64,000 nt of DNA from Patescibacteria group bacterium (lineage in GTDB: Bacteria > Patescibacteriota > Patescibacteriia > Patescibacteriales > WJLG01), in contig JAQTUZ010000004.1 of assembly GCA_028707065.1 (NCBI GenBank), positions 6,656-70,655 on the forward strand, in the 5' to 3' direction. Below the pieces are notes generated by a model. That model was not told the origin of the DNA. It saw nothing but the letters and a program-made list of their open reading frames with translations, and did not search any database. Positions 1-64,000 of this stretch are shown in pieces. Both the position numbers and the translations under genes were made by a program. Positions within the stretch are counted from its first letter, which is position 1, and every line of letters starts with the position of its first letter.

Positions 1-572
1 CGAGCCTGGCGAAAGCCGATAAGCCTTATAGTTTTTATAAAAATTTTACCGTGGGCGCCTGGTGCGGCAGCGGCGATCGGCGCCGTTTGGAAATACTTTT
101 GCAGTCGGCCAAGGCTTGCGTTAATCTTATTCCTAATTTCCGACTGGTGGTTATCGGCCAGGATACCTCGAGCGGAAATCTTAATTGGCTGATCAAGAAA
201 TTAGGGCTCGAGCGGCGAGTTTGGCTGGTGGGCGAACAAAAAAATCTGATCCAATGGTTTGCTGATCTGGATTTGTACGTTGTTTTGGCGGAAAATCCCG
301 GCTTGAATGATTTGGAGAGAGCGTTGATGGCCGCCTCCCGCGGCTTGCCCTTGCTCGGTTTTCCGACCAGGAATTTAACTGATATTATCATTGAGGGCCA
401 AAACGGTTTTATCTGCGAGGATGACCGCGCCGAAGCGCTCGCCCAAAAAATAATCGCGATTGAAGCAGACGAGCGGGCGCGGAAAAAAATGGGCGCCAAC
501 GGCCAGCAGCTGGTTTACCGGAATTTTGATAGGCAAAAACAACTTCAGCGGTTGAGAGAAATAATAGGTTAA
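1..572 (+). CDS. glycosyltransferase, C-terminal part (5' end lies outside the window)
   Basis: Frame 3 is open from the left edge to the stop at 570-572. The translation (…LPLLGFPTRNLTDIIIEGQNGFICEDD…) resembles the C-terminal half of GT-B/GT4-type glycosyltransferases. Confidence 0.6.
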   Translation, partial: SLAKADKPYSFYKNFTVGAWCGSGDRRRLEILLQSAKACVNLIPNFRLVVIGQDTSSGNLNWLIKKLGLERRVWLVGEQKNLIQWFADLDLYVVLAENPGLNDLERALMAASRGLPLLGFPTRNLTDIIIEGQNGFICEDDRAEALAQKIIAIEADERARKKMGANGQQLVYRNFDRQKQLQRLREIIG

Positions 573-717
573 AAAATAATCCGAACTTACGAAATATCCG
601 AATACTACGAACATTTTAACGAAAAGTTGTTCGGTTCGCAGAGTTCGTAGTATTCGGATATTTTGTAGGTTCGGATTGTGTGTTAGGCTTGTTATCATTA
701 ATAAAGCATTGATTATT

Positions 718-1659
718 ATGAAGTATAAAATAACCAAAGAAAACGCCGGACTACGCTTGGATTTGTTTTTAGTCCAAAAAACCAAAAAAACCCGCGGGCA
801 AGTTCAAAATTTAATCGGCGCGGGGCAAGTTTTGGTTAATGGAAAAGTTTTGAGCAATCATTACGCGTTAAAAGAAGGAGAAGTCGTTGAAATTAGAAAA
901 TTAGAAAATTTGAAAATTAGTAAAGATAAAAAAGAGGATCATTTGAAGCCCGAGATCGTTTTTGCCAATGATGAATTCATCGTGGTGAATAAGCCGGCCG
1001 GATTGATCGTCCATGGCGCGCCGCACATCAAGGGGCCGACGCTGGCCGATTGGCTGGTAAAAAAATATCCCGAACTTAAAAAAGTCGGGGAGGATAAAAC
1101 CCGTCCGGGCATCATGCATCGCCTGGATAAGGACGTCAGCGGCTTGTTGGTGATCGCGCGAACCAATAAATCTTTTGCCAATCTGAAAAAACAATTTCAA
1201 AAACGCGAAGTGGAAAAAGAATATACGGCGCTGGTTTATGGCGCGGTGGCCAAAGAGAATGATAAAATAAATTTTTCGCTGAAGCGCGCCGCCGGCGGAT
1301 ACCGGCAGGCGGCCGTTCCCGCCCGTTACGACTTTAAACAAAACTTTTCGGAATTGCGGGAAGCTTTTACCGAATTCCAAGTTTTGCGCCGCTTCGTCAA
1401 TTACACAATGCTGGCGGTAAAAATAAAAAGCGGGCGCAAGCATCAGATTCGCGTCCACCTTTTCGCTTATGGTTATCCGTTGGTGGGAGATAATTTATAT
1501 AGCACCAAGAAAACCCGCGAGCTGAACCGGAAAAATAATCTGGGCCGGATTTTTTTGGCGGCGAGCAAATTATCTTTCGCGGATCTGGCCGGAAAAAAGC
1601 ATTCTTTCCGCATCGGGTTGCCGCCGGAATTGGCCAGTTTTTTGCCGGGCATCAAATAG
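718..1659 (+). CDS. rluD: RluA/RluD-family 23S rRNA pseudouridine synthase
   Basis: N-terminal S4-like segment (GLRLDLFL…GQVLVNGK) and catalytic motif HRLDKDVSGLLVIA, followed by KHQIRVH. ATG at 718 is preferred over the upstream alternative start at 676. Confidence 0.9.
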   Translation: MKYKITKENAGLRLDLFLVQKTKKTRGQVQNLIGAGQVLVNGKVLSNHYALKEGEVVEIRKLENLKISKDKKEDHLKPEIVFANDEFIVVNKPAGLIVHGAPHIKGPTLADWLVKKYPELKKVGEDKTRPGIMHRLDKDVSGLLVIARTNKSFANLKKQFQKREVEKEYTALVYGAVAKENDKINFSLKRAAGGYRQAAVPARYDFKQNFSELREAFTEFQVLRRFVNYTMLAVKIKSGRKHQIRVHLFAYGYPLVGDNLYSTKKTRELNRKNNLGRIFLAASKLSFADLAGKKHSFRIGLPPELASFLPGIK

Positions 1660-1669
1660 CTTCCCCCTT

Positions 1670-1930
1670 TTATCGGAAAGGATCGGTAACGGAACTTGAC
1701 AGAGATGAGCTGGAAGTTTTTTGGTCGATATTTTCAACGAGTTTATCGAATTTGTTGACATCTACGGCTTGGGCGGCCATATTTTTTTGCAAGGCGAAAA
1801 CCGTTTGCGAGCCGGTTAGAGCGGGGTAAAAATCATTTTGCGCAAAGGAAAAAATGTAAACACCGGCGCCGAGCACGGCGCCGAGCAACAGAACTTTTAC
1901 ATAAGGTCTGATTTTTTTTGCGGAAATCAT
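1670..1930 (-). CDS. small single-pass membrane protein, last gene of the pilus cluster
   Basis: 86-aa ORF 16 nt downstream of pilO on the same strand, with an N-terminal TM helix (VKVLLLGAVLGAGVYIF). No recognisable family. Confidence 0.45.
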   Translation of the reverse strand: MISAKKIRPYVKVLLLGAVLGAGVYIFSFAQNDFYPALTGSQTVFALQKNMAAQAVDVNKFDKLVENIDQKTSSSSLSSSVTDPFR

Positions 1931-1945
1931 ATTTTTTTTCAGGTT

Positions 1946-2530
1946 TTATTGACCTTGCCAGTAGGTGAAGGCGGAAATTTGCGCCGCCAAAATTTTCTGC
2001 GGCGTGCTGGTCTCGGTCTTGATTGGCAGTTCCGAACCGATCGCGGTTATTTGCAGCGAATTTATATTGATGTATTTTTTAAGCGTTTCCAGATCGGTGA
2101 CAAAACCGATCAAACCGCTGAAGTTGCCGCTCACGTCGAGCCGCAAGGGGATCTGACTGTAAAATTTTCCCAAAGGAGTTTCCGCCCCCAGCTTGGCCTT
2201 TTCCGTCACTTTGTTTTTTTCGGCTGCCGCCTCCAATGAAGTTACAAAGGACAAAGAATCGCTTTTGCTGATAAAAATTTGTTCGATCTCTCCTATCCGG
2301 GGCGCGACGGCCTTGATATCGTCCTTTATTTTTTTTAAATTTTGCCCTTGCGCGTAATCTCTTTCCGCCGCGAGTCTTTGATTTTGCATTTGGACCTTGG
2401 TTGTTTCGACATTATTTACGGCCGGAATGATCAGCCAATAAAATAAAGCAAAGGCGGCGGCCAGAAAAGCGAGGACGCTCAAAGCGATTTTACTCGGATA
2501 AGTCAGGCGGGTTAAGATATTATTATTCAT
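1946..2530 (-). CDS. pilO: type IV pilus assembly protein PilO-like
   Basis: N-terminal TM helix, coiled-coil and C-terminal alpha/beta region, directly after pilN. ATG at 2528-2530 sits one nt from the pilN stop (2532-2534). I trimmed the ORF track's longer start. Confidence 0.6.
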   Translation of the reverse strand: MNNNILTRLTYPSKIALSVLAFLAAAFALFYWLIIPAVNNVETTKVQMQNQRLAAERDYAQGQNLKKIKDDIKAVAPRIGEIEQIFISKSDSLSFVTSLEAAAEKNKVTEKAKLGAETPLGKFYSQIPLRLDVSGNFSGLIGFVTDLETLKKYININSLQITAIGSELPIKTETSTPQKILAAQISAFTYWQGQ

Positions 2531-2531
2531 A

Positions 2532-3077
2532 TTAGTCGGAAGTAATTTTAAAGGCATCAAATTCCATGTCAATATCAAAATCAATTTTATTTTGGCTGAA
2601 TTTTTCTTCCAGCGGGACGTTGACGTTCTTGAGCCACGGCGCGTCTTTCAGGTTTTTTTCCAAATTAAGCAGATCGTCTCTGGTCATGGCCAACCCCCTC
2701 AGCTTAATGGTTTTCGCGTCCGAATCGATGTTTAAAAAAGACAAAGAAATATTATCCGGCATTAAAGCGGCGAGATGGCGGAGAATCCGCGCGTAGGAAA
2801 GATGGCTGTTTTCGATCTGGGCCACGGCCGCCATTTTTTCGTTTAATTCCCTGGCTTTGACATTGTAATCGGCGCTCGAAGCGTTGATCAATTTGGCCGT
2901 TTCCTGGCTTGATTGATAGATATTGGCAGAAAGCATTTTTTCCGCCGCAAAAACAATTACTCCCACGAGGATGGCGAGGATAAGCAAAATACTCTCTGCT
3001 TTGAGTAAGAGAAAATATAGCCGTTGATATTTAATTGTCTGTTTTGCTTCTTCAGCAAGCAAATTTAATCGAAGCAT
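2532..3077 (-). CDS. pilN: type IV pilus assembly protein PilN-like (fimbrial assembly)
   Basis: Characteristic N-terminus MLRLNLLAEE…, then a TM helix and a periplasmic domain. Lies between pilM and pilO. Confidence 0.65.
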   Translation of the reverse strand: MLRLNLLAEEAKQTIKYQRLYFLLLKAESILLILAILVGVIVFAAEKMLSANIYQSSQETAKLINASSADYNVKARELNEKMAAVAQIENSHLSYARILRHLAALMPDNISLSFLNIDSDAKTIKLRGLAMTRDDLLNLEKNLKDAPWLKNVNVPLEEKFSQNKIDFDIDMEFDAFKITSD

Positions 3078-3203
3078 ATTTAAGTTGGGGCAGTTTAAAT
3101 GTTTCCCTCCGCCCGTTTGCCAAAAGGTTGCGAGGGTCGGCGTCCGCCGGCGGGCGGATCATTCCGCGGCACGCGGGAACGCAAAATATTGCGTTCCTAC
3201 CAA

Positions 3204-4370
3204 TCATTCGTCAATAAAGATTCCGCGCAAGGCCAGGCCGATGGCCGTGGCATAGCAGAGGCTGACATCATGAGAAATTTTGATGGTTTTGCTTTCCTTG
3301 GCCTTGGTTTTTTTATTTTGTTCTTCGTCGAGAAAATCGGTGTTCAAACCGAAAGAGCGGTTAAATTGGCCAAAAAAATTTTTTTTGTTTCCCAGGAAAT
3401 TAACCAGGACATCGCCTCTGATCGTATTGATGCCGGTTTCCTTCCGGATCAGCTTGTCCAGATCTTTGATGTTGGCGCCGCCGCCGCATAAGATGATCTT
3501 TTCGATCGGCCCCCAGGCGGAAAAATGATGATTGAAAAAAGCCAGCGCTTCCGTGCATTTATCTTTCAGATCATCGGCCAGGTCGTCGATGATTTTTTTT
3601 GCCTCCGTTTCTTCGCTGTTATTTACCAGGCCGTAAAGGATTTTGACTTTTTCCGCCTGGGCATGATCGATCTCCAGCGCGGCGGCTATTTTTTGGGTTA
3701 TGGCTTCGCCGGAGATCGGCAGATTCACCGAGAAAAGAATGGTGTTTTTTGAATAAAAAGTGAGGCTGGCGTCAGTGGCGCCGATATCGACGATCGCACT
3801 ATTTTTATTAGCCGCGCCGCGGTAAGCCGGATTTTCCGATGACAAAAGACAGCGGCAAACGGAAATCGGTTCGGTTTCCACGACCGAGGCCAGAAGACGG
3901 CATTCTTTGAGCAATTCCTGATGGTCGTTGACTAATTTTTTGGGAGCGGCGCCGATCAAGACGAGATTCGAATGTCCGGAGTCGCCGATGATCTGCCAGT
4001 CGAATAACAAGTCGTCGATCGGCAGCGGAACGTGTTTTTCCAGCTCGCTCTTGACGGCCTTGTTTTTGTCCGAGCTTTGTTTGTCGATTTCCACGATTTT
4101 GAGAAAAGTTTTTCCTTCCGGCAGGCAAATTGCCGCCTCGCGGCCGGTAACTTTCCCCCACTCGGGATGAGCGACCAATTTTCTGATCGATTTAGCCAGC
4201 TCTTTCTGGTTGATGATCTCTCCGTTCGCCAAAAGACCCGGCGGAAGATCGATCTTTCCCAGGGCTTGGATTTTAATTTTTTTCCCCGTTTTTTTCAGCT
4301 GGACTAATTTTATCGATAAGTCGGAAATGTCCAGGCCGATCGGACTGGCGAAACCGCTAAGAAGTGACAT
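3204..4370 (-). CDS. pilM: type IV pilus assembly protein PilM (actin-like ATPase fold)
   Basis: 388 aa with PilM-type N-terminus (IGLDISDLSIKLVQLKK…) and later VDIGATDASL / ILCGGGANI phosphate-binding-like motifs. Confidence 0.8.
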   Translation of the reverse strand: MSLLSGFASPIGLDISDLSIKLVQLKKTGKKIKIQALGKIDLPPGLLANGEIINQKELAKSIRKLVAHPEWGKVTGREAAICLPEGKTFLKIVEIDKQSSDKNKAVKSELEKHVPLPIDDLLFDWQIIGDSGHSNLVLIGAAPKKLVNDHQELLKECRLLASVVETEPISVCRCLLSSENPAYRGAANKNSAIVDIGATDASLTFYSKNTILFSVNLPISGEAITQKIAAALEIDHAQAEKVKILYGLVNNSEETEAKKIIDDLADDLKDKCTEALAFFNHHFSAWGPIEKIILCGGGANIKDLDKLIRKETGINTIRGDVLVNFLGNKKNFFGQFNRSFGLNTDFLDEEQNKKTKAKESKTIKISHDVSLCYATAIGLALRGIFIDE

Positions 4371-4601
4371 AAAAGTTTTTTACGACAACTAATTTTAAAA
4401 ATCCAAAATTTAAAGCACGAAATCCAAAACAAGCACAAAATTTAAATAACAAAAAATTTAAACTTTCTTAATTTTAGATTTTGAGCTTTTAAATTTGTTT
4501 TGAATTTTGGATTCTGAGTTTTGGATTTAAAGAGTACACAGCATTTATGATTTCTTTGACCCGTTAAAATTATAGCACAAAAATTCGGTCAGAGGGGATA
4601 T

Positions 4602-6047
4602 TTATCGCACTTCCTGCCAGGAAAGGATGGTGTATTGGTCGGAGGTTTGAGGAAAGCTGGGCGGCGGCGAGTACAATAAGTGTTCGTCATAATTGATATT
4701 TCTGATCTGATAGCCGGTGCCGCCGACGTAGGCAAAACCATAGCGCAGGCTGGAAGCGATCATGCCATTGAGGGTTAAGGTCGATTTGATAGCGTCGGAA
4801 CCGCAGTAGCTTGAGCCGTTAGCGTAATAATAGCGGCCGGCGCGCCCGGTTTCGGCGACTAGCGCGGCGTCAATGGTTAAAATATTCTGGCTATACAATC
4901 CGACATTGATATTATTTTGGGCGATCAGCGAAATGACATCGCGTCCGTCATCGTTGGTGTAGCGCAGATTATTATTGATGGTAATGCTTTTTCGCGTGGC
5001 AGGGTCGTCGGGGAAAGCCGCCGCGGCAATGGTTACCCGGGCGGTATTGATCTGCCCCTCGACAAAAACATTATCCTCCAAAAAGATTATACCGTTGCCG
5101 GGGAAAGGATAGTTGCCCAAAAGAGTCTGCGTATTGACGCTCCAAGTGCCCCAGCCGGCTTGGTAGTTTCCGGCGTTAGTGCAGTTGCTTGACGGCGAGG
5201 CTTTGAGGACGGTGACTTGATAGAGGTCGAAGGTGTCATTGGTTTTTAAGATCAGATTATAACCCATGGCGCCGGAACCGGCGCGATAAAAACCATTGGC
5301 GACGGCGTCGGTTTTCATCTGCGCCAGATCAGCGGTCAGTCCGGTAAAGTCCACCGCTGGCACGGGAAATTGCCGGCCGGCCACAAAGACATCGGGTCGA
5401 TTGGGGACGGAAGCGGGGGGCACTGGATCGTACGAGCCGTGATGAGTGTAGACGCCGAACTCGTTTGATTTTATGTCAGAGTCATTATCGTAATACTGGG
5501 TCAGGGCGCTGGTGACCAGATTATAGGCGATGCCGTCGAAATGGATGCCTTTATTGGAACTGATCGGGCCCTGGACTATCGTGCCCTCGCCAAAGCGCAT
5601 ATTATCATTGGCGACGACGGCGAATTTGGCCAGCGAAGGCTTGGCCATTTTAGTTTCGATCACTCTTGAACCATGAAAATCACTGATAGTTTTTCCCGTC
5701 GAACGAACCGTGACAATGCTCGAGCCGATCAGCGGCGGCGTGATAGCCAGAGAAAAACTGCCGACCAGACCCCCGGCTTTATTATAAAATTGATGGACAT
5801 AAGGCCCTGGTCCGGCCGTGCCGTCTTGATAATCGGTCGGGGCGTGCGCCAAATGCCAGCGATAATATTCGCTGCCTGATTCGGCGATTTGAAAAGCCGC
5901 TTCGCGCTTCACCGCTTGTTGCGCCGCGCGCAGATTGATCATGGCCCAGCTGACGATTCCGCCCATGATGATCATGGCGATCGTCCCGAAAACGAGCACC
6001 AGCGGCAAGGTTATACCGTCTTGGTTATTGATTATTTTTAGCCTCAT
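4602..6047 (-). CDS. PilX-N-like large pilus-associated protein
   Basis: N-terminus MRLKIINNQDGITLPLVLVFGTIAMIIMGGIV…QIAESG resembles the PilX N-terminal hydrophobic segment. No G|FTLxE prepilin site. Large beta-rich C-terminal region. ATG at 6047 is preferred over TTG at 6068. Confidence 0.55.
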   Translation of the reverse strand: MRLKIINNQDGITLPLVLVFGTIAMIIMGGIVSWAMINLRAAQQAVKREAAFQIAESGSEYYRWHLAHAPTDYQDGTAGPGPYVHQFYNKAGGLVGSFSLAITPPLIGSSIVTVRSTGKTISDFHGSRVIETKMAKPSLAKFAVVANDNMRFGEGTIVQGPISSNKGIHFDGIAYNLVTSALTQYYDNDSDIKSNEFGVYTHHGSYDPVPPASVPNRPDVFVAGRQFPVPAVDFTGLTADLAQMKTDAVANGFYRAGSGAMGYNLILKTNDTFDLYQVTVLKASPSSNCTNAGNYQAGWGTWSVNTQTLLGNYPFPGNGIIFLEDNVFVEGQINTARVTIAAAAFPDDPATRKSITINNNLRYTNDDGRDVISLIAQNNINVGLYSQNILTIDAALVAETGRAGRYYYANGSSYCGSDAIKSTLTLNGMIASSLRYGFAYVGGTGYQIRNINYDEHLLYSPPPSFPQTSDQYTILSWQEVR

Positions 6048-6219
6048 AATATGATGCGAATACAACAAATTTTACGCGAATACAGCGAATAGATTTAACG
6101 AATTTTTTGGAGTAATTCGATAAGTAATTTGTAGTATTCGCGTCCGTTATTACTAATTCGTATGAGCCGCATTCGTAGTGCGGCGGACAAATCCGTAGTA
6201 TTCGTATTATGCGCCCAGC

Positions 6220-6843
6220 TTATAAATTATCCTTCAAATTCCTGATCGAGACTTGCGTGGAAAATCCCATCGCGGCCGGCGGCTGACTTGGATCATGATC
6301 GATCAGCACGTTTATTTTGATCAGCCGCACGGCGGAAATATTTATCGGCAGTGTCAGCGGAGCGGTCGTTCCGTCATAGGAGCTGTCATAGTAAGAAAAG
6401 ATCGGCGTTGCCGCCGGATTGACCACGTCGTTGATCAGGGCGGATGTTTTTTCATTGGCCGGATTATAAATCGGCGGATTGCCGGTCGGCTCGATGACCC
6501 CGATCCTTAAAATTTTGCCGCTCAAAAAATAGCGGATTTTTTCTTTTAAGCCGTCACGGTCGACATCCGAATAAAAAGAGAAATAAGTCGAGCTGGCGGT
6601 ATCAATAGTGTAGGCGCCGGCAGCCGATGGCGAAGCGCTGCGGATGTTAGCCAGCATCGAAGTAAAAGCGGCTCGAACTTCCATTTGGGCGTTAAGATTG
6701 CCGGTCAAAGCGTCGTTAGTTTTGATCGTATCGTTATATAAAGTTAAAGATCCCTGCAGGAGTATTAAAAAAATAAACATCGCGGCGAGCGTTTCCGCCA
6801 GCGTAAAGCCGGAAGATGATTTAATCGGCGGAAATCTGAACAT
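6220..6843 (-). CDS. prepilin-type N-terminal cleavage/methylation domain pseudopilin
   Basis: Class III signal MFRFPPIKSSSG|FTLAETLAAMFIFLILL, with Glu at +5. Confidence 0.75.
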   Translation of the reverse strand: MFRFPPIKSSSGFTLAETLAAMFIFLILLQGSLTLYNDTIKTNDALTGNLNAQMEVRAAFTSMLANIRSASPSAAGAYTIDTASSTYFSFYSDVDRDGLKEKIRYFLSGKILRIGVIEPTGNPPIYNPANEKTSALINDVVNPAATPIFSYYDSSYDGTTAPLTLPINISAVRLIKINVLIDHDPSQPPAAMGFSTQVSIRNLKDNL

Positions 6844-6864
6844 AAATATTTAAATTTTTTTGCC

Positions 6865-8664
6865 TTAATGGGGCATTAAAATGACTTGGTGCTGCTGCCA
6901 GGACGAGGAAGCGGTAATCGTTTCATGGCTGGGATCGAAACCCAATTTGGAAACATCCAGGGTATAATCAGCGTCGGTTAAGCCGTCAAATAGCACTTGT
7001 CCCGACGGCACGCAGAGCGAAGAAAAAGTAAAATCGACTTCGCCGACGTTGGGCGTGAAAGTCGAACTGGCAGTGGCCAGATAAATTTTGTAGCGGAAAT
7101 AGCGCTTGTTATTATTAATGGCGCTGATATTGGTGTCAGTGGCCGTGTAATAAGTTGAAGCGGTGCCGTCCGGCCCCTTAAAGTCCCAGGTTAAATTGTC
7201 ATTATTGGTGGCGAGCTGCAAGCGGACGCTCGAAGTGCCGGCGCTCTCCGGCTGATCGGTCGGTGAAAATTCCAGCTGATAAAAATTGCTGACCGAACCG
7301 GTATCGAACGTCGAAGAAGTCAGATCTCCGGCCGCGGCAAATAAGCCGGCATTGTTTTTTAATTTTATTTCTCCGGCCGGGTCAGCCGTTTCAATATTGC
7401 CGTCGGAGCTGGAATAAGAAGTTTGGTCGATAAAATTTTCCTGGCCCGAGCCGCCCGACCAATCAGACTGCCGCAAGAATCCCCGCCCGGTGATCAATTG
7501 TTTGGTCGAAGTTCCCAAAGACAATTCCACGGTGGCGCCGGAAAGCGGCTGGGTTGTGCCTCCTTGTTTGACGCTGACCAAAATACTATTGGGATTTTTG
7601 GGAGTGGCGACGATTTTTACCTCCTGGGTGCTGCCGGGCGCGAGCGAGAGAGGAATCGGGGAGATCGAACCGGCCAAATCGCGGGTAGTATCGGTGAAAG
7701 TCAGGGTGTAGGTGTCCCACTCGAGATCGTTGATGATTTTTAATCCGGTCCCGTCGGTGGTAAAATCATTTTGATATTTTAAAACATCGGGAGAGCCGAT
7801 CAGTTTGCTCCCCCGCAAATTAAAGGCGATATTGGCTACTGGCGCGCAAGTTTGAGTGACGCTTTCAATGTTAAGCGTCGCGACTCGGTCGATCATAAAA
7901 CTGGTTTGTGTTACTTGCTGGGTGAGGACGGTCGCGTCCGGCATCGTCGGACTGGGATTAGTGGAAGAGCCCATCGGATAGGTCCGGTCTTGCGAATAGC
8001 CGCTTTTGCTGACGAAGATTTTATAGACGTTGGCGCCCGGCGGCACGTCGACGATCGTGAGAATGCCGTCGTTGTTGGTGACATCATTGATTATTCTCGG
8101 CGGCTCGGCCTCGTTGTTTTCGATGTGGACTTCAGCTTCCGGCACCGGCTGGCCGTTGGCGTCAAAAACGCGGACAAAAAGCGCGCCGTTGGTGGTGGAA
8201 TTTTCCAAATTTTTCGGGGCGATGTATTCGGTGTAAATCTGCGCCGGAAAGCGGGAATTGCCGGGCACGGAAATTTTCAGTTCCATCCGCTTATAGTCGG
8301 CCGGCGAAGTATCATTCGGAGTGCCGCCGATGGTTCCGTCGAACGGATCATCAATATTGCTTATGAATGTTTCTACCAGAAAATTAAAATTATCGCGCGC
8401 GATATTTTGCAGGGGCGGTATTTTTCCGAGCGGGATGCCGCTCAACAGGCCGACATCGGCATAAGGCAGGTTGTGGGCGATTTCGAATTGCTCATTGGCT
8501 AACGCGGCGGAGGAGACGAGCATTCTTGATGTTTCAACCAAGCGGGCCGCCATTTCAAACGCCCCGTAAATACCTACGGTGAAAAGCAAAAAAACCGCCA
8601 GGCCCACGATACCTTCGATCAGAGTAAAACCGGCGGCGCTTGATTTTAGTTTGGGTTTTTTCAT
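6865..8664 (-). CDS. giant (600 aa) prepilin-type pseudopilin with carboxypeptidase-regulatory-like beta-sandwich region
   Basis: Start MKKPKLKSSAAG|FTLIEGIVGLAVFLLF at 8664. The 767-aa ORF-track call runs 504 nt further into pilC and was trimmed. An internal segment (FVRVFDANGQPVPEAEVHIEN…GILTIVDVPPGANVYKIFVSKSGY) looks CarboxypepD_reg-like. Confidence 0.7.
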   Translation of the reverse strand: MKKPKLKSSAAGFTLIEGIVGLAVFLLFTVGIYGAFEMAARLVETSRMLVSSAALANEQFEIAHNLPYADVGLLSGIPLGKIPPLQNIARDNFNFLVETFISNIDDPFDGTIGGTPNDTSPADYKRMELKISVPGNSRFPAQIYTEYIAPKNLENSTTNGALFVRVFDANGQPVPEAEVHIENNEAEPPRIINDVTNNDGILTIVDVPPGANVYKIFVSKSGYSQDRTYPMGSSTNPSPTMPDATVLTQQVTQTSFMIDRVATLNIESVTQTCAPVANIAFNLRGSKLIGSPDVLKYQNDFTTDGTGLKIINDLEWDTYTLTFTDTTRDLAGSISPIPLSLAPGSTQEVKIVATPKNPNSILVSVKQGGTTQPLSGATVELSLGTSTKQLITGRGFLRQSDWSGGSGQENFIDQTSYSSSDGNIETADPAGEIKLKNNAGLFAAAGDLTSSTFDTGSVSNFYQLEFSPTDQPESAGTSSVRLQLATNNDNLTWDFKGPDGTASTYYTATDTNISAINNNKRYFRYKIYLATASSTFTPNVGEVDFTFSSLCVPSGQVLFDGLTDADYTLDVSKLGFDPSHETITASSSWQQHQVILMPH

Positions 8665-8666
8665 AA

Positions 8667-9812
8667 CTAGATCACTGACGTCAGAGAATACATCGGCATA
8701 ATGATGGCCACGGCGATCGCTCCGACGCCAAGGCCTAAAAGCAAAATCAAAACCGGTTCGATGATCGAAGGAAGATTTTGCATGGTTTGATCGACTTCGC
8801 CCTCGTAGAATTCCGCCAGGTCGGCCAAAATATTGCTCACCTCGCCGGTTTGTTCGCCGACCGTGATCATTTGCGTGACCATGGGCGGGAAAAAACGCGG
8901 ATAATTCTTGATGATCTCGTTGATCTGCCCGCCTTTTTTTATTTGTTCGCTGATTTCCAGTATCACCCGGCGGTAATGATGATTGGAGACGACGTTGGCG
9001 GTGATGCGGAAGGCATTGACGATCATCACGTCGGTTTTTAAAAGAGAGCCGGCCGTGCGCGAGAAGCGGGCCAGATTGATTTTTTTGGTGATCGGCCCGA
9101 TGATCGGCAGCCGCAAAATGATTCCCTGAAAAAAATATTGGCCTTTTTCCGTGCGGAGTACGGCCCAAATCGCGAAGATCAGGACCAGCGCGCCGGCCAG
9201 GGACAATAACCAGTTATTGGCCAAAAAATTGCTGGTGTCGATCAGTATTCTGGTTAACAGCGGCAGCGGAACATTGCTTTCGGTAAAAACCGAAGTTATT
9301 TTGGGAATGACGAAAATCATCATGAAAATTCCGATGCCGATCATCGCCATGACCACGATCAGCGGATAGGTCATCGCCCCCTTGATCCGCGAAGTCAGTT
9401 CGTACTGTTTTTTGGTTTGCAAATGAAGCTGGGCGAGCACCTCTTCCAATTTGCCCGAAACTTCTCCGGAACCGATCATATTGATAAAAAGTTCGTTAAA
9501 AACCCGGGGATACATTTTCATGCTTTCGCTCAAGCTCGAGCCTTGCTCCAGTTTCAGGGCGACCTGTTTGATGATCCGGGAAAAGTTTTTGCTTTCGGTC
9601 TGCTCGGCCAAGGTGCGGAAAGAAGCCAGCACCGGAATGCCGGCCTTGATCATTACCGAAAGATTTTGGATGAAGACCAGTTTTTCCCGGATACTGACGC
9701 CCTGCAAATCGAACCATAAGTCTCCCAAGGTCCGGGAAAAAGATTTTTTTTCTTCGGCGGTTTGACCCAAATTCTGCGGGTTTATTTTTTTGTCGGGCTT
9801 GAATAAAGACAT
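8667..9812 (-). CDS. pilC: type IV pilus platform protein PilC (GspF family)
   Basis: 381 aa with two GspF-type repeats, three TM segments and a typical C-terminus (…PVLILLLGLGVGAIAVAIIMPMYSL). Confidence 0.9.
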   Translation of the reverse strand: MSLFKPDKKINPQNLGQTAEEKKSFSRTLGDLWFDLQGVSIREKLVFIQNLSVMIKAGIPVLASFRTLAEQTESKNFSRIIKQVALKLEQGSSLSESMKMYPRVFNELFINMIGSGEVSGKLEEVLAQLHLQTKKQYELTSRIKGAMTYPLIVVMAMIGIGIFMMIFVIPKITSVFTESNVPLPLLTRILIDTSNFLANNWLLSLAGALVLIFAIWAVLRTEKGQYFFQGIILRLPIIGPITKKINLARFSRTAGSLLKTDVMIVNAFRITANVVSNHHYRRVILEISEQIKKGGQINEIIKNYPRFFPPMVTQMITVGEQTGEVSNILADLAEFYEGEVDQTMQNLPSIIEPVLILLLGLGVGAIAVAIIMPMYSLTSVI

Positions 9813-9898
9813 CGAAAGATAAGTAAAAAATAAAAAACCAAAAGTAAAAAATTAATTCTAAATAATTTTTTGTTTTTTGTTTTTTACTTTTTGTTTTA

Positions 9899-11635
9899 TT
9901 ATTCTTGCGTTACTCTCATCACTTCTTCCAGGTTGGTCAGGCCGCTGACCGCTTTGATAAAACCGTCTTCCACCAGGCTGAGCATACCTTGTTTTTCCAC
10001 CTGTTTTTTCAATTCGGCGGTGTCGATCGTGTTGGTGATGAGTTCGGCCATTTCCGGAGTCATTTCCAGGGTTTCGTAAACGCCGATCCGGCCCTTGTAG
10101 CCGGAATTGTTGCAACGATTGCAACCTTGGCCGCGATAAAAGGTGATTGATTCCAGGCTGTCTTTAGTGCTGATGTTTTTTCCCCTTTCCAGCCGGGCCA
10201 GGATGTCGGTGATATTCAATTGTTTTTCAATGTCTTCGATGGCTTTATGGGAAAGGTGAAAAGGCTGTTTGCAGTAAGGGCAGACTTTTCTGACCAGGCG
10301 CTGGGCGATGATCAGGTTGGTCGTCGAAGCGATCAAAAACGAAGCAATGCCCATTTGCGCCAGGCGCGGCAAAGTCGTTACGGCATCATTGGTGTGCAAG
10401 GTGGACAAAAGCAAATGGCCGGTCATGGCGGCGTTCACCGAAATCTTGGCGGTTTCTTCATCGCGGATCTCGCCGACCATGATAATATTGGGGTCTTGGC
10501 GCAAGAGCGATCTTAAGCCGGCCTCGAAACCAAAACCGATCTTGGGATTGATCTGGGATTGATTAATATGCGGGATGCGGTACTCGATCGGGTCCTCGAT
10601 GGTGGCGATATTTACCTTGGGCGTGTTCAGTACGCTTAAGATCGTATAAAGCGTAGTTGTTTTTCCCGAACCGGTCGGGCCGGTGACGATGATCATGCCG
10701 TGCGGCTTGGTAATATTTCTTTTGACGATTTCCAGCGAGCCGGACAAAAAGCCGAGATTTTCCAAGCTAAGCGCCTGGGCTTTTTCATCCAATAATCTGA
10801 TCACGATCTTTTCGCCGTCAAAAGTGGGGATGATCGAGACGCGGCAAGAGACGCGGTATTTATCGGTGTAAATCTTAAAGCGTCCGTCTTGCGGCAAGCG
10901 GTGTTCATCGACTTTCAGGCTGGAAAGGATTTTTATTCTGGCGACAATGCCGGGCTGGACGTTTTTGCCCAGCGTCATCACATTATATAGTATGCCGTCG
11001 ATGCGGTAGCGGACGATCACGTCGTTTTCTTCCGGTTCGATATGGATGTCCGAAGCGTCTTTGAACATTCCGTATTCCAAAAGATCGTTGACGATGCGGA
11101 CGATCGGCAGATTGGCGGCGATTTTTTCCAGTTCTTCCGGCCGGTTGATCTCCATGCCCTCGCCTTCTTTTTTGGGCTCGCAAAAATTTTTGATCTCGGC
11201 ATTGATGGTTTCGCGATATTGTTTCAGCCCTTCTTTGATGCTTTCCGGAGTCGTCAAATAGACTTCAATTTCATAACCGGTTTTTTTTCTTAAAAAATCA
11301 AAAATTTCCAGATTTTCCGGATCGAGCACGGCGATCTTCAAGACATTGCCCGCCATAGTAAAGGCGATCAGATCGTGGGCGACCGCGATCGGCTCCGGAA
11401 CATTGAGCAGGGCATCTTTTTGGATGGTCTGTTCTTTCAAATTGACGAACGGCACTTTGAAATATTTGGCGGTTTCTTTGGCCAGATCTTCCGGAGCGAT
11501 GATTTTTTTCTCCGCCAGCAGGTCTTCGATCTTTTTGTCGTTTTCCGCGGCTTCGCGGGACAATTTATCAAAGTCCTCCTCGCTGATGATTTTGGCGCCG
11601 GTCAGAATATTTTTTAATTGTTGCTCGTTAAACAT
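9899..11635 (-). CDS. pilB: type IV pilus assembly ATPase PilB (GspE family)
   Basis: N-terminal MshEN/T2SSE_N-like domain, Walker A GPTGSGKTTT, Walker B IIMVGEIRD, His box GHLLLSTLHTNDA and a tetracysteine motif (CPYC…CNRC). SD AAGGGGG lies upstream of the ATG. Confidence 0.9.
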   Translation of the reverse strand: MFNEQQLKNILTGAKIISEEDFDKLSREAAENDKKIEDLLAEKKIIAPEDLAKETAKYFKVPFVNLKEQTIQKDALLNVPEPIAVAHDLIAFTMAGNVLKIAVLDPENLEIFDFLRKKTGYEIEVYLTTPESIKEGLKQYRETINAEIKNFCEPKKEGEGMEINRPEELEKIAANLPIVRIVNDLLEYGMFKDASDIHIEPEENDVIVRYRIDGILYNVMTLGKNVQPGIVARIKILSSLKVDEHRLPQDGRFKIYTDKYRVSCRVSIIPTFDGEKIVIRLLDEKAQALSLENLGFLSGSLEIVKRNITKPHGMIIVTGPTGSGKTTTLYTILSVLNTPKVNIATIEDPIEYRIPHINQSQINPKIGFGFEAGLRSLLRQDPNIIMVGEIRDEETAKISVNAAMTGHLLLSTLHTNDAVTTLPRLAQMGIASFLIASTTNLIIAQRLVRKVCPYCKQPFHLSHKAIEDIEKQLNITDILARLERGKNISTKDSLESITFYRGQGCNRCNNSGYKGRIGVYETLEMTPEMAELITNTIDTAELKKQVEKQGMLSLVEDGFIKAVSGLTNLEEVMRVTQE

Positions 11636-11665
11636 ACATTAGACCCCCTTTTAATTATTTCTATT

Positions 11666-11674
11666 ATTATAACA
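11666..11674 (-). promoter_or_regulatory. extended -10 promoter element (TGTTATAAT) for the pilB operon
   Basis: The minus strand reads …TATATGTTATAATAATAG… about 30 nt upstream of the SD/ATG of pilB. There is no good -35, consistent with a TGn-type promoter. Confidence 0.5.
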
Positions 11675-11700
11675 TATAATGCGACTTTTGGAGAATTTCA

Positions 11701-11738
11701 TAACACGTAACACGTAACACGTAACACGTAACACGTAA
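11701..11738. repeat. tandem heptanucleotide repeat (TAACACG)x5
   Basis: Five perfect consecutive heptads, read directly. They lie in the divergent pilB / HD-gene control region, immediately upstream of the putative pilB promoter. Confidence 0.95.
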
Positions 11739-11803
11739 AAATAGTTTTTTCTGTTATGATAAAAAGAAGGAAAATTGATTTTGTCAAATTATTTTTTCAG
11801 CAC

Positions 11804-11834
11804 CGTTACGTGTTATGTGCTATGTGTTATGTAA
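11804..11834. repeat. inverted, degenerate copies of the heptad (CGTTACGTGTTATGTGCTATGTGTTATG)
   Basis: Reverse-complement-related to 11701-11738. The two could pair as a long interrupted hairpin. A third patch lies at 13304-13332. Confidence 0.8.
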
Positions 11835-11856
11835 TAAAGGTGATAAAATAAATAAC

Positions 11857-12447
11857 ATGAAATACAATTACGCCAAAATAATTCAAGAAGTAAAAAGGTT
11901 GGTCAAGGCGGCCAATGATTCGCCGCGCAATAAATACAGCGCTTCGGTTTGGAAATACCATTTGGAGCTGGTCGCCAAGTACGGTTTGGCGTTGGCCAAG
12001 AAACTAAAAGCTGATGCCGAAGTGGTGGAGTTGGCAGCTTATTTGCACGATTACGCTTCTTTGCTCAATGTCAAAAACGCCGCCCAGCACCATCTGGCCG
12101 GAGCGAATTTGGCCGGAAATATTTTGCGAGATTTGGGGTTGCCCGAAGCCAAGATCAGGGCGGTCAAAAAATGCATTTTTTCCCATCGCGGCAGTGTCAA
12201 GATAAGAAAGCAGACCTTGGAAGCCAAGATCATCGCTTCAGCCGACGCCATGTCCCATTTTTATTATCTGCCGGATATGTTTTATCTCGCTTACGGCGTT
12301 CATAAATTCAAAACCGACGAAGGCGCGGCCTGGCTTAAGGCGAAGTTGCAAAGGAGCTGGGATAAAATAGTTTTGCCCGAGGCGCGGGTGATGATCAGAA
12401 AGGACCGGAAGTTATTTTTTGAAGTTTTGGACCAGGTATTAAAATAA
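11857..12447 (+). CDS. HD-domain phosphohydrolase
   Basis: H…HD signature (AAYLHDYASL) with downstream His and Asp residues (FSHRGS, SADAMSH). ATG at 11857 is preferred because the upstream ATG lies inside the heptad repeat patch. Confidence 0.7.
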   Translation: MKYNYAKIIQEVKRLVKAANDSPRNKYSASVWKYHLELVAKYGLALAKKLKADAEVVELAAYLHDYASLLNVKNAAQHHLAGANLAGNILRDLGLPEAKIRAVKKCIFSHRGSVKIRKQTLEAKIIASADAMSHFYYLPDMFYLAYGVHKFKTDEGAAWLKAKLQRSWDKIVLPEARVMIRKDRKLFFEVLDQVLK

Positions 12448-12504
12448 CCAATATTCAAAATAATAAATAAACAGTTTGATATCTGAATTTTCGCCAATAA
12501 ATGG

Positions 12505-12714
12505 TATTCAACCGCAGGTCAAGACCCGCCCCCCTATCTTTTCTGTTGGGTGTCCCCGCCACAAGTGGACGAGATCTTTATCGGCGCTCGCTCGGAAATA
12601 ATCCCCGCGAGGCGCGGGATCATTTCACTCACTCGCTTGATAAGCAAGGTTATCGGCGCTCGCTCGGAAATAATCCCCGCGAGGCGCGGGATCATTTCAC
12701 TCACTCGCTTGATA
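12505..12714 (-). repeat. copy 1 of a ~136-nt structured intergenic element (reverse orientation, with an internal duplication)
   Basis: The reverse complement aligns along its length with 44223-44358 and 62522-62657: TATCAAGCG…GAAAT(A/G)ATCCCGC-loop-GCGG(G/A)GATTATTTC…AGAAAAGAT…TTGA(A)TACC. Confidence 0.85.
12579..12714. repeat. perfect 64-nt direct repeat x2 (period 72 nt)
   Basis: TATCGGCGCTCGCTCGGAAATAATCCCCGCGAGGCGCGGGATCATTTCACTCACTCGCTTGATA occurs at 12579-12642 and 12651-12714, separated by AGCAAGGT. Confidence 0.95.
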
Positions 12715-12747
12715 ATAAAAAAAGACCGGTCGCGAGATCGGTCTTTT
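12715..12747. terminator. bidirectional intrinsic terminator-like hairpin
   Basis: A-run, AGACCG-N10-CGGTCT, then T-run. Confidence 0.6.
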
Positions 12748-12960
12748 GCCTGCTTATTGGCCGGCAGTAATAGTTTTTTGATAAGTAGATAGTTTTACTC
12801 GTTTCTTGCCCGGACGATTTTTCGCGCTAGCGGAGCTAGCCGTTTTTATAAACGGCGCATTATCTTTTTGTGGCCGCTGATTGTTATGGCAGAAATTCGG
12901 GTATCAGTCATCGGGCCTCCGTGAGGAAAAGGTTAAAATCCATCAATGGCGCGGGGAAAA

Positions 12961-13248
12961 TTAAAAATTTTCGACTGCTCGCAGTTTCCGGATCAATGAC
13001 CTTTTCAGTTTCATCAATCTTGAGTCCTTGGCCGAGATGCGGGTAACAAAGTTTCCGGAGACAAAATCATTTTTAGGGAAAACGCCGCCTTTTGACGCGC
13101 CTTCCGGCCGCAAAAGCTTAGTTGAGTATAAGCCGAGCTTCTTGTCTTCACCGGCGATCTTTACAAAAGCGCCGGTGAGCGTGATGAAACAGCTTCCTTT
13201 TCTGATAGGCACAAGCTTCTCCTTTGTTGATGGTGGAAAAAGGTGCAT
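12961..13248 (-). CDS. hypothetical protein (doubtful)
   Basis: 95-aa ORF with a protein-like, beta-rich composition, but no SD before the ATG and no recognisable family. Confidence 0.25.
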   Translation of the reverse strand: MHLFPPSTKEKLVPIRKGSCFITLTGAFVKIAGEDKKLGLYSTKLLRPEGASKGGVFPKNDFVSGNFVTRISAKDSRLMKLKRSLIRKLRAVENF

Positions 13249-13342
13249 TTTTGCTGACTAATCAAATTAACACAAATTAATAAAAAAAGCAAGCCACGAT
13301 CGCACAACACATAACTCGTAACACGTAACATGTTTCCTCTGC

Positions 13343-13433
13343 GCCATGCGGCAGTCCCCTAATCGGGAGACTGCCGCATGGCAAGGGAGTAAGAGGTCGC
13401 AAGTCCCCTGATCGGGAGACTGCCGCATGGCAA
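13343..13433. repeat. two direct copies of a hairpin element (CCATGCGGCAGTC-CCCT(A/G)ATCGGGA-GACTGCCGCATGG)
   Basis: Copy 1 (13343-13384) has perfect 13-bp arms. Copy 2 (13402-13433) keeps the loop and right arm, but its left arm is degenerate. Confidence 0.85.
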
Positions 13434-13485
13434 AGAACAGGTTACTTAGTGACAAAAATTATTAATTTTGTTAAAATATTTTTGT

Positions 13486-13566
13486 ATGAAAAATCAAGGA
13501 GGGAAAATATTTTTGATCTTGGGCGTTTTGCTATGTCCGGGATTTTTTATTGGCTTTGGCAAATAA
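13486..13566 (+). pseudogene. relic duplicate of the 5' end (signal peptide) of the LTD-protein gene
   Basis: ATGAAAAATCAAGGAGGGAAAATATTTTTGATCTTGGGCGTTTTGCTATGTCCGGGATTTTTT nearly matches 14084-14146. The copy reads MKNQGGKIFLILGVLLCPGFFIGFGK and then stops. Confidence 0.7.
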
Positions 13567-13595
13567 AAAACCCGCCAGTGAAATGTCCTGGCGGG
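13564..13595 (-). terminator. intrinsic terminator of the 87-aa membrane protein gene
   Basis: On the minus strand: CCCGCCAG-N9-CTGGCGGG followed by TTTTTTT. Confidence 0.8.
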
Positions 13596-13621
13596 ATAAT
13601 GACTCGTCCATGATCTGCAGC

Positions 13622-13885
13622 TTACGCCCAGGCCATGATTCCTCCTATTACAATGAGGATAAGCCCGAGATTTCTGAAGAACGTTCCTTGCAGCCAGATC
13701 GGAGCGCCACGACCGTCCTTTACTGTGTTCCGGGAAAGGATCCACCAGCCGGCAACTACCAAGCAAACGCCGAAGAAACCGGTACCCAGGTTGGGATTAT
13801 TCTTGTGCTTGTCGCTTATGCAGGAACAGAGAATGCAACTGAAAGCGCATAAAGTACACAGGAATGAAGAAATGTAAAAACGCAT
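13622..13885 (-). CDS. small Cys-rich membrane protein
   Basis: 87 aa with 2-3 hydrophobic helices, SD AAGGGGG 6 nt upstream of the ATG, and its own terminator. Confidence 0.55.
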   Translation of the reverse strand: MRFYISSFLCTLCAFSCILCSCISDKHKNNPNLGTGFFGVCLVVAGWWILSRNTVKDGRGAPIWLQGTFFRNLGLILIVIGGIMAWA

Positions 13886-14083
13886 AAGAGCCCCCTTGTT
13901 TGTTGTGGTGATTTTTTTTGGCCTTTATCAGATTATCATCTGATAAACGTTGATTTACCAGTGGATTTTTCAAAGATCTCTTTTGACATCCTATCTAATC
14001 ATAAGCCGGCATTTTTGTCAATATCGGCAAATCGGCGTTGCTGCCGGAAAAAAGTTAAATAATTCGGTAAAAAATTACTGGCT

Positions 14084-16867
14084 ATGAAAAATTGGGGAGG
14101 AAAAATATTTTTGATCTTGGGCGTTTTGCTATGCTCGGGATTTTTTGTTACGCAAAAATGCCAGGCGGCTTCGGCCGGTGACGTTGTAATCAGCGAGATC
14201 GCTTGGATGGGAACGTTAAATAGTGCTAATGATGAATGGCTGGAATTGGCGAATAAGACGGATCAAGACATAATAATTGAAGGCTGGACTATAACTTTCG
14301 GCACCAGCACGCCGAAAAAAATTGAAAAATGCAAAATTAATCAGCCTTGCGCCATCCCGGCCGGAGGATTTTTTCTGCTGGAGCGCACCGACGATACCAG
14401 CGCCCCGCCGCCGGCTGATTTGATTTATACCGGCGCTTTGAATGATAATGGTGAAATTTTGGAATTAAAAAATGATTCGGGCGTCACGGTCGACCGGCTT
14501 GACGCCTCGGCAAAATGGCCGGCCGGAAATAAAGATTTAAGATCAACCATGGAACGAGCGGCTGATAATTCTTGGTGCGATAGCCAATCGCCCGGCGGGA
14601 CGCCGAAAGCGGCAAATGATTGCGCGGGCGGAAGTTCGGCGCCGGAAACGCCCGAGCCGCCGCCAGCGGAAAGCGGCGGAAGTTCAGTGCCGGTTTATCG
14701 CTACGGCGACGTGCTGATCAACGAATTCGTCAGCGATCCGGCCGCGGGAGAAAACGAATGGGTGGAATTGTATAATCCGAGCGGCGGGGAAATATCGCTT
14801 GAGGGCTGGACGATCGCCGACGGTTCGGGCGCGGAAACTGCGCTGTCCGGCGGTTTTGATGAAACTGATTATTATTTTTTCGTCGCGGAAAAATTCAAGG
14901 GCGCTTTAAATAACGACGGTGATGAAATTAATTTATACAGCGATACCCATAATTTGATCGATAAGGTTATTTATGGAAAGTTCGGCGCCTTGCCGGCGAA
15001 TAATGCTCCGGCGCCGGGAAAAGGCGAGTCAGCAGCTTTAAAAACCGACGGACAAGAAGCTGTTTTTGATAAAGATAGTTACGCGGTCACTGATTCTCCG
15101 ACCAAGGGCAAAAGCAATATTATTTCCTCGCCGGTTGAAGAAAACAATGATGATACGGCGGCCGCCGGCGCTGAAACCGCCGGCAAAATAATGATCACGG
15201 AAATTTTTCCCAATCCGATCGGCTCGGACCGGGAAGGGGAATTCATCGAACTTCATAACGCAACCGATCAGGCGATTGATCTGGCCGGCTGGCGGATTGA
15301 AATTGAAGGCGGAAAAATTTTTGAGTTTGGCAGATTTTTCAATCCCACCCGGACGCTCTCCGCCGGAGAATACTTTGCGCTTTTTCGGGCGGCCAGCAAT
15401 TTGATCTTGGACAATAACGGCGGGAAGATCCGCTTGTTCGCGCCGGGCAAGAGCAAGGCCGCGCAATTATTGGAATATGGCCCGGCCGGCGAAGGTTTGA
15501 GTTTTGCTGATACGGAAAATATCAATTTAAAGAACGCGGCCAGCTCGACCAAGAATTTTTTGCGCAATTCTTTGCTGCTTAACCGCTGGGTTTGGAGCGA
15601 TTTGCCCACGCCGGGCGCGCCCAATCAGATCAGAACCGCCAATCACGCGCCGAAAATAAGTTTTTCAACGCCGGATAAAATTATCACCGGCGCGCCGATG
15701 GTTTTTGACGCTTCTGATTCTTTTGATGAAAACGGCGACACAATCTCTTTTGTTTGGGATTTTGGCGATGGCGCGCGATTGAATCTGGAAACACCGGCGC
15801 ACGTCTTCATGCGGCCGGGAAATTACCCGGTAAAATTGACAGCCAGCGACGGGCAAAATTTTTCCACGCTGGAAAAAATCATCAAAGTCACGGGCGCTTC
15901 TTTTGGCAATGCGGCGGTGCTGGGAGAAAAAATCGCGGCCAATAATATTCCGATTGAGTTGAAAAATAATTTGCCTGCTAAAAAAATAAGCCCTAAGCCG
16001 AGCGCGGTCGCGGCCACGACGGCGAGCAAGAATAATTCAGCGGTGAAAGTCGCGGTTGCTACGCCAACAATTAAACCAAGCGCGCCTGGAACCGCGATAG
16101 ATAAAATAAAGCTGGGCGCGGCTTGGAAAATTTCCGGAACCGTCATTGTCTTGCCCGGGATTTTCGGCGTCCAATATTTTTATATAATAAATAATTCCCC
16201 TCTCGGGATCACCGCCGAGGCGGGACAGGGGGGTGGCGACGCCCCTGGCGGAGACGGGGTGGGTCAGCCGGCGGTGAAAATTTATAATTATTACAAAGAT
16301 TTTCCCGCTTTAGCGATCGGCGACATTGTCGAAGTAAACGGCGTGATCGGCGGGTCAGAAGCTGATAAATATTTAAAAACTAAAAGCAAGGCCAATATAA
16401 AAATTTCGAGCCATGGCGATCCGCCCGTTCCGGAAAAAATAAATGCCGCCGGATTTAAAGAAGAAAATTTGGGAAAATTCGTGCAAGCCGAGGGCGAAGT
16501 CGAGTCGCGAAGCGCTCAAGAGATGAAACTTTTCGACGGCCAGGGCGATATCAATTTATATTTCAAAAGCAACGCCAAGATCGACGTTAAAAATATTCCG
16601 GCCGGAGCCAAAATCACGGCTATCGGTTTATTAAGCAAAGTTTCCGGCGGCCTAGCCATTTTACCCCGCAATCAAGCTGATTTGATTTTAGCCACGACGA
16701 CTGAAGACGCAACCGGCCAAGTTCTTGGCGCGGCCACCGGCTCCTCGGCCTGGACTTTGCCTGCCCGCTCGAATAATTCTCAGCTTCTTTTATATATCTT
16801 GATCGCTGCCGGCGGAGTAATCATTATTTTAGCCATTGTACTTTTAAAAAAATATTTAGCCAGATAA
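14084..16867 (+). CDS. surface protein with three lamin-tail (LTD) domains, a PKD domain, an OB-fold-like region and a C-terminal TM anchor
   Basis: Signal peptide. LTD-type segments: VVISEIAWMG…NDEWLELAN, VLINEFVSDPAAGENEWVELYNPSG, IMITEIFPNPIGSDREGEFIELHN. PKD segment: FDASDSFDENGDTISFVWDFGDG…YPVKLTASDG. C-terminal helix: LLLYILIAAGGVIIILAIVLL. Confidence 0.8.
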   Translation: MKNWGGKIFLILGVLLCSGFFVTQKCQAASAGDVVISEIAWMGTLNSANDEWLELANKTDQDIIIEGWTITFGTSTPKKIEKCKINQPCAIPAGGFFLLERTDDTSAPPPADLIYTGALNDNGEILELKNDSGVTVDRLDASAKWPAGNKDLRSTMERAADNSWCDSQSPGGTPKAANDCAGGSSAPETPEPPPAESGGSSVPVYRYGDVLINEFVSDPAAGENEWVELYNPSGGEISLEGWTIADGSGAETALSGGFDETDYYFFVAEKFKGALNNDGDEINLYSDTHNLIDKVIYGKFGALPANNAPAPGKGESAALKTDGQEAVFDKDSYAVTDSPTKGKSNIISSPVEENNDDTAAAGAETAGKIMITEIFPNPIGSDREGEFIELHNATDQAIDLAGWRIEIEGGKIFEFGRFFNPTRTLSAGEYFALFRAASNLILDNNGGKIRLFAPGKSKAAQLLEYGPAGEGLSFADTENINLKNAASSTKNFLRNSLLLNRWVWSDLPTPGAPNQIRTANHAPKISFSTPDKIITGAPMVFDASDSFDENGDTISFVWDFGDGARLNLETPAHVFMRPGNYPVKLTASDGQNFSTLEKIIKVTGASFGNAAVLGEKIAANNIPIELKNNLPAKKISPKPSAVAATTASKNNSAVKVAVATPTIKPSAPGTAIDKIKLGAAWKISGTVIVLPGIFGVQYFYIINNSPLGITAEAGQGGGDAPGGDGVGQPAVKIYNYYKDFPALAIGDIVEVNGVIGGSEADKYLKTKSKANIKISSHGDPPVPEKINAAGFKEENLGKFVQAEGEVESRSAQEMKLFDGQGDINLYFKSNAKIDVKNIPAGAKITAIGLLSKVSGGLAILPRNQADLILATTTEDATGQVLGAATGSSAWTLPARSNNSQLLLYILIAAGGVIIILAIVLLKKYLAR

Positions 16868-16962
16868 ACGGCAGAATTTCCGGCGGCAGCCATAGGTTTA
16901 TTAAGAAAGGAAATTCGGGCAAAGCTTGCAATTTTCGGCAAAAAGTATAAAGATAAAAACAT

Positions 16963-17415
16963 ATGATCAACGGCGTAGTTATCAAAGAAGTGAAAAAAAA
17001 TATCGACGAGCGCGGCTGGCTGGCCGAAGTTTTTCGCCATGATGAAACGAATTTTCAGGAAGCGATGTGTTATGTGAGCTTAACCAAGCCCGGCGTGATC
17101 CGCGGCCCGCATGAACACGTGCAACAGGCCGATTGTTTCGTTTTTCTCGGTCCGGGCGCGTTTGCCTTGCATCTTTGGGACCGCCGCCCCGGATCAGCGA
17201 CGGCCGGCGAATATTTGAAAGTCGTGGTCGGTGAAGACAATCCATCTTTGGTTATCATTCCGCCGGGAGTGGTGCACGGCTACCAATGTATTTCCAAGCA
17301 ACCCGCCTGGTGTTTGAATTTTCCGGACAAATTGTACGGCGGCGAGGGGAAAAAAGAAGAAGTTGACGAGATCCGCTGGGAAAAAGATCCAAACTCGCCT
17401 TACAAGATTGAATAA
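16963..17415 (+). CDS. rfbC: dTDP-4-dehydrorhamnose 3,5-epimerase-like cupin
   Basis: DERGWLAEVFR…IRGPHEH…IIPPGVVHGYQ matches the RmlC-type pattern. At 150 aa it is short, so a related sugar epimerase or isomerase is possible. Confidence 0.65.
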   Translation: MINGVVIKEVKKNIDERGWLAEVFRHDETNFQEAMCYVSLTKPGVIRGPHEHVQQADCFVFLGPGAFALHLWDRRPGSATAGEYLKVVVGEDNPSLVIIPPGVVHGYQCISKQPAWCLNFPDKLYGGEGKKEEVDEIRWEKDPNSPYKIE

Positions 17416-17434
17416 AATGTTATTTTGAACTTCT

Positions 17435-17604
17435 TTTGTCATCCTGAGCCTCTGGCGAAGGATCTATTTTGAATTAGATTGGGATATAGTTGAAAAATTT
17501 TTTATGATAATCGTTGGTGATTAAGGCAATTGCTCAAAATTTATATCTCGTGTATCGGCGTATTGCGATAATAGATCCTTCGCGCGGCGCTCAGGATGAC
17601 AAAA
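17435..17604. repeat. MITE-like element: 35-bp terminal inverted repeats (TTTTGTCATCCTGAGC-N6-CGAAGGATCTATT) around ~100 bp
   Basis: The left arm (17435-17468) and right arm (17570-17604) are reverse complements except for the central 6 nt. The element lies between convergent rmlC and rmlD. Confidence 0.8.
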
Positions 17605-17617
17605 TACAAAAATCGTC

Positions 17618-18487
17618 TTAAGAGACGATTTTTTTGATATATTCTTTTAAAGCTTCCTGATAGCTTCGTAGCGGCGGCAGTTTGGTGTTGAGGAGAACGG
17701 ATTGAGCCGGGCGCCGGGCCGGCCGGGGAAATTCATTGCCGGTAACCGGCATGACTTTTTTTTCAACGCCGGCAATCTTAAAGAGTTCGAGGCAAGCTTC
17801 ATACCAGGTGGCCGGATTGCTGTTAATAATATGGTAGATGCCAAAAGGTTTTTTTTCTTCCAATAATTTTTTCGTCGCTTTCGCCAAATCAGGCGTATAA
17901 GTGAAACAGCTTTTTTCTTCATCAACCGCTTTAACCCTGTCATTTTTTTCGGCCGCTTTGAGCATCAGATCAAAAAAGCTGGGCTTGGCCGAAACAGACG
18001 GCCCCTGCGGGCCGAAAAGCTTGGAAGTTCTGATCAAATAATGGCGCGGTCCGTCTGAACTTGTCATGAGCTCCTCTTCGCCCAATAATTTACTGATTCC
18101 GTAATTATTGATCGGAGCGGGAAGGGCGGCCTCGTCATAACCGTCTCGATTTACGCCGTCAAAAACATAATCGGTCGAATAATGGACGATCGTGGCGTTG
18201 ATCTTGGCCGCGGCTTGCGTTAAAAAGCCGACCGCCTCGCCGTTGATTTTTTTAGCCAGCGCAAATTCATTATCGTCGGCTTCGCATTTGTCCACGGCAT
18301 TGTAAGCGGCGGCATTGATGATGAACTGCGGCTCGAGGCCGATAATTTTTTCAATCAAGCTTTCGCCATCGGCGATATCAATATCTTCTTTATCCCAACT
18401 GATCACTTCCGCTTCATTCGCTTCAGCGAAGACAGCGGCTAATTGCGCCCCCAAATTTCCTTTGGCTCCTAAAATTAATATTTTCAT
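17618..18487 (-). CDS. rfbD: dTDP-4-dehydrorhamnose reductase
   Basis: N-terminal Rossmann motif MKILILGAKGNLG, catalytic YGISK, and overall RmlD-like length and sequence. Confidence 0.85.
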   Translation of the reverse strand: MKILILGAKGNLGAQLAAVFAEANEAEVISWDKEDIDIADGESLIEKIIGLEPQFIINAAAYNAVDKCEADDNEFALAKKINGEAVGFLTQAAAKINATIVHYSTDYVFDGVNRDGYDEAALPAPINNYGISKLLGEEELMTSSDGPRHYLIRTSKLFGPQGPSVSAKPSFFDLMLKAAEKNDRVKAVDEEKSCFTYTPDLAKATKKLLEEKKPFGIYHIINSNPATWYEACLELFKIAGVEKKVMPVTGNEFPRPARRPAQSVLLNTKLPPLRSYQEALKEYIKKIVS

Positions 18488-18626
18488 AGCTTATTGCATT
18501 AATTTAGCACAAAAGAAAGAAAAGTTAAATGTGACCTAACCGGCGCTGCAGGCACGAAGATTTAGCCGGAGTAAAAAAATCCCCATTCATTAAAACGAAT
18601 GGGGATTGATTGAATAACATTTTTAT

Positions 18627-19196
18627 TTACTTGCCAAGAAGGTGGAATGCTACGTCGCCCTTGAGGACCAGGCCTATCATTTTTGTCCAGGAGAACAGGT
18701 TTAATCCTCCGTTTGGGCAAGAGTAAGTGTAAAAGGAATCGTTCTTGTTTGTCATGCACTGGACATATTGATCGACGCTTACAAATTCCCAGGCGGAGAT
18801 ATCGGGATTATACCGATATCTAACCTGCCAAAGGTTTCGAGAAACAATTCTCCCGTTAGAAATTCTCTGCAAATAAGCAATAACGTGAACATGTGCTTCC
18901 GCCACTACCCTGTCAGTAACATACAAGATATCGACCGCAGAAGAAAAGTCTTTCGCTTTCTCAAAGTTAGCAGTGGACTTCTGATAGCTGCGATTTTCTC
19001 CGCAGCCGGGAAAACTTTTAACTTTGACGAAATACCATTTTAAATAATAACCGGGGTTATTATTTTTTTTACTGTTAAAGATATTGCTGATTTCTTGGGC
19101 AAGGTCTTGTAAGGGAGTGTTTTCCTGACCAAGGACCGGGCTGCTCATAGCGCCGAGCAGGGCGACAACAACGATAGTTCGTAATGAATAAAACAT
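18627..19196 (-). CDS. secreted hypothetical protein
   Basis: Signal peptide (…VVVALLGAMSSPVLGQE) and SD GAGGGA. No family recognised. Confidence 0.55.
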   Translation of the reverse strand: MFYSLRTIVVVALLGAMSSPVLGQENTPLQDLAQEISNIFNSKKNNNPGYYLKWYFVKVKSFPGCGENRSYQKSTANFEKAKDFSSAVDILYVTDRVVAEAHVHVIAYLQRISNGRIVSRNLWQVRYRYNPDISAWEFVSVDQYVQCMTNKNDSFYTYSCPNGGLNLFSWTKMIGLVLKGDVAFHLLGK

Positions 19197-19511
19197 AAGT
19201 CCCTCGTCTGTTTAAGGTTTCAGTTATTCTGCTGATAAACGATGGATATAACCCATTTTTAATGAACATTTTAAAATCATTTTAATATAGGATAATATTA
19301 GTTTTTTGTCAATAGTATAATATTGGCAATGCCTACGCGCGTCACCTTTTATTTTTGTTACCGTCTTTTATCGGATGATTCTGGCGTAGTCAAAAATCAC
19401 CTTTTTTTAATGTTTTTTCTGTGATATCATAAAGATAACAAGGGGGATAAACTATCCCCAATTTTGAATATAAAATTTTTTACTTATTACTTTTTACTTC
19501 TTACTTTTTCT

Positions 19512-22148
19512 ATGGCTCGCCGCAAAAAATTCAAAAATCCGCTTGATTATCTGGAGATTCCCGATGTGGAGATCAGCGCCGAAACCAAAACCAGCCTTTT
19601 TATCCTGTTGATTCTGCTCGTGGCCGTGCTTTGCCTGTTGGGCTTGTTCGATCTGGCCGGCGCGGTGGGCAAATATCTGGCCCGGGGCGAGGAGCTGGCT
19701 TTCGGCTGGGGCAAATGGCTTTTTCCGCTCTTGCTGATTTGGTGGAGCTTCCTCTTATATAAGAAGGACCGCCGCTACTTCCGCGGCGCGGGAATTTTGG
19801 GAATTTTTTTGGCTTTTATCACCTTGCAGGCTTTTCTGCAAATTTTTATTCCCTTAAGCGAATGGAATGATTCGATCAAGACCGGCATCGGCGGCGGTTA
19901 TGTCGGCTTATTTCTCGCTTCGTCATTTATTAAGATTTTGGGATTCTGGGGCGGGCTGGTCGTGCTGGTCGCTTTGATGATCGTCGCCGGCTTGCTGATC
20001 TTTAACACGTCGCTTTTGAAATTGATCGGCGGGGAAAGCATTTTTGCCAAAACCGCTCATCCGTTCCGCGCCTTGTTCGGCCGCTTGTTCGGCGGCGAGG
20101 ATCGGGAAGAAGAAATTGAAGAAGAGGAGGAAACCGAGAAAGAAGAAAAGGCCCAAGAAAGCTTGTTTACCAAAAAAAGCATTGTCGAAGAAGAAGGGGA
20201 GGCTGGAGCCGAGGAGACGGTGGAAGAAAAAAACGAAGAAGAAGCCGATGATGAATTAGCCGACAAAGAGGAACAGCCGGTTCGCCGGATGACCGAAAGG
20301 GAAATTTGGAAAACCAATCGCGTCAAGATTGATCTGCCGATCGAATTGTTAGACAGTAATAATAGCAAGCCGACTTCCGGCGATATCAAGAATAATTCTT
20401 TGATCATCCAGCGCACGCTGGAAAATTTCGGCATTCCGGTGGGCATGGGCGAAACGCAGATCGGCCCGACCATCACCCAATATACTTTCCGGCCGGCCGA
20501 GGGGGTCAAGCTTTCTAAGATCACCACTTTAAGCAATGACTTGGCCTTGGCTTTATCGGCGCATCCGATCAGGATCGAGGCGCCGATCCCGGGCAAGCCG
20601 CTAGTTGGAGTGGAAGTTCCCAATAAGACCAAAGCGATCGTCGGCTTGAAAGAAATTTTGGAATCCAGCGAATTCAAAGCGAGAAAAAATAATTTGACGA
20701 TTGCGATAGGCAAGGACGTGGCCGGAGCGGCTTGGTGCTATGACATCAACCGCATGCCGCATTTGCTCGTCGCCGGCGCCACCAACTCGGGAAAATCCGT
20801 CTGCTTGAATTCGATCGTGGTTTCGCTTTTGTATCAAAACAATCCGGAAGATCTGCGTTTTATCATGGTTGATCCCAAGCGCGTCGAACTTACCGTCTAT
20901 GACGGCATCCCGCATCTGTTGACCCCGGTCATTACCAATGTGCCGAAAACGATCAATGCTTTGCGCTGGTGTTTGAATGAAATGGACCGCCGTTTCGAGG
21001 TTTTGCAAAATTTTAAAAAGAGAAATATCCAGGCTTATAACGCGACCGCCCGAGAAAAAATGCCCTATATCGTTTTTATTGTCGATGAGTTGGCTGATCT
21101 GATGGTGGCGGCCGGCCGCGACATTGAGGCGAGCGTGATCCGCCTGGCGCAGATGGCCCGCGCGGTCGGCATTCATCTGGTGCTCGCCACGCAGCGGCCG
21201 AGCGTTGACGTGATCACCGGTTTGATCAAGGCCAATATGCCCGCCCGCATCGCTTTCTCGGTCGCTTCCAGCATTGATTCCAAAACGATCTTGGACGGCA
21301 TGGGCGCGGAAAAACTTTTGGGCAAGGGCGATATGCTCTTCCAGACTCCGGAAATTTCCAAACCGAAAAGATTGCAGGGCGCCTATGTTTCTGATAATGA
21401 AATCAAACGGATCGTCGATTATATCAAAGACAAGGGCGGTGATTTTGAATATGTCGAAGGCGTGACGGAAAAGCAAGCCGTGCACGGCATCGCTTCGGTC
21501 GGCATCGACGGCCAGACCGGCGATGAAGATGAATTATTGGCCGAAGCTCGGGAGTTGATCATCAGATCGGGCAAGGCCTCGGCTTCGATGCTGCAGCGCC
21601 GCCTTTCAGTCGGTTATGCCCGTGCGGCCAGATTGCTGGATGAGTTGGAAGAAGCCGGGATCGTCGGTCCGTCCAATGGCGCCAAACCGCGGGAGATTAT
21701 GATCAGCCAATCGCAATTTGAAGAAATGGAAGATCAGCCGACCGCCGGAGTCGGGTTGCACGATCGCGCCAAAACCAAAATGCCGGAAAATTTCTTGGGT
21801 GAAGATAATAGCCTGGGCGAAGCGCCGGACGATGACGCGACAGTTTTTGCCGGTGAGGAGGAAGAAGTAGAAGATGAGGATGATGAATCGGAAGAATCCT
21901 CCTTCGCTAAAGCTTCGGAGGATGAAGAAGCTGCGCCAGAAGAGAAAGAAGAAACCAAAGAAGAGGTTGACGAGCCGGACTTGTCCGCCGAAGCTGCGTC
22001 AGACGCAGCGGAGGTGGATTTTGAAGTCCCGGCCGAGTCCGAGGAGAAAAAATCATCTGCGCCGAAAGCTGAAAAAATAATCGATTTAAGAAAAGACAAA
22101 AAATCCGTAGCAGACATCGAGGATGATGGGATGTTTTTTTCCCGCTAA
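19512..22148 (+). CDS. ftsK: DNA translocase FtsK/SpoIIIE with a long acidic C-terminal tail
   Basis: N-terminal TM helices, an acidic linker, a motor domain (Walker A GATNSGKS, Walker B VFIVDELADL) and a gamma winged helix (SASMLQRRLSVGYARAARLLDELEEAGIVGP). ATG at 19512 is preferred over TTG at 19464. Confidence 0.9.
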   Translation: MARRKKFKNPLDYLEIPDVEISAETKTSLFILLILLVAVLCLLGLFDLAGAVGKYLARGEELAFGWGKWLFPLLLIWWSFLLYKKDRRYFRGAGILGIFLAFITLQAFLQIFIPLSEWNDSIKTGIGGGYVGLFLASSFIKILGFWGGLVVLVALMIVAGLLIFNTSLLKLIGGESIFAKTAHPFRALFGRLFGGEDREEEIEEEEETEKEEKAQESLFTKKSIVEEEGEAGAEETVEEKNEEEADDELADKEEQPVRRMTEREIWKTNRVKIDLPIELLDSNNSKPTSGDIKNNSLIIQRTLENFGIPVGMGETQIGPTITQYTFRPAEGVKLSKITTLSNDLALALSAHPIRIEAPIPGKPLVGVEVPNKTKAIVGLKEILESSEFKARKNNLTIAIGKDVAGAAWCYDINRMPHLLVAGATNSGKSVCLNSIVVSLLYQNNPEDLRFIMVDPKRVELTVYDGIPHLLTPVITNVPKTINALRWCLNEMDRRFEVLQNFKKRNIQAYNATAREKMPYIVFIVDELADLMVAAGRDIEASVIRLAQMARAVGIHLVLATQRPSVDVITGLIKANMPARIAFSVASSIDSKTILDGMGAEKLLGKGDMLFQTPEISKPKRLQGAYVSDNEIKRIVDYIKDKGGDFEYVEGVTEKQAVHGIASVGIDGQTGDEDELLAEARELIIRSGKASASMLQRRLSVGYARAARLLDELEEAGIVGPSNGAKPREIMISQSQFEEMEDQPTAGVGLHDRAKTKMPENFLGEDNSLGEAPDDDATVFAGEEEEVEDEDDESEESSFAKASEDEEAAPEEKEETKEEVDEPDLSAEAASDAAEVDFEVPAESEEKKSSAPKAEKIIDLRKDKKSVADIEDDGMFFSR

Positions 22149-22254
22149 AAGGCCAATTGATAAGTTTTGGGGAATTGTTGACAGATAATCAAAAAAGTGC
22201 TATTTTATAAAGAATAACTATTTTTTCGACCTCTTTAAAAATATTTTAAATTAT

Positions 22255-22578
22255 ATGAATACAAAAGATGATATAACTGAAGCGGGGCTTTCCGAGCCGG
22301 AAGCGGCGGCCATGATCCGCGGGCGCAAGCTTGGATTTTTAGTAGCCGCATCGACTTTACCCGATGAGGTTAAAGACGAATTGGCGGTTTTGACCGAGGA
22401 GATGACCGAAGAACAGCAAAACAAACTTTTGGATATCTTTGAAGCGAAATATCTGGACGAGCAAACCGAAGACGCGGAGAAAAAATTAACCGAGGAAATC
22501 GAAGCTTTAGTAAAAAAATATCAAGCCGAGGACGAAGCGCTGGCTAAAAGTTTAGCCGCCGCCATCGGCCGAATATAA
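22255..22578 (+). CDS. small acidic hypothetical protein
   Basis: 107 aa, Glu/Ala-rich and helical. Its stop lies 2 nt before the start of the 1362-aa ORF, suggesting translational coupling. Confidence 0.5.
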   Translation: MNTKDDITEAGLSEPEAAAMIRGRKLGFLVAASTLPDEVKDELAVLTEEMTEEQQNKLLDIFEAKYLDEQTEDAEKKLTEEIEALVKKYQAEDEALAKSLAAAIGRI

Positions 22579-22580
22579 AT

Positions 22581-25500
22581 ATGCCAAATATTGAAGCAGA
22601 AATCGGAGCGGCAGTTGAGAAAATCGAATCGCTTCCCAGCGTTGAGAAAAAAAGAGGCGACTTGCCCCAGGGAAAAGATTTGTCGCGAAAGATCGATAAT
22701 CTGGTCAAGGAAGTCGAGTCTTTGCCGAACAAAGAAAGGCTTGACGCCGACTTGGCGTCAAAAAAAGAAGAAGCCTGGATGCCGGCAGTCGGGAAAAGCG
22801 TTTTTGTCAAAAGAACCGACGGCGAAATTGACGGGGGCTGGGAAGTTTCCCGAGTTGAAAACGGCATTGCTTATCTTTTGAAGCCCGATGCGAATAATCC
22901 GGGAAGAACTTTCAGAAAGAGCGGTCCGGTGGAAGAATTGGAAAGATTGAATGAAAAGGGAAAAATAGATTTTTCGCAAGCGGAAAATTTTTCTGATTTG
23001 TATAAATTGATTAATTATAACGGTCCGGTGAGGGGATCCAGCCGGGAATATTCTCCTGACAGATTGCAAAAGATAATTGAAGATGTAAAAAGCAAGAAAG
23101 TCGGTTTGGAAATGGTTACGCAGACGGGAAATTTGCGCCAAGCCGTGACTAAGCTTTTGGAAAAAGAGCCGGACGCGGAAATGAAAACTCTGGACGAGCG
23201 GATCATGGGCAGCCGCAGTTTTGCCGATTTGCGCGAGGTTATTGGCACATCACAATTATCCTATAAAAAGCAGGTTCTCGCGGCGCTTAATCAGACCGAA
23301 GCGGTCGTTAAGGAATCTTTGGCGAAGGGAAAAAATTTTCAAACTCTTTCCCCTGATTTTGTTAAATCAATTCCCGAAACTCACGGCTTATCCCGCAAGA
23401 TCAGACAAATCGCTTCCGATTTTTTCGCTTCAGCCAATGGCGAGACCCGCTCCGGGAAAGAAAAATTAATCAGTGAAAAATCAAAAATTGTTTTTCCGCC
23501 CGAAGCGGTTAAAGCCGCCAAGCCTGAACCGGCCGCGGGAAAGAGCCCGGCTGAACTGGTTGCCGGGATGGACAAGGAAATCGAAGAGTTAGATAAAAAA
23601 ATGGCCGCTCCCGATGCCGGTATGAGCAATTGGGAAGTCGGCGAGCGGTATTTGGCCAAGCATCCGGTTTCGCCGTTCGGCCGCCGGCCGGAAAGAATAG
23701 AAAAAGAACCTTATGATCCGGCAATTGAAGAATATAAAGCTTCTAACAAATTGGTCGGCGATAGCGGAGCAAAAAAGTCGCGCCGGGAATATGATCCGGT
23801 TGACGGCATTATCAGGCGTTTGGATGAACTGACTAAAAGTGAAGACATTCACGATCGGGTGGAAGCCGCTCGGATTTTGAGGGAGATGACTCCGGAGCAG
23901 ACGGCGAAGCTTCCGGAAAAGATGCCGCCCGAATTAATCAGAAGATTGATGAAGATCGAGGCGCCGGGATTTGGCCGCCGGCCGGAAAGAAAAGAAAAAG
24001 ATTTTCCCGTCGCCGATGAACGCGCTCGTGAAAGGGGAAAAATATTTAAAGTGGAGAATGGCAAGCGAAAAATAATAAAGTCGCGCCGGGAATATGATCC
24101 CGATGCTCCGCGGGTTTCACCGCCGGATGAAAAAGGCGCGCCAGAACCAGCGGGGGCGGAGCCCCGGCAAAGGGACAATCCGAACAATCTTCCGCGGGAA
24201 GAATTGGATAATTTGCGCCGTTTCGGCCCGAGCAAGGCTGAAGCTTTCGGGCGCGAGGTGGAGGAAAAAATTTTTGGCGGAGAAAGGAAAAATAAGAACG
24301 AAAGTTTTCATAAAAAATTCAAGAATCTCCTGGCTGACCATCCGATCGCTACCCAGATTTTTAAGACCGGGGCTGCTTCGGTTGCTTCGATTTTGGGCGT
24401 CAAATCTTTTTATGACGTGCCGGCTTATTTTACCCAGCGCTATGCCGTGCGCGGCAATATTTTCGGCATCGGCCACGGCAAAAATTTAGCCGATTCGGTC
24501 GAGGAATTGGTCGCTGCCAACAAAGCGTCCAAAGAAAAAAGGCGCGGTGAAAAGCCGGCGAAAAAAGAAGGGTCAACTGAAAAAAGCGCGGTTGATCAGG
24601 CGATCGATGATCTGAACAAGCGCCTGGCCAAGACCAAAGAGGGCACGACCAAAGGTTCCGAGCAAAGAAAGATGTTAGCTGAACTCCTTAAGGCTAATCG
24701 CAACAAGGAACAACAGACCAAGGAAGAAAGGCGCAAAGAGTTGGAAAATATTCTGGATAATTATACCAATACTAAGGTTTCCGGCATTCAGGCGGCTCGC
24801 GAGGCGCTCAACACCGCTTGTATGGCTACCGGCGCGATTTCCCTGCGCGGCGTCACTTATGGCGGCTTGGCTTTTTTTGAGAAACGGGAAGAGATGCGTC
24901 ATCAGGCCCAAGGCGAGGCGAACAGAAAGGGCACGGAAGCCAAAGCCGAATATGTCAGCCTCGAACAAGTCTTTATCCGCGGTCTAAAAGAAACTTATAA
25001 CGGCATTACGCTTCAAACCGGACGGAATAAAAAAGAAAAATCCATTGCCGCCATCAAGTCCTTCGGGTCGATCGCCCGTTTTGCCGGCATCGCCTTTGGC
25101 ATGGGTACGGGCGGCCATGCCTATCACGGGGATTTGGAAAAAGTCATCAATGCTTTTGAAGGTAAAGTTAATTTTTCGGACATTGGCCATAATTTTATCC
25201 ATAATGCCGAACGATACTTAAAGTTGATGCCCAATCTGGTAAATTCAATGCCGCATCTTCCCGGAGCGGCCCTTGGCGCCGAAGCCAGCCATCAATTTTC
25301 GTCTGCTCCGGCCGATTCGGCGGCGGGAAAACTACCTTCGATGGTAACGCCGGAAGGAGCGCCGGCGGCCGTTGAGCCGATTCCGGAAATTCAGTATCAG
25401 GGAGGCAATAGCATTTGGAATGAATTGAAACAGCAGCTAGCGGCGCGGTATGGGAAGGATTTTGACGGCTTGAGCGAAGCGGCTAAAAATGAATCAATCA

Positions 25501-26669
25501 ATATTTTAGCCAATCGGATCACCGGCAATCCGGCGGCTTTCGGCCTGCCGACTGATGTCGACTTCACTAAATTAACCAAGGCCGATTTGGAAAAAATTCC
25601 CTGGAATAATTTTTTTGGCAACGAAGAAACTCCGGCAGCCGCCGTTCATAATTTGGGAAAAACTTTGGCCGAGCCGGGCGAAAATTTAAAACATTTTGGC
25701 GGCGGAGCGGGAAGAGAATGGACGCCGGAGGAAAGTCAGCATAATGCCGAGAATTTTTTTGAAAGTAAGGCGATAAGCGATGAGCTGGCCAAAATGTCGG
25801 AAAGAGCCCGTCATCTTAACGATGGAACTCTGGGACAAATAGAAAAGCAGAAGTTTTACGATGAGTTTGAGCGGCTGCGCAGCTCGGTTAAAAATCTGAC
25901 CAACGGAACTTTGTTTTTTGATCCGAGCGGCGATTGGAATATAAAAATGCCCAACAACGAAATAATGAATGTTTTTCATGCCCAGGGGCCGCTGGCGATA
26001 AATATTGAAAAAGGCGCCGGAATGGGCAGCGGAATGGTAACGGCCGAGGAATATTTGCCGCCCGATAAATCCCCTCTGGTTGGACTGACTGCCGATGAAG
26101 CGGAGCGTTTGGAAATAAAAATTCCGGCTCCGGATATGTCGGATGAAATGGCGGTCGCGGCTGCCGGCCCTGCGCCCGAGGCTCCGGAGTTTCACCGGCC
26201 AAGTTTGGGCTATCAAAATGCGCCGGCTCCGCATGAGACCGACGTGTCCGGTCATGAGGAAGCCGAGCCTTTGGCGCCGAGCGCGGTAGGCGCGATCGAG
26301 CCTACGATTGATTGGCAGCACCCCGCAAAAATAACAGGCTCATTTGATGATGTCGCGGCGGCCAAGCGGATGATCGCTCATCAGGGCAAGAATCTTGATT
26401 TGCGGAAGGTCACCTCTATTTCTCCCGAAGTCCTGGAAATTTTGGCAGGCAAAAAAAATGGCGCGATAATCTTGACCGGGCTTTATCCGGAAAATATCCC
26501 GCCTGAATTGGCTGAAAAAACTTTTCAGGCCCTGACCGAAGTCCAGCCGCGCGGCGGAGTGGCGATGAACGATGAGATGATCAAGTGGATGGAAAAGAAC
26601 GCGCCGGTTAATGAGGCTTGGCTGCCGCCCGATGAAAATCTGGAGGTTACCGCGGCTCCCAATCCTTGA
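22581..26669 (+). CDS. giant (1362 aa) hypothetical protein with internal repeats
   Basis: Uninterrupted ORF with a repeated ~100-aa module: FGRRPER(I/K)EK… then KSRREYDP, twice. Gly/Ala-rich hydrophobic stretches occur mid-protein. No family recognised. Confidence 0.7.
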   Translation: MPNIEAEIGAAVEKIESLPSVEKKRGDLPQGKDLSRKIDNLVKEVESLPNKERLDADLASKKEEAWMPAVGKSVFVKRTDGEIDGGWEVSRVENGIAYLLKPDANNPGRTFRKSGPVEELERLNEKGKIDFSQAENFSDLYKLINYNGPVRGSSREYSPDRLQKIIEDVKSKKVGLEMVTQTGNLRQAVTKLLEKEPDAEMKTLDERIMGSRSFADLREVIGTSQLSYKKQVLAALNQTEAVVKESLAKGKNFQTLSPDFVKSIPETHGLSRKIRQIASDFFASANGETRSGKEKLISEKSKIVFPPEAVKAAKPEPAAGKSPAELVAGMDKEIEELDKKMAAPDAGMSNWEVGERYLAKHPVSPFGRRPERIEKEPYDPAIEEYKASNKLVGDSGAKKSRREYDPVDGIIRRLDELTKSEDIHDRVEAARILREMTPEQTAKLPEKMPPELIRRLMKIEAPGFGRRPERKEKDFPVADERARERGKIFKVENGKRKIIKSRREYDPDAPRVSPPDEKGAPEPAGAEPRQRDNPNNLPREELDNLRRFGPSKAEAFGREVEEKIFGGERKNKNESFHKKFKNLLADHPIATQIFKTGAASVASILGVKSFYDVPAYFTQRYAVRGNIFGIGHGKNLADSVEELVAANKASKEKRRGEKPAKKEGSTEKSAVDQAIDDLNKRLAKTKEGTTKGSEQRKMLAELLKANRNKEQQTKEERRKELENILDNYTNTKVSGIQAAREALNTACMATGAISLRGVTYGGLAFFEKREEMRHQAQGEANRKGTEAKAEYVSLEQVFIRGLKETYNGITLQTGRNKKEKSIAAIKSFGSIARFAGIAFGMGTGGHAYHGDLEKVINAFEGKVNFSDIGHNFIHNAERYLKLMPNLVNSMPHLPGAALGAEASHQFSSAPADSAAGKLPSMVTPEGAPAAVEPIPEIQYQGGNSIWNELKQQLAARYGKDFDGLSEAAKNESINILANRITGNPAAFGLPTDVDFTKLTKADLEKIPWNNFFGNEETPAAAVHNLGKTLAEPGENLKHFGGGAGREWTPEESQHNAENFFESKAISDELAKMSERARHLNDGTLGQIEKQKFYDEFERLRSSVKNLTNGTLFFDPSGDWNIKMPNNEIMNVFHAQGPLAINIEKGAGMGSGMVTAEEYLPPDKSPLVGLTADEAERLEIKIPAPDMSDEMAVAAAGPAPEAPEFHRPSLGYQNAPAPHETDVSGHEEAEPLAPSAVGAIEPTIDWQHPAKITGSFDDVAAAKRMIAHQGKNLDLRKVTSISPEVLEILAGKKNGAIILTGLYPENIPPELAEKTFQALTEVQPRGGVAMNDEMIKWMEKNAPVNEAWLPPDENLEVTAAPNP

Positions 26670-26691
26670 TAGTTATAAATATTTTGCAAAT

Positions 26692-26722
26692 AAAAAAGGC
26701 GGCTCGAGCGAGTCGCCTTTTT
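26692..26722. terminator. bidirectional intrinsic terminator
   Basis: AAAAAA-GGCGGCTC-GAGC-GAGTCGCC-TTTTT between convergent genes. Confidence 0.8.
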
Positions 26723-26725
26723 GGT

Positions 26726-27169
26726 TTATCGTTGTTTTGGCGCCAATCGCCAGTAGCTTCGGGGATGGTTGATCAGGAAGTCGATATCATCCCTGGTTAC
26801 CTTGCGGGGCGGAATGAATTTTTGATTATCCAATTCCGTGGCCTCCAATTCCATCAAATTGAATTCCAGCAGCGTGCCTAAACAGCTGTCGTTGATGGCG
26901 GAGAGCAAGAACAGGCTGTCCGTGAAAATCATTTTCTGGCCGTTGGGAAGGCTGATAGCCACCTCGATATTCTTGTAATGAAAGCTGGAATCATAAAAAT
27001 AGGGCAGTTTGATCTCCGTGAATTTTCCGTTCCCGTAAAAAGTAGCGGACTTGATCGAAAAACAGATGGCATCGCCGATCAGTTGCTCGGCCGGTTCACA
27101 GCCGGCTGATTCGGCCGCAACAACAGCGAGCGGCCAGCAAAAGAGCCAGCAAAAGAGGAATAATTTCAT
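26726..27169 (-). CDS. small secreted protein, paralog 1 of 3
   Basis: Signal peptide, beta-rich body and a C-terminal …DIDFLINHPRSYWRLAPKQR shared in pattern with the two neighbours. Confidence 0.6.
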   Translation of the reverse strand: MKLFLFCWLFCWPLAVVAAESAGCEPAEQLIGDAICFSIKSATFYGNGKFTEIKLPYFYDSSFHYKNIEVAISLPNGQKMIFTDSLFLLSAINDSCLGTLLEFNLMELEATELDNQKFIPPRKVTRDDIDFLINHPRSYWRLAPKQR

Positions 27170-27295
27170 AATACCCTTCTTTCCGTAATGTAAAGAGCTT
27201 CAAAAATCCTTCCCGCCATCTTTTCACATTTTTTAAAAAAAATCAAGCCCATGAAAAATATAATTCGGATTATCTAAATTCGTAGCATTCGCTGT

Positions 27296-27325
27296 AAAAA
27301 AGGCGGCTCTATTGAGTCGCCTTTT
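27296..27325 (-). terminator. intrinsic terminator (near-copy of 26692-26722)
   Basis: GGCGGCTC-TATT-GAGTCGCC flanked by A- and T-runs. Confidence 0.75.
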
Positions 27326-27345
27326 ATTTGCTCATTTGATGTTGT

Positions 27346-27753
27346 TTATTTCTTCTTCGGAAGGTGCAGCCGCCAATTTGAAGCCGTCTTTTTAAAATTT
27401 GCGGCCTCGGCGGGTGTGATTTTTCCGTTATTCTGGGTTCCCAGTCTTTTGCTGGCTTCATTGGAATATTCGGCCACTAATCGATAAAGATCGATAATTA
27501 CGTCTGTCCCGCCGGTGGCGCTGGCCAGCAGGCGGAAAGTTGTGTCATGGATAGTGATGACCTTGGTCCCGTTGGCGATGTCCACCAACAGTTCGCCGTT
27601 CTGGAACGCCTTCGGTATCGTGTCCAGCGAAACGATCCACATAATTGAATCGTTGTTAAAGGGGAGAGCTTTCTTCGGAGAGAGATAAATTGTGTTATTC
27701 GCATTGGCGATGGCGCAGGCGGCAAAGACGATGCCTGCTAACAGTTTGAACAT
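27346..27753 (-). CDS. small secreted protein, paralog 2 of 3
   Basis: Signal peptide MFKLLAGIVFAACAIANA, SD AAGGAGG, and C-terminus …AANFKKTASNWRLHLPKKK. Confidence 0.6.
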   Translation of the reverse strand: MFKLLAGIVFAACAIANANNTIYLSPKKALPFNNDSIMWIVSLDTIPKAFQNGELLVDIANGTKVITIHDTTFRLLASATGGTDVIIDLYRLVAEYSNEASKRLGTQNNGKITPAEAANFKKTASNWRLHLPKKK

Positions 27754-27783
27754 GGGTCCTCCTTGAGAGATTGTTTAAAGATT

Positions 27784-27807
27784 AAAGGCGACTGGTTAGC
27801 CGCCTTT
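27784..27807 (-). terminator. terminator-like hairpin
   Basis: AAAGGCG-N10-CGCCTTT immediately downstream of paralog 3. Confidence 0.55.
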
Positions 27808-27823
27808 GTTACCGAGAGTGGGC

Positions 27824-28240
27824 TTAGCTTTCCAGCCGCCAGTTTTTCCCGTTCGCGAGAAGATCATTGATATCCTCTTTGGAAAATATCTGTTCGGAAA
27901 AACTTGCGTCCTTCTGCAGTTGCGACCAGTTTCTCAATAGTCCGGTCAGGGAGAAGAAAATAACCGTTGTCGGATATTTATCCCCTTCGATTTTTGCAAT
28001 CGTTCTGACTTTGACGGTTACGCCCTCGTAATCGACGGCGACTTTTACACTGTCGCTGTAGAATTTTGTCCCCTGGATTTCGGCCCGGATTCCAATCTGG
28101 CCTTTAAGTTGAATGAAGCTGTAATAAGCTTTGAATCCGTAAAAATACATCTTCGAATCTGACATGGAAAATGCACTTTCCTCGGCCGACACAATTGATA
28201 CAACTGAAACCAGCAGCGAAAGCAGGCAAATCCGGAACAT
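27824..28240 (-). CDS. small secreted protein, paralog 3 of 3
   Basis: Signal peptide MFRICLLSLLVSVVSIVSAEE, SD AGGAGG, and C-terminus …DINDLLANGKNWRLES. Confidence 0.6.
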   Translation of the reverse strand: MFRICLLSLLVSVVSIVSAEESAFSMSDSKMYFYGFKAYYSFIQLKGQIGIRAEIQGTKFYSDSVKVAVDYEGVTVKVRTIAKIEGDKYPTTVIFFSLTGLLRNWSQLQKDASFSEQIFSKEDINDLLANGKNWRLES

Positions 28241-28347
28241 AAAGCCTCCTGTAAAAATGGTTTATATGGGTTATTTAGGTTGTTTTTAATGTTCATTCTC
28301 GTACTTTTATAATAGCATATTTTATATAAATTGTCAATAAGAGCTGA

Positions 28348-28375
28348 TTGACACTAATGGCCGATTTGCTATACT
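28348..28375 (+). promoter_or_regulatory. consensus sigma-70 promoter (TTGACA-N16-TGcTATACT)
   Basis: Read directly. It lies ~175 nt upstream of the MBL hydrolase gene. Confidence 0.6.
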
Positions 28376-28440
28376 TATTATAGGCAAAATGGGTGCCTAT
28401 TTTTCAATTTTTAGGTTGATTTTACTAATAAATTTTGGGA

Positions 28441-28535
28441 TGTAATACTAATCCACGAATACATACTAATCTGACGAATATTTTTTCAACAAGCATTCGT
28501 TATATTAGTATGTATTCGTATTTATTAGTATTACA
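28441..28535. repeat. ~95-bp AT-rich imperfect palindrome, copy A (words AATAC/TACTAAT/CGAATAC)
   Basis: TGTAATACTAATCCACGAATACATACTAAT… pairs with …ATTAGTATGTATTCGTATTTATTAGTATTACA. About 90% identical to copy B. Confidence 0.9.
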
Positions 28536-28549
28536 TTTAAAATAATATT

Positions 28550-29200
28550 ATGATGATAAGTTATTTAGGACAATCGTGTTTCAAACTTCAGGACAAGCTC
28601 GGACCGGAAGGCGTGACCTTGGTCACCGATCCGTTTGATAAAGAGCTGGGTTTAAAAGTCCCGAATTTTGAAGCTGATATCGTAACCGTGAGCCATCAGC
28701 ATCACAATCATAATAATGCCGCGGCTTTGCGCGGCAATCCTTTTATCATCGACACGCCCGGAGAATATGATATTAAAAACGTCATGGTGCAGGGCATTAA
28801 AACCTGGCATGATGCCAAGGGCGGCGCCGAGCGCGGCGAGAATATTGTTTATCGGATTGAGATGGATGATTTGACCATCGTGCACTTGGGCGACCTCGGC
28901 CATATATTAACCGATGAACAATTGGAACAGTTGGACGACGTCGATATTTTGTTTATTCCGGTCGGCGGAAAAGTTACGTTGGATGCCAAAGCGGCCGTGG
29001 AAGTTATCGGCCAGCTTGAACCGCGGATCGTCATTCCGATGCATTATAAATTATCCGGCGCCAAGGCCGATCTTGATGCAGTGGAAAAATTCATCAAAGA
29101 ACTGGGAGTCCAGCCCCGCAAGGAAGAAAAATTGAAAGTCGCCAAGAAAGATCTGCCGGTTGAGGGGATGGAGCTTGTTGTTTTGGATGTGATAATGTAA
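28550..29200 (+). CDS. metal-dependent hydrolase, MBL fold (UPF0173-like)
   Basis: MISYLGQSCFKLQ…, HQHHNH-type metal motif (VTVSHQHHNHNN), …IVHLGDLGH…, 216 aa. Confidence 0.8.
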   Translation: MMISYLGQSCFKLQDKLGPEGVTLVTDPFDKELGLKVPNFEADIVTVSHQHHNHNNAAALRGNPFIIDTPGEYDIKNVMVQGIKTWHDAKGGAERGENIVYRIEMDDLTIVHLGDLGHILTDEQLEQLDDVDILFIPVGGKVTLDAKAAVEVIGQLEPRIVIPMHYKLSGAKADLDAVEKFIKELGVQPRKEEKLKVAKKDLPVEGMELVVLDVIM

Positions 29201-29288
29201 TACTAATCCACGAATACATACTAATTTCGAATATGTTTTTAGCAAGAATTCGTCATATTAGTATGTATTCGTATTCATTAGTATTACA
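29196..29288. repeat. ~93-bp AT-rich imperfect palindrome, copy B
   Basis: Starts within the stop codon of the MBL gene, in the same orientation as copy A. Confidence 0.9.
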
Positions 29289-29318
29289 TTTAAAAAGTAA
29301 ATAAAAGAACAATCATTT

Positions 29319-29651
29319 ATGTCAGTGGAGGAAAAAAAATCAACCCCGCCGGCTTCTTCGCCGAAAGAAGAGCGGGATAAGCATAACGCGCTCTTGGCCG
29401 GAGTTATTTTTTTCATGCTGCTGATTATTATTTTGTGGGCGATGAATTTGAATTTGGTTTTTAAGAGCGCTTCCCCGAAGCCAAACGATCTGGCCAATAT
29501 CAATCAGTTAAGCCGGGATTTTAAAAAGGCTTTCAATCAGGTGGGAGCAAAAATCACTGAGTTGAAGAATATCGACTCTGCCGAGCTGCAAAAATACGCG
29601 GCGCAATTTTCAGCCTCCAGCTCCCTGGCCACCACTACGATTAAAAAATAG
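29319..29651 (+). CDS. single-pass membrane hypothetical protein
   Basis: 110 aa with one TM helix (LLAGVIFFMLLIIILWAM). No family recognised. Confidence 0.45.
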   Translation: MSVEEKKSTPPASSPKEERDKHNALLAGVIFFMLLIIILWAMNLNLVFKSASPKPNDLANINQLSRDFKKAFNQVGAKITELKNIDSAELQKYAAQFSASSSLATTTIKK

Positions 29652-29677
29652 ATTTTTACTTTTTAATTATTTAGGAT

Positions 29678-32443
29678 ATGCCGAAAAACAAGAAACCCGC
29701 GAAATTATCTTCCGTCCGCCCTGGGCGGACTACGGCGGACAAGCCCGCCTCCGCCAAGGCTACGGCGGACAAGGGCGGAAAAAAGCATAAAGTCGAGAGA
29801 AAAGAGGAGAAAGAAAAGAAAGTGGATAAAAAATCCATAGCTATTCCTGTTGGCGAAGTTGCGGCCGATAAAGCGGAGAAGAAGCAGCCTAAGCTGGAAA
29901 ATCCCGTTTCCGCCAAGGCTATGGGGGACAAGCCGGAGGACAAGGGCGAGATGGTCGGGCTGCAGCCTAAATCCGGCATGGGACAATCACGGACCATGTA
30001 TGGCTTGGTGCAAACCCAGCCGATCGTCGAAGAAATGAGCCGGTCATATTTGGATTACGCGATGAGCGTAATTGTTTCGCGCGCCTTGCCTGACGTCCGC
30101 GACGGCTTGAAACCGGTGCACCGCAAGATTTTATACGCGATGTGGGATATCGGCTTGCGCGCCGGCGGTAAATTTAGAAAATCAGCTACGGTCGTCGGCG
30201 AGGTCTTGGGCAAATATCATCCGCACGGCGACAGCGCCGCTTATGAATCGATGGTCCGCATGGCGCAGGATTTTTCCATGCGCTATCCGCTCGTCAAAGG
30301 CCAGGGAAACTTCGGTTCGATGGACGGCGATTCGGCCGCGGCCATGCGTTATACCGAAGCCAAGCTCTCGGCGATTTCCGAGGAGATGCTTTTTGATATT
30401 GATAAAAATACTGTTGATTTCATACCGACTTATGATGGTTCGCATCTTGAGCCGAGCGTTCTGCCATCCAAATTACCCAATCTTTTATTGAACGGCACCA
30501 TGGGCATCGCCGTCGGCATGTCCACGGAAATCCCGCCGCATAATTTGCGCGAACTTTCCGACGCCATCGCTTATCTGATCGAAAAACCGGATGCGACAGT
30601 CGAAGATCTCTGCCAATTCGTCAAAGGCCCGGATTTCCCGACCGGCGGAATTATTTATAATCAGAAAGATATCGAATCGGCTTACGGGACGGGCAAAGGC
30701 GGGATCGTGATGCGCGGCGTGGCCGAGATCGAAGAAATGAAAGGCGACAAATTTCAGATCGTCATTTCCGAAATACCCTATCAGGTTAATAAGGCGACTT
30801 TAGTGGAAAAGATCGCCGAGTTAGTGACAGAGAAAAAGATCGATGGCATCCGCGATTTGCGCGACGAATCCGACCGCGAGAAAAGCGTGCGCATCGTGAT
30901 TGAATTAAAGAAAGATGCTTATCCGAAAAAAGTTTTGAACGCCTTGTTCAAGATGACCGCCCTGCAATCAACCTTTCATGTCAATATGCTCGCCTTGGTC
31001 GACGGCATCCAGCCCAAGGTTTTGAATTTGAAATCGATTTTGGAAGAATATATCAAGCATCGCGAAGTGGTGGTCAGGCGCCGGACGCAATATGATCTGG
31101 ATAAAGCCAAGGATCGCGCCCATATTTTGGAAGGCTTGGTGATCGCTTTGGAAAATATCGATGCCGTCATCAAGACGATCAAAGCTTCCCGCGACAAGGA
31201 TGACGCGAAAATAAATCTGATCAAGAAATTCAAGCTGACCGAACGGCAGGCGATCGCCATTTTGGAAATGAAACTCCAGCAATTGGCCAATCTGGAAAGA
31301 TTGCGCGTCGAGGAAGAACTGAAAGAAAAGAAAAAATTGATCGCCGAATTGGAAGCGATCTTAAGATCAAAAACTAAAATATTAAGCATCGTCAAAACGG
31401 AATTGAAAGAATTGGCTGATAAATACGGCGATGAGCGCCGCACCCAAGTCGTCGCCCGCGGCGTTAAGGATTTTAGCATTGAAGATCTGGTGCCGAACGA
31501 AGAGGCGATCGTGATGATGACCCGCGATGGCTATATCAAGCGCCTGCCGCCTGATACGTTCAAACAGCAGGAACGCGGCGGCAAAGGCGTGATCGGCTTA
31601 TCGACCAAGGAAGAAGATACGGTGGAATTCATGTTCACCACCATGACTCATACTGATCTGCTATTTTTTACTACCAAGGGGCGTGTTTTCCAATTAAAGG
31701 CTTATGAGATTCCCGTGGCCTCTAGAACGGCCAAGGGCACGCCGATCGTTAACTTCCTTCAATTATTGTCCGAAGAAAAAATAACTTCCACTTTGCCTTT
31801 GGACAAGATCGTCGGCGCGGAATATTTATTCTTTGCCACCGAGCAAGGCTTGGTGAAAAAAGTCAAGCTGGAAGCTTTTGCCAATGTCCGCCGCTCCGGA
31901 TTGATCGCCATTAAAATAAAAGGCGAAGATAAATTGATCTGGGCCAAGCCGACTTCTGGCACTGACGATATCCAATTGATCACTTCCGAAGGCCAGTCGA
32001 TCCGTTTTGCCGAAGATGATGTTAGAGAAATGGGCCGCAATGCCGCTGGCGTCCGCGGCATCCGCCTCAAGGGCAAGGATGTGATGGTCGGCATGGGCGT
32101 AATTTCCACTGATAAAGAAAGAGTGAAAAAATATCAATTGATCAGCATTATGGCCAACGGTTTTGGCAAGCGCTCGCCGCTTTCTCTCTATAAAGTTCAG
32201 GGCCGCGGCGGTTCAGGCATCCGCACCGCGCATGTCACTGACAAGACCGGCAAATTAACCAACGCTTTCGTAGTCAATGCCGAAACTATGGCTGACCGCG
32301 ACCTCATTATTATTTCTGAAAAAGGCCAGGTGATCCGTCTGCCGTTCAAGCAGGTTAACGAACTCGGCCGCGACACCCAGGGCGTCCGGGTGATGCGCTT
32401 CAAGGAAGAGGGCGACAAGGTCGCCTGCGTAACCTGGGCCTAG
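29678..32443 (+). CDS. gyrA: DNA gyrase subunit A (start ambiguous; possible ~100-aa Lys/Ala-rich N-terminal extension)
   Basis: [33 protein letters not shown], the active-site region AAMRYTE, and C-terminal beta-pinwheel repeats. Alternative in-frame ATGs at 29951, 29978 and 29996 would give a canonical N-terminus. Confidence 0.95.
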
Positions 32444-32517
32444 CCCCCCTCCTTTCGAAGGAGGACCCCCCTCCTTTTCAAGGAGGGGTTTGGGGGTGGT
32501 TCTGGGGGTGGTTCTGC
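32444..32517. repeat. GC-rich palindromic element, intergenic reference copy (two hairpins plus a GGGGGTGGTTCT x2 tail)
   Basis: CCCCCCTCCTTTCGAAGGAGG, then CCCCCCTCCTTTTCAAGGAGGGG, then TTTGGGGGTGGTTCTGGGGGTGGTTCTGC directly after the gyrA stop. Confidence 0.9.
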
Positions 32518-32567
32518 GGGGAGGGCGGGGGCGATTTCAGATTTACGATTTTCGATTTTTTTGTTTT

Positions 32568-32601
32568 GGCAGAATCTCCTCTCGGGGGATTCTGCCCTTT
32601 T
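32568..32601 (+). terminator. intrinsic terminator downstream of gyrA
   Basis: GGCAGAATC-N11-GATTCTGCC followed by CTTTT. Confidence 0.7.
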
Positions 32602-32664
32602 GTCCGGCGTGCTCATAAGTATTTTAAACAGTATAATATAATTGAATAAAACATAAAATAAATT

Positions 32665-33003
32665 ATGAATTCGATCTTGGGCGCGTTTTTGATCGGTATC
32701 GGGTTGAGCGTGATAACGGTTTTTGCCGATGCCTTGATAAAACATGCCTCGCTGCAAAATGCTTTTTCCGGGTGGCGAACGCTGATTTTGGGCGCGATTA
32801 TCTATGGCTTAACCGCTTTCGGCTGGTTTTTTACCATGCGGAAAATAAAACTTTCCACGCTCGGAGTTTTATACGCGGTTAGTTGCGTCATTTTGCTGAC
32901 TTTAATAAGTATGTTTTATTTTAAAGAAAGAATATCTCCTTGGGAAATTAGCGCTATAATTTTGGCGATTTTTTCTCTGATCATCCTTTTCCGTTTTGCT
33001 TAA
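32665..33003 (+). CDS. 4-TM small transporter (SMR/EamA-half, ArnE/F-like)
   Basis: 112 aa with four predicted TM helices and the general pattern of SMR-like small membrane transporters. Confidence 0.55.
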   Translation: MNSILGAFLIGIGLSVITVFADALIKHASLQNAFSGWRTLILGAIIYGLTAFGWFFTMRKIKLSTLGVLYAVSCVILLTLISMFYFKERISPWEISAIILAIFSLIILFRFA

Positions 33004-33015
33004 ATTTTTTCAAAA

Positions 33016-33047
33016 TAAAAAAGGGCGGAATTGTTTCCGTCCTTTTT
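33016..33047. terminator. bidirectional terminator between convergent genes
   Basis: A-run, GGGCGGAA-TTGT-TTCCGTCC (one mismatch), then T-run. Confidence 0.65.
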
Positions 33048-33052
33048 GTAAT

Positions 33053-33943
33053 TTAAAGTTTTTCCTGTCCTAGAACCATCGCCTCTATTTCTCTTTTTTT
33101 CTTTTCATTACGCCGGCCGATTTCTTTCCCTAATAAGGAAAGTATGATCGCGGCTCCGATCGCCAAAAGGTAAACGAATCCGTTAAGCCGGGAAGAATAA
33201 AGGATGGCAAAAAAGCTCACAACTACGCCCCACCAGAAAAGAGAGTTATAGAATAAGGTCTTTACTTTGGCATCGACGCAGGATTGTTCCCCTTTTCCCG
33301 ATAAGCAGAAGATTAAAATGCCGGTAGCTGTTAATCCCAGGGCGGCGGCAATCGCCGCTCCTCGCCAGGGAATGTCCAGAACCGGCTGGCCGAATCCCAG
33401 CCAGCCAAGGTAGATAAGGTAGATCATGACGAATAAACCCGCGGAAATTATCAGTAAACTCGAATAGTTCAAAATCTGGGGTGGGAGCAATTTGGCGACG
33501 CGCAAGAAAATTATCAAGACCAGCAAGGCGAGAAAGATCAAACCGATCCGCCCCTGGTAATTGGGAAAAATTTTTTCTTCCGGTTTGACGTGCCGGGGAT
33601 AGATTTTTATCTCGCCATCCATCCCTTCAAGCTGGACTCCGGGTCCTTGCCGGACAATGTCAGTTCTGGCGATGACGCGGGCAAGATCAATACCCCAAAA
33701 TCCCGCCGGGTCATAGACCGTGTCGAACAGAGCGACGCTTCCGGTCGATAATACTTTTTTGATCAGCGCGGAATCAATATCGATCGCGGTAATTATGTCT
33801 TGGTGGCCGTCATAGTAAAGGTGATATTTACCCGGGCCGGTTGGGACAAGCAAAATTCCGTTTTTTTCCGGCGCGGCTGAACCGAAAACTATTGCCGCCG
33901 CCAAAACGGTGATAATCAGAAAACTTCGCGATAAAATAATCAT
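33053..33943 (-). CDS. membrane protein (N-terminal exo-domain plus ~5 TM helices)
   Basis: 296-aa ORF with a signal/anchor, a ~130-aa soluble region, then multiple hydrophobic helices. No family recognised. Confidence 0.55.
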   Translation of the reverse strand: MIILSRSFLIITVLAAAIVFGSAAPEKNGILLVPTGPGKYHLYYDGHQDIITAIDIDSALIKKVLSTGSVALFDTVYDPAGFWGIDLARVIARTDIVRQGPGVQLEGMDGEIKIYPRHVKPEEKIFPNYQGRIGLIFLALLVLIIFLRVAKLLPPQILNYSSLLIISAGLFVMIYLIYLGWLGFGQPVLDIPWRGAAIAAALGLTATGILIFCLSGKGEQSCVDAKVKTLFYNSLFWWGVVVSFFAILYSSRLNGFVYLLAIGAAIILSLLGKEIGRRNEKKKREIEAMVLGQEKL

Positions 33944-34129
33944 GGCCCAACTCCTTTCGTTTAGTGGAGGTTGTTAAAAGAACATTTCGTTCAATATTAC
34001 GATTTCTTCAATCTTCTGTCAATCTCGGGACTTTGAGTTTTAAAAATGATATAATCAATATTAAGCAGCAAGGATATTTTTTCGTTGCGCGACAATGTAA
34101 CAATTTAGCAATCTAATAATATATTTTTT

Positions 34130-35080
34130 ATGAAACATTTTTTAATTTTCGGAGGAGCTTTTTTATTGATTTTAATTTTAGCGGTAGGCACTGTCAGGTT
34201 TCTTTCCGGGCCGGAGGATACTTGGCTTTGTCAGAACGGCGCTTGGGTCAAACATGGTGTTCCGGCCAATCTTCCGACTGGCATCTGTTTGTCAAAGGAA
34301 ACCGGCGGTGTGGTCCAAACCAGCACGACGACCGCGCCTAATCTGCCGACCGCCGATAATGTGGCCGCGGAAATAACCATCAGTTCCCCCGCTTCGAACG
34401 GGATCGTTTCCAGCCCGCTCTCGATTGCCGGCGAGGCCAGGGGAAATTGGTATTTTGAAGCTGTTTTTCCGATCAAATTGATCGGCGAAAACGGCCAGGT
34501 GATCGCCCAAGGGCAGGCAACCGCCCAAGCGGATTGGATGAGTCCGGACTTTGTGCCGTTTAAGGCCGAGCTGAAATTCGATCCGGGAACTTCGACGATC
34601 GGCATGCTGGTTTTTGCCAATGATAACCCGAGCGGGTTGCCGCAGAATGAAAAACAATTCGGCGTTCCAATCCGTTTCAGTAACGTCCAAAAAATTCCCG
34701 TCAAGATATATTTTGGCAATACGCAGCTGGACAGCGGCTCAACCGATTGCAGCCTGGTTTATCCGGTTGAACGTTTGATCACCAAAACTCCGGCCGTGGC
34801 CCGCACCGCTTTGGAGCAACTGCTGTCGGGAACTAACAGCGCGGAAAAAATCCAGGGATATTTTTCTTCGATCAACCCGGGAGTAAGCATCAATTCGATC
34901 ACCATCGAGAACGGCACGGCTAAAGTTGATTTTGACGCCGAAATGCAAAAGCAGCTGGGCGGTTCTTGCCGTGTCACCGGCATCCGTTCCCAAATCACCC
35001 AAACCCTGGAACAGTTTCCCACCGTCAAGGAGGTGATAATTTCCGTTGACGGCAACGTCGAAGAAGCGTTGCAGCCGTAG
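34130..35080 (+). CDS. secreted protein with Gmad2 Ig-like and GerMN-like domains
   Basis: ITISSPASNGIVSSPLSIAGEARGNWYFEAVFPIKLIGENGQVIAQG… is Gmad2-like. VKIYFGN…CSLVYPVERLI…ALEQLLSG… is GerMN-like. Confidence 0.65.
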   Translation: MKHFLIFGGAFLLILILAVGTVRFLSGPEDTWLCQNGAWVKHGVPANLPTGICLSKETGGVVQTSTTTAPNLPTADNVAAEITISSPASNGIVSSPLSIAGEARGNWYFEAVFPIKLIGENGQVIAQGQATAQADWMSPDFVPFKAELKFDPGTSTIGMLVFANDNPSGLPQNEKQFGVPIRFSNVQKIPVKIYFGNTQLDSGSTDCSLVYPVERLITKTPAVARTALEQLLSGTNSAEKIQGYFSSINPGVSINSITIENGTAKVDFDAEMQKQLGGSCRVTGIRSQITQTLEQFPTVKEVIISVDGNVEEALQP

Positions 35081-35112
35081 TCGCGTCTTTCAAGAATTTT
35101 AGAAATCAGCTT

Positions 35113-35143
35113 AACCGGCGGATTGATTAATCGGCCGGTTTTT
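35113..35143 (+). terminator. intrinsic terminator
   Basis: AACCGGC-N14-GCCGGTT followed by TTT. Confidence 0.6.
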
Positions 35144-35662
35144 ATATTGATTACTTTTTCGTTTTGTGGTAATATCGTGGGCAAAAGAGATATACTTAAT
35201 TTTTTGACTATTTTTAGCTAAATTATTAATTATATTTCGGCGCGATCTTTGACAATTTTTTTCTAACATTGCCAATAATATTGACTTAAATAATCATCCT
35301 AAAAAAGGAGAGAGAAGTATAAGCCAAGAGTAAAGTTGAAGTCAGCTTGGTGCGTTTTTTCATCCTCTTACCATTTTCGGTTAACGAGGATTTTCTGACA
35401 GACGGCTGTCAGCGCGGTTGCGTATGTTTCACCTAAATTTTTCGGAGGAATGAAAAAGAGATAAACAGATGATTTGCCGCTTTCAATGGTTGAGTCTTGG
35501 TCGCCGGTCGGCATCAGGACAAGGGAGGCGGCCCTCACCTTAAACCCGGGACTTTTCCCAATTCGGGACGGTTCTTCGAACCGTTGTTTTCCGGCAGATA
35601 TTTTCGGACGGTTGTTATTTGAATTGTTTTTTACCTTAACTGAAATTTCCTTGGAGGCAATT

Positions 35663-37678
35663 ATGTTCCGCTTTATTCATCCAGTAATCGTTTGGCTCTG
35701 GTTGTTGTTAATGGTAAATGTCTCTTTCGGACAGGCGGCCTGGGTTACTTTAAGCCCTTCGCCCACCGCGGCTAATTTATCTGATGTTGTCTGGGGCGAT
35801 TCGCAGTTCGTGGCCGTGGGAAGCGATGGAACAGTACTTACTTCATCCGATGGCGCAAAGTGGTCGGTTCGTTTGGCAAAGACTTCGGGTCTTTTGAACA
35901 AAGTCATCTGGACGGGGAAACAGTATGTGGCGGTCGGTTCGGCCGGCGTGATCGTGACGTCGGAGAACGGAATCAATTGGACGGCGCGAGTTTCCAATTC
36001 AGCCCGAGATCTCCTCTCTGTTGCCTGGACCGGCAGCAAGCTGGTGGTCGTGGGGTCATTAGGAACAGTGCTTACTTCGCCCGATGGTATTGCCTGGACC
36101 GCGCAGCCTTTGGCCTGCAATCAATGCTATTTGCGCAGCGTCGTTTGGACCGGCGCGCAACTGGTAGCAGGCGGTTATTCGACGACTGGTACGGGCAGTT
36201 CGCTAATTCTGACTTCGCCGGACGGGACAGCCTGGACCGCGCATTCAGCCGGCGCGATCACGATCATTAATGATCTTGCTTGGACCGGCAGCAGACTGGT
36301 GGCGGTAGGATATTTTGGGCTGACGACATCGCCGGATGCGATTGTTTGGACCCTTAATTCGAGTGTGACTTACGGGTTAAACAAAGTTGTCTGGACCGGC
36401 AGCCAGTTGGTAGCCGTGGGAATAAGAAGCCAGTATCAAAATAGTATTTTTACTTCGCCGGATGGATTGGCCTGGACTTACCGCCCCACCGATAATATGG
36501 AAAGCCTGTTCGGCGTAGCGAGTAACGGCAAAACGCTGGTAGCAGTCGGAATAGTCGGAACGATCCTTAGTTCCGGCGATGGCATCAGTTGGGTCGCCCG
36601 ATCAACGGGCATTGCCCGCGATTTGGCCGACGTGGCCTGGAGCGGGCACCTGCTGGCGGCGGTAGGCCGGGACAATATGATCGCGACTTCGGTTAACGGT
36701 ACTGTTTGGACGCCGCGCTCTTGCGGATTTATGCAGAGTTTTCACTCGATCATCTGGGCCGACACCCAATTCGTGGCTTCCAGCGATAATTATACGGTAA
36801 CGTCGGCTGACGGCGTGAATTGGCGGCTCCGAACCAGGGATGGAAACGGATTTTCGGCCATGGTTTACGCGAACAAACGAATCATCGGAGCGGGGATCAA
36901 AGGCATAATCAAGACCTCGCCGGATGGCCAAGTTTGGACGCCTTGCACTTCGAACGTGACCGTGGATTTGCGCGGGATAGTTTCCAATGGTCAGCGGCTG
37001 GTGGTTGTCGGCGACAGCGGGGTTGTTTTGACTTCGACTGACGGCAATGTTTGGCAAAAACAAATCCCCGATTCGTTGATCGATCTCTGGACCGTTGCCT
37101 GGGGCGGAGGAAAATTCATTGCCGCCGGCGCCAGTGACACGGTTTTGGTATCGCCAGACGGCGCGGTTTGGTCGGCGCATGCTACCGGTATGGGCGGTTT
37201 CTATGAAATCGTTTGGACCGGCCGGCAATTTGTCGCGCAAAATAACGGCGAAATCTTTTCTTCGTCCGACGGGGTAAATTGGTCAAAACGCACTTCGGGC
37301 ATCAGGGGGAGCGCGCTAGTCTGGCAAGCCAACACGCTGGTGCTGGTCGGGGCAAGCGGCGAGATCAAAATTTCTCCCGAAGACATTGTGGCCGTGGAAG
37401 ATTCCCGGCCGGTTCTTTCGGCAAGATCGACTCGCGCGTTGTCGGTCAGCTTGTCTGATCGCCAATTGTTCATTTCTTACGTTGTGGAACGGCCAGCCGC
37501 GCTGTCGATCGGTTTGGTTGATTTGAGCGGCCGCAGGATTTTTTCCGCGGTAGATAAATCCAACCAGGCCGGGACGCGGTCGATCCGAGTGCCCTTACAC
37601 AATCTGGCTGCCGGCGCCTATTATCTAATTCTCAAGTCCGAATCGGCTCGAGAGTGCCGGATGGTAGTCATAGAGTAA
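35663..37678 (+). CDS. secreted multi-bladed propeller-repeat protein (BNR/Ycf48-like repeats) with a C-terminal T9SS-type/FlgD-Ig-like beta-sandwich
   Basis: SD GGAGG and ATG at 35663. Signal peptide MFRFIHPVIVWLWLLLMVNVSFGQA. About 15 repeats of the pattern W…V(A/V)W(T/G)G…(F/L)V(A/V)VG..G.(I/V)LTS.DG..W. The tail is …AGAYYLILKSESARECRMVVIE. Confidence 0.7.
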   Translation: MFRFIHPVIVWLWLLLMVNVSFGQAAWVTLSPSPTAANLSDVVWGDSQFVAVGSDGTVLTSSDGAKWSVRLAKTSGLLNKVIWTGKQYVAVGSAGVIVTSENGINWTARVSNSARDLLSVAWTGSKLVVVGSLGTVLTSPDGIAWTAQPLACNQCYLRSVVWTGAQLVAGGYSTTGTGSSLILTSPDGTAWTAHSAGAITIINDLAWTGSRLVAVGYFGLTTSPDAIVWTLNSSVTYGLNKVVWTGSQLVAVGIRSQYQNSIFTSPDGLAWTYRPTDNMESLFGVASNGKTLVAVGIVGTILSSGDGISWVARSTGIARDLADVAWSGHLLAAVGRDNMIATSVNGTVWTPRSCGFMQSFHSIIWADTQFVASSDNYTVTSADGVNWRLRTRDGNGFSAMVYANKRIIGAGIKGIIKTSPDGQVWTPCTSNVTVDLRGIVSNGQRLVVVGDSGVVLTSTDGNVWQKQIPDSLIDLWTVAWGGGKFIAAGASDTVLVSPDGAVWSAHATGMGGFYEIVWTGRQFVAQNNGEIFSSSDGVNWSKRTSGIRGSALVWQANTLVLVGASGEIKISPEDIVAVEDSRPVLSARSTRALSVSLSDRQLFISYVVERPAALSIGLVDLSGRRIFSAVDKSNQAGTRSIRVPLHNLAAGAYYLILKSESARECRMVVIE

Positions 37679-37702
37679 AGTCCAACCGTTCTTTGACTTG
37701 AT

Positions 37703-37730
37703 AAAGCCTGGAAAATCTTCCAGGCTTTTT
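37703..37730 (+). terminator. intrinsic terminator
   Basis: AAAGCCTGGAA-AATC-TTCCAGGCTTT followed by TT. Confidence 0.85.
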
Positions 37731-37873
37731 ATATCCTTGACTTTTCAGTGTTTCTAAGTTAGTATGATAAAAGCTAATAAAAATCGTTCAAAAGTCAATT
37801 TTTATCGGCTTATTTAGTTAAATAATTTATTAATTAGTCAGACTATATTGTTTGTCTATTTATTTTTTTAAAA

Positions 37874-38323
37874 ATGTTAGTTATTAGATTAGCCAGGATC
37901 GGCACCAAAAATAAGCCGAATTATCGAATTATCATCACTGAAAAAGGCCGGGACAATTACGGCAATGTTTTAGAAAATTTGGGCACTTATAACACTTCGA
38001 CCAAAGCTTTGAAATTGGAAGAAGCCAAAGTTAAGGCTTGGATCTCCAAAGGCGCGCAATTATCCGCGACTTTGAATAATCTCTTTATTGATAAAGGAAT
38101 TATTAAGGGTGAAAAAATGAAATCCCGCCGGATGAATACGGAAAAATTAGTGAAAGCGCGCGCTGACAAGGATGTCGCAGCTAAAAAGAAAATTGAAGAC
38201 GATAAAGCTGCCGCCGAGGCTGCCAAGGCTGCTGAAATTGCCGCCAAGGAAGCTGAAGCCGCTGCTAAGGCCGAAGCCGCTGCCGCTCCGGTTGTTGAAA
38301 ATCCAGTTGCCGAAGTAAAGTAA
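37874..38323 (+). CDS. rpsP: 30S ribosomal protein S16 with an Ala/Lys/Glu-rich C-terminal extension
   Basis: MLVIRLARIGTKNKPNYRIIITEK… is the canonical S16 N-terminus. Confidence 0.9.
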   Translation: MLVIRLARIGTKNKPNYRIIITEKGRDNYGNVLENLGTYNTSTKALKLEEAKVKAWISKGAQLSATLNNLFIDKGIIKGEKMKSRRMNTEKLVKARADKDVAAKKKIEDDKAAAEAAKAAEIAAKEAEAAAKAEAAAAPVVENPVAEVK

Positions 38324-38412
38324 TCCGAAGTTAATAAAATAACGATATTTTTTATGTCAAATCCTACTGATGAAAATGGTTAAGATAGTTAGGCTAATAT
38401 TAGCTTTTACTA

Positions 38413-38440
38413 TTGACAAATTTAGCCAGTGTGCTATAAT
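38413..38440 (+). promoter_or_regulatory. consensus sigma-70 promoter (TTGACA-N16-TGcTATAAT)
   Basis: Read directly. It lies ~105 nt upstream of the KH-domain gene. Confidence 0.7.
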
Positions 38441-38544
38441 TTATTCAGAATGTAATTAGTCCTGTCGAATGACGGGGTTAATATAAAATTAATGAAATCT
38501 TGCGAATAAGGTTTAAGCTTTATTCGGTGAGAAGAAACACTACT

Positions 38545-38871
38545 ATGGCAGACCAAGACAAGGCGTTCTTAGAAATGATTGTCAAGTCCATCGTGGGCAA
38601 GCCAGACGCTGTCCAAGTTGACCGCACAGTCGACGAAATGGGAGTCCTCTTAACTCTCAAGGTTGATCCGACCGACATGGGTTATGTCATCGGCCGCAAG
38701 GGCCAGACCGCTCAAGCGATCAGAACTCTCTTGAAGATTGTTGGCGCGAAGAACAACGCCAGAGTCAACTTGAAGATCTTTGATCCGGAAGGCGGCAACC
38801 GCCCGCGCCGGATGGAATCTTCTTCCTCTTCCGAGGTTGATACCTCCGCTGTCGATGATTTGAAGATCTAA
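38545..38871 (+). CDS. KH-domain RNA-binding protein (YlqC/UPF0109-like)
   Basis: …MGVLLTLKVDPTDMGYVIGRKGQTAQAIRTLLK… contains the GxxG KH motif. Its position after rpsP is conserved. Confidence 0.85.
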   Translation: MADQDKAFLEMIVKSIVGKPDAVQVDRTVDEMGVLLTLKVDPTDMGYVIGRKGQTAQAIRTLLKIVGAKNNARVNLKIFDPEGGNRPRRMESSSSSEVDTSAVDDLKI

Positions 38872-38882
38872 ACCAAAAAACA

Positions 38883-38930
38883 CTTCAAATAATTGCAAAA
38901 CCGCTCCAGACTGGGGCGGTTTTGTTTTAT
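38883..38930 (+). terminator. intrinsic terminator; left copy of a ~48-bp direct repeat
   Basis: CTTCAAATAATTGCAAAACCGCTCC-AGACT-GGGGCGGTTTTGTTTT. The same sequence, with compensatory stem changes, occurs at 42107-42156. Confidence 0.85.
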
Positions 38931-39054
38931 GCAAGCGCTCAGTTTTTTTGTGGTACAAGGTAATAGATGTTATAATATTAGTACATTTTTCAGTTAAGCG
39001 CATAATGCGCGCCAGATGGGCAAATTAATTACGTAATGTTTGACATTCTTCAGG

Positions 39055-42000
39055 ATGTTAAAAAATAAAATACGCCACAATTTTTTATTTAAAAGTTTAG
39101 CGCTGAAATTATTTTTTTTGGCAGCCGTTTTTTTATTGCTGGTATCGAATGCTCAAGCAGATGATCCGCCAACCGAAATCTACCAAGTTTATGCGACGCC
39201 GGCATCCGCTACATCCGCTCTAATTACTTGGAACCTTCAGAACGATAACACAGGTGTCGATCACTATGAAATTAGCCGGGGATTGTGCGGTAATGACAGC
39301 TTGACTTTACTTGAAACCGTAGGGAGTACCACGACCTCTTATGTTGATTCGGATAGAGCTAATACCGTTTGTTACATTTATGGCGTCGTTGTTGTTGATG
39401 AGCTGGCGCATTCTGGTTCTATTTGGCACCGAGCCAGCCTGACTATGCCAGCCGGACCAAGTTTAAAGAAACCGATTTACGTTGATCAGACGTGGGGCGG
39501 AACCGATGGCCAGCCGTATACCGGCACTCCCGGAGTGGGCGTGGGTTATCACACGCTACAAGCCGCGGTTGATAACATAATCCCCGGCGATACGATTTAT
39601 TTGCGCGGCGGAGTGCATCAGGAATTAACAAACCTTCCTAGTAATCGGAACGGGTCATCTTGGAATGACGGCGAATTTAATACCATCACCTCCTATCCCG
39701 GGGAGTGGGCGATATTAGACGGCGGGAATAATGTTAACGCCAACTATAAATATGTTATTGGAGTTAATTTTGGCACCGGTTATCTGGCCTATTGGAAAAT
39801 TGAGCGGCTGGAAGTTCGTAATGGCTCAACTGCCGACGGCACCGGCGCGCACGGTCTTTCTTTAACTGGAATATTCAGCGTTCGTTATTGCTACATTCAT
39901 GACAATGTGGCGACTTCATACGATAATTACGCCGGGCTTTATGGAGCTCATTGGACTGACGCTATTGTTGAATATAATGTTTTTAAGAATAATGGCTGCC
40001 CTACTCAGGGGAATAGTACCCATATGGGGCAATATACCGATTATAACGCTACCAATATTTCCAATAATGGTTTTGTCGACCTGGGAATAGCAAGGCACGA
40101 TACGCGGAACGAAATTCGCTACAATCTATTTTTAGGAGGCAGTAATCATGGCTATAAGGAAAAAATGGATCAATATTTTTCATCGCGCTCTGTTTGGCAG
40201 GATGCCGATTTCAAGACCTATGGTAATAATATCCATCACAATGTTTTTCTGAATTTGGACGGTAGTGCTATTGTGGCGGATCAGGATTACACCCAAATAC
40301 ATAACAATATTATTGCCAATAGCGGCGGCGGCATCGTTCTCGGTGATGATCCGTTGCGCAAGCCCGTGGTATACAATAATACCATTGTAAATACTGCGGG
40401 TGATGCGATGACCTTCCTCAACAGCCCGGGAAGTTCCCATCTGCCTCTCCTAAATCCTTATTATGGCTATGCCTTCAATAATATTGCGGACGGTGATGAA
40501 GTTTCTGGGGCGAATTGGACTTCGGAAGAGTATACGGTCTGGGCCACCACAACAAACCCAAGCAAAATGTATTTTAAAAATAATTATTCCTACCGGCCAG
40601 TTTCCAACGGTAATGATCCGGCAGGTACCTATATGTTTTGGGCGGGTCCCTATAATGTTTGTCCCGGAGTCGCTTGTCGCTATACCATTGCTCGCTATAA
40701 ATCCGAGATCGATCCTTCTGCTACCAATTGGATGAACGCTTACGATGCCGGCAATCTTCTCTATCGGGGTGTGGCTGGCACGGACTTGTATCGGACAGTG
40801 GGAACACATAGTTTGGGTGATGGTTTAACTATTGCTAATGGCGGAATCGGCGGTACGCACCCATATCTGGACGGCGTTGGCGTAGACGGCCGCGGAGTGG
40901 CCGTACCGTTGGTTACTATTCCGTCATACGTTGGCGCCACCAATCCCAACGATGACGCTTGGGTCGCGGGAGTCCTTGGTCTGGAAGCAACCTCCACTTT
41001 AATGGCCGCTTCTTCCAACGATCCGGGTTGGATTGAAGGTGCTGGGCCTGATATCACCGCTCCGTCCATTCCAACCGGTTTAACCGCGACCGCGATTTCT
41101 TCTTCGCGAATCAATTTATTTTGGACTGCATCCGCTGACGCTGTCGGCGTTTCCGGCTACCGCGTCTATCGCAATAGCATCCAGATCGCCACTTCCACCG
41201 GTACCAGTTATTCCAGCACCGGACTCTCCGCCTCCACTCAATATTCCTATACCGTTTCCGCCTTTGACGCGGCGCGCAATTTCAGCGCGCAAAGTTCCGC
41301 GGTTTCCGCCACCACCCAAGCCGCTCCCGTAGTCGCGCCGCCGTCAGGCGGGGGCTCTTCCGGCGGAGGAAGTTCCGGCGGCAGCGTTACTCCGGTCGTT
41401 CCGCCTGTCGTTTCTCCGGTAGCCACTTCCACCGGCCAAACCCCGGAGCCGGAAACCACTCCGCCCGCGGCCGCCAATCAAGAAAATCAAACCTCTGTTT
41501 CCGCTCCGGCCACATTGTCCGGCGCCTCCTCGGCCACGGTCAATCAAGTCACGGCCGCCGAAGCCGCGATTATCAGTTCCCGAACCACCTATGTTAATTT
41601 TTCCACCGGTTCCAAAATCTCCTACGACAAACTGATGGCGCAAATATCCGTCCCGGTAACTAACGAACAAAAAGCAATTGTCGCTAATTTCATCCAATCC
41701 GGCACTCCGACCACGCTAGTCTTGGGGGCGGGCGAGCGGGCCGGTTCGATCAATTCCTTCCGCTCCGCCTTTACCCGTTTGCCGGCTTCAACTCTGGACT
41801 GGCAGGACGTGATCAAGATCGGCAACGGCCGCTGGACAACGCAAAGAAGCGCCACGGCCGAAGCCAAAGCGAAAATCAGTTTCAAAAAAATCTATCTCCG
41901 CGAGCCGAATATGGCCAATGCCAAAGACAATGCCGCCGTTACGGTCATGGCCTACGGCCTGCGGCCGGCGCAAAGAAATATGAATAGCGAAAAAGCCGCG

Positions 42001-42096
42001 ATCAATTCCTTCAAATATATTTTCCACAAAATTCCGGTGTCGGCGGCGGACTGGGATATAGTCCGAGCAATTGCATATAGCGGCGCCAAAAGATAA
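39055..42096 (+). CDS. secreted right-handed beta-helix protein with Fn3 domains and a Gly/Ser/Pro linker
   Basis: Signal peptide. Fn3-like segments: ATSALITWNLQ…YEISRG and LTATAISSSRINLFWTASADAVGVSGYRVYRN…YSYTVSAFD. Parallel beta-helix-like repeats: NN(I/V)…N… (HHNVFLN, IHNNIIANSGGGIVLG, YNNTIVN). Confidence 0.7.
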   Translation: MLKNKIRHNFLFKSLALKLFFLAAVFLLLVSNAQADDPPTEIYQVYATPASATSALITWNLQNDNTGVDHYEISRGLCGNDSLTLLETVGSTTTSYVDSDRANTVCYIYGVVVVDELAHSGSIWHRASLTMPAGPSLKKPIYVDQTWGGTDGQPYTGTPGVGVGYHTLQAAVDNIIPGDTIYLRGGVHQELTNLPSNRNGSSWNDGEFNTITSYPGEWAILDGGNNVNANYKYVIGVNFGTGYLAYWKIERLEVRNGSTADGTGAHGLSLTGIFSVRYCYIHDNVATSYDNYAGLYGAHWTDAIVEYNVFKNNGCPTQGNSTHMGQYTDYNATNISNNGFVDLGIARHDTRNEIRYNLFLGGSNHGYKEKMDQYFSSRSVWQDADFKTYGNNIHHNVFLNLDGSAIVADQDYTQIHNNIIANSGGGIVLGDDPLRKPVVYNNTIVNTAGDAMTFLNSPGSSHLPLLNPYYGYAFNNIADGDEVSGANWTSEEYTVWATTTNPSKMYFKNNYSYRPVSNGNDPAGTYMFWAGPYNVCPGVACRYTIARYKSEIDPSATNWMNAYDAGNLLYRGVAGTDLYRTVGTHSLGDGLTIANGGIGGTHPYLDGVGVDGRGVAVPLVTIPSYVGATNPNDDAWVAGVLGLEATSTLMAASSNDPGWIEGAGPDITAPSIPTGLTATAISSSRINLFWTASADAVGVSGYRVYRNSIQIATSTGTSYSSTGLSASTQYSYTVSAFDAARNFSAQSSAVSATTQAAPVVAPPSGGGSSGGGSSGGSVTPVVPPVVSPVATSTGQTPEPETTPPAAANQENQTSVSAPATLSGASSATVNQVTAAEAAIISSRTTYVNFSTGSKISYDKLMAQISVPVTNEQKAIVANFIQSGTPTTLVLGAGERAGSINSFRSAFTRLPASTLDWQDVIKIGNGRWTTQRSATAEAKAKISFKKIYLREPNMANAKDNAAVTVMAYGLRPAQRNMNSEKAAINSFKYIFHKIPVSAADWDIVRAIAYSGAKR

Positions 42097-42106
42097 ATTT
42101 AAGCAG

Positions 42107-42156
42107 CTTCAAATAATTGCAAAACCACTCTTTAAACGGGGGTGGTTTTGTTTTAA
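42107..42156 (+). terminator. intrinsic terminator; right copy of the ~48-bp direct repeat
   Basis: CTTCAAATAATTGCAAAACCACTC-TTTAAAC-GGGGGTGGTTTTGTTTT. Confidence 0.85.
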
Positions 42157-42390
42157 TGTATTATGTATAAAGTATAATGTATGAATAATTTTGTTTTTCA
42201 CATCATACATAATACATTATACTTTATACAAAAAGCTTGTTCCGAGGCGATGCTTTATTAATGTGGTTCTTGTTTTCCTGGCAGCTACCCATTTGCCCCG
42301 GTTTTGTGCTATAATATGAAAAGATAAATCTTTTCAATTAAATAAATCTTGTTTGGGCTCTACAAGGAGGACAAACAAGAGACATATTTT

Positions 42391-43404
42391 ATGTTCCTCT
42401 ATCGCGACATCTTAAAAAAATCTTTGGCCATCACCTGGACGCATAAGAATTTATGGTTCCTCGGCATTTTCGCCGGCCTGATCGGCGGCGTCAGCCAGTA
42501 CACCATGTCGATCAGCCAGTCTGCCGAAGATTGGACCTCGACCATTTTTTCCTCCTTGGCCATTTTTTTCGGACAGACGGCTAACGGAAACGCCTTTTCC
42601 AACTTGATCATGCTTTTCAAAGGCGCTCCGGTTTTCGCCACCATTTTCACCGCTTTTATTTTGATTGTTTTTGTCGTCACCTTATTTGTTATCTGGCTGG
42701 CGGTCGTTTCTCAAGCCGGCTTGGTCAATAATGGGGCGGCGATCATTAAAAGCAATAATAAAAAAGAAGGCCTGCCGATCCGGGACGGGCTGGATAAAGG
42801 GATTAAGAAGTTTTGGCCGGTATTCGGTTTTGATCTGATCGGCGCCGCCCTGACCTGTTTCTTCGCCGCTTTGGTCGGTTCGCCTTTGGTATTTTTGACC
42901 GCCGGGTCGGATGTGCGGGTTTTTCTGCTTTATGTCTTGCTCTTCATCGTCTTGATTCCGTTGTCCCTGATAATTTCTTTCATTGTTAAATACGCGGTTA
43001 ATTTTTCCATCATCAAAGAACGCAAATTCGTCGATTCTTTTATCGACGCTTGCCGCCTTTTCAGCAAGTACTGGCTGGTTTCCATTGAAATGGCCCTGAT
43101 CCTTTTTATGATCGACTTCCTTTTTGTTTTTGTTTTGGCCTTGGTGGTTCTGGTGCTGGCCATTCCTTATATTTTCGTGACGAGAATTTTGTCTTTGACT
43201 TTCTTGGCGGTGATCGGGGTGGATCCTATTTCCTCGATCGCGCTGACCGCCGGATTATTTCTCGCGCTGATTCTCGTTGTTTTGGGCAGCGCGGTCATTA
43301 CCGTCTTCAAGACCATGGCCTGGACCGACATCTTCATCAATCTGGTTGACAAAAAAGGCGGCCTGGCCAAATTGGAAAGAATGGCGGCGGGACTCAAGAA
43401 GTAA
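42391..43404 (+). CDS. polytopic membrane protein
   Basis: ~338 aa with at least 6 hydrophobic helices. No family recognised. Confidence 0.6.
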   Translation: MFLYRDILKKSLAITWTHKNLWFLGIFAGLIGGVSQYTMSISQSAEDWTSTIFSSLAIFFGQTANGNAFSNLIMLFKGAPVFATIFTAFILIVFVVTLFVIWLAVVSQAGLVNNGAAIIKSNNKKEGLPIRDGLDKGIKKFWPVFGFDLIGAALTCFFAALVGSPLVFLTAGSDVRVFLLYVLLFIVLIPLSLIISFIVKYAVNFSIIKERKFVDSFIDACRLFSKYWLVSIEMALILFMIDFLFVFVLALVVLVLAIPYIFVTRILSLTFLAVIGVDPISSIALTAGLFLALILVVLGSAVITVFKTMAWTDIFINLVDKKGGLAKLERMAAGLKK

Positions 43405-43433
43405 AAAGTTAAAAGTAAAAAGTAATAAAATAC

Positions 43434-43462
43434 AAAAGCAAGCTTCTTTGAAGCTTGTTTTT
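43434..43462 (+). terminator. intrinsic terminator
   Basis: CAAGCTTC-TTT-GAAGCTTG followed by TTTTT. Confidence 0.8.
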
Positions 43463-43587
43463 GCTATATATAAAATAAAGACACATTGACAGATTATAAA
43501 TTGTATGCTATTGTAACAGCATCTTAAATAGGTTGTACGTTCAAAATAGTTAAAACAAAACACAAACTTTTTAGAAGGGAGCTATCC

Positions 43588-44121
43588 ATGAAAAAGATAG
43601 CAGTTTTAATGGTTTTGACAGCGATGTTTTTTGCGGGATGCGGGAATAAAGTCGCCGGACCTGAGGTTCCGCAATATTCCGCCGTCGTCAATTACGACCT
43701 TTCTCTTACCGAGATGATCGCCGACGGGGAATACGACGGTACTGATAATATCGGTGCCGATAATTTTTCCATAGAAGGAAAAGGGCAGGTTAAGGTCGAT
43801 TTTATTCTCGTTCTCGCTAGCCACAGTATTCTAATGGATACGATACGAGAAACCATTCCAATGGACACCGTGCTCAAAGAGCTTGATTACCAAGGATTAC
43901 GGCCGGCAACGATTGCGGAGCTTCTATCTTTTGGAGCTAAATATCCCGATGAGCAGCGGAAGTATCCTATCGTTGCCCTTGGCTCGGTTGGCTTAGACCC
44001 TGACGGCGGCAGCGTGGTGGCGGTTCTTTGCAAAGTTTATGCCGGGGGGCGCGAGTTGAAATTGTATTACGTTGATGGGGGTTGGTTTGTTAACTACCGT
44101 TACCTAGCCGTGCGCAAGTAA
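43588..44121 (+). CDS. lipoprotein, function unknown
   Basis: Lipobox MKKIAVLMVLTAMFFAGC and SD GAAGGGAG. Confidence 0.6.
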   Translation: MKKIAVLMVLTAMFFAGCGNKVAGPEVPQYSAVVNYDLSLTEMIADGEYDGTDNIGADNFSIEGKGQVKVDFILVLASHSILMDTIRETIPMDTVLKELDYQGLRPATIAELLSFGAKYPDEQRKYPIVALGSVGLDPDGGSVVAVLCKVYAGGRELKLYYVDGGWFVNYRYLAVRK

Positions 44122-44168
44122 ACGCTTGGGCGATTGGATGCTTAATCCTTTTTGCCCTTTATCTCTTT

Positions 44169-44221
44169 GTCCGTTTCAATCACTGTGTTGCAAAACATGG
44201 TGGTCGAAACGGACTTTTTTA
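44169..44221 (+). terminator. intrinsic terminator (long loop)
   Basis: GTCCGTTTC-N28-GAAACGGAC followed by TTTTTT. Confidence 0.6.
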
Positions 44222-44222
44222 T

Positions 44223-44358
44223 TATCAAGCGAAGCGAGTGAAATAATTCCGCTACGGCGGAGATTATTTCCGAGCGAGCGATGATAAATACCTCGTCCGC
44301 TGGTGGCGAGGATACCTTTTAGAAAAGATGGGGCGAGTGCCTGCCCCGCGATTGAATA
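44223..44358 (+). repeat. copy 2 of the ~136-nt structured intergenic element
   Basis: TATCAAGCGAAGCGAGTGAAATAATTCCGC-TAC-GGCGGAGATTATTTCCGAGCGAGCGATGATAAATACCTCGTCC…GGCGAGGATACCTTTTAGAAAAGATGGGGC…GCCCCGCGATTGAATA. Confidence 0.85.
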
Positions 44359-44496
44359 CCATTTATTATTACAATTAAGAAATTGATTTAATTGGCAAAA
44401 AACAAGGGGTAAGATATAATATATAACAAAGAACAGGGAACAAAGAGCAATGCGTTAATAATTATTTTATACTCTTTGATTTATGTTCTTTGATCA

Positions 44497-47400
44497 ATGA
44501 TTTTTATGGCTACTTCTAAATCAATCGAAGAATTGATCAAGTCTTCCCGGGGTGAACCAATGGCTGATGAGTCAGCCGAAGCTAAATTCGCCAAAAAAGA
44601 AGAGGAGATAAAGATCAAGGAAATGGAACGCCAGACCGGCGAGCGGGCCGCCGCCGCGGGGTTGCCTTACATTGATCTTTTCGGTTTTCCCATCAGTCCG
44701 GAGGCGATCGCGCTGATTCCCGAGGCTGACGCGGCCAGATTGAAAATCGTTTGTTTTTTTTATGACGGCAATAACGCCCGGATCGCGGTGATGGATCCGT
44801 CCTTGCCGGAAATCGGACCGATCGCCGAAGCGATCGCCCATGATTACCACGTCAAAGTGGCGTTTTATATGATCTCCTCGCACAGTTTTGACTATGCCTT
44901 GAAAATATACCAGACACTCCCCAAGATCATCCGCCAGACCAGAGGAGTTGATATTACCGAAGAAGAATTGGAAAAATTCAAAACTTATATCGAAGACTAT
45001 CGGAGCTTGGCGCAAAAGATCAACGAGGTCAACACCACCGATGTCATCACCCTGATTTTGGCTACCGCTTTAAAGATGGATTCAAGCGATCTGCACATCG
45101 AGGCGGAAGAAAAAGGCATCGCCGTCCGAGTCCGCGTCGACGGCGTTTTGTACGAGGCGGCAATGATCGAAAAAGAAAAATGGAAGCAGATCATTTCCCG
45201 CTTGAAACTTTTAGCCAAGGTCAAGATCAACATCACCGATAAGCCGCAGGACGGGCGCTTCACTATTTTTTTAACCAAGGAAAAAATCGAAGTCAGGGTT
45301 TCCTTTCTGCCCACCAATTACGGCGAGAGTGTGGTCGTTCGCTTATTGCGGCCGGGTTCGATAAGTTTGGGTTTTGAAAAATTGGGTTTGCGCCCCAAGG
45401 CCTGGGAAATTTTGGAACGGGAGATCAATAAGCCGAACGGCTTGGTCCTTGCCACCGGTCCGACCGGTTCGGGAAAAACCACCACGCTGTACGCGATTTT
45501 GCGGAAGATCAACAAGCCGGGAATGAAAATAATCACCTTGGAAGACCCGATCGAATATCAGCTGGAAGGGATCAACCAAAGCCAGATTGATCCTTCCAAA
45601 GGTTATACTTTCGCGAGCGGCCTAAGGTCGATCTTGCGCCAGGACCCGGACGTGATCATGGTCGGCGAGATCCGCGATCTGGAAACGGGGGAAACGGCGA
45701 TCCAGGCCGCGCTGACCGGCCATCTGGTTTTAAGCACTTTGCATACCAACGACGCCGCCGGCGTACTGCCCCGTTTGATCGATCTGGGCGTCAAGCCGTA
45801 TTTTATGACGCCGTCGATCAACTGCATTGTCGGCCAGCGTTTGGTCAGGCACCTTTGCCCCCAATGCCGGGTTGAGCATATTCTTAATGAAGAAGAAAAA
45901 CAAAAACTGGAAAAAATACTCGCGGTGGTTTCGCCTAAATCCGGAGAAGACGTGCCCACGGTCTTGCCGAAAATTTATCAGGCCGGCGCCGGCTGCAAAG
46001 CTTGCAATGGCATCGGCTATAAAGGCCGTCTCGGCATTTACGAACTTTTTACCATGACCGAGAGCATCAAAGAATTGGCGACGCAAAACGCTCCGGCGTT
46101 CAAATTGCTGGAGCAGGCGATCGAGGATGGCATGCTGACCATGCTGCAGGATGGCGTGTTTAAAGTTATGGACGGACTGACTTCCTTGGATGAAGTTTAT
46201 CGCGTCATCGGCAAAACCGATTATGTCGACGCCTTGTATGATATCGTCATCTCCAAAACTTTCGGCCATGGCATCAAAGTCACCGAAGCGGATATTGCCC
46301 GCAGCGAAGAGATCGCGGCCGACCCGGCCACGATGAATGCCAAAGCCGGCCGCATTCCTTCCAGTGAACTTCTTAATCTGGTTATGGCTTTGGCTCTCAA
46401 AGATGATGCCGGTGATGTCCATATTGAACCGACCGAAGGCGACGTCAAGATCAGATTCAGGATTGACGGCATTTTGCATGATATCTTGACTTTGTCCAAA
46501 GAGCATTATTTGCCGCTTTTGTCGCAAGTGAAAATTTCCGCCGGCTTTCCGACCAATGTCAAAAAGGCTACCTGGGACGGGCGCTTCGGCATATTCTTGA
46601 AAGACAAGAAGATCGATTGCCGCATTTCCATCATTTCCGGCGGCTATGGCGAAACGGTCGTGGTCCGCGTTTTGTCTTCCCAGGCGGAAAGCTTGGATCT
46701 GGAAAAATTAGGCATGCGGCCTTACGCTTTGGATCCGGTCAAGCGCTCGATGTCCAAAACCAAGGGTGTGATCATCAATACCGGTCCGACCGGTTCGGGA
46801 AAAACTACCACGCTTTACGCTATTTTAAACGCCTTGAATAAATCAGACGTGAAAATTATTACTGTCGAAGATCCGATCGAGTATCATCTTCCCGGCGTGA
46901 TGCAGACCCAGATCGACCCGGAACAAGGCTATACTTTCGCCGCGGCCATGCGTTCGCTCTTGCGCCAGAATCCCAACATTATGATGATCGGCGAAATCCG
47001 CGACGAGGAAACGGCCAAGATCGCGATTGAAGCATCGCTCACCGGCCACTTGGTCTTATCAACCATCCACGCCAACACGGCCGCCACCGCCATTTCCCGT
47101 TTTGCCGGCTTGGGCGTGGGCGCGCAAATGCTGGCTTCGGCGGTCGAATGCACGATCGGCCAGCGCCTGGTCCGTAAAAATTGCCAATTCTGCAAAGCGG
47201 AAGTGAAATTATCCGACGAGCAAATGAAAGAAGTAAAAACGATCCTTGATTCCATCAGTCCGCTGGCAAAAATAAAAATCCCCAAAATTTTGAAGTTTTA
47301 TCAAGGGAAGGGCTGCGCCAAATGCAATAACTTGGGCTACAAAGGGCGCTTGGGTATTTATGAAACGATTGAGATGATCCCGGAAATGCAGCGCAAGATC

Positions 47401-47538
47401 CAGGAAACCAACGTGACCGCTTTTGATATCGAGCAAGAGGCGATCAAATACGGCACGGTGACGATGATGCAAGACGGCATTTTGAAAGCTTTGGACGGGG
47501 AGACGAGCGTGGAGGAAGTGTTCCGGGTGGTAAAATAA
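44497..47538 (+). CDS. tandem-duplicated GspE/PilB-family secretion ATPase (two complete ATPase modules in one polypeptide)
   Basis: MshEN-like N-domain, then module 1 (Walker A GPTGSGKTTT at nt 45457, VIMVGEIRD, GHLVLSTLHTNDA, CPQC…CKAC). A ~45-aa linker leads to module 2 (Walker A at nt 46783, IMMIGEIRD, GHLVLSTIHANTA, CQFC…CAKC). Confidence 0.85.
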   Translation: MIFMATSKSIEELIKSSRGEPMADESAEAKFAKKEEEIKIKEMERQTGERAAAAGLPYIDLFGFPISPEAIALIPEADAARLKIVCFFYDGNNARIAVMDPSLPEIGPIAEAIAHDYHVKVAFYMISSHSFDYALKIYQTLPKIIRQTRGVDITEEELEKFKTYIEDYRSLAQKINEVNTTDVITLILATALKMDSSDLHIEAEEKGIAVRVRVDGVLYEAAMIEKEKWKQIISRLKLLAKVKINITDKPQDGRFTIFLTKEKIEVRVSFLPTNYGESVVVRLLRPGSISLGFEKLGLRPKAWEILEREINKPNGLVLATGPTGSGKTTTLYAILRKINKPGMKIITLEDPIEYQLEGINQSQIDPSKGYTFASGLRSILRQDPDVIMVGEIRDLETGETAIQAALTGHLVLSTLHTNDAAGVLPRLIDLGVKPYFMTPSINCIVGQRLVRHLCPQCRVEHILNEEEKQKLEKILAVVSPKSGEDVPTVLPKIYQAGAGCKACNGIGYKGRLGIYELFTMTESIKELATQNAPAFKLLEQAIEDGMLTMLQDGVFKVMDGLTSLDEVYRVIGKTDYVDALYDIVISKTFGHGIKVTEADIARSEEIAADPATMNAKAGRIPSSELLNLVMALALKDDAGDVHIEPTEGDVKIRFRIDGILHDILTLSKEHYLPLLSQVKISAGFPTNVKKATWDGRFGIFLKDKKIDCRISIISGGYGETVVVRVLSSQAESLDLEKLGMRPYALDPVKRSMSKTKGVIINTGPTGSGKTTTLYAILNALNKSDVKIITVEDPIEYHLPGVMQTQIDPEQGYTFAAAMRSLLRQNPNIMMIGEIRDEETAKIAIEASLTGHLVLSTIHANTAATAISRFAGLGVGAQMLASAVECTIGQRLVRKNCQFCKAEVKLSDEQMKEVKTILDSISPLAKIKIPKILKFYQGKGCAKCNNLGYKGRLGIYETIEMIPEMQRKIQETNVTAFDIEQEAIKYGTVTMMQDGILKALDGETSVEEVFRVVK

Positions 47539-47653
47539 TTATTTAATTTTTGCAATTTTTAATTTTTAAATAATTTTTAAACAACTAATTTTTAAGGCTT
47601 AAAAATTAAGGCTTATTTAAAAATTACAAAATTAAAAATTTAAAAAACTGAAC

Positions 47654-48229
47654 ATGTTAAATAAGAAGTTCATCGAGAAGCTCAAGGGGGATTATCAAAA
47701 GTCGCAGTCGGAAAGACGGCAGATCATTTCTATTTCCAATGAAATCCTGCATGATTCGAAAAAGACGATTTTCGCCCTGCATCGCGGAGAAATAAAACAG
47801 GCCGAGGAAACTTTCAAAGCGATCGAGGAATCGCTGGCGCGGATGGAAAAGAATTTCGGCTTTAACCGCAACGAGGACGAGGGTTCTTATAAAGCGGCGG
47901 TTGAAGAATATGTCGAAGCCAAGATGTTTTATTATTATCTGTCCGGCCAAAAGATCGACAAAATTTCCGAAGTCAATCTGGATTATGACAGCTATATCGG
48001 CGGCATCTGCGATTTCACCGGCGAGATGGTCCGCTACGCCACTAACCAGGCGGCGGCGGGAAATTTCGAGAAAGTCGCGGAAGTGAAAGAAGCGATCAAT
48101 CTGGTGATCGGCGAACTGATCGATTTTGATCTGGGCGGCTATCTGCGGACCAAGTATGACCAGTGCCGGTCTAATTTAAGGAAGATCGAAGAAATGGCTT
48201 ATGAGGTGAAATTAAAAACTGGCAAATAA
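47654..48229 (+). CDS. translin-family protein
   Basis: …DYDSYIGGICDFTGEMVRYATNQAAAGNFE…LRTKYDQCRSNLRKIEEMAYEV matches the conserved translin C-terminal pattern (Y..G..D.tGE..R……LR.KyD…….E…Y). Confidence 0.65.
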   Translation: MLNKKFIEKLKGDYQKSQSERRQIISISNEILHDSKKTIFALHRGEIKQAEETFKAIEESLARMEKNFGFNRNEDEGSYKAAVEEYVEAKMFYYYLSGQKIDKISEVNLDYDSYIGGICDFTGEMVRYATNQAAAGNFEKVAEVKEAINLVIGELIDFDLGGYLRTKYDQCRSNLRKIEEMAYEVKLKTGK

Positions 48230-48246
48230 AGTTTGGAAAATAGCAA

Positions 48247-48276
48247 AAGCGCGGGTTGGACCCGCGTTTTTTGTTT
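48247..48276 (+). terminator. intrinsic terminator
   Basis: CGCGGGT-TGG-ACCCGCG followed by TTTTTTG. Confidence 0.85.
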
Positions 48277-48367
48277 TCAGTGACTGGTTGACTGGCAACT
48301 ATTATTTTGTTAAGCTGCAGGGTCGGTTAGTCCTTTGCGAAATAAACTTTAGCAGAAAGGAAGTTGC

Positions 48368-49573
48368 ATGAAAAAGGAAACGTCAGTCAATCTATACCAG
48401 GAATTGGGAGTTGATTCGGGAAAAAGAATCGTGCGTAAAGTCTTCAAGAGGCTCGTCCGGAATGAATTTCCCGGCGCGTTCTGCAATATCGTGGCTGATC
48501 CGATGGTGCCGGGCTGGGTGATGACCCAACATGGCGATGGCGATGGCAGCAAGATCGTGCCCCGGATAATCCATTATTTGGAAACCGGCAAGCCCGAAAT
48601 CATCAAGGGCTCGGTCGATGACGGGATGACGATGAATTACGCGGATGTGGCCGCGGCTGGTTTCGTCTATGGCTATTCGGTGATTACGGACACGATAAAT
48701 TTCGGTCTTCCGAAAAAACTGAAAGAAATCGTGATGACCCAGATGGCGGCGCGAATCGCCGAATTGATCGATTTCTACGCCAAGCATGGTATCAACTTGA
48801 TTTATTTTTTGGGCGGCGAAACGGCCGATCTGCCCAATCAGGTCTGTTCCGCCGTGTTTGATGTCACGGTCAATGCGCACATGCCCAGAGAAAAAGTCAT
48901 TGCCGGAAACGTCAAACCGGGTGATGTTATTTACGGTTTGGCCAGCGGCGGCAAAGCGCGGGGGGAAAAGGTGGAAAGTTCCTGGTTGATGTCGAACGGT
49001 TTGACCCTGGCATCTTCCTGCCTGCTGCACCGATCATATAACAAAAAACACCGCGATATCTTGCGCAATCCTTTTTGGTTCAAGGGTCGCTATCGGATCG
49101 GCGACGTTCCGGCTGGGCTGGGTTGCGAAGTGAACGAGGCGCTGCTGGCGCCAACCAGACAATGGGTGATCTTCATCCGTAAATTTCTGGATTATCTGGA
49201 TCATGAGGGCATTGGAAAAATGCTTCATGGTATCAGCGTTAACACCGGCGGCGGAGCCACGAAAATTCTTCATGTGGGCGAAGGCGGTATCCGCTACGTT
49301 AAAGAAATGCCGACCCCGGGGCCGATCTTCCAACTCATTCATGAGGAATCCGGCCAGAACTGGCGCAATATGTTCGAGACTTTCAATTGCGGAGTCGGGC
49401 TTGACGTTGTCGGCAAAGATGATCCGCGATTTCAACGGGCCATCAGCCAAGTAGCCGCGAACTGCGAAATCGAGCTTTATCGGCTCGGCCAATGCGAAGC
49501 CAAGGAAGGGGAGAATGACGTCATCTTGAAAACTCCTTATGGGACGTTCGACGACTATACGAAGAAGAAGTAA
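48368..49573 (+). CDS. purM: PurM-like (AIR synthase family) protein, divergent
   Basis: Matches to E. coli PurM blocks recalled from memory: GGETADLP (GGETAEMP), LLAPTRQWV (LLAPTRIYV), NTGGG (LTGGG), MFETFNCGVGL (MYRTFNCGVGM). The GTDGVGTK block is altered to HGDGDGSK. Confidence 0.65.
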   Translation: MKKETSVNLYQELGVDSGKRIVRKVFKRLVRNEFPGAFCNIVADPMVPGWVMTQHGDGDGSKIVPRIIHYLETGKPEIIKGSVDDGMTMNYADVAAAGFVYGYSVITDTINFGLPKKLKEIVMTQMAARIAELIDFYAKHGINLIYFLGGETADLPNQVCSAVFDVTVNAHMPREKVIAGNVKPGDVIYGLASGGKARGEKVESSWLMSNGLTLASSCLLHRSYNKKHRDILRNPFWFKGRYRIGDVPAGLGCEVNEALLAPTRQWVIFIRKFLDYLDHEGIGKMLHGISVNTGGGATKILHVGEGGIRYVKEMPTPGPIFQLIHEESGQNWRNMFETFNCGVGLDVVGKDDPRFQRAISQVAANCEIELYRLGQCEAKEGENDVILKTPYGTFDDYTKKK

Positions 49574-49594
49574 ACCAAAAGGACCAAGGGTAAG

Positions 49595-49625
49595 CGGGTA
49601 AGGCACAAGCCATACCCGTTTTTTT
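49595..49625 (+). terminator. intrinsic terminator
   Basis: CGGGTA-N12-TACCCG followed by TTTTTTT. Confidence 0.7.
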
Positions 49626-49652
49626 GTTGCCGAACAAGCAGTTTGTCTAAGC

Positions 49653-49685
49653 AAAAAAAATGAGGACCGTTTAAGAAAGGTCCTC
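49653..49685 (-). terminator. intrinsic terminator of the 115-aa gene
   Basis: On the minus strand: GAGGACC-N10-GGTCCTC followed by ATTTTTTTT. Confidence 0.75.
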
Positions 49686-49717
49686 GGCAACGCGAGCGTT
49701 GCGATGGTTTTGATGTT

Positions 49718-50065
49718 TCAGACAAAACGTTTTTTTCTGAATTCGGTAAAATACTTCCTGAACTCCCTTTGCTTATCATACCCCCGTAAATTCGGTTTCT
49801 GGTCCGGTTTGGGCCAGTTACTTTTTTCGATGTCCTTGCGGTCATCGGTTTTATTTTCCGGATTTTCCGGAATAGTTTGCGAAGCGGGGTTGGTGGAATC
49901 TTTGAGGTTGGGGGAATTTTGGGTGTTGGGGGCAGAGAGAGTATTTGTCGGTTGATAAGGAGCTTGTTTGGTTTGATTGGATTGAGCGTTGGTGATGAAA
50001 AAGAGAGCAGAGATGAAAAGGACGAGAAGAATGGGGGAGATTGGGATCGTTTTCATAGGTGCCAC
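49718..50065 (-). CDS. secreted/anchored low-complexity (Pro/Asn/Gln/Lys-rich) protein
   Basis: SD AAAGGTGG and N-terminal hydrophobic helix. No family recognised. Confidence 0.4.
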   Translation of the reverse strand: MAPMKTIPISPILLVLFISALFFITNAQSNQTKQAPYQPTNTLSAPNTQNSPNLKDSTNPASQTIPENPENKTDDRKDIEKSNWPKPDQKPNLRGYDKQREFRKYFTEFRKKRFV

Positions 50066-50333
50066 CTTTGTTTGGTGTGTTTTTGGTGTTGGTGAAGAAA
50101 AAATATTAGCCCTTGCGGGCGCCCGTCAGGGCTACTTTCTGCTTTGAAATTACCACCAAGCCGATTGTTTGTCAAGGGGCGGTTTTGGGCGTCTTTATAT
50201 CCCAAAAAGGCAAAAAAATAACCCTCCTTGATAGGGGGGGGCTGTTTGTTGAAATTTATAAAAAGATAATTTTTGGACAAATTGAAAGGGGACTGTTGAA
50301 TCAGTCCCCCTCGTGATCGTTTTTTGAGGTCAA

Positions 50334-50744
50334 TCACCAACCTATGACAACAGACGTCGTTGTCGTTTGTGCTTGCTGCGCGTTCTTGCTGGCGAGTTCT
50401 TCCAGCATCAGGCTCTGGATCCTTTCGTCGACGCTGATTTTTTTGCTATAAACCCATTCGTTAATGGTAACCAGATTGTTCGGAAAGAGCGTTTCGACTG
50501 AACTCCTGCTCATCCTGGGGAGGGGGGTGGATGCGATTCGCAAGTTCCTCGCCGCGATGTAATCGTCGCCGGCTTTTTCGATTGTCGCGATTTCGGCATC
50601 CGATATTTTGGGTGCCGGCAGCGTGCAGGTGTCCGTCATCGACGAGTACCCCACCTGGGACGTTGAATTTTCCTGGGCGCTGGCGCTGAAGGAAAGGGCG
50701 AGACTGGCGATGAGGGCGGCAACTGCGATTGTGATACGGAACAT
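50334..50744 (-). CDS. secreted hypothetical protein
   Basis: Signal peptide MFRITIAVAALIASLALSFSASAQE. A hairpin (GGGGACTG…CAGTCCCC) lies downstream. Confidence 0.5.
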   Translation of the reverse strand: MFRITIAVAALIASLALSFSASAQENSTSQVGYSSMTDTCTLPAPKISDAEIATIEKAGDDYIAARNLRIASTPLPRMSRSSVETLFPNNLVTINEWVYSKKISVDERIQSLMLEELASKNAQQAQTTTTSVVIGW

Positions 50745-51002
50745 GGCGTACTCCTTTGTGGATTGTGATGCCCTATTTTTGTAGGGCTGGTGTATGGGTT
50801 TGTTTAAATAACATTCTGTTTTATTCTCGATGACTATATCATAGCATAAATATAAAATTATGTCAAGAGTTTTGGCAAGAAAAAAGATGAAAAAATGGCA
50901 TTTATTATTTAAAATTAGCTAAGTAATTGTTAATGGCTGGCTAATATTAAATAAGAAACGTTATATCAATATTGTCAATTTTACTGGTTATTTAACATTA
51001 TA

Positions 51003-51074
51003 TTAGCGTCGCAGTCCGCGGCGGCTTGTCCCGAGTTTGCCGAGGGAAGACTGCGACGAGGCTAATATTTTTTT
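51003..51074 (+). promoter_or_regulatory. long terminator-like hairpin with T-run in the leader of the sigma-factor operon
   Basis: TTAGC-GTCGCAGTC…(32-nt loop)…GACTGCGAC-GA-GGCTAA followed by TATTTTTTT, ~60 nt before the preferred sigma-factor ATG. No upstream plus-strand gene is present for it to terminate. Confidence 0.45.
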
Positions 51075-51135
51075 AAAAAGAACAATCTCTGATATAATGA
51101 AGGTAATAAGTTACTCTCAGTTGCGTTATAACTTT

Positions 51136-51720
51136 ATGGCATCAACCGAAGCGTTTTTAGAAAATGAAGCCGAGCTCGTGGAAAAAGCCAAGGTCGATGA
51201 CCAGGCTTTTAGTATTCTTTACCAGCATTATTTTCCCAAGATTTACGGCTACGTGCAGAAGCGCGTCTCGGGCCGGGAAACGGCGGAAGATATTGTCTCG
51301 CAAGTTTTTTTAAAGGCTTTCGGCCATCGGCAAAAATATCAGAGCCGCGGTTTTAGTTTTGGCGCCTGGCTTTACCGCATCGCCACCAACGCCTTGACTG
51401 ATCATTATCGCCGCCAAGGCTCTCATCTCGAAGAAGCGATCACTGACGATTCGGCGCGCGAGCCGGCGGGCGAAAATTTAACCGAAGAATTGATCCAAAA
51501 AAGCGATCGGCAAGCGATCGAAAAAGTGCTTAACAAGATGCCCGAACGCTACCGGCAAGCCGTCTATCTGCGCTATTTCGCGGAAATGGAAATTTTCGAG
51601 ATCGCTGAAACTCTGCAGCTTCCCAAAACGCATGTTTCGGTGATCTTGCATCGCGCCCTGGATTGCTTCCGCCAAAAGGCGGACAAAGCCGGAATAAAAT
51701 TTTATCTGATAATTTTTTAA
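51136..51720 (+). CDS. sigma-70 family (ECF-type) RNA polymerase sigma factor
   Basis: Region 2 (FSILYQHYFPKIYGYVQKRV…AEDIVSQVFLKAF…WLYRIATNALTDHYRR) and region 4 (RYRQAVYLRYFAEMEIFEIAETLQLPKTHVSVILHRAL). The start could instead be 51097. Confidence 0.85.
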   Translation: MASTEAFLENEAELVEKAKVDDQAFSILYQHYFPKIYGYVQKRVSGRETAEDIVSQVFLKAFGHRQKYQSRGFSFGAWLYRIATNALTDHYRRQGSHLEEAITDDSAREPAGENLTEELIQKSDRQAIEKVLNKMPERYRQAVYLRYFAEMEIFEIAETLQLPKTHVSVILHRALDCFRQKADKAGIKFYLIIF

Positions 51721-51723
51721 TAT

Positions 51724-54700
51724 ATGGAACAAGAATTAAATCCAAACCAAGGCCAAGACCTGGCTGGGCGTAATAAAGAGGATGAGGCAGCGTTATTAAA
51801 GGCAGAGGAAAAAATTAAAAACCTCGCTTTTAAAGACGAACCCGCTACGCCGGATTTCCAGGAAAATTTGCAAAATCGGATTTTGGCGGCGCGCCATCGT
51901 CATTTTTCTATGTCCGAATTTTTAAACAAGCTCGCCAAAGGATTGATTTTTATGTTTGACACCAAGGCTTTTGTCCCGGCCGTGGCCGTTTTTTTGATCA
52001 TTGCCGTCGGCTTGAGCCTGACCATGCCCTGGCTGCCGCGGCAAGCGGGCGTTAATAATCCCTGGGGGAAGATCTCCCAATTGGTTATCAACCCGGCCTA
52101 CGCGCAGGATAATTTTTCCGCCGAGGCGACCATTTCCGACAGCTTGGGCGTTGGCGCCGATACGGCTTTTATCATTAAAAGCAAAGAGGCGATTGACGAG
52201 CAAACTCTGCGGGCGAACATAACTTTACAACCGACGACCGAATTTTCCTTAACCAAGATCGATGATCATACTTATCAAGTAATTCCGGCGCAAGCTTTGG
52301 CGGCCAAGAAAGTTTATAGCTTGAAGATCGCCAGCGCTTATGTCGATCAAAGCGGCGCCACCGTCGAGCGCGATTATTCCTGGGCCTTCCAGGTCAAAGA
52401 TATTTTTAAGGTTTTGAATTCGATCCCGGGCAATCAGGCCAATGGCGTGCCGTTGGATGCCGGAATTGAAGTGACTTTTTCCAACGAAAACTTCAGCAAT
52501 TACGAACAAGCGTTCAAGATCGAGCCGGCCATTGCCGGGCGTTTTGAGATTCACAAGCGCACTTTGGTTTTTGTGCCCAAAGCTTTGGAGGCGGGGATGA
52601 TCTATACCGTGACCATCAATAAAGATTTGCTGAAAGTTACGGGGAGCGAAGCCAAGCTCGCGGAAAATTATGTCATTCAATTTGAAACCGATCCGGCCGG
52701 AAAAAAACGCGGCGAGTATTCCGAATTCAATTTCCAAAATAATTTTAACGAGATCTATACCGAACGCGCGCCGGCGCTGGCTGTCAATCTATACAACATC
52801 AAACAGGAAACTTTTGCCGTCGAAGTTTACGCATTTTCCGGCGCGGACGGATTTATTGCCGCCCTGGAAAAGTCGCAAAAAATTCCCTATTGGGCGCAGT
52901 ACAATCGCGCTGTCTACAATACCGACGTTTCCGCCTTGACTAAAGTTTCCTCGTTTTCCATTCCTTTGTCGCCTTTTGGCTACAACAAATACTTGGTGTT
53001 TCCCGACAAGATCGCCAAGGGTTTTTATGTCGTTCAGGTCAATATCAACGGCGTTTATCTTCAGACATTTATGGAGGTTTCCGATTTGACCAATTATACG
53101 ACCGTGACTGATACCAATACTTTGGTTTGGCTCAACAATATCAAAACCAAAGGACCGGCGGCCGGGGCGAAGGTAAAAATTATCGGCACGGACAAGCAGA
53201 CGGTTACCGGAAGCGACGGAACGGCCGTGATGCCGACCAGCTGGCTGTCTGCCGGCACCACCAGCGACCGCACTTACTTGCTGATCGACGCGGGAGAAAA
53301 AACGATCGTGCCGATCAATTTCAATTATCAAAACACCGCGCCAACGGGCGTCATGCCTTTGAGCGCCGCTTCTAAATTCTGGTATTATTTTTATACCGAT
53401 CGGATGACTTACCAGCCGGGCGACACGGTCAGCTATTGGGGCTTTGTCAAACCACGGGAAGGAGTGAAAAGCTCTTCGACGGTCACGATCAAATTATTCG
53501 GCTGGCAAAGTTATTACGATTATTACAATGACCCGGTGCCGCTCTTGCAAACCGCGGCGCAGCTTGATCCTAACTTTACTTTTACCGGCAAGATCGATCT
53601 GGGGCGTTTATCCGCCGGGTATTATTATTTGGAATATTTTATCGGCGACCAGATGATCGGCAGCCGCGGTTTGAACATCGAGAACTATGTCAAACCGGCT
53701 TATAAAGTGGAGGCGAACGCCGACCAGCACGCGGTTTTTGCGGGGCAGACCCAGTCGATCGCGGTCAAGGCCAGCTTTTTCGAAGGCACGCCGGTTCCTA
53801 ATCTGGCTTTAACTGACCCGAACGATAACGGGCAATTAAAAACCAACGCTTTGGGCGAAGCGATCAAAACTTTTAAGGTCGATCCGGTTTCCGGCGACTA
53901 CGGCAGCAACTGCAATTATTTTTATCCGGTCGCGTCCGAGGAAGCCGATATTTCCGCCAGCGCTTGCTACACTGTTTTCAATTATAGCGTCGTCCCCAAG
54001 GGGGAACTGGTGAAAACGGACGGAGCCGATCAGGCGAAATTGCAATTAAACGTGAAAAAGGTGGATATCGCCAAAGCCAACGTGGTCGGGGCGACCGAAG
54101 ATCAATTCTTGCACGAAGCCGCTCCGGGCATGCCCGTAACCGTTTCGGTCACGGAAATTTCTTATCAGGCCGTTTCCACCGGACAGTATTATGATTTCTT
54201 CAATAAGATCGTGCGTAATACCTATCGCTACAATGAGATCAGAAATAATATCGCCTCGGCCAAGGGCAAAACCGATTCGGCCGGCCAATACCAGTATTCA
54301 TTTCCGATCAAGCCGAAAAACAGTTATGAAGTCAATGTCACGATCAAGGATGTTAACGGCCAGGATATCAATGAGCGATATTATATCTATTACAGCCAGT
54401 ATAATTTTGACGATCAAAGCGATTATTATAATTTGGGATTCAAAGATCAGAAGAAAACGGATTTTTCCTTGGGCGAACAGGTGCAGATCCAATATAAGAA
54501 TAAGGATCAGCTCTTGCCTGTTGCCCCCGGCCATTATCTTTTCTATCGCCTGTTCAAAGGATTGGTGGATTATCAGATCGGCGGCAGCGCGGAATATAAT
54601 TTCAATTTTACCGACCGCTTCTTGCCCGGCGTGTACGTGATGGGAGTTTATTTTGACGGTGAAACTTACCATCGGCCGGGAAGTTACGGTTATTGGGAGT

Positions 54701-57297
54701 CATATTCCCCCGGGCTGTATGTGCCTTTCAAGCAAACCGACCGGGAATTAAAAGTCGAGGTGACGCCGGATAAAGACAAATATCAGCCGGGAGGCGAGGT
54801 GAAGTTGGCTGTCAAAGTTACCGACAAATCCGGCAAGCCCGTGGCGGCGAGCGTCAATCTTAATCTGGTTGACGAGTCTTATTACGCGATCTATCCGGAA
54901 AACGTCGATGCCCTGGGAGGATTATACGGCAATCGGGTCGAGGACGGCGAGTTAGTGACTTATATTTCCAATCCGGCGCCGGCGCTTGGCGCCGAAGTCG
55001 CGGAAAGGGGCGGCTGTTTTCTCGCGGGCACCAAAATAACCATGGCCGACCGGTCGCTTAAAAATATCGAAGATGTTAAAATCGGCGACGAGGTGCTTAC
55101 CTTTACCAATGAAACGGCGCGGAGTTTGGTGGCGGGAAAAGTAACCAAGACCTATGTCCACGAAGTCGGCGAGTATTTGATCATTAATGATAAATTAAAA
55201 ATCACTCCGATCCACCGCGTTTTCTTGAACGGCCAATGGCGGATGATCGGCGAAGCCAAGGTCGGCGACTGGCTTTTGGACGAGCAAGGCGAAAAAGTTA
55301 AGATTGCCAAGATCGAGGACCGCCGCGGTCTGTTCAAAGTTTATAATCTGACGATCGAGCCTTATCATACTTTTTTTGCCGAAGGTTTTTATGTCCATAA
55401 TGATAAAGGCGGCGGCGTGCGTTCGCTGTTCGTGGATACGGCCGTGTTTATGAACGTCAACACCGGCGCTGATGGCGCGGCAATCGCCGCCTTCAAGCTG
55501 CCGGATAATATCACTTCCTGGCGCGTGACCGCGCAAGCTTTAAGCGGCGATCTTTACGCCGGCGACAAGGTCATCAATCTCAAATCGTCTCTGCCGGCCT
55601 TCGTCAACACCACTTTCGCCAAAGAATATTTAACGGTCGATAAGCCGATCGTAAAAGTGCGGGCTTTCGGCGACGCGCTGCGCGATAATGATCCGGTGCA
55701 ATTCAAAATGGACGCGCCGACTTTGAATTTTTCGAGCACGACCGTCGGCCAGGCCTTTGTTGCTTCCTATTTTAAGCTCCCGCCATTGGCGATCGGCGAG
55801 CACTCGATCACCACGGCGATCAAAGCCGGCGGCAACCAGGACGCGGTTTTGGAAAAAGTGAAGGTGCTCGATACTCGTTTTAAAGAAACCAAAACCCAGT
55901 TCTATGAATTATCGCCGGGCCTTAAAGCGGCCGGGGCGCCCGATGGCCAGACTAATTTGATTTTCAGCGACAAAAACCAAGGCCGATTCTACGGCCAGCT
56001 TTCCTATTGTTTCTTTTGTTCGGGCGGCGATCGGGTCGATCAAAAATTGGCCCGGGTCGTATCGGCCGATCTCTTGAAGAAATATTTCGGCGAAGAACCC
56101 TTTAACCCGGAAACTTTTAACGGGGCGATGTATCAAACCGATGACGGCGGCGTCGCTTTGCTGCCCTATGCTTCTTCGGATTTTGAATTGTCAGCCAAGG
56201 TCGCTTTTGTCGCCGGAGATTATTTCGATAAGACCCGGCTGACCAATTATTTTTACAAGATTTTGACGGCCGATGATTCGACCCGCGAACAAGTCGGGGT
56301 TTCTCTTTTCGCCTTGAGCGGTTTGGGCGAACCGATCTTGTCGCCGGCGGAAAATTTCGCCGCGCTGCCCGATCTCACCGCTAAGGAAAAATTGTATATC
56401 GGCATTGCCCTGAATCATTTGGGCGACGCGGAAACGGCGCGCGCTATCTATTCGGCGGTAATAAAAGACAAAGGAGAAAAATTAGATCCTTATCTGCGGG
56501 TCAAAGTTTCGGATTCCAACGATGAGATTTTGGCGGCGACCTCGCTGGCGGCGATCTTGGCGGGCGGGCTCTTAATTCCCGATCATGAACAATTATGGAA
56601 TTACGCGGAAAGTAATTATACCCGGAATATCTCGATTGATCTGGAAAAGCTGGCCTATGTTTCCGAAACTTTGCCCAAACTTACTCCGGGCGAAGTATCC
56701 TTTACCATCAATCTGCCCGGAAGAAAAATCGACAAAACTCTCTCGCGCGGCGAAAGTTTCCGCCTGAAAATCGAACCGGCTGATCTGGGAGTGATTTCAT
56801 TCTCCAATATCAAAGGCCAGGTCGGCTTGACCAGTTCTTACCAGGCGCGCGAAGCCAATATCGCGCCTCGTGATGATTCTTATGTTTCCTTGCGGAGAGA
56901 ATACTATGTCAACGGCGTTAAGACCAATACCTTCAAAGAAAGCGACTTGGTGGAGATCAGGATGTACCCGTCCTTCAAACCCGGCGCCTTAAATTATGGT
57001 TATCAAATTACCGATCTGCTCCCTTCCGGGTTGAGCGTGATGACCAATCTTTATTCGCGCGGCATGAATTACTCCTGCAGCAATTATTATCCTTACGAAG
57101 TTAACGGGCAGACGGTTAAGTTCTCGATCTGGAAGGACTGGAATAAAGGTTCATATTGCCATACGGATTATTTCAGTTATTTCGCCCGCGTCGTTAATCC
57201 GGGCGAATACCGGGCCGAATCGGCCGTGATCCAGTCGTTCGAGGCAAGCACCGTCAAGAATTATTCCGGCGCGAATACGGTGTTGATCGAAAAATAA
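51724..57297 (+). CDS. membrane-anchored alpha-2-macroglobulin-like protein (1857 aa) with an inserted Hint domain
   Basis: Starts 4 nt after the sigma-factor stop. N-terminal ~80 aa, then a TM helix (AFVPAVAVFLIIAVGLSLTM). MG-type domains (FYTDRMTYQPGDTVSYWGFV; VEVTPDKDKYQPGGEVKLAVKVTDKSGKPVAASVNLNLVDESYYAI). A2M block (VRSLFVDTAVFMNV…FKLPDNITSWRVTAQA). I saw no CxEQ thioester motif. Confidence 0.8.
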   Translation: MEQELNPNQGQDLAGRNKEDEAALLKAEEKIKNLAFKDEPATPDFQENLQNRILAARHRHFSMSEFLNKLAKGLIFMFDTKAFVPAVAVFLIIAVGLSLTMPWLPRQAGVNNPWGKISQLVINPAYAQDNFSAEATISDSLGVGADTAFIIKSKEAIDEQTLRANITLQPTTEFSLTKIDDHTYQVIPAQALAAKKVYSLKIASAYVDQSGATVERDYSWAFQVKDIFKVLNSIPGNQANGVPLDAGIEVTFSNENFSNYEQAFKIEPAIAGRFEIHKRTLVFVPKALEAGMIYTVTINKDLLKVTGSEAKLAENYVIQFETDPAGKKRGEYSEFNFQNNFNEIYTERAPALAVNLYNIKQETFAVEVYAFSGADGFIAALEKSQKIPYWAQYNRAVYNTDVSALTKVSSFSIPLSPFGYNKYLVFPDKIAKGFYVVQVNINGVYLQTFMEVSDLTNYTTVTDTNTLVWLNNIKTKGPAAGAKVKIIGTDKQTVTGSDGTAVMPTSWLSAGTTSDRTYLLIDAGEKTIVPINFNYQNTAPTGVMPLSAASKFWYYFYTDRMTYQPGDTVSYWGFVKPREGVKSSSTVTIKLFGWQSYYDYYNDPVPLLQTAAQLDPNFTFTGKIDLGRLSAGYYYLEYFIGDQMIGSRGLNIENYVKPAYKVEANADQHAVFAGQTQSIAVKASFFEGTPVPNLALTDPNDNGQLKTNALGEAIKTFKVDPVSGDYGSNCNYFYPVASEEADISASACYTVFNYSVVPKGELVKTDGADQAKLQLNVKKVDIAKANVVGATEDQFLHEAAPGMPVTVSVTEISYQAVSTGQYYDFFNKIVRNTYRYNEIRNNIASAKGKTDSAGQYQYSFPIKPKNSYEVNVTIKDVNGQDINERYYIYYSQYNFDDQSDYYNLGFKDQKKTDFSLGEQVQIQYKNKDQLLPVAPGHYLFYRLFKGLVDYQIGGSAEYNFNFTDRFLPGVYVMGVYFDGETYHRPGSYGYWESYSPGLYVPFKQTDRELKVEVTPDKDKYQPGGEVKLAVKVTDKSGKPVAASVNLNLVDESYYAIYPENVDALGGLYGNRVEDGELVTYISNPAPALGAEVAERGGCFLAGTKITMADRSLKNIEDVKIGDEVLTFTNETARSLVAGKVTKTYVHEVGEYLIINDKLKITPIHRVFLNGQWRMIGEAKVGDWLLDEQGEKVKIAKIEDRRGLFKVYNLTIEPYHTFFAEGFYVHNDKGGGVRSLFVDTAVFMNVNTGADGAAIAAFKLPDNITSWRVTAQALSGDLYAGDKVINLKSSLPAFVNTTFAKEYLTVDKPIVKVRAFGDALRDNDPVQFKMDAPTLNFSSTTVGQAFVASYFKLPPLAIGEHSITTAIKAGGNQDAVLEKVKVLDTRFKETKTQFYELSPGLKAAGAPDGQTNLIFSDKNQGRFYGQLSYCFFCSGGDRVDQKLARVVSADLLKKYFGEEPFNPETFNGAMYQTDDGGVALLPYASSDFELSAKVAFVAGDYFDKTRLTNYFYKILTADDSTREQVGVSLFALSGLGEPILSPAENFAALPDLTAKEKLYIGIALNHLGDAETARAIYSAVIKDKGEKLDPYLRVKVSDSNDEILAATSLAAILAGGLLIPDHEQLWNYAESNYTRNISIDLEKLAYVSETLPKLTPGEVSFTINLPGRKIDKTLSRGESFRLKIEPADLGVISFSNIKGQVGLTSSYQAREANIAPRDDSYVSLRREYYVNGVKTNTFKESDLVEIRMYPSFKPGALNYGYQITDLLPSGLSVMTNLYSRGMNYSCSNYYPYEVNGQTVKFSIWKDWNKGSYCHTDYFSYFARVVNPGEYRAESAVIQSFEASTVKNYSGANTVLIEK
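55015..55401 (+). other. Hint / bacterial-intein-like (BIL) domain, 129 aa, no endonuclease
   Basis: CFLAGTKI (block A), ITPIH (block B TxxH), VYNLTIEPYHTFFAEG (block F), FYVHN (block G). The next residue is Asp. Confidence 0.8.
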
Positions 57298-57307
57298 ATC
57301 TTATCTT

Positions 57308-59266
57308 ATGGCGGGAAGAAGGATCATCATTTTAATTTTTGTTTTAGGCGCATCGGCGGTCATCTTGGCCGCCGGTGCGTTTGTATTGGAGAAAAAGAAT
57401 TTTTCCGCGGAAAAGGCGATCAGCCCGGATCGGCCGGCTAATGAAGCGGTGAATGAATCGGCGCATATTTTTCCTTATGATCGTAATCTTTTCAATTCAG
57501 CCATCAGTAAAAATTATCTTGAGCGAATGGCGACGAGCGGGCCGGTCATTGCCGGCCTGGTGCCGCATCATGAGTTGGCCGGGGATCTGGCCGCGGAATT
57601 TTTTTCCTCGCTGGCGCAAAAACAAAAAGTTAATAATTTCATTGTCATCGGACCCTTGCACTCGGATCAAGCGGTCGGCCCCGCGGTAAGCGGGCGGTTT
57701 ATCTGGGATGCCGGGTTTGGCCAGGTGGAAAATAATTATGAAATACTGGACGATCTGGTCGCGGCTCATTTGGTGGTTTATGACGAGAATGCGGTGCGGA
57801 GCGAGCACGCTCTTTATAATATGGCGCCGTTCATCGCCCATTATTTTCCGGAGGCGAAGATCGCGCCGATCGCCTTGACTTCGCGTAATTCTCCGGAACA
57901 ATGTTTCGCTTTGGCTCAGGCTCTGCAGAAATATCTGGCCCAAGGGGATACGGTGCTGGTCGCCTCGATCGATTTTTCCCATTATCTTCCGGCTGATCAA
58001 ACTCCGGCCAAAAATTTGCGAATGATCGAGTTGATAAAAAATAAGGATTACCAGACGATTGCCGGCCTGGCCAATGATTATTTGGATTCGCCCCCTTCGC
58101 TTATCACCTTGCTTAAGGCCGCTGATCTGTCGGATGCCGGCGTTAATATTTTAGCTTCGACCAATTCCGGAGAAATTACCGGGACGCCGGTTCTTTCTTC
58201 AACCAGCTATATCAGCGCCTTTTTTGCCGTCCCCCTCCTTTCAAATGAGTCTGTCCCCGCGAAGGCGGGGAAGGGGTCTGGGCCCGTCTCGGTTTTACCT
58301 ACAGCGTCCAGTAGTCCCTTGAAGCTGCTTTTTTTCGGCGACATTATGCTTGATCGCCAGGTCGGCGAAAAGATCAAGGCTTCGGGAAGCTTGGACTGGA
58401 TCTTCAAGGGCTTGAATTCGACCGGAATTTTTCAAGGCAATGATATTGTTTCCGCCAATCTGGAAGGCGCGGCCACTGATAATGGCGCGCATTATCCGCC
58501 GGCCTTGGTTTTTGATTTTGCTTTCGCGCCCAAGCTGGTCGGAGAGCTCGCGAAATATAATTTTAATTATTTTAATCTGGCCAATAATCATTTAGCCGAT
58601 CAGGGCAAAAATGGTATAATAGAGACAGAGAAAAATCTTACTGATCTGGGTTTTGTTTTTGCCGGCTGCCAGGATCGCCAAGTCGGCGACTGCACGGCCA
58701 AAATTGTGGAGAAAAGCGGCCGCCAGATCGGGTTGATCGGCGCGAGCATGGTTTATGGCGCGCTTGATGAAAACCGCCTGATCGCCGAAGTAAAAAAGCT
58801 GGCCAGTTCCACCGATTTAGTGGCGGTGCAAATACATTGGGGAACGGAATACAAGCACGAGGCGGCGGCCAACCAAACCGTTTTGGCGCGCAAATTGATC
58901 GATGCCGGCGCTGATATCATCATCGGCCATCATCCGCATGTGGTCGGCGGGGTGGAACTATATAAAAATAAGCCGATTTTTTATTCGCTGGGGAATTTCG
59001 TTTTTGATCAGTATTTTTCTCTTGATACGCAGGAAGAGTTGGGAGTGAGGATAGCCGTAACCACCCCCAAACCCCTCCTTGGAAAGGAGGGGGGCGAGGG
59101 GAAAAATTTCCAGATCGATCTTTTGCCGATCAAATCGGAAGCCGGACGCTTGCGCCTGATGAATAACGCGGAGAAAGATAAATTTTTGACCAAGCTGGCG
59201 GGCTGGTCGATCGGCGATAAAAATTTTTTGTCGGAAGTCGGAGCGGGTAAAATAGTTATTGAATAA
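57308..59266 (+). CDS. fusion protein: Memo-like (AmmeMemoRadiSam B-type) N-domain plus CapA/PGA_cap metallophosphatase C-domain
   Basis: N-terminal TM helix. Memo-like blocks are GLVPHHELAG and ASIDFSHYLP. CapA-like blocks are LLFFGDIMLDR, ANLEGA, NLANNHLADQG, GHHPHVVGG and YSLGNFVFDQ. Confidence 0.7.
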   Translation: MAGRRIIILIFVLGASAVILAAGAFVLEKKNFSAEKAISPDRPANEAVNESAHIFPYDRNLFNSAISKNYLERMATSGPVIAGLVPHHELAGDLAAEFFSSLAQKQKVNNFIVIGPLHSDQAVGPAVSGRFIWDAGFGQVENNYEILDDLVAAHLVVYDENAVRSEHALYNMAPFIAHYFPEAKIAPIALTSRNSPEQCFALAQALQKYLAQGDTVLVASIDFSHYLPADQTPAKNLRMIELIKNKDYQTIAGLANDYLDSPPSLITLLKAADLSDAGVNILASTNSGEITGTPVLSSTSYISAFFAVPLLSNESVPAKAGKGSGPVSVLPTASSSPLKLLFFGDIMLDRQVGEKIKASGSLDWIFKGLNSTGIFQGNDIVSANLEGAATDNGAHYPPALVFDFAFAPKLVGELAKYNFNYFNLANNHLADQGKNGIIETEKNLTDLGFVFAGCQDRQVGDCTAKIVEKSGRQIGLIGASMVYGALDENRLIAEVKKLASSTDLVAVQIHWGTEYKHEAAANQTVLARKLIDAGADIIIGHHPHVVGGVELYKNKPIFYSLGNFVFDQYFSLDTQEELGVRIAVTTPKPLLGKEGGEGKNFQIDLLPIKSEAGRLRLMNNAEKDKFLTKLAGWSIGDKNFLSEVGAGKIVIE

Positions 59267-59293
59267 ACAATAAAAGTTAATTTAAATATCAAG

Positions 59294-59860
59294 ATGAAAT
59301 TTTTTGAACCAAAAAGCCGGGGGGCGAATTTATTCCGCGATCTGGCGATTATTCTTTTTAGCATCATTATTACGATTTTGTTGATAAAAACCGGCGTCCT
59401 GAACACTTTATTGGCCGGAACTCAACAGGTAAAAATATTAGGAAGTTTTATCGCGGGAATGTTTTTTACTTCCATCTTCACGACCGCGCCGGCAACGATA
59501 ACTTTGGCGGAGCTCGCCCGCTCCAATTCTATTTGGCAGGTGGCGATTTTCGGGGGGATAGGGGCGACGATCGGGGATTTGGTTATTTTTCAATTTCTTA
59601 AAAATGAATTGGTCGAAGATTTTTCCGGCTTGGTTAAGAAGTACGGTTCGAAAAGAGTTATCGCGATCTTCCACCTGAAATTTTTGCGCTGGTTTTTTGC
59701 TTTTTTGGGAGCGCTGGTGATCGCCTCGCCCTTGCCCGATGAATTAGGGCTGGCAATGATGGGGGTGTCTAAGGTCAAAACCCGGGTCTTTATTCCTCTG
59801 TCTTTCGCGCTTAATACCTTGGGAATTTTGATTATCGGCCTGATCGCCAAATCATTATGA
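59294..59860 (+). CDS. membrane protein (4-5 TM helices)
   Basis: 188 aa and hydrophobic. Overlaps the next gene by 4 nt (ATGA). Confidence 0.55.
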   Translation: MKFFEPKSRGANLFRDLAIILFSIIITILLIKTGVLNTLLAGTQQVKILGSFIAGMFFTSIFTTAPATITLAELARSNSIWQVAIFGGIGATIGDLVIFQFLKNELVEDFSGLVKKYGSKRVIAIFHLKFLRWFFAFLGALVIASPLPDELGLAMMGVSKVKTRVFIPLSFALNTLGILIIGLIAKSL

Positions 59861-61005
59861 AAATATCCAAGAATTACTTTATGGCCGTGGCGGTTTTGGT
59901 CGGCGCGATTACCGGCGCCGGAGTTTTTGCCATGCCTTTTGTTTTGACTCATTCCGGTCTTTGGCCGTTTGTTTTTTGGTTTCCCATTTTGGTCGCGGTC
60001 CAATGCCTGATCCATCTTCTTTTTGCCAAAGTCATTTTGTCCACCAAGGGCTTGCACCGCGTTCCCGGCTACACGGAAATTTATGCCGGAAAGAATTGGA
60101 AAAAAATTGTTTCGATTTTTGCCGTAATCGGCGGCTGGGGCACGATCCTGGCCTATATAATTTTGGGCGGCGTCTTTTTTAATCAGTTTTTTTCCCCGCT
60201 GATCGGGGGCAGCCTTTTCACTAATTCGCTCATTTTTTTCGCCTTGGAAACTGTGGTGGTCATTGCCGGATTAAAGACGATCGCGGGATCGGAAATGATT
60301 TTTTCCTTTTTACTCCTTATTTTATTCGTGGTGCTGTCGGTCAAATGCTTCGGCCGGTTTGATCTGAGCAATTTTACGGCGGTCAATTGGGAGGATTTTT
60401 TTCTCCCTTATGGCGTGATTTTTTTCGCGATTGGCGGCGATGCGGCCATTCCGGAAGTGGTAAAACTTTTGGATAAGGAAAAGGAAAAAATAAAAAGCGC
60501 GATCTTGTGGGGGACGATCTTGCCCGCGGTTATGATGTTTATTTTTGTGATCGCCACGGTCGGGGCAATGGGCGCGTTGACTACCGCAGACGCTTTGTCT
60601 GGATTGAACAAATTTTTCGGCAATGGCTTTGTTTCCATCTCCCTGCTTTTCGGCTTAATTTGCATTGCCACTTCGTTCTGGGTATTTGCCCAAGCGGTGC
60701 GGGAAATATTCTGGTGGGACTTTAAGATCAATAAGTATTGGTCGCTGGTTTTAGCCGTCGGCGTTCCGCTGGCATTTTTTATTTTCGGCTTTACTAATTT
60801 GACGACAGTCGTTTCTCTTTCCGGCGCGATCACCAGCGGCGTTTTAGGAATTATTCTGATTTCTCTGACCGCGGCCGTGGACCGTGAGGGGCAAAAAAAA
60901 TCGCCCATCGCCATTAAAACTTCCCGGCCGTTGGCGATCGTTTTGTATTCTCTTTTCATTGTCGGGTTTTTGACCGAGCTGTGGACGATAATTTTTAAAT
61001 TATGA
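59857..61005 (+). CDS. amino-acid permease-like transporter (~11 TM helices)
   Basis: The N-terminus …AVAVLVGAITGAGVFAMPFV… is typical of amino acid/aromatic amino acid permease families. 382 aa and polytopic. Confidence 0.65.
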   Translation: MKISKNYFMAVAVLVGAITGAGVFAMPFVLTHSGLWPFVFWFPILVAVQCLIHLLFAKVILSTKGLHRVPGYTEIYAGKNWKKIVSIFAVIGGWGTILAYIILGGVFFNQFFSPLIGGSLFTNSLIFFALETVVVIAGLKTIAGSEMIFSFLLLILFVVLSVKCFGRFDLSNFTAVNWEDFFLPYGVIFFAIGGDAAIPEVVKLLDKEKEKIKSAILWGTILPAVMMFIFVIATVGAMGALTTADALSGLNKFFGNGFVSISLLFGLICIATSFWVFAQAVREIFWWDFKINKYWSLVLAVGVPLAFFIFGFTNLTTVVSLSGAITSGVLGIILISLTAAVDREGQKKSPIAIKTSRPLAIVLYSLFIVGFLTELWTIIFKL

Positions 61006-61571
61006 AAATCGCGGTAATTTCCGATCTTCACGATAATCTGGTCAACTTGAGAAAATGTCTCTCTTGGTGCGGGCAAAATAATATCGAGAAGCTGATCTGC
61101 TGCGGCGACGTGACCAACGCGGAGACGCTGGGAATTCTTTCCCGGGAATTTAAGGGAGAAATTTTTTTAGTCCGCGGCAATTTGGAGATCTACCAAGAAG
61201 AAGAAATCGAGCCTTATAAAAATTATACTTATGGCGGGCGGCTTGCCGGCCATAGCCTTGGCGACGGCCGGACGGCGATTTGGGAGATTGATGGAAAAAA
61301 AGTCGGCGTCTGCCATGAACCTTTTTTTATCAATCAAGTTTTAGCAAAAGCAAAATCCCCCCTCCTTTCTAAGGAGGGGTCTGGGGGTGGTTCTGCAAAG
61401 GCGGCGGACATCGTCTTTTACGGCCATACTCATAAGCCCTGGATCGAAGAAAAAGACCATGTTCAAATAGTGAATCCGGGAACTTTGGGCGGAGTCTTCA
61501 CTCAGCCGACTTTTGCTGCTTGGGATACCGTGAGTGGTAAACTGGAATTAAAATTGCTGAATAATCTCTAA
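61002..61571 (+). CDS. YfcE/MJ0936-type metallophosphoesterase
   Basis: MKIAVISDLHDN, CCGDV, VRGNLE and FYGHTHKP motifs. Carries a 14-aa insertion encoded by the GC-rich palindromic element. Confidence 0.8.
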   Translation: MKIAVISDLHDNLVNLRKCLSWCGQNNIEKLICCGDVTNAETLGILSREFKGEIFLVRGNLEIYQEEEIEPYKNYTYGGRLAGHSLGDGRTAIWEIDGKKVGVCHEPFFINQVLAKAKSPLLSKEGSGGGSAKAADIVFYGHTHKPWIEEKDHVQIVNPGTLGGVFTQPTFAAWDTVSGKLELKLLNNL

Positions 61572-61596
61572 TTTAAACTCCAAAATCTTCACTTAA

Positions 61597-62382
61597 ATGA
61601 ATATTGATCGGCAAATTAAACAAATCGCGATCAACGCGGCCAAACAGGCCGGTAAGGCTTTGAGCGCGGAATATTTCCGCTTCAATCGGGCCGACGTCCA
61701 GATGAAATCGCGCTTTGAAATTTTGACCCGGGCGGATCTTTTGAGCGAGGAAATTATTTTAAAAGAGATCAGGCGTAATTTTCCGCATCACCATATTTTG
61801 TCCGAAGAAACCGGCGATAATAAAGCGGTGTCGGATTATTTTTGGATCATTGATCCTTTGGACGGAACCACTAATTTTTTCATGCGCGATCCAATGTGGT
61901 CGATCTCGATTGCCTTGGCTTATCAAGGCGAATTGATCTTGGGGATTGTTTACGCGCCGATCTTGGGTGAATTTTATCTGGCCGAAAAGGGTGAGGGCGC
62001 AACCTTGAATGGTCGATCAATAAAAGTTTCCGATATCAGTAAAAATCAGGTAGTTAATTTGTTTTGTCATGGTCATAATGATCCGGCCATAAAAAAGGCC
62101 GTGAAATATTATACCTATCAGAAAATTCATGGTTTTGATTCTCGGCAGATAGGATCGGCCGCGCTGGAATTGGCTTATACTGCCGGAGGCCGGGTTGAAT
62201 CGATCTCGATTCCGGGCGCTGATCTTTATGACGTGGCTGCCGGCGTGCTTTTGGTCAAAGAAGCGGGCGGAAAAGTGACTGATTTGAAAAATAAGGAATG
62301 GACAATTGCCAGTCAGGACATGGTCGCTTCTAATGGCAAGGTCCATCAGGATGTTTTGGGTGTTTTTAAGAAAATCAGCTAA
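61597..62382 (+). CDS. suhB: inositol monophosphatase family protein
   Basis: ILSEETG…, WIIDPLDGTTNF, and the C-terminal WD-like block (…DVAAGVLLVKEAGG). Confidence 0.85.
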   Translation: MNIDRQIKQIAINAAKQAGKALSAEYFRFNRADVQMKSRFEILTRADLLSEEIILKEIRRNFPHHHILSEETGDNKAVSDYFWIIDPLDGTTNFFMRDPMWSISIALAYQGELILGIVYAPILGEFYLAEKGEGATLNGRSIKVSDISKNQVVNLFCHGHNDPAIKKAVKYYTYQKIHGFDSRQIGSAALELAYTAGGRVESISIPGADLYDVAAGVLLVKEAGGKVTDLKNKEWTIASQDMVASNGKVHQDVLGVFKKIS

Positions 62383-62396
62383 AGACCTTAAGGCTC

Positions 62397-62425
62397 TTGA
62401 CAGCTTTTTTGATTTGTAATATAAC
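62397..62425 (+). promoter_or_regulatory. sigma-70-like promoter (TTGACA-N17-TATAAC)
   Basis: Read directly, 15 nt after the suhB-like stop. Confidence 0.5.
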
Positions 62426-62429
62426 ACAA

Positions 62430-62522
62430 TTAAGTGGGTGAATTCCCTGTTTAATGGTGTTAGTCGAAGCAGTATGGGCTTTGCTCGAACGAAGCAATCG
62501 TTTTGGCAAAGCCCTTTTTTTT
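62430..62522 (+). ncRNA. candidate ~90-nt small RNA (promoter-to-terminator unit without an ORF)
   Basis: Bounded by the promoter at 62397-62425 and the terminator GGGCTTTGC-N21-GCAAAGCCC-TTTTTTTT (62476-62522). The loop contains CGAAGCAATCG, as does the terminator at 62854-62903. Confidence 0.35.
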
Positions 62523-62657
62523 ATCAAGCGAAGCGAGCGAAATAATCCCGCGACAGCGGAGATTATTTCCGAGCGAGCGATGATAAATACTTCGTCCGGC
62601 GGCACGCGAGGATACCTTTCAGAAAAGATGGGTGCGGGGATTGCCTTGCGCTTGATA
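62522..62657 (+). repeat. copy 3 of the ~136-nt structured intergenic element
   Basis: Terminal inverted repeat TATCAAGCG…CGCTTGATA. Internal hairpins are GAAATAATCCCGC-GACA-GCGGAGATTATTTC, CTTCGTCC…GCGAGG and GCGGGG-ATTG-CCTTGC. Confidence 0.85.
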
Positions 62658-62752
62658 CCATTCGTTTGTTATAATTATCTTGGTTCATTCAGCCCCTTTT
62701 CTGGCATGAAAAGGGATATCCGCATTTCAACCCCTTTAAAGAGAGGTGAATT

Positions 62753-62830
62753 ATGCTTCACTTTACCATCGGCCAAAACATTGGCCCTCCGGCGATCATA
62801 GTCGCCAAAAAAACAGCGCGCATCAAATAA
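62753..62830 (+). CDS. possible 25-aa micropeptide (MLHFTIGQNIGPPAIIVAKKTARIK)
   Basis: Strong SD AGAGAGGTG 4-5 nt upstream of the ATG, followed by its own terminator. Too short to support further. Confidence 0.25.
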   Translation: MLHFTIGQNIGPPAIIVAKKTARIK

Positions 62831-62853
62831 GAAAAAAGTGCGTGGTGTTGGTC

Positions 62854-62903
62854 GGGTTCTGGCTAAGCGAAGCAATCGCTTGGACAGAACCCCCTATTTT
62901 TTT
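62854..62903 (+). terminator. intrinsic terminator
   Basis: GGGTTCTG-N23-CAGAACCC followed by CTATTTTTTT. Confidence 0.8.
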
Positions 62904-62909
62904 ACACGC

Positions 62910-62937
62910 TTGATCGGTGGAAAAAAATTGCTACAAT
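62910..62937 (+). promoter_or_regulatory. sigma-70 promoter (TTGATC-N16-TGcTACAAT)
   Basis: Read directly. It drives a ~300-nt unit holding only two tiny overlapping ORFs (17 and 15 codons, ATGA overlap). Confidence 0.55.
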
Positions 62938-63219
62938 TATATTCTGTTCCTTTGCTCATTATTATTTAAATTTATCTAAATATTATCCCCTGTAAAAAGG
63001 GGAGTTGGCAATAAACCTTCCACTTTCAAAAATAGAAAGGACAACCGTCTATGATTGTATCGATCAGCACGTCACAAGCGGCCGCCAAAACGCAAACCGC
63101 ATGAAGAAGCCGGCGTTACCAATGAAAGGGGAAAAAGATGAGGCATAAACACCCTCTGCCAAGGGATTCTCCCTAGGAAAATAGTGTCGGAATATATCCG
63201 ATAGTTAGGGCAAATTCGG

Positions 63220-63254
63220 CGGAAGCAAGACTAAGGTCTTCGCTTCCGTTTTTT
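63220..63254 (+). terminator. intrinsic terminator
   Basis: CGGAAGCAAGAC-TAAG-GTCTTCGCTTCCG followed by TTTTTT. Confidence 0.8.
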
Positions 63255-63265
63255 AAAATGTGGTA

Positions 63266-63294
63266 TTGACAAATTTTATAGAATGTGATAATGT
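63266..63294 (+). promoter_or_regulatory. consensus sigma-70 promoter (TTGACA-N17-TGaTAATGT)
   Basis: Read directly, 12 nt after the preceding terminator. Confidence 0.65.
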
Positions 63295-63334
63295 TAAAAT
63301 ACGAACGTTGAAAAGATTATAGCCGGTTTTAGAG

Positions 63335-63363
63335 CCACTGGGAAGGCGTCCCAATGGTTTTTT
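63335..63363 (+). terminator. early hairpin plus T-run (attenuator-like) ~40 nt after the predicted transcription start
   Basis: CCACTGGGA-AGGCG-TCCCAATGG (one C/A mismatch) followed by TTTTTT. Confidence 0.5.
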
Positions 63364-63885
63364 GTTCCACCTTAACTATCCCAACCCAGCGCGGGTGCCG
63401 GATAATAGAAAGAGAAAGCATACATTCGCCGCCTGTTTTCATTGTTTCGGTAAACACATTTTCTCAACACGGGCCACGGACCTACTGTGGACACAGGAAG
63501 CAGTGGGGCCAGTTCTGTACCGGCAGGAACTAAAATACTTGTCCGGACATTGTTGCCTGCACTCCCCATCGGGACCCCGCACGGGCGGTAAACCGAGGCT
63601 CCAGGCAACGCGATGCGCAATCGACAATCGCCGCCACCAACGACATCATTTCCTGCGGCGACGCGCAAAACCTCGTTCCTTTAATGCGCGCTACGTTCTG
63701 TCGATATGAAGAACGAGCAATTCCAACCACGAAATCCAATCCCGGGCTAACGTGACATTGGCCCAAAGGAAAGGGACATCATGCGAAGAAAATTCGCCTA
63801 TGAAAGTCGAGCAGCGCCGCAGGCACTGACATCCTGAATCTTCAGGGGCAGCAACCTGCAAGGCTGACTGTCTACGATAGCATAC

Positions 63886-63922
63886 GGGAGCGAGATTGAT
63901 CTAATCAACTCGCTCCTTTTTT
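63886..63922 (+). terminator. intrinsic terminator
   Basis: GGAGCGAG(A)TTGAT-CTA-ATCAACTCGCTCC followed by TTTTTT. Confidence 0.85.
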
Positions 63923-64000
63923 AATATCCAATATCAAATAATAAATATCAAAAAAATATTATAATATTTAAATATTTTTTAATATATCGGTTATTTGATA

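Follow-up and report, generated by a model that had tools for sequence, protein, structure and literature searches.

INTRODUCTION

Type A bacterial intein-like (BIL) domains end in His-Asn and have no nucleophile at the +1 position; an N-terminal thioester forms, the terminal Asn cyclises, and the thioester is open to attack by the amine freed on the C-fragment, with cleavage products prevailing (PMC4031507; PMC7765530). The A-type BIL of Clostridium thermocellum (2LWY), which has the Hint fold, Cys1, TxxH and His-Asn but neither a +1 nucleophile nor an endonuclease, resides in a secreted or surface protein that is not conserved, within a variable region. In the BIL2 domain of the Tetrahymena thermophila BUBL, an isopeptide bond is formed between a Lys epsilon-amine and the C-terminus of an N-extein ending in RGG (PMC8616854). 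The bait residues of the type I alpha-2-macroglobulin (A2M) of Escherichia coli (ECAM/YfhM) have been published as 923-942, 956, 958, and 963 (PMC4498604). The type II A2M of Pseudomonas aeruginosa, MagD, is membrane associated and lacks CXEQ, and the protease is trapped non-covalently after bait cleavage (PMC5764988).

Here, a window of 64,000 nucleotides from a Patescibacteria contig (JAQTUZ010000004.1) was analyzed, in which an A2M-like gene carries a Hint domain in its bait loop. The preliminary description of this DNA knew of no such example, and no published description of a Hint in an A2M bait loop was found in the literature searched either. A Hint and an always-present adjacent Lys built into an exposed bait loop represent a variant of known systems that is undescribed in the literature found.

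RESULTS AND DISCUSSION

The A2M-like host protein and its thioester site

The host protein is an extracytoplasmic, membrane-anchored surface protein of an uncultured Patescibacteria (CPR) bacterium, with the following features (window coordinates).

51724..57297, + strand: ORF of the 1857-aa membrane-anchored A2M-like Hint host (Pfam Big_5, MG2, A2M_BRD, and A2M)
51967..52032, + strand: single transmembrane helix, residues 82-103, AFVPAVAVFLIIAVGLSLTMPW, read from the sequence
54451..54888, + strand: A2M bait-region domain, A2M_BRD (PF07703), residues 910-1055 (Pfam E value 5e-9, above cutoff)
55438..55611, + strand: A2M family domain (PF00207), residues 1239-1296, containing LPDNITSWR (Pfam E value 3e-5, above cutoff)
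56023..56049, + strand: degenerate thioester site GGDRVDQKL, aligned with GYPYGC-VEQT of thioester-bearing siblings and YfhM

A hydrophobicity scan found the transmembrane helix at the same position in homologs. The flanks of the Hint had been read as A2M in the preliminary description, and Pfam (A2M_BRD before and A2M after the Hint), profile searches, and Foldseek agree on this. The best solved relatives are the type I A2Ms, with the family profile matching ECAM/YfhM at 2e-22 and Salmonella Sa-A2M at 1e-18, and Foldseek of the host model matched CD109, C4, A2ML1, C5, A2M, and ECAM at 1e-15 to 1e-11. The AF2 model has a mean pLDDT of 85.7, and the Hint (pLDDT about 85 to 97), the MG domains, and the A2M_BRD region are confident; the two tethers flanking the Hint are its only disordered parts. 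The A2M core, TED-like, and C-terminal MG domains follow the Hint. NCBI names the protein "polymorphic toxin-type HINT domain-containing protein," and Pretoxin-HINT (PF07591) of polymorphic toxins is indeed the top-scoring Pfam model for the Hint; this label is misleading since neither a C-terminal toxin domain nor an immunity gene is present, the A2M core, TED-like, and MG domains being found instead.

No CxEQ thioester motif had been seen downstream of the Hint, and C-x-E-Q was absent throughout the 1857-aa protein and 62 relatives, the aligned site reading GDRVDQ. Three Hint-bearing sibling clusters with the same Hint and the same loop retain GYPYGCVEQ, the GYPYGCxEQ thioester of type I A2Ms, which indicates that the Hint is not explained by the loss of the thioester. 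Unlike ECAM, a lipoprotein paired with PBP1c that has CLEQ at residue 1187, the 1857-aa protein has a Hint and no thioester. It resembles MagD in that the A2M fold and a bait region are combined with the lack of CXEQ. However, MagD is periplasmic in a diderm, belongs to the six-gene mag operon, and has no Hint, whereas the family here has an N-terminal transmembrane anchor, is preceded by an ECF sigma factor gene and followed by a Memo/PGA_cap gene, and occurs in CPR, Bacillota, and Chloroflexota.

The Hint domain

The translation of nucleotides 55015-55401 is exactly CFLAGTKI...FYVHN, and the next residues are DKGGGVRSLF.

55015..55401, + strand: Hint (BIL-type) domain, 129 aa, residues 1098-1226 (Pfam, NCBIfam, and PDB matches)
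55015..55017, + strand: Cys1098, Hint Cys1, predicted from conservation to be the nucleophile for an N-S acyl shift onto Gly1097
55204..55215, + strand: block B, T-P-I-H, with Thr1161 and His1164 (T64 and H67, 100% conserved)
55396..55401, + strand: block G, terminal His1225-Asn1226 (H128 and N129, 100% conserved; intein_Cterm), with predicted cleavage of the C-terminal junction through cyclisation of the Asn

PF07591 matched residues 1111-1226 (E value 4e-15; 56.7 bits against a cutoff of 27.7), Vint (Pfam) matched residues 1097-1173, and the NCBIfam model intein_Cterm matched residues 1205-1226 above its cutoff; the Hint and A2M families were both recognised above the Pfam cutoffs. A homing endonuclease is absent from the Hint, the insert being 129 aa long in nearly every homolog. 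Of the PDB entries, 2LWY, a "bacterial intein-like domain," was the best match to the Hint (1.2e-19), followed by Tetrahymena BIL2 (6Y75/6TMM; 1e-18), while true inteins scored no better than 2e-9, about ten orders of magnitude below the BIL domains.

The homologs surveyed comprised 58 non-identical Hint-bearing family members and 33 representatives of 50%-identity clusters, 91 in total. Cys1, T64, H67, H128, and N129, the length of 129 aa, and a Gly at -1 were invariant in the 58 members; Cys1 was present in 58/58, a lone column of 98% being due to an alignment shift. The same length and flanks in both sets indicate that the Hint is not there by chance. The +1 residue was D in 27, E in 14, Q in 11, A in 5, and S in 1 of the 58 members and D in 27, E in 3, Q in 2, and T in 1 of the 33 representatives. 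An ordinary class-1 mini-intein, whose canonical splicing relies on Cys, Ser, or Thr at +1, would fit blocks A, B, and G and the intein_Cterm match, and Ser or Thr does stand at +1 in two sequences, L023 and P0188. However, with D, E, Q, or A at +1 in 89/91, canonical class-1 splicing cannot be the reaction under selection, the BIL domains score far better, and the insertion lies in a loop of a surface protein that evolves fast and not at a conserved site of an essential enzyme; this origin is extremely improbable and effectively refuted by the +1 survey. The preliminary description, which had proposed a BIL-type Hint without endonuclease that would not splice canonically, is borne out on each of these points by the blocks found (A, B, and G), the nearest solved relatives, and the +1 residues.

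Insertion into the bait loop

In the profile alignment, the residues before the Hint (profile positions 987-1056) correspond to YfhM 852-922, and the A2M domain region after it aligns with YfhM 975-1030 and human A2M 728-811, human residue 728 aligning with the first profile position after the Hint. The Hint falls in the gap that represents the ECAM/YfhM bait region, residues 923-974, and the YfhM bait has a similar Gly/acidic motif (..RFGGDGDELKRGG..). The earlier placement of the Hint exactly where the bait region should be stands as far as the site is concerned, but the bait loop is retained, not replaced: the Hint lies at its C-terminal end, within a conserved Gly-rich motif, and the hypervariable stretch ISNPAPALGAEV is still present N-terminal to it. 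Hint-less relatives read GGAExGG followed directly by (E/G)GxG..R, which makes the Hint a clean insertion. When nucleotides 55015-55401 were deleted in silico, the score against an HMM of 72 Hint-less relatives rose from 1642 bits (intact) to 1676 bits, and the junction aligned without gaps.

No other site of the fold tolerates insertions as well as the bait loop, and the position of the Hint may therefore reflect tolerance rather than function. Complement C3, C4, and C5 carry an anaphylatoxin (ANA) domain and a furin site in the loop equivalent to the A2M bait, and their maturation yields two chains with one MG domain in common. Profile positions 969-1058 correspond to residues 529-611 (of about 655) of the C5 beta chain, just N-terminal of the beta/alpha junction. 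Unlike the ANA domain, which is processed by host proteases (furin and convertases), the inserted Hint would process itself.

The Hint may instead be non-reactive, a bulky, protease-accessible decoration or binding module, with foreign proteases cutting the Gly-rich or hypervariable tethers. The persistence of the N-side hypervariable stretch and the disordered tethers would suit such a role, as would the trapping of proteases by thioester-less MagD-type A2Ms once the bait is cleaved (PMC5764988). However, Cys1, TxxH, His-Asn, Gly-1, and the Lys described below are invariant at only 30 to 75% overall identity, which is unexpected for a non-catalytic scaffold and makes a silent insert very improbable.

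A lysine coupled to the Hint

The two tethers of the Hint are as follows.

54970..55014, + strand: N-side tether, NPAPALGAEVAERGG, residues 1083-1097, hypervariable in its first part and ending in AE-x-G-G (alignments; pLDDT below 50 in the AF2 model)
55402..55416, + strand: C-side tether, DKGGG, with the non-nucleophile Asp1227 at +1 and Lys1228 at +2 (alignments; pLDDT below 50)

Gly is at -1 in 58/58 Hint-bearing sequences, and Gly-Gly directly precedes Cys1 in 55/58. Lys stands at +2 in 51/58 and at +3 in the other 7/58, and at +2 in all 33 cluster representatives, while only 2/72 Hint-less relatives have a Lys within the first 6 residues. This invariant +2/+3 Lys, co-occurring with the Hint, had been overlooked in the preliminary description. 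Its invariance would point to Lys-directed acyl transfer rather than plain cleavage. In sister Hints of other proteins, Lys stands at +1 in 178/248 domains, which adds to the case for the Lys; its position there, +1 instead of the +2 of the A2M Hints, counts against an acceptor role. The Lys could also help to catalyse Asn cyclisation, serve in recognition, or mark a site for tryptic-type cleavage.

The Gly-Gly donor and Lys pair of BIL2, whose N-extein has RGG before Cys1, matches the conserved pair here. BIL2 is, however, eukaryotic and Zn activated, with ubiquitin-like flanking domains and an acceptor Lys in the folded C-extein or in other proteins, whereas the flanks here are disordered tethers of an MG domain, with the Lys as the second residue past the junction. 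A flanking Lys is absent from the accounts of A-type BILs in PMC4031507 and PMC7765530, and the Hint here also differs from those domains in lying in the bait loop of an A2M-family protein, being vertically inherited and conserved above its host, and having an activity that is predicted only.

Distribution and evolution of the Hint

About 90 sequence clusters have the Hint-in-A2M arrangement, and all of them can be assigned to CPR bacteria. Among the 58 Hint-bearing sequences, the Hint was better conserved than the host (mean p-distance, 0.50 versus 0.62), and the two co-diverged (Mantel r = 0.80, p = 0.001). The GC content of the Hint shows no anomaly. The A2M Hints form essentially one clade, the nearest neighbor being another A2M Hint for 90/91, and the same Hint clade occurs in 1 to 5 tandem copies in unrelated surface proteins, which are pilin-like and adhesin-like. 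In the host tree, Hint-less CPR clades are interleaved with Hint-bearing ones, and Hint-less relatives are common, which indicates that the host protein works without the module.

This patchy presence and absence within CPR would also be left by a passenger, an old, endonuclease-free mini-intein-like insert that removes itself, restores the bait loop ..AERGG-DKGGG.., and adds nothing to A2M function. The spliced product would look like the Hint-less loop GGAEKGG-GGDG, the same operon is retained in Hint-less relatives of Bacillota, Chloroflexota, and CPR, splicing without a +1 nucleophile is possible for A-type BILs, and the whole domain carried by complement in the same loop fits the profile matches near the C5 beta chain end. 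However, there is no homing endonuclease or sign of recent mobility, given the co-divergence, normal GC content, and single A2M-Hint clade; the Hint is conserved above its host, and its flank has been reshaped to carry an invariant Lys. The tandem use of its clade in unrelated surface proteins is what a deployed module would show, and not a parasite of conserved sites. A passenger is thus considered unlikely.

Predicted autoprocessing

We consider it rather probable that the insert is a domesticated, A-type-BIL-like Hint with predicted autoprocessing, held at the bait loop tip by two flexible linkers rich in Gly. After export of the protein and folding of the Hint, Cys1098, with Thr1161 and His1164, would turn the Gly1097-Cys1098 peptide bond into a thioester, and cyclisation of Asn1226, aided by His1225, would cut the Asn1226-Asp1227 bond. 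The Hint would be excised, and the bait loop would be processed without a foreign protease. In the favored route, an amine of the C-terminal fragment would attack the Gly1097 thioester and re-link the halves; this amine could be that of the side chain of Lys1228, by analogy with Tetrahymena BIL2, or the alpha-amine of Asp1227, following the proposal for A-type BILs. Alternatively, attack by water would leave two chains joined through their common MG domain. Some autoprocessing by the Hint is highly probable, judging from conservation and homology, and conservation of the catalytic residues is equally expected of a harmless passenger that removes itself to keep its host working. As for the selected outcome, excision with re-linking via Lys1228 or the new N-terminus is put forward tentatively, as a reading of somewhat under even probability; the dominance of cleavage reported for A-type BILs (PMC4031507) counts against efficient re-linking. 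A mainly two-chain product is only slightly less probable than re-linking.

The Gly1097 thioester might also be intercepted by an amine on a target (for example, peptidoglycan, a lysine of a protease, or a surface protein of a partner cell), leaving the membrane-anchored N-terminal 1097 residues covalently on the target, as a BUBL-like dispensing platform and a convergent A2M covalent trap. BIL2 joins its N-extein to lysines of other proteins, the N-extein end ..ERGG resembles a ubiquitin tail, the CxEQ thioester is lost in the 1857-aa protein, and sister Hints reside in pilin-like and adhesin-like surface proteins. However, the coexistence of GYPYGCVEQ and the same Hint in three sibling clusters argues against a thioester replacement, intramolecular capture is favored by the invariant Lys, which is present in cis as close as two residues to the bond to be cut, a simple transfer would not require the terminal Asn to be conserved, and any target is hypothetical. 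Such a transfer is regarded as quite improbable.

Gene neighborhood

Processing within the A2M-like protein itself, the favored reading, could trigger an A2M-type conformational change or signalling by the N-terminal tail to the upstream ECF sigma factor.

51037..51720, + strand: ECF-type sigma-70 factor gene, stop codon 3 nt before the A2M-like ORF (Sigma70_r2 and r4_2; NCBIfam sigma70-ECF, 2.6e-28)
51724..51969, + strand: cytoplasmic N-terminal tail, residues 1-82, with motif TPDFQENLQNRILAARH, a candidate anti-sigma segment (tail/sigma co-occurrence)
57308..59266, + strand: membrane-anchored Memo-like and PGA_cap fusion protein, conserved downstream partner (Memo, 5e-23; PGA_cap, 1e-57)

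The sigma factor gene is directly upstream of the A2M gene in 18 related loci and also in L085. A tail of 36 to 118 aa is present in 18/18 loci with an adjacent ECF sigma gene, and loci without the sigma gene mostly have tails of 0 to 30 aa. The tail motif P(R)PxF+ExL+ is common to CPR and Bacillota. No anti-sigma Pfam model matched the tail. Self-cleaving anti-sigma factors of cell-surface signalling, such as Pseudomonas FoxR, undergo an N-O acyl shift. The protein here is likewise a single-pass, anti-sigma-like protein encoded beside an ECF sigma gene, with predicted extracytoplasmic self-cleavage by acyl shift. However, its fold and chemistry are unrelated to those of FoxR, the anti-sigma role of its tail is putative, and the Hint is also found in family members without the tail or without the sigma gene. 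The Memo-like/PGA_cap protein has an N-terminal hydrophobic helix, and most CPR, Bacillota, and Chloroflexota loci have a Memo gene directly 3' of the A2M gene.

A Hint domain in the bait region of an A2M-like protein

The domain under study is encoded within a long open reading frame (ORF) for a protein resembling alpha-2-macroglobulin (A2M), in which the following features were recognised.

51724..57297, + strand: ORF of the A2M-like protein, 1857 aa
55015-55401, + strand: Hint domain, 129 residues CFLAGTKI...ITPIH...VYNLTIEPYHTFFAEGFYVHN, residues 1098-1226 of the protein, followed by DKGGGVRSLF
Residues 1111-1226: PT-HINT (Pfam, E 4e-15, 56.7 bits against a cutoff of 27.7)
Residues 1097-1173: Vint (Pfam, above cutoff)
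Residues 1205-1226: intein_Cterm (NCBIfam)
Residues 910-1055: A2M_BRD (Pfam, 5e-9, above cutoff)
Residues 1239-1296: A2M, PF00207 (Pfam, 3e-5, above cutoff)
N-terminal of A2M_BRD: Big_5 (Pfam, above cutoff)
N-terminal of A2M_BRD: MG2 and bMG3 (Pfam, weak, below cutoff)

The preliminary description had placed a Hint domain at nt 55015-55401 between A2M flanks, with no C-x-E-Q thioester motif. It proved accurate, since the translation and the Pfam and NCBIfam matches agree at these coordinates, C-x-E-Q is absent from the protein, and the HMM searches recognised both the Hint (PT-HINT, Vint, and intein_Cterm) and the A2M flanks (A2M_BRD and A2M). The architecture is that of the A2M/C3 superfamily, with a chain of MG domains, a bait-region domain, and then the A2M core domain (Pfam, profile, and Foldseek), and the inserted domain has the block A Cys, block B TxxH, and blocks F and G of the Hint superfamily, with a confidently predicted fold. 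No second Hint is present within the 64-kb window. An identical NCBI protein exists, from a Patescibacteria MAG, together with ~60 full-length relatives; database entries give the Hint-A2M protein solely an automatic name, which is misleading. An assembly or frameshift artefact was ruled out by the continuous ORF and by the same architecture in ~90 independent clusters.

A family profile (A1) of 59 members matched the structures 5A42, 4ZIQ, and 4RTD of the Escherichia coli type I A2M (ECAM/YfhM) at ~2e-22 and Salmonella A2M at 1e-18, with weaker matches to human A2M, CD109, TEP1, and C5. When aligned with full-length YfhM, profile positions 987-1056 correspond to YfhM residues 852-922 and positions 1229-1285 to residues 975-1030; the Hint occupies profile positions ~1079-1212 and therefore falls in the unaligned YfhM stretch 923-974. 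In the ECAM structure, Arg923-Leu942 are disordered once elastase has cleaved, and the cleaved bait region is described as including residues 956, 958, and 963 (PMC4498604). For residues 880-1420 of the window protein, an AlphaFold2 model (mean pLDDT 85.7) is confident for the Hint and for the beta-sandwich domains on either side, and very low confidence in the loop region is confined to the two tethers, 1083-1097 and 1227-1231. Foldseek searches with the model retrieved CD109, C4, A2ML1, C5, A2M, ECAM, and Sa-A2M at 1e-15 to 1e-11. The first profile positions C-terminal of the Hint align with residue 728 of human A2M, the last residue of the human bait region (690-728, precursor numbering). 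The two alignments, the published ECAM bait, and the model thus bear out the claim that the Hint lies in the bait region of an A2M-like protein. The earlier placement of the Hint exactly where the bait region should be has to be modified, since the bait loop is not replaced: a hypervariable, bait-like stretch persists N-terminal of the Hint, which is located at the C-terminal end of the loop within a conserved Gly-rich motif.

The loop core, GGAE-x-GG-(E/G)G(D/G)G (window 54970-55014 and 55402-55425), is conserved from Bacillota to Patescibacteria (CPR) and resembles YfhM residues 944-960 (locus L001), ..RFGGDGDELKRGG.. This conservation was unexpected, as the region is usually described as hypervariable bait.

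Insertion site, distribution, and selection

Hint-less relatives read ..GGAE(K/Q/M/G)GG directly followed by (E/G)G(D/G)G(E)..R.F.DTA.F across the junction, and Hint-bearing relatives read ..AE.GG, the Hint (C..129 aa..HN), and (D/E/Q)KGG..R.F.DTA.F. Deletion of the Hint in silico, a check proposed in the preliminary description, left a junction that aligned gap-free to an HMM of 72 Hint-less relatives and raised the score of the window protein from 1642 bits (intact) to 1676 bits. A genome scan with one genome per species added 80 further loci, and the host family comprises three groups, namely, Patescibacteria, Bacillota (Clostridia and Peptococcia), and Chloroflexota (Dehalococcoidia and Limnocylindria). 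The Hint is confined to loci labelled as CPR (Parcu-, Peregrini-, Falkow-, Peri-, Morani-, Collier-, Uhr-, Doudna-, and Saccharibacteria), besides a few with doubtful labels. Loci L009, L011, L012, and L024 are titled "uncultured Gammaproteobacteria/Pseudomonadales." The host tree puts L011 and L012 with Collierbacteria loci, L009 beside L023 (Patescibacteria group), and L024 among unnamed Hint-bearing relatives, and the four automatic labels are probably wrong. HMMER with the Hint profile returned 43,452 proteins at E ≤ 1e-3, and the best 150 of these matches included ~33 more A2M-type representatives (50%-identity clustering).

Selection statistics were obtained from 58 nonidentical Hint-bearing sequences. 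Almost all of these Hints are 129 aa long, and Cys1, Thr64, His67, His128, and Asn129 are invariant, as is the Gly at position -1, the last residue before the Hint (58/58). A chemically silent insert is very improbable in view of these invariant residues. The Hint (mean p-distance 0.50) varies less than the host (0.62), and the two sets of distances were correlated (Mantel r = 0.80, p = 0.001). In GC content, the Hint is unremarkable. The nearest neighbour of an A2M Hint is another A2M Hint in 90 of 91 cases, and all 91 lie inside a bipartition of 99 tips. We read these sequence comparisons as pointing to a single ancient insertion, since then passed on vertically and maintained by purifying selection. 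In a neighbour-joining distance tree of the host, CPR clades with and without the Hint are interspersed, which implies losses or transfers of the Hint; a tree of this kind cannot separate losses from multiple gains. A recent mobile insertion was rejected on the basis of the normal GC content, the Hint-host distance correlation, the single A2M Hint clade, and the one Hint in the window.

Classification of the Hint

The residue after the Hint (+1) is Asp1227 in the window protein. The +1 residues were D (27), E (14), Q (11), A (5), and S (1) in the 58-sequence set and D (27), E (3), Q (2), and T (1) among the 33 representatives from the best 150 of the 43,452 matches, i.e., D, E, Q, or A in 89 of 91. 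The survey of homologs thus found the insert to recur with Ser or Thr at +1 in 2 of 91 only, and this spectrum excludes a canonical class-1 intein as the selected state. The best matches of the Hint profile in the PDB were 2LWY, a "bacterial intein-like domain" (1.2e-19), and the Tetrahymena thermophila BUBL domain BIL2 (6Y75/6TMM; 1e-18), followed by 8W20, a Hint within a 1368-aa protein (1e-12), whereas the best true intein, the RecA mini-intein, reached 1.8e-9. A canonical intein is therefore scarcely tenable, and the earlier expectation that canonical protein splicing does not take place here agrees with both results. Class-1 inteins occupy conserved sites of proteins that are themselves conserved and usually essential, and many carry a homing endonuclease. 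The site does not fit this pattern either, the host being a fast-evolving surface protein and the site a Gly-rich loop. A homing endonuclease is absent from every Hint copy examined, the insert being 129 aa.

A-type bacterial intein-like (BIL) domains have a C-terminal His-Asn without a +1 nucleophile, are found in variable regions of nonconserved bacterial proteins, and undergo autocleavage and some splicing (PMC4031507; PMC7765530). The Hint described here likewise ends in His-Asn without a +1 nucleophile, and its features fit the published A-type definition; together with the PDB matches, this substantiates the original assignment to the BIL type. A pretoxin or polymorphic toxin HINT, the label given by Pfam and NCBI, was rejected for want of both a toxin domain and an immunity gene. 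In polymorphic toxins, the toxin lies C-terminal of the Hint and the immunity gene downstream, whereas the C-terminal 630 residues of the window protein are A2M domains and the downstream gene encodes Memo/PGA_cap. Hedgehog-type Hog domains have a sterol-recognition region and no C-terminal Asn cleavage; here, in contrast, the His-Asn at the end of the Hint never varies, and a short Gly linker connects the Hint to an MG domain.

A lysine coupled to the Hint

A feature missing from the preliminary description is a Lys directly downstream of the Hint, at +2 in 51 and at +3 in 7 of the 58 Hint-bearing sequences and at +2 in all 33 representatives from the best 150 of the 43,452 matches. Only 2 of 72 Hint-less relatives have a Lys within six residues after the junction. 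The loop is of equal length with and without the Hint, which indicates that the native (E/G)-G was remodelled to (D/E/Q)-K. The closest Hints in other proteins (P0088-P0228), hereafter sister Hints, form a large clade of closely related domains with Gly at -1. They carry Lys at +1 in 178 of 248 domains (72%) and at +2 in 24, and Cys, Ser, or Thr at +1 in 18 of 248. They are commonly arranged in tandem, with 2 to 5 copies joined by K-G alone (..HN-KG-CF..). Among the host proteins are a pilin-like one with an N-terminal methylation motif (N_methyl), a PKD one, and a Big_9/cadherin-like one. Examples of sister-Hint proteins are P0091, P0096 (locus L086, 4001-5662), P0098, and P0100, and 13 Hint stretches occur in the single protein P0088.

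The BIL2 reaction is reported to end in an isopeptide bond between the C terminus of an N-extein (upstream flank) ending in RGG and a Lys epsilon-amine (PMC8616854); the corresponding end in the window protein is ..AERGG. BIL2 is activated by Zn. The Gly-Gly donor, the full machinery for both junctions, and the neighbouring Lys are present together and conserved, and for this reason the simplest interpretation is that the Hint would be excised much as in splicing, with the thioester captured by an amine of the C-terminal fragment. The flanking Lys could also have another role.

Relation to the A2M thioester

C-x-E-Q was found neither in the window protein nor in its relatives P0001-P0063, and the thioester site of this subfamily reads GDRVDQ where thioester A2Ms have GC-x-EQ. 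Type II A2M of Pseudomonas aeruginosa (MagD) likewise lacks CXEQ and retains the bait region; however, MagD belongs to a six-gene magABCDEF operon, whereas the neighbours here are ECF sigma and Memo/PGA_cap genes. Three related proteins, P0164 (locus L085, 5001-10406), P0184, and P0192, have the same 129-aa Hint, loop, and flanks and have kept GYPYGCVEQTMS (GCVEQ), with matches to TED_complement and bMG10. The Hints of these three proteins fall among the other A2M Hints. Resemblance to the window protein is limited to ~450 central residues (35-40% identity), and the ends of the three look like classical A2Ms; recombination between A2M subfamilies could lie behind them. A P0164 query turned up no additional close members, just Hint-less classical A2Ms. 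The co-occurrence of Hint and GCVEQ in three clusters indicates that the Hint is no simple substitute for a missing thioester, and it weakens the idea that the Hint thioester replaced the lost CxEQ. The transfer of the Hint thioester to an external nucleophile is improbable, and as a thioester replacement it meets the same three proteins. Whatever its role, the Hint would act on the bait loop of thioester and thioester-less proteins alike.

Sigma factor, cytoplasmic tail, and gene context

The A2M-like gene of the window lies between two other genes.

51037-51720, + strand: ECF sigma gene, with its stop 3 nt before the A2M start
51724-52032, + strand: cytoplasmic tail and TM helix (residues 82-103) of the A2M-like protein
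57308-59266, + strand: membrane-anchored Memo-like and PGA_cap fusion, downstream of the A2M gene

A Memo gene is directly downstream of A2M in most loci of all three phyla, and an ECF sigma gene is directly upstream in 18 fetched loci. In all 18 sigma-linked loci, from both CPR and Bacillota, a cytoplasmic tail of 36-118 aa precedes the TM helix; in sigma-less loci, the tail is mostly 0-30 aa. Tails of CPR and Bacillota have the motif P(R)PxF+ExL+ in common, and no known anti-sigma domain was matched in the tail with Pfam or NCBIfam. The conserved gene set thus consists of ECF sigma, a tailed single-TM A2M-like protein, and a membrane-anchored Memo with or without PGA_cap (L003, L004, L014, L017-L020, L023-L025, L027, L030, L031, L033, L035, L036, L042, L080, and L085); at the P0164 locus, the order is Memo/PGA_cap, ECF sigma, A2M. 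The linkage of sigma and tail and the gene context suggest that many family members are candidate anti-sigma factors with an A2M ectodomain. The Hint occurs with and without the sigma/tail module, and its role is therefore independent of that module. No paper on an A2M-ectodomain anti-sigma factor or on an ECF sigma-A2M-Memo gene set was found in the literature searched. The ECF sigma, tailed A2M, and Memo/PGA_cap genes point to an undescribed envelope sensor of monoderm-type lineages (CPR, Bacillota, and Chloroflexota).

Proposed reaction and significance

After export, with the N terminus inside and residues 82-103 as the TM helix, the Hint would fold on its tethers, Cys1098 and Gly1097 would form a thioester, and cyclisation of Asn1226 would release the C-terminal part. 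Capture of the thioester by Lys1228 or by the new amine of Asp1227 would then re-link the halves, giving the branched product ..AERGG-(epsilon)K(D-)GGGVR in the former case and, by splicing through the alpha-amine, the linear product ..AERGGDKGGGVR in the latter. Alternatively, water would take the thioester, leaving two chains held by the shared MG domain. Judging from the conserved residues, some autoprocessing probably occurs. Re-linking is quite possibly the outcome under selection, and the two-chain product is a possible one; a functionless passenger is unlikely. The biological payoff may lie in arming or maturation that needs no protease, in a trigger conditional on metal, redox state, or pH, or in covalent attachment to a target. 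C3 is matured by furin, whereas maturation of the window protein would be protease-independent.

Taken jointly, the Hint, Gly-Gly donor, and Lys might constitute an enzyme-free isopeptide device, the built-in equivalent of a sortase or ubiquitin ligase, which CPR would deploy, often in tandem, in pilin-like, PKD, and cadherin-like surface proteins. The A2M bait loop would then arm itself, being cut and covalently re-latched or handing its thioester to a target without a foreign protease, and the event would be reported to the ECF sigma factor in tail-bearing lineages. This combined reading is speculative and, as a whole, rather unlikely; if true, it would describe a macroglobulin sensor or adhesin of a new, self-triggered kind.

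Neither part of the protein is new in kind, since BIL-type Hint domains are known, as are bacterial A2Ms both with a thioester and lacking one. The preliminary description had known of no Hint in an A2M bait region, and in the literature searched we likewise found no description of one, of any self-processing-type module fixed in a bait loop, or of a Hint-coupled invariant Lys. A2M, C3, and their relatives are defined by proteolysis of the bait loop, which springs a conformational trap. If the module fixed in this loop, and kept throughout deep CPR lineages, is autocatalytic, then the trigger can be internalised, which bears on how bait scission is coupled to conformational change and on what BIL domains are for, a question dating from 2003. 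Lys is at +1 in 72% of the sister domains, which are often tandem, and this suggests that Lys-directed acyl transfer may be widespread among bacterial surface proteins, although the Tetrahymena BUBL locus is the one case described so far; it could also supply a new protein-ligation tool. The protein should interest specialists in inteins and BIL domains and in A2M and complement.

Other features of the window

The ORFs at 22581-26669 (+, 1362 aa) and 48368-49573 (+, 401 aa) had no Pfam match at 1e-5. A T2SSE (PilB/GspE-type) ATPase at 44497-47538 (+) has 1013 aa with two T2SSE stretches, nearly twice the usual length, and could be a tandem fusion or contain a large insertion; it gave no Hint signal, and a normal-sized T2SSE copy of 578 aa lies at 9899-11635 (-). 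Probable large surface proteins, in which no Hint was found, are encoded at 14084-16867 (+), 39040-42096 (+), and 35474-37678 (+); among them are one with three Lamin-tail domains and PKD, one with fn3, and one with DUF6242. Several large surface proteins are typical of CPR genomes.

Follow-up and report, generated by a model that had tools for sequence, protein, structure and literature searches.

The 64-kb window analysed here, that is, the whole stretch of DNA under study, holds a gene for a fusion protein that joins a Memo-like and a CapA/PGA_cap-like part. The syntenic orthologue of this Memo-CapA protein in locus L123 consists of 644 amino acids, and the top match of the CapA part among solved structures is the lasso peptide epimerase MslH (8itg). 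The gene contains 12 codons that the orthologue lacks.

57308..59266, (+) strand: host gene, fusion of Memo-like and CapA/PGA_cap-like parts, 652 amino acids (Pfam Memo at residues 81-303, PGA_cap at residues 339-568)
59057..59092, (+) strand: 12 inserted codons, VTTPKPLLGKEG, residues 584-595, absent from the L123 orthologue

The position of the insert is a gap in 23 of 25 CapA homologues, the nearest ones (72-77% identity over the aligned domain) included. A global protein alignment combined with a codon-level comparison showed that exactly 12 codons (36 nt) are missing from the syntenic orthologue in L123, leaving a clean gap. In the AlphaFold model of the CapA fragment, which has a mean pLDDT of 90.2, the insert forms the loop between strands 246-255 and 270-281 (fragment numbering), and pLDDT falls below 50 at positions 260-266. 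A preliminary description of this DNA had located the segment inside the CapA-like domain. This is correct in that the insert lies within the C-terminal sheet of the CapA-type domain, a part that is conserved and folded, but not for the Pfam PGA_cap envelope, which ends at residue 568, before the insert. The same description had asked whether the segment aligns to conserved CapA residues, an outcome that would have spoken against a repeat; it does not.

A native, conserved CapA-like segment that merely resembles a repeat could also be in frame, stop-free and within the folded domain, as is seen here. However, such a segment should not be missing from nearly all homologues and from the syntenic orthologue, should not share 94-97% of its DNA with copies in unrelated contexts, and should not coincide with low confidence of the AlphaFold model. 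This reading is refuted by the alignments, and we give it practically no credence. The gap in the homologues and the absence of exactly 12 codons from L123 therefore identify 59059-59094 as a reverse-oriented, in-frame copy of a repeat. These comparisons demonstrate that the segment is an insertion, that it is a repeat and that it sits in a loop. The time of insertion can be given only coarsely, because the closest comparator without the insert is only about 70% identical. No convincing target-site duplication was found when the filled CapA site was compared with the empty one in L123. One CapA homologue, P0003, carries a different insert in the same loop (…HHPQTPPPAGGE…), which, judging by its peptide, may be another copy of the repeat read in another frame.

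The repeat copy at this site, referred to as copy B, has a 36-nt unit at 59059-59094, and its motif-bearing, G-rich strand is the minus strand.

59059..59094, (-) strand: copy B, CC-CCCCTCCTT-TCC-AAGGAGGGG-TTTG-GGGGTGGTT, complementary to copy A (97%) and to copy C (94%)
59084..59092, (-) strand: pyrimidine (Y) arm, CCCCTCCTT, with 9/9 Watson-Crick pairs to 59072-59080
59072..59080, (-) strand: purine (R) arm, AAGGAGGGG, from the sequence and the motif scan
59068-59071, (-) strand: loop 2, TTTG
59059..59067, (-) strand: putative reverse-Hoogsteen arm, GGGGTGGTT, mirror of the R arm except that T stands in place of A

On the forward strand, CCACCCCCAAACCCCTCCTTGGAAAGGAGGGG occupies 59061-59092 and GG then runs to 59094. 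It had been proposed that 59061-59094 is the reverse complement of a repeat, and the identity of 94-97% over 36 nt to the other copies bears this out; the core of the proposed boundaries stands, and the left start has to be moved, as the repeat reaches 2 nt further left, to 59059. Codon 585 begins at 59060, and 59060-59101 translates as TTPKPLLGKEGGEG within the open reading frame 57308..59266, exactly as had been claimed. The G-rich strand of the element corresponds to the oligonucleotide d(CCCCTCCTTTCCAAGGAGGGGTTTGGGGGTGGTT). A Logan contig begins within copy B itself.

With up to 2 mismatches, the core CCCCTCCTTnnnAAGGAGGGG was found at three sites of the window (32468, 59072 and 61359), against 0.00 expected from 100 shuffles, and a triplex-motif scan returned only three strong G/C motifs in the window, copy B among them. 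The sites belong to the three intact copies, to which a partial hairpin and a decayed copy can be added:

32448..32464, (+) strand: partial hairpin without a tail, CCTCCTT-tcg-AAGGAGG, immediately upstream of copy A
32466..32501, (+) strand: copy A, intergenic, in second place in a hairpin array that begins immediately behind the gyrA stop codon (TAG, 32441-32443); 97% complementary to copy B
58230..58285, (+) strand: decayed sense copy in the Memo-CapA linker, TCCCCCTCCTT-TCA-AATGAGTCT..., peptide VPLLSNES...
61357..61392, (+) strand: copy C, sense, in the YfcE-type phosphoesterase gene 61002..61571, in-frame peptide SPLLSKEGSGGGS; 94% complementary to copy B

Two of the three intact copies, those at 59059 and 61357, are thus translated in frame inside open reading frames. 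Copy C falls in a low-pLDDT loop of the phosphoesterase (residues 119-134); neither L123 nor L124 has an element at this site, and L121 carries another triplex-motif variant there. Comparison of the filled and empty phosphoesterase sites revealed no target-site duplication. The stretches GCAAAAGCAAAA before and GCAAAGGCGGCG after copy C share 8 of 12 bases and were not counted as such a duplication, since they do not fit the length difference. Copy A follows gyrA, identified by its Pfam match, and its tail unit is duplicated at 32502-32516. A test for intrinsic terminators found no T-run after any copy, and the terminator-like hairpin downstream of gyrA is a separate one, at 32568-32596. No hairpin is predicted any more for the Memo-CapA linker copy; at the orthologous linker position of L123 the element is still intact (APLLSKEGSLGGS).

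Copies B and C lie in opposite orientations and have the PLL-x-KEG core in common, as the preliminary description had observed. The orientation-independent coding that it deduced from this holds for the core peptide, because a perfect palindrome with a 3-nt loop is read in the frame where the loop forms a codon. It is, however, a symmetry of one reading frame only, and the peptides of the asymmetric tail differ: TTPK upstream in the antisense copy, GSGGGS downstream in the sense copy. The view of the element as a plain palindrome had to be abandoned, as it missed the tail that mirrors the purine arm.

On its G-rich strand, the element consists of a pyrimidine arm, a 3-nt loop, a purine arm, a loop of 3-4 nt and a G/T tail that mirrors the purine arm. 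In all three copies in the window, 9/9 stem positions form Watson-Crick pairs and 9/9 tail positions mirror the purine arm. Copy B has the order of a class II motif as defined for ITxF (Y arm, loop, R arm, loop, 3' reverse-Hoogsteen arm), and its 9-nt stem and loops of 3 and 4 nt lie within the ITxF limits (stem of 6-15 nt, at most 1 mismatch, loops of 1-6 nt; Holder et al. 2015, PMC4666352). Copy B can alternatively be read with a 10-nt stem and loops of 3 and 2 nt, at the price of one mismatch in the Watson-Crick pairs and one in the mirror positions. Placed antiparallel to the purine arm, the third arm suits G*G-C and T(A)*A-T triads at all 9 positions.

The tail and the purine arm vary together. 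A perfect mirror tail within 25 nt was present in 215 of the 299 asymmetric pyrimidine/purine hairpins in the fetched loci, compared with 18 for the direct-order control and about 10 for shuffled arms, a total that is partly circular because 46 metagenome loci in it had been fetched with a pattern that includes the tail. Among stems outside the search pattern, which were not pattern-selected themselves even if some lie in tail-selected loci, the mirror tail occurred in 41 of 66, against 4 in direct order and 2.2 with shuffled arms; these cover 27 distinct arms. Across these 27 further variants of the stem, which come from many phyla, each tail changes along with the purine arm beside it and remains its mirror image (for the element described here, the mirror tail is GGGGTGGTT and its direct-order counterpart would be TTGGTGGGG). 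An extra GC hairpin can stand in for loop 2, and the register of the tail is kept.

Since the tail repeats the purine arm in mirror order, the element belongs to the class of intrastrand triplex motifs, and by its architecture it is a class II purine-motif member; formation of the triplex is predicted from the sequence. Class II motifs comprise a Y arm, an R arm and a reverse-Hoogsteen arm and include BoxC/PIT/TM-ECO (Holder et al. 2015, PMC4666352). As single-stranded DNA, TM-ECO forms a stable triplex according to CD and NMR; in vivo DMS footprinting gave no evidence for it, and no triplex was seen in double-stranded DNA (Holder et al. 2015, PMC4666352). Stalling of polymerase and local instability have also been reported for TM-ECO.

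Two readings assign the tail a different role. The tail and the purine arm might together form a G-quadruplex, as AAGGAGGGGTTTGGGGGTGG contains four G-runs, or the tail might have no structural role at all, as the hairpin is stable by itself (DNA free energy of copy B about -9.3 to -9.7 kcal/mol; ViennaRNA, which models the hairpin only). A quadruplex, however, does not require the A/T interruption at the mirror position that is nevertheless found, nor does it account for the excess of mirror over direct-order tails among the stems outside the pattern. A GC hairpin that can replace loop 2 with no change of the tail register also speaks against these readings. We regard both as quite unlikely.

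It could also be supposed that the element functions in mRNA, inside the coding region, as a hairpin for Shine-Dalgarno/anti-Shine-Dalgarno pausing, as an internal start or as a signal for an RNase or for stability. Its arms resemble CCUCCU and AAGGAGG, the hairpin has an energy of -16 kcal/mol as RNA, and a palindrome is present in the mRNA whichever way the copy is oriented. Nonetheless, no suitably spaced start codon lies downstream, stems such as GGGAGAGGG and AAAGGGGGA are unlike Shine-Dalgarno sequences and have the same architecture, copies occur in unrelated genes and in intergenic DNA, and no Rfam match was obtained for the entire window at gathering thresholds. According to the literature quoted in PMC4666352, purine-motif triplexes do not form in RNA, and the conserved tail consequently points to a feature of DNA. 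An mRNA function of the hairpin is, in our opinion, highly improbable. ARAGORN detected no tRNA.

A contig scan for related loci yielded at least 120 of them; the source genome is not among the matches listed. In related metagenomic contigs, in-frame copies with Pfam matches on both sides were found in genes for MetRS, TsaD, a GatA-like amidase, a TPP enzyme, MgsA/RarA, a class I aaRS, a Mur ligase, LGT (Lgt), a beta-CASP protein and UDP-glucose dehydrogenase. All three reading frames are used among the related loci, and the frames other than 0 give peptides such as NHPQTPPxxGGG, PSLxRRG and PPxxGG. The criterion of a stop-free frame for calling a copy intragenic over-calls in high-GC genomes; of 15 candidates outside CPR that this criterion had given and that were compared with Pfam, only three (L081, L089 and L114) are clearly inside a domain-bearing gene. 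The same architecture, with dozens of different stems, occurs in many phyla and in viral contigs as well. Horizontal transfer, which near-identical stems in many phyla might suggest, was set aside: recurrence of one stem is expected by convergence, because a purine arm of 9 nt that includes 6 or more G has only about 130 possible sequences.

The in-frame copies raise the question of whether the inserted peptide has been co-opted as a functionally important flexible loop or linker and is kept by selection on the protein. The frame-0 sense copies encode a GSGGGS-like flexible stretch, in two lineages an old copy contributes to the linker between the Memo and CapA domains, and frame 0 is over-represented, with 17 of the 32 intragenic-like copies in the low-GC sets, a sample that is small and was collected with a biased pattern. 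The CapA insert, on the other hand, is lineage-specific, and at the DNA level it still matches the repeat almost perfectly, which points to recent insertion more than to selection on the peptide; the same loops of the relatives hold unrelated inserts. Co-option thus appears very unlikely to us.

More weight has to be given to a miniature transposon of the REP/REPIN or MITE type, mobilised in trans by a RAYT/Y1 or DDE transposase, in which the mirror tail would be a recognition tag. The repeat is indeed short, palindromic and dispersed; it occurs in related loci as inverted pairs 40-100 nt apart, resembling REPINs; the lack of target-site duplications is expected of single-strand transposition of the IS200/IS605 kind; and intragenic REPs have been documented in several species. 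Against this, the window copies have no GTAG/CGTC tag beside the hairpin, terminal inverted repeats and duplications of the MITE type are absent, and none of the annotated open reading frames of the window contains a transposase domain (45 were scanned with Pfam, several of them giving no match). Moreover, there is no reason to expect a tag bound by a protein to follow each stem in mirror order over 27 variants and many phyla, and no link of TM-ECO to mobile elements was found by Holder et al. (2015, PMC4666352). We consider a transposon of this type unlikely. A flank profile of 146 copies revealed no insertion target motif apart from a conserved pyrimidine pair at -2/-1, which adjoins the pyrimidine arm on its 5' side. 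In some Nitrospirota variants the final bases are GGTAG, at the far end of the tail and in the opposite polarity.

From these results, we hold it to be probable that 59059-59094 represents a lineage-specific insertion, in frame and 36 nt long, of a G/C-rich repeat that is short, dispersed and built like a triplex motif. When single-stranded, the G-rich strand (the minus strand for copy B) could in principle fold into a 9-bp hairpin, and the tail would lie back on the purine arm by reverse-Hoogsteen pairing, with 6 C-G*G and 3 T-A*T triads. Copies would land both in intergenic DNA, e.g. right after the gyrA stop codon, and in genes; those that persist in genes would be the ones whose length is divisible by three, that are read in a stop-free frame and that lie in a surface loop or linker. 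Older copies may lose the palindrome and stay in frame, as the linker remnant at 58230 suggests. The insert VTTPKPLLGKEG extends a beta-hairpin loop by 12 residues rich in Pro, Gly and Lys. By analogy with Rickettsia palindromic elements and intragenic REPs, it is assumed to be neutral or nearly so, and most likely represents selfish or hitch-hiking DNA that is translated.

Neither a transposase nor a duplication of the target site nor a target motif came to light, so the case for insertion by a mobile mechanism is the presence/absence comparison itself. The lack of target-site duplications and the dependence of the fold on single strands are compatible with a single-strand route (HUH/Y1-type) or with one associated with repair or replication. 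We further propose, tentatively and as something plausible that still falls short of probable, that intrastrand-triplex-motif repeats are active invaders of coding sequences, especially common in Patescibacteria/CPR, which splice Pro/Gly-rich loops of 12-26 residues into essential housekeeping enzymes, and that the spreading mechanism recognises the triplex fold and not a sequence tag. Recognition of the fold itself would explain the recurrence of the architecture with dozens of stems across phyla and viral contigs.

If this is true, it joins the literature on triplex-forming BoxC/PIT/TM repeats with that on gene-invading palindromes (RPEs and intragenic REPs). The function and spread of BoxC/PIT/TM have been enigmatic since the 1990s, and intrastrand-triplex-motif repeats have so far been described as intergenic, in E. 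coli and cyanobacteria. In-frame copies provide natural filled/empty pairs in conserved genes, with insertion boundaries readable to the base, and the movement of the motifs thereby becomes directly testable. There are practical consequences too: the 36-nt units break short-read assemblies and inflate and distort protein alignments of uncultured bacteria, and the recurrent peptides PLLxKEG, NHPQTPP and GSGGGS could wrongly pass for conserved motifs. A full-text literature search for the sequence strings of the element led to unrelated papers only, and a search for CPR/Patescibacteria together with triplex, mirror-repeat, in-frame or palindromic elements found nothing that describes such a repeat.

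Among known systems, BoxC/PIT/TM-ECO (Hoyne et al. 2000, as cited in PMC4666352) has the same order of arms on one strand and 9-nt arms. Its layout is a 9-nt C-rich arm, a loop of 3-6 nt, a 9-nt G-rich arm, a 3-nt loop and a 9-nt mirror arm (PMC4666352). The triads (C-G*G and T-A*T) and the length of about 36-37 nt agree as well, as do the many near-identical copies, often in inverted pairs, with no associated transposase known. The stems differ, CCCCTCCTT/AAGGAGGGG/GGGGTGGTT here and CCCTCNCCC/GGGNGAGGG/GGGNGAGGG in TM-ECO, and the TM-ECO pattern CCCTCNCCC N3-6 GGGNGAGGG N3 GGGNGAGGG does not occur in the window (0 matches). The hosts differ too, a Patescibacteria MAG here and a proteobacterium there, and TM-ECO is "always" intergenic in E. 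coli MG1655 (PMC4666352), whereas two of the three intact copies described here and many in related contigs are genic.

REPs and REPINs are likewise palindromic, measure 20-40 nt and come either singly or as inverted dimers (Di Nocera et al. 2013, PMC3733652); intragenic ones are hosted by tRNA synthetase and DNA repair genes, among others, and add 20-30 amino acids per dimer (PMC3733652). They carry a GTAG/CGTC tetranucleotide, whereas the conserved flank of the window copies is the mirror of the purine arm, and no RAYT gene was found among the Pfam-annotated open reading frames of the 64-kb window. From MITEs, the element is set apart by the lack of a target-site duplication at two sites and by its composition, a hairpin with an asymmetric tail.

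Rickettsia palindromic elements (Ogata et al. 2000, 2002, as presented in PMC10969869 and PMC3733652) are palindromic too, lie in frame at fold-compatible sites, often in essential genes, have both genic and intergenic copies, and are read in those papers as translated selfish DNA. In-frame insertion at fold-compatible positions in genes for known proteins, which characterises them, was also found here. As portrayed there, they are about 100-150 bp long (about 150 bp when first reported) and encode longer conserved peptides, compared with 36 nt and 12 amino acids for our element; those accounts do not present them as mirror-repeat or triplex motifs, and the host lineage differs. The likeness to H-DNA lies in the mirror repeat formed by the purine arm and the tail, for which reverse-Hoogsteen pairing is proposed. 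H-DNA arises from duplex mirror repeats under supercoiling; the fold proposed here, unlike H-DNA, needs single-stranded DNA, because all three of its arms are on one strand.

The preliminary description had placed a reverse-oriented, in-frame copy of a palindromic repeat in the CapA-type gene, and this was borne out by the reading frame and by the repeat comparison. The quoted string was found at 59061-59092, followed by GG up to 59094, inside the plus-strand ORF 57308..59266, where codon 585 starts at 59060 and 59060-59101 is translated as TTPKPLLGKEGGEG. The palindromic core CCCCTCCTT-nnn-AAGGAGGGG (up to 2 mismatches) occurs at three sites of the 64-kb window (32468, 59072 and 61359), with 0 expected by chance from 100 dinucleotide-preserving shuffles. 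According to the repeat finder, the common unit is 36 nt long, and the complementarity of 59059-59094 is 97% with 32466-32501 and 94% with 61357-61392. Within the window, the G-rich tail GGGGTYTGGGGGTGG occurs only at the three 36-nt copies and at a tandem tail duplicate adjoining copy A. The copies are:

32466-32501: copy A, intergenic
59059-59094, G-rich strand minus: copy B, in the Memo-CapA gene 57308..59266 (+)
61357-61392, sense orientation: copy C, in the YfcE-type phosphoesterase gene 61002..61571 (+)
58230-58285: fourth, decayed copy, in the Memo-CapA linker

The Memo-CapA protein has 652 residues, with Pfam Memo at 81-303 and PGA_cap at 339-568, and the copy B insert occupies residues 584-595, slightly past the PGA_cap envelope. 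The alignment with homologues (25 sequences), suggested earlier as a check, showed that strong conservation runs on past this envelope to the C-terminus. The conserved blocks DTQEELGV.I and F.I.LLPIKS abut in 23 of the 25 homologues, including the nearest ones (72-77% identical over the aligned domain), while the window protein has 12 additional residues between them, which do not align to conserved CapA residues. The syntenic relative L123, which shares with the window the large A2M-like protein containing a Hint domain, the Memo-CapA fusion, the permease and the phosphoesterase, gave 460 identities over 661 columns in the global alignment of Memo-CapA and a single clean 12-residue gap opposite VTTPKPLLGKEG; at the codon level this gap is 36 nt, the length of the repeat unit. 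As 23 of the 25 homologues and L123 lack the segment, its reading as conserved CapA sequence is ruled out. When the CapA part was modelled with AlphaFold (mean pLDDT 90.2, pTM 0.90), the fold was of the CapA/metallophosphatase type, with the lasso peptide epimerase MslH as top PDB match, and the insert lay in the loop joining two beta strands, the only stretch with pLDDT below 50. Copy B is shown to be a 36-nt insertion of a dispersed repeat into a permissive loop, recent and specific to this lineage. An independent assembly of this locus (L171, a Logan assembly of SRR22315508) begins at window position 59065, within the element, a starting point suggesting that short-read assembly graphs are broken by the repeat. 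Its phosphoesterase gene, which contains copy C, does not differ from that of the window.

Copy C encodes SPLLSKEGSGGGS in a phosphoesterase of 189 residues, the basic length of the family being 163, and the structure model likewise shows a low-confidence loop at this site. No insert occupies this site in L123 or in another related locus, L124, and a third one, L121, carries there another variant of like architecture: CCCCTCC-ccg-GGAGGGG, a small GC hairpin and then GGGGTGGGTTT. Copy A is part of an array that begins immediately 3' of the gyrA stop codon, with a tail-less partial hairpin before it and a duplicated tail unit after it; there is no T-run at copy A, and a terminator-like hairpin is separate (32568-32596). 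The decayed copy encodes the linker peptide VPLLSNES..., followed by a separate CCCCGC-gaag-GCGGGG hairpin. Since the orthologous linker position of L123 (about 3674-3712) holds an intact element (GCCCCCCTCCTTTCCAAGGAGGGGTCTCTCGGTGGTTCG, APLLSKEGSLGGS), copies can stay in frame while the palindrome decays, and with an old copy at this place, repeat DNA contributes part of the Memo-CapA interdomain linker.

It had also been claimed that the element codes for the same peptide in either orientation. In the frame that reads the loop as a codon, CCC CTC CTT nnn AAG GAG GGG indeed gives PLL-x-KEG both ways, because a perfect palindrome with a 3-nt loop must do so in that single frame, as a matter of arithmetic and not of biology. 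Different peptides come from the asymmetric tail, namely TTPK upstream of the core in antisense and GSGGGS downstream of it in sense, and all three frames are in use among the related loci (antisense frame 1 NHPQTPPxxGGG, frame 2 PSLxRRG, sense frame 1 PPxxGGxWG). In the low-GC sets, 17 of 32 copies are read in frame 0, a modest excess in a small sample obtained with a biased pattern.

A core-only scan of one genome per species returned at least 120 loci, and those listed span many phyla, including Chlamydiota, Bacteroidota, Nitrospirota, Acidobacteriota, Thiomargarita and several Patescibacteria. Nearly all of them have GGGG[T/A]GGT 3' of the hairpin, separated by 1-5 nt or by a small extra GC hairpin. 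The tail is the purine arm mirrored (AAGGAGGGG and GGGGTGGTT), and hairpins of the same loci with other pyrimidine/purine stems each have a tail mirroring the purine arm of that hairpin, in which A either stays or becomes T (AAGGGGAGG with GGTGGGGTA, AAGGGGGAGA with AGAGGGGGTT, GGGAGAGGG with GGGTGAGGG, AAAGGGGGA with AGGGGGATTT, and GGGGAGAGGGG with GGGGTGTGGGG). A perfect mirror tail within 25 nt was found for 215 of 299 asymmetric stems, compared with 18 in the direct-order control and about 10 for shuffled arms, this total including metagenome loci retrieved by a tail-containing pattern. Among stems outside the selection by the search pattern, which represent 27 distinct arms, the count was 41 of 66 versus 4 (direct order) and 2.2 (shuffled). 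To our knowledge, mirror symmetry is not produced by replication; an antiparallel reverse-Hoogsteen third strand (G*G-C, T*A-T, A*A-T) needs it. Since only about 130 sequences are possible for G-rich 9-mer purine arms, horizontal transfer is not needed for the recurrence of the exact stem in many phyla. The element is also expanded as a minisatellite: the Thiomargarita MAG locus L069 (7048-7312) holds a head-to-tail tandem array of 41-nt period (unit CCCCTCCTTACCAAGGAGGGGTTGGGGGTGGTTAAGTTCCT). Its 4 exact-core units, at 7128-7312, have a degenerate unit among them, and a unit in opposite orientation lies just before the array, at 7048.

In-frame residence was assessed by calling a core instance intragenic-like if its frame runs without a stop for 50 codons or more in both directions. 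This was the case for 3 of 4 instances in the window and L123, 5 of 13 in named Patescibacteria genome loci, and 24 of 64 in metagenome contigs, the metagenome scan with the hairpin-plus-tail pattern having given 46 low-GC contigs. Pfam domain matches flank the inserts on both sides, so the hosts are real genes; two rows specify another insert position.

Host genes of in-frame inserts, all with Pfam matches
Methionyl-tRNA synthetase: two inserts
TsaD: two contigs, several inserts
GatA-type amidase
TPP enzyme
MgsA/RarA: two lineages, an inverted pair in each, shared site
Class I aminoacyl-tRNA synthetase
Mur ligase
Lgt
Beta-CASP nuclease
UDP-glucose dehydrogenase
TsaE: insert past the best-matching stretch
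Staphylococcal-type nuclease: insert N-terminal of the sole domain match

Clear cases outside Patescibacteria are few: a Chloracidobacterium Orn/DAP decarboxylase, a Nitrospinota GT2 glycosyltransferase and a gammaproteobacterium FemAB protein. The RarA/MgsA genes, on contigs of different Patescibacteria, have their inverted pairs of triplex-type units in frame and at one and the same position of the protein (L148, about 7650-7760, peptide TTPKPLLKKEGSSRAPLLSKEGLGVV; L037, about 2400-2500, peptide TSPSPSLVRRGNATEPESLPLTKGELEEV), an arrangement that is REPIN-like, yet located within a gene.

As to how the element spreads and survives, comparison of filled and empty CapA and phosphoesterase sites revealed no target-site duplication, the flanks contain no target motif except a pyrimidine pair, and no transposase domain was found by Pfam among the window ORFs. 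Surviving genic copies would have been filtered for a length divisible by three, freedom from stop codons and a loop or linker position, and old copies would then decay; the inserted peptide is probably neutral. The same architecture is present on viral contigs, with the tail on 47 of 50 instances, therefore phages could carry the element between hosts. These IMG/VR contigs (L173-L212, e.g. L185, L186, L209) bear up to six hairpin-plus-mirror-tail units per 23.6-kb contig, some with tails at either end (ACCACCCC-tat-CCCCTCCTT-gcc-AAGGAGGGG-aaaaa-GGGGAGGTT), so that the fold could arise on both strands. Because purine-motif triplexes do not form in RNA, according to literature quoted by Holder et al. 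(2015, PMC4666352), the conserved tail points to a role in single-stranded DNA (replication, repair or transposition) rather than in mRNA.

Several further features of the window were recorded. A second in-frame insert that varies between lineages, GRLAGHSLGDG (61236-61270), is present in the phosphoesterase; it is shared by the homologue P0123, replaced by GPPSPDGFGEAS in P0126 and missing from most homologues. Though GC-rich, it is no triplex motif; it folds no better than shuffles (z = -0.64) and is possibly another repeat family. A second, unrelated intergenic family of about 85-160 nt (12532-12715, 44216-44377, 62515-62677; copies 71-93% identical, with a tandem duplication at 12578-12715) has a long hairpin core, TTATCAAGCGAAGCGAG...CTCGCTCGCTTGATAA, an RNA fold of -58 kcal/mol at 44200-44380 (z = -3.5) and no Rfam match; the whole window gave zero Rfam matches at gathering thresholds and no tRNA genes. 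The A2M/MG2-like protein (1857 residues, ORF 51724..57297) contains a Hint/intein-like domain (PT-HINT, Vint; window 55012-55402, residues about 1097-1226, CFLAGT...VHN) between the bait-region and A2M domains, also present in the L123 orthologue. A 188-residue membrane-like ORF without a Pfam match (59294-59860), between the CapA and permease genes, is missing in the syntenic L123 and L121, and the contig of P0003 has a 189-residue gene there. Of the 32 2-kb bins, 30 show positive GC skew, and the cumulative curve rises over nearly the whole window, falling slightly at 40-42 kb and 52-54 kb, which suggests that the window lies within one replichore.

Class II intrastrand triplex motifs, composed of a pyrimidine arm, a purine arm and a reverse-Hoogsteen arm, have been catalogued across thousands of genomes and tied to local genomic instability (Holder et al. 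2015, PMC4666352). The motif scan detected the class II pattern in the window element, and by these sequence criteria it belongs to this known class. For the E. coli member TM-ECO (= BoxC, PIT element), CD and NMR showed that the single-stranded DNA folds into a stable triplex, but no triplex was detected in vivo, and no association with promoters, terminators or transposons was found (PMC4666352); the window element is not TM-ECO proper, whose pattern has no match in the window. A limited literature search found no report of triplex-type motifs translated in genes, or of the same in Patescibacteria, and triplex-type repeats translated within housekeeping genes, prominently in Patescibacteria, appear to be an undescribed variant. 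Unlike TM-ECO, which is reported to be always intergenic in E. coli (PMC4666352), two of the three intact copies in the window and one remnant are translated, and in this in-frame residence within genes the element resembles the Rickettsia palindromic elements and those GTAG/CGTC REPs that lie inside genes (Di Nocera et al. 2013, PMC3733652).

Follow-up and report, generated by a model that had tools for sequence, protein, structure and literature searches.

A dispersed 36-nt repeat with the layout of an intrastrand triplex motif lies in frame in a phosphoesterase gene of a Patescibacteria bacterium

A 40-nt sequence within the metallophosphoesterase gene of a Patescibacteria group bacterium is probably a copy of a dispersed, G/C-rich, 36-nt purine-motif intrastrand triplex repeat, which landed in frame in a loop of the encoded protein. 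The gene lies in a 64,000-nt stretch of contig JAQTUZ010000004.1 (assembly GCA_028707065.1), referred to here as the window. It was found that the repeat copy is an insertion, which the closest ortholog and most homologs of the gene lack, and that the 36-nt module is gained or lost as a discrete unit. In-frame insertion is not specific to the phosphoesterase gene; a class of triplex repeats that has so far been characterised as intergenic can colonise protein-coding genes. The features of the phosphoesterase locus were as follows.

61002..61571, + strand: MJ0936/YfcE-type metallophosphoesterase, 189 aa, host of copy C, with two in-frame inserts
61239..61268, + strand: second in-frame insert, RLAGHSLGDG, 10 residues, not a triplex motif and unrelated to copy C
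61357-61396, + strand: copy C, 40-mer CCCCCCTCCTTTCTAAGGAGGGGTCTGGGGGTGGTTCTGC, in frame and in sense orientation, peptide SPLLSKEGSGGGSA
61357-58, + strand: CC at the start of copy C
61359-67, + strand: pyrimidine arm CCCCTCCTT of copy C
61368-70, + strand: loop TCT of copy C
61371-79, + strand: purine arm AAGGAGGGG of copy C
61380-83, + strand: spacer TCTG of copy C
61384-92, + strand: third strand of copy C, G/T tail GGGGTGGTT

A sequence-only reading of the locus had described the element as a GC-rich palindrome. The hairpin was indeed present, but the element was more than a palindrome. It consisted of three blocks, a pyrimidine arm (CCCCTCCTT), a purine arm (AAGGAGGGG) and a G/T tail (GGGGTGGTT) that mirrored the purine arm: when the tail was read backwards against the purine arm, G stood opposite G and T opposite A. 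Copy C was composed of this 36-nt motif and a lineage-specific 3' extension (TTCTG, then C). Three intact copies of the unit (A, B and C; consensus CCCCCCTCCTTTYNAAGGAGGGGTYTGGGGGTGGTT) were present in the window, and the architecture scanner showed that all three followed a perfect 9/3/9/4/9 scheme with nine triplets. The three-block pattern was absent from 20 + 10 shuffles and from a non-mirror control of the window, and the hairpin pattern gave no match in shuffled sequence. In 628 kb of fetched related loci, the scanner returned 167 mirror versus 18 control matches, and stem families other than the main one gave 20 perfect mirror versus 8 perfect direct-order control matches, the near-symmetry of the G-rich arms making this control imperfect. 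Matching mirrored tails were found in at least six stem families, with the tail interruptions (T or A) mirror-opposite the A's of the purine arm; the stem/tail pairs AGGGGAGGG/GGGTGGGGT, GGAGGAGGGG/GGGGTGGTGG, GGGAGAGGGG/GGGGTGAGGG and GGGGAAGG/GGATGGGG were examples from other families. A variant unit in locus L002 carried A in place of T opposite A, and the purine motif allows A as well as T at this place. The three-block layout, the stem and loop lengths and the stem–tail covariation assigned the repeat to the purine-motif (class II) intrastrand triplexes. Its arms of 9 nt, loop of 3 nt and spacer of 4 nt were within the ITxF limits for stems (6-15 nt) and loops (1-6 nt) (PMC4666352).

From this arrangement, the folding of the element as a triplex can be predicted. 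In single-stranded DNA, CCCCTCCTT would pair with AAGGAGGGG to give a 9-bp hairpin, and the tail GGGGTGGTT would fold back antiparallel on the purine arm, with the formation of G.G:C and T.A:T triplets. ViennaRNA, a program which cannot model triplexes, recovered the 9-bp hairpin only, with unremarkable z-scores. Because purine-motif triplexes do not form in RNA (PMC4666352), properties that depend on the structure should belong to the DNA.

The host ORF had been taken for a phosphoesterase of the YfcE/MJ0936 type with an open frame and intact catalytic motifs, and this identification was borne out. The ORF matched Metallophos_2 (PF12850, E = 2e-26), and the MJ0936 phosphodiesterase (PDB 2ahd/1s3l) was its best solved relative both by sequence and by fold, with a TM-score of 0.74/0.84 for the comparison of the model with 1s3l. 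The D-x-H, GD, GN-x-E, H and GH-x-H motifs together with the calcineurin-like fold were those of the MJ0936/YfcE type. In an alignment of 38 homologs, D8/H10, G35-D36, G59-N60, H105 and G141-H142-T143-H144 were invariant or nearly so, and all of them were present in the window protein. The closest ortholog (L001/P0002) showed 83% identity over aligned columns and the same gene neighbourhood as in the window. It was calculated that pN and pS between the two genes were 0.098 and 0.80, respectively, indicating that the phosphoesterase gene was under purifying selection. The insert-bearing enzyme would most likely still be active, and the inserted peptide would need no function of its own.

As had been noted from the sequence, the 40-nt element at 61357-61396 was in the frame of the 189-aa ORF, was read as SPLLSKEGSGGGSA, and ended 5 residues ahead of the FYGHTH block. 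At the corresponding position L001/P0002 reads ...CTG GCT AAA GGT AAG TGT GAC..., and the window gene is longer by 16 codons. The alignment with homologs therefore confirmed the suspected indel, but its size was 16 codons relative to L001 and not 14 residues. The occupied site exceeded the empty one by 48 and not by 36 nt, and an imperfect GCAAA(A/G)GC direct repeat flanked copy C. The short form of the segment was found in L001/P0002 and in 87 of the 120 homologs; the modal homolog length was 163 aa, compared with 189 aa in the window. In the AlphaFold model of the phosphoesterase (mean pLDDT 90.9), the two inserts (residues about 81-90 and about 119-132) were the sole weak patches. The block of copy C (residues 121-130, mean pLDDT 58) was placed in a low-confidence loop between the helix 107-118 and the strand 137-140, in agreement with the surface-loop position that had been proposed. 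Copy C was indeed related to the copy downstream of gyrA (32466-32505), although 36 of 40 positions were identical where about 37 had been counted; it agreed at 35 of 40 positions with the – strand copy at 59055-59094. Its 36-nt core was 94-97% identical to the other window copies, which lay in unrelated contexts.

Extra residues at the loop that holds copy C were observed in 33 of the 120 homologs, and at least three triplex-motif families were recognised in the DNA at this site. Locus L076 contained a composite whose spacer enclosed a small hairpin (CCCCTCC GCG GGAGGGG TGGCCGAAGGCC GGGGTGG); tandem units were found in L002, and units interrupted by other tiny repeats in L003. The inserts of P0010 and P0003 were assessed from L080 and L075/L078, which are close relatives, or on the protein sequence alone. 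Each insert at the loop followed an A-rich run with T as its last base; ...AAAAT was observed as such an insertion-site sequence. When the core columns were used for a neighbour-joining tree, which is rough given the shortness of the protein, the insert-bearers were scattered, and parsimony required at least 20 gains or losses. A similar loop in homologs had been named as the observation that would speak against an insertion, and P0021 and P0022 did carry a similar peptide; their DNA, however, belonged to the same repeat family. Since these bearers were scattered on the tree among insert-free relatives, they pointed to recurrent insertion and not to an ancestral loop. The repeated hits may reflect either a target preference or the small number of permissive loops in a compact fold.

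The repeat was also found elsewhere in the window, and the relevant features were as follows.

32444..32530, + strand: copy A cluster, intergenic, right after the gyrA stop codon (32441-43)
57308..59266, + strand: Memo + PGA_cap (CapA-like metallophosphatase) fusion gene, 652 aa, host of copy B and of a decayed linker copy
58231..58288, + strand: decayed copy in the Memo-PGA_cap interdomain linker, pyrimidine arm intact (58232-40)
59059..59094, – strand: copy B, 36-nt motif inverted relative to copy C, all 9 triplets perfect, host frame VTTPKPLLGKEG

Three of the four window loci, with the decayed linker copy included, lay inside ORFs. Copy B was a clean 12-codon (36-nt) indel relative to the orthologs in both L001 and L003, and its host gene was, like the phosphoesterase gene, under purifying selection. 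In the linker copy, the purine arm carried mutations (AATGAG) and was interrupted by a 24-nt hairpin nested in it, TCTGTCCCCGCGAAGGCGGGGAAG (58250-73); a remnant of the tail came after this. At the orthologous linker position, L003 had an intact copy (SPLLSKEGSGGGSV) and L001 a tail-mutated copy, so that a copy occupied this one position in three diverged lineages. The linker copy being old and broken and copies B and C being intact, the window holds one old and two younger coding insertions. In the linker copy shared by L001 and L003, 10 of 11 synonymous codon choices were kept, compared with a gene-wide background of 50% (P = 0.006, for this one pair). This hints at a constraint at the DNA level, at gene conversion or at re-insertion, and the element may not be purely neutral. 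The intergenic cluster downstream of gyrA contained a tail-less degenerate hairpin (32446-66), the full motif (32466-32501), the tail once more (GGGGGTGGTTCT) and further G-rich sequence. A terminator role of this cluster was ruled out, as a separate, canonical terminator-like hairpin was located 40-70 nt further on (32568-96); the absence of terminator activity in PIT elements (PMC4666352) also spoke against it. An Rfam scan at gathering thresholds and a tRNA/tmRNA scan detected no RNA genes in the whole window.

The exact pattern, with 28 specified positions, was found in 71 stretches of species-representative genomes from many phyla. The Patescibacteria among them included Falkowbacteria, Uhrbacteria, Saccharibacteria, Taylorbacteria and Parcubacteria. 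Bacteroidota and relatives were represented by several Adhaeribacter isolates with many copies, Hymenobacter, Prevotella, Balneolaceae and Ignavibacteria, and the large sulfur bacteria by Thiomargarita and Thioploca; further bearers were Terriglobia, Nitrospiraceae, Geobacteraceae and Spirochaetota. The boundaries of the element were constant across copies, with unrelated flanks and no larger conserved flank. The spacer was TTC in 13/13 Adhaeribacter copies; one Uhrbacteria genome had TTC/TTA/TTAT in 3/3 copies; and the window, Falkowbacteria and L003 had TTT/TCT spacers and the TTCTG 3' extension in common. These lineage-specific loop and spacer signatures indicated amplification within lineages. 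Identical 36-nt sequences across phyla are hard to explain by neutral selfish spread alone.

Coding-like copies, as judged by an ORF criterion, accounted for 12 of 25 copies in Patescibacteria versus 7 of 55 in other bacteria (Fisher P = 0.001), and outside Patescibacteria most copies were intergenic, with no set placement with respect to genes. The host genes established through Pfam or orthology encoded a GatA-type amidase, TGT, an ELP3-like radical-SAM enzyme, CysRS, an ATP-grasp enzyme, a second radical-SAM enzyme, DNA polymerase III delta, and ComEC with two copies in opposite orientations. In a Spirochaetota MAG, an RHS/YD-type ORF of roughly 2600 codons contained about six element-derived peptides. 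The 12 verified in-frame copies comprised 6 in sense and 6 in antisense orientation, and PLLxKEG was the reading of 11 of them (P = 5e-5), a peptide that the palindromic core gives in either orientation. As stop codons were rare in all six frames of the element, the frame bias is best explained by selection on the peptide. Four properties may account for the survival of copies in genes: the unit length is divisible by three, the element is almost without stop codons in six frames, the peptide of the frame found is hydrophilic and flexible whichever the orientation (PLLxKEG, with SGGGS after it or TTPK before it), and the sites are surface loops or interdomain linkers. The peptide is presumably a tolerated, neutral passenger.

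Several other explanations of the insert were considered. It is unlikely that the element is a REP-like hairpin or a G-quadruplex former whose G-rich tail is conserved for another reason (protein binding or G4) and whose triplex potential is incidental. The hairpin was all that ViennaRNA recovered, the purine arm and the tail together supply four G-runs with which a two-tetrad G4 would be possible, the direct-order control was nonzero, and the E. coli motif showed no triplex in vivo (PMC4666352). However, neither a G4 nor a generic G-rich tail predicts that tail interruptions lie mirror-opposite the purine-arm A's in at least six families, and no REP-type GTAG or CGTC tag was present. A little less likely is a co-option at the protein level, in which the phosphoesterase and Memo/PGA_cap would use the flexible SKEGSGGGS-type peptide as a functional linker or as a loop with a regulatory role. 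The retention of the Memo/PGA_cap linker copy in three diverged lineages, the strong bias to one frame and the richness of the peptide in glycine and serine are in its favour; yet the closest orthologs work without inserts B and C, other lineages have unrelated sequences at the phosphoesterase site, the insert is predicted to be unstructured in the low-confidence part of the model, and the frame bias fits purifying selection against hydrophobic or arginine-rich frames equally well.

A role in RNA seems rather improbable. The 9-bp GC-rich hairpin, which ViennaRNA predicted to be stable, or an internal SD-like AAGGAGG could pause ribosomes or stabilise the mRNA; AAGGAGG is the canonical SD core, and because the core of the element is a palindrome it occurs in the mRNA whichever the orientation. 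The lack of an orientation bias argued against such a role, as did the mostly intergenic copies outside Patescibacteria with their variable position relative to genes. [quoted passage not shown] The least probable explanation by far is an ancestral loop of the phosphoesterase subfamily that was lost in most relatives. The 33 homologs with extra residues, two of them with a similar PLLxKEG peptide, could be read in this way, but the near-identity of the 36-nt core to window copies in unrelated contexts, the several unrelated sequence families among the inserts at the site, the scattering of the bearers and the insert-free nearest ortholog all contradict it, and this reading was rejected. An assembly artefact was rejected as well, on the evidence from these comparisons.

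With respect to the insertion of a triplex repeat as the preferred reading, it may be supposed that the element multiplies within genomes as a discrete unit, presumably via single-stranded DNA during replication or repair. One copy would have landed in the loop before the GHTH strand of the phosphoesterase and another in the neighbouring Memo/PGA_cap gene. The triplex fold of the single-stranded DNA would underlie this spread. When the 1502 ORFs of 71 loci of 8 kb each were compared all against all, no mobility gene or transposase-like ORF was shared. The sole recurrent gene near the element, at 4 loci, was a DUF559 endonuclease-like gene, which in three loci from two phyla was only 15-80 nt from the element; a link between this gene and the element is a lead. 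No exact match of the element was found in 2.9 million viral contigs as possible phage vehicles, and a BLAST search of PLSDB with a 53-nt query, which is of low sensitivity, gave no plasmid match. There was no target-site duplication at copy B, and at copy C the evidence was ambiguous. We tentatively consider that triplex motifs could be pan-bacterial, ultra-small (36-nt) mobile DNA, the single-stranded triplex fold of which would be the copying and insertion substrate for a conserved activity of host replication or repair, or for an as yet unrecognised trans-acting enzyme, and which in the gene-dense Patescibacteria would routinely reside in coding sequence and be maintained at the DNA level by gene conversion or re-insertion.

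Intrastrand triplex motifs have been known since 2000, and BoxC since the 1990s. In vitro, the isolated strand of the E. coli motif (TM_ECO/BoxC/PIT) formed a stable triplex according to CD, NMR and melting experiments, but neither double-stranded DNA nor tests in vivo gave evidence of one (PMC4666352). The window repeat is like TM_ECO in having a 9-nt C-rich arm, a loop of 3-6 nt, a 9-nt G-rich arm, a short spacer (3 nt in TM_ECO versus 4 nt in the window repeat as parsed) and a 9-nt mirror G/T(A) arm. Both are 36 nt in total, belong to purine-motif class II, have a high copy number, extreme conservation and variable loops, and occur singly, in inverted pairs and in clusters without transposase, phage or plasmid. 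The window arms did not match the TM_ECO consensus, CCCTCNCCC N3-6 GGGNGAGGG N3 GGGNGAGGG, which indicates another family of the same class. TM_ECO is always intergenic in E. coli MG1655 and was found in 262 proteobacterial genomes (PMC4666352), whereas three of four window loci are in ORFs, about half of the Patescibacteria copies are coding-like, and the hosts include Patescibacteria, Bacteroidota, large sulfur bacteria, Acidobacteriota and others. The origin of TM_ECO, "inserted or deleted", was left open by its authors (Holder et al. 2015, PMC4666352); clean occupied and empty orthologous sites, which are lacking for TM_ECO, were observed for the window repeat.

The behaviour in genes was reminiscent of the RPE of Rickettsia (Ogata et al. 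2000, via PMC10969869). RPE are palindromic selfish repeats which are inserted in frame in unrelated housekeeping genes and translated, and which are tolerated at fold-compatible positions in a small, host-dependent genome. They measure about 100-150 bp, encode about 35-50 residues, are restricted to Rickettsia and lack a triplex architecture. The window repeat, with 36 nt (12 residues), is a quarter of the size, is found across phyla and yields the same core peptide in both orientations. Given its length, its Patescibacteria host and the lack of a larger conserved flank, it is not an RPE and is RPE-like in behaviour only. REP/BIME and MITEs are, like the window repeat, short, structured, dispersed and sometimes clustered. 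REPs typically carry a GTAG or CGTC tag (PMC3733652), and the REP/RAYT system includes a cognate RAYT (HUH Y1) gene in the genome; such a tag was absent from 80 copies of the element, and no RAYT or other transposase was near the element in 71 loci of 8 kb. The element was not a MITE either, as copy B was an exact 36-nt indel without duplication, the flanks of the copies were unrelated and there were no terminal inverted repeats beyond the hairpin. The cyanobacterial SDR elements of Elhai et al. (2008), far below MITE size, are reportedly 21-27 nt long. They are said to have a conserved secondary structure with compensatory changes, nested insertions and no known transposase, as is the case for the window repeat. 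Their sequences and hosts differ from those of the window repeat, and we know of no triplex architecture described for them.

In the literature searched, no in-frame colonisation of genes by triplex motifs, no exact occupied and empty sites and no cross-phylum family were reported, and full-text searches of the literature on the candidate phyla radiation turned up nothing relevant on triplex or palindromic repeats that lie in frame. The comparison of occupied with empty orthologous sites, including an exact 36-nt indel, shows that the unit comes and goes as a discrete module. The in-frame copies that lie in essential genes preserve, as a natural record, the events of insertion together with their orientation, frame and age, and one sequence family extends across distant phyla with lineage-specific subfamily signatures. 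Together, the occupied and empty sites, the in-frame record and the shared family make the question of mobility tractable by comparative genomics. Beside the RPE, this is a second and far smaller case of selfish DNA that ends up translated. If triplex motifs are indeed mobile as supposed above, they would continually supply proteins with new loops and linkers. Because PLLxKEG... and TTPxPLL... peptides recur in Patescibacteria proteins, they could be mistaken for conserved motifs and lead to spurious homology.

Two features near copy C had been missed by the sequence-only reading, namely the in-frame copy 2 kb upstream and the second, unrelated insert in the phosphoesterase gene itself. The latter (61239-61268) agreed at 23 of 30 nt with part of the gyrA N-terminal extension (29906-29935, SAKAMGDKP) when this part was reverse-complemented.

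The phosphoesterase gene (61002-61571, forward strand, MJ0936/YfcE type), which hosts one in-frame copy of the 36-nt triplex motif, carried a second in-frame insert at 61239-61268. Its translation is RLAGHSLGDG. When reverse-complemented, the gyrA N-terminal segment read as SAKAMGDKP shared 23 of 30 nt with this insert, and the N-terminal extension of gyrA (29729-29935) was itself found to contain repeated units resembling SAKATADK. The RLAGHSLGDG/SAKAMGDKP type is a second family of small repeats that is translated in frame. At the same site, an identical 10-residue insert was observed in a non-sister homolog (P0003), and a different, palindromic insert, PPSPDGFGEAS, in P0006 and P0029. The alignment of phosphoesterase homologs showed a third insertion site after the ...ETLEILA helix (columns 77-94), where P0053, P0070 and P0059 contained extra peptides. 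Judged on the protein level, these peptides, e.g. TYNSPFERGALRAGCVK, look like translated GC-rich repeats.

Tiny hairpins were found nested in the triplex motif. The old motif copy in the interdomain linker of the Memo/PGA_cap gene contained a 24-nt hairpin, TCTGTCCCCGCGAAGGCGGGGAAG, at 58250-58273. Among the fetched loci of relatives and motif carriers, L003 had a tiny GC-rich hairpin, GTCCTGAGCGTAGCCGAAGGA, translated as VLSVAEG, within its triplex motif, and L076 had one likewise.

Peptides derived from the triplex motif were also observed in other proteins. In a Spirochaetota MAG (L034), at least six of them (TTPxPLLxKEGS, TTPxPSSGKEGS and similar peptides) were dispersed along one RHS/YD-type ORF of ∼2600 codons, a giant repeat protein in which all shared one common frame. 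In a CysRS fragment from Uhrbacteria (L073), TTPLPLLKKEGS was followed by the adjoining SPPFQGGVGGGY between the catalytic and DALR domains. Because these are two different derivatives of the triplex motif lying side by side, the pair suggests tandem insertions in differing reading frames.

Endonuclease-like genes of the DUF559 family (PF04480) were located near triplex motifs in four loci:

L006, 5262-5608
L008, 7199-7596
L045, 7713-7995
L063, 1600-2982

The distance from motif to gene was ∼15-80 nt in three loci (Bacteroidota, Gammaproteobacteria) and 1 kb in the fourth. These loci point to a possible link of the triplex motif to a mobile endonuclease cassette, but are too few for a judgement.

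The window contained a further dispersed repeat family of ∼70-160 nt:

12578-12715, perfect 66-nt tandem duplication
44216-44377, repeat span
62515-62677, repeat span

The segments 44216-44299 and 62515-62598 were 93% identical, and inverted copies occurred around 12500-12608. The region 62400-64000 showed no convincing long ORF, no tRNA and no Rfam match at the gathering threshold; it holds one copy of this repeat.

Gene content was not identical between the window and its syntenic relative L001. The window had an additional 188-aa ORF without Pfam match (59294-59860), which separates the Memo/PGA_cap gene from the permease. A P-type ATPase gene, located between the phosphoesterase and inositol monophosphatase genes in L001, was absent at 61571-61597 in the window.
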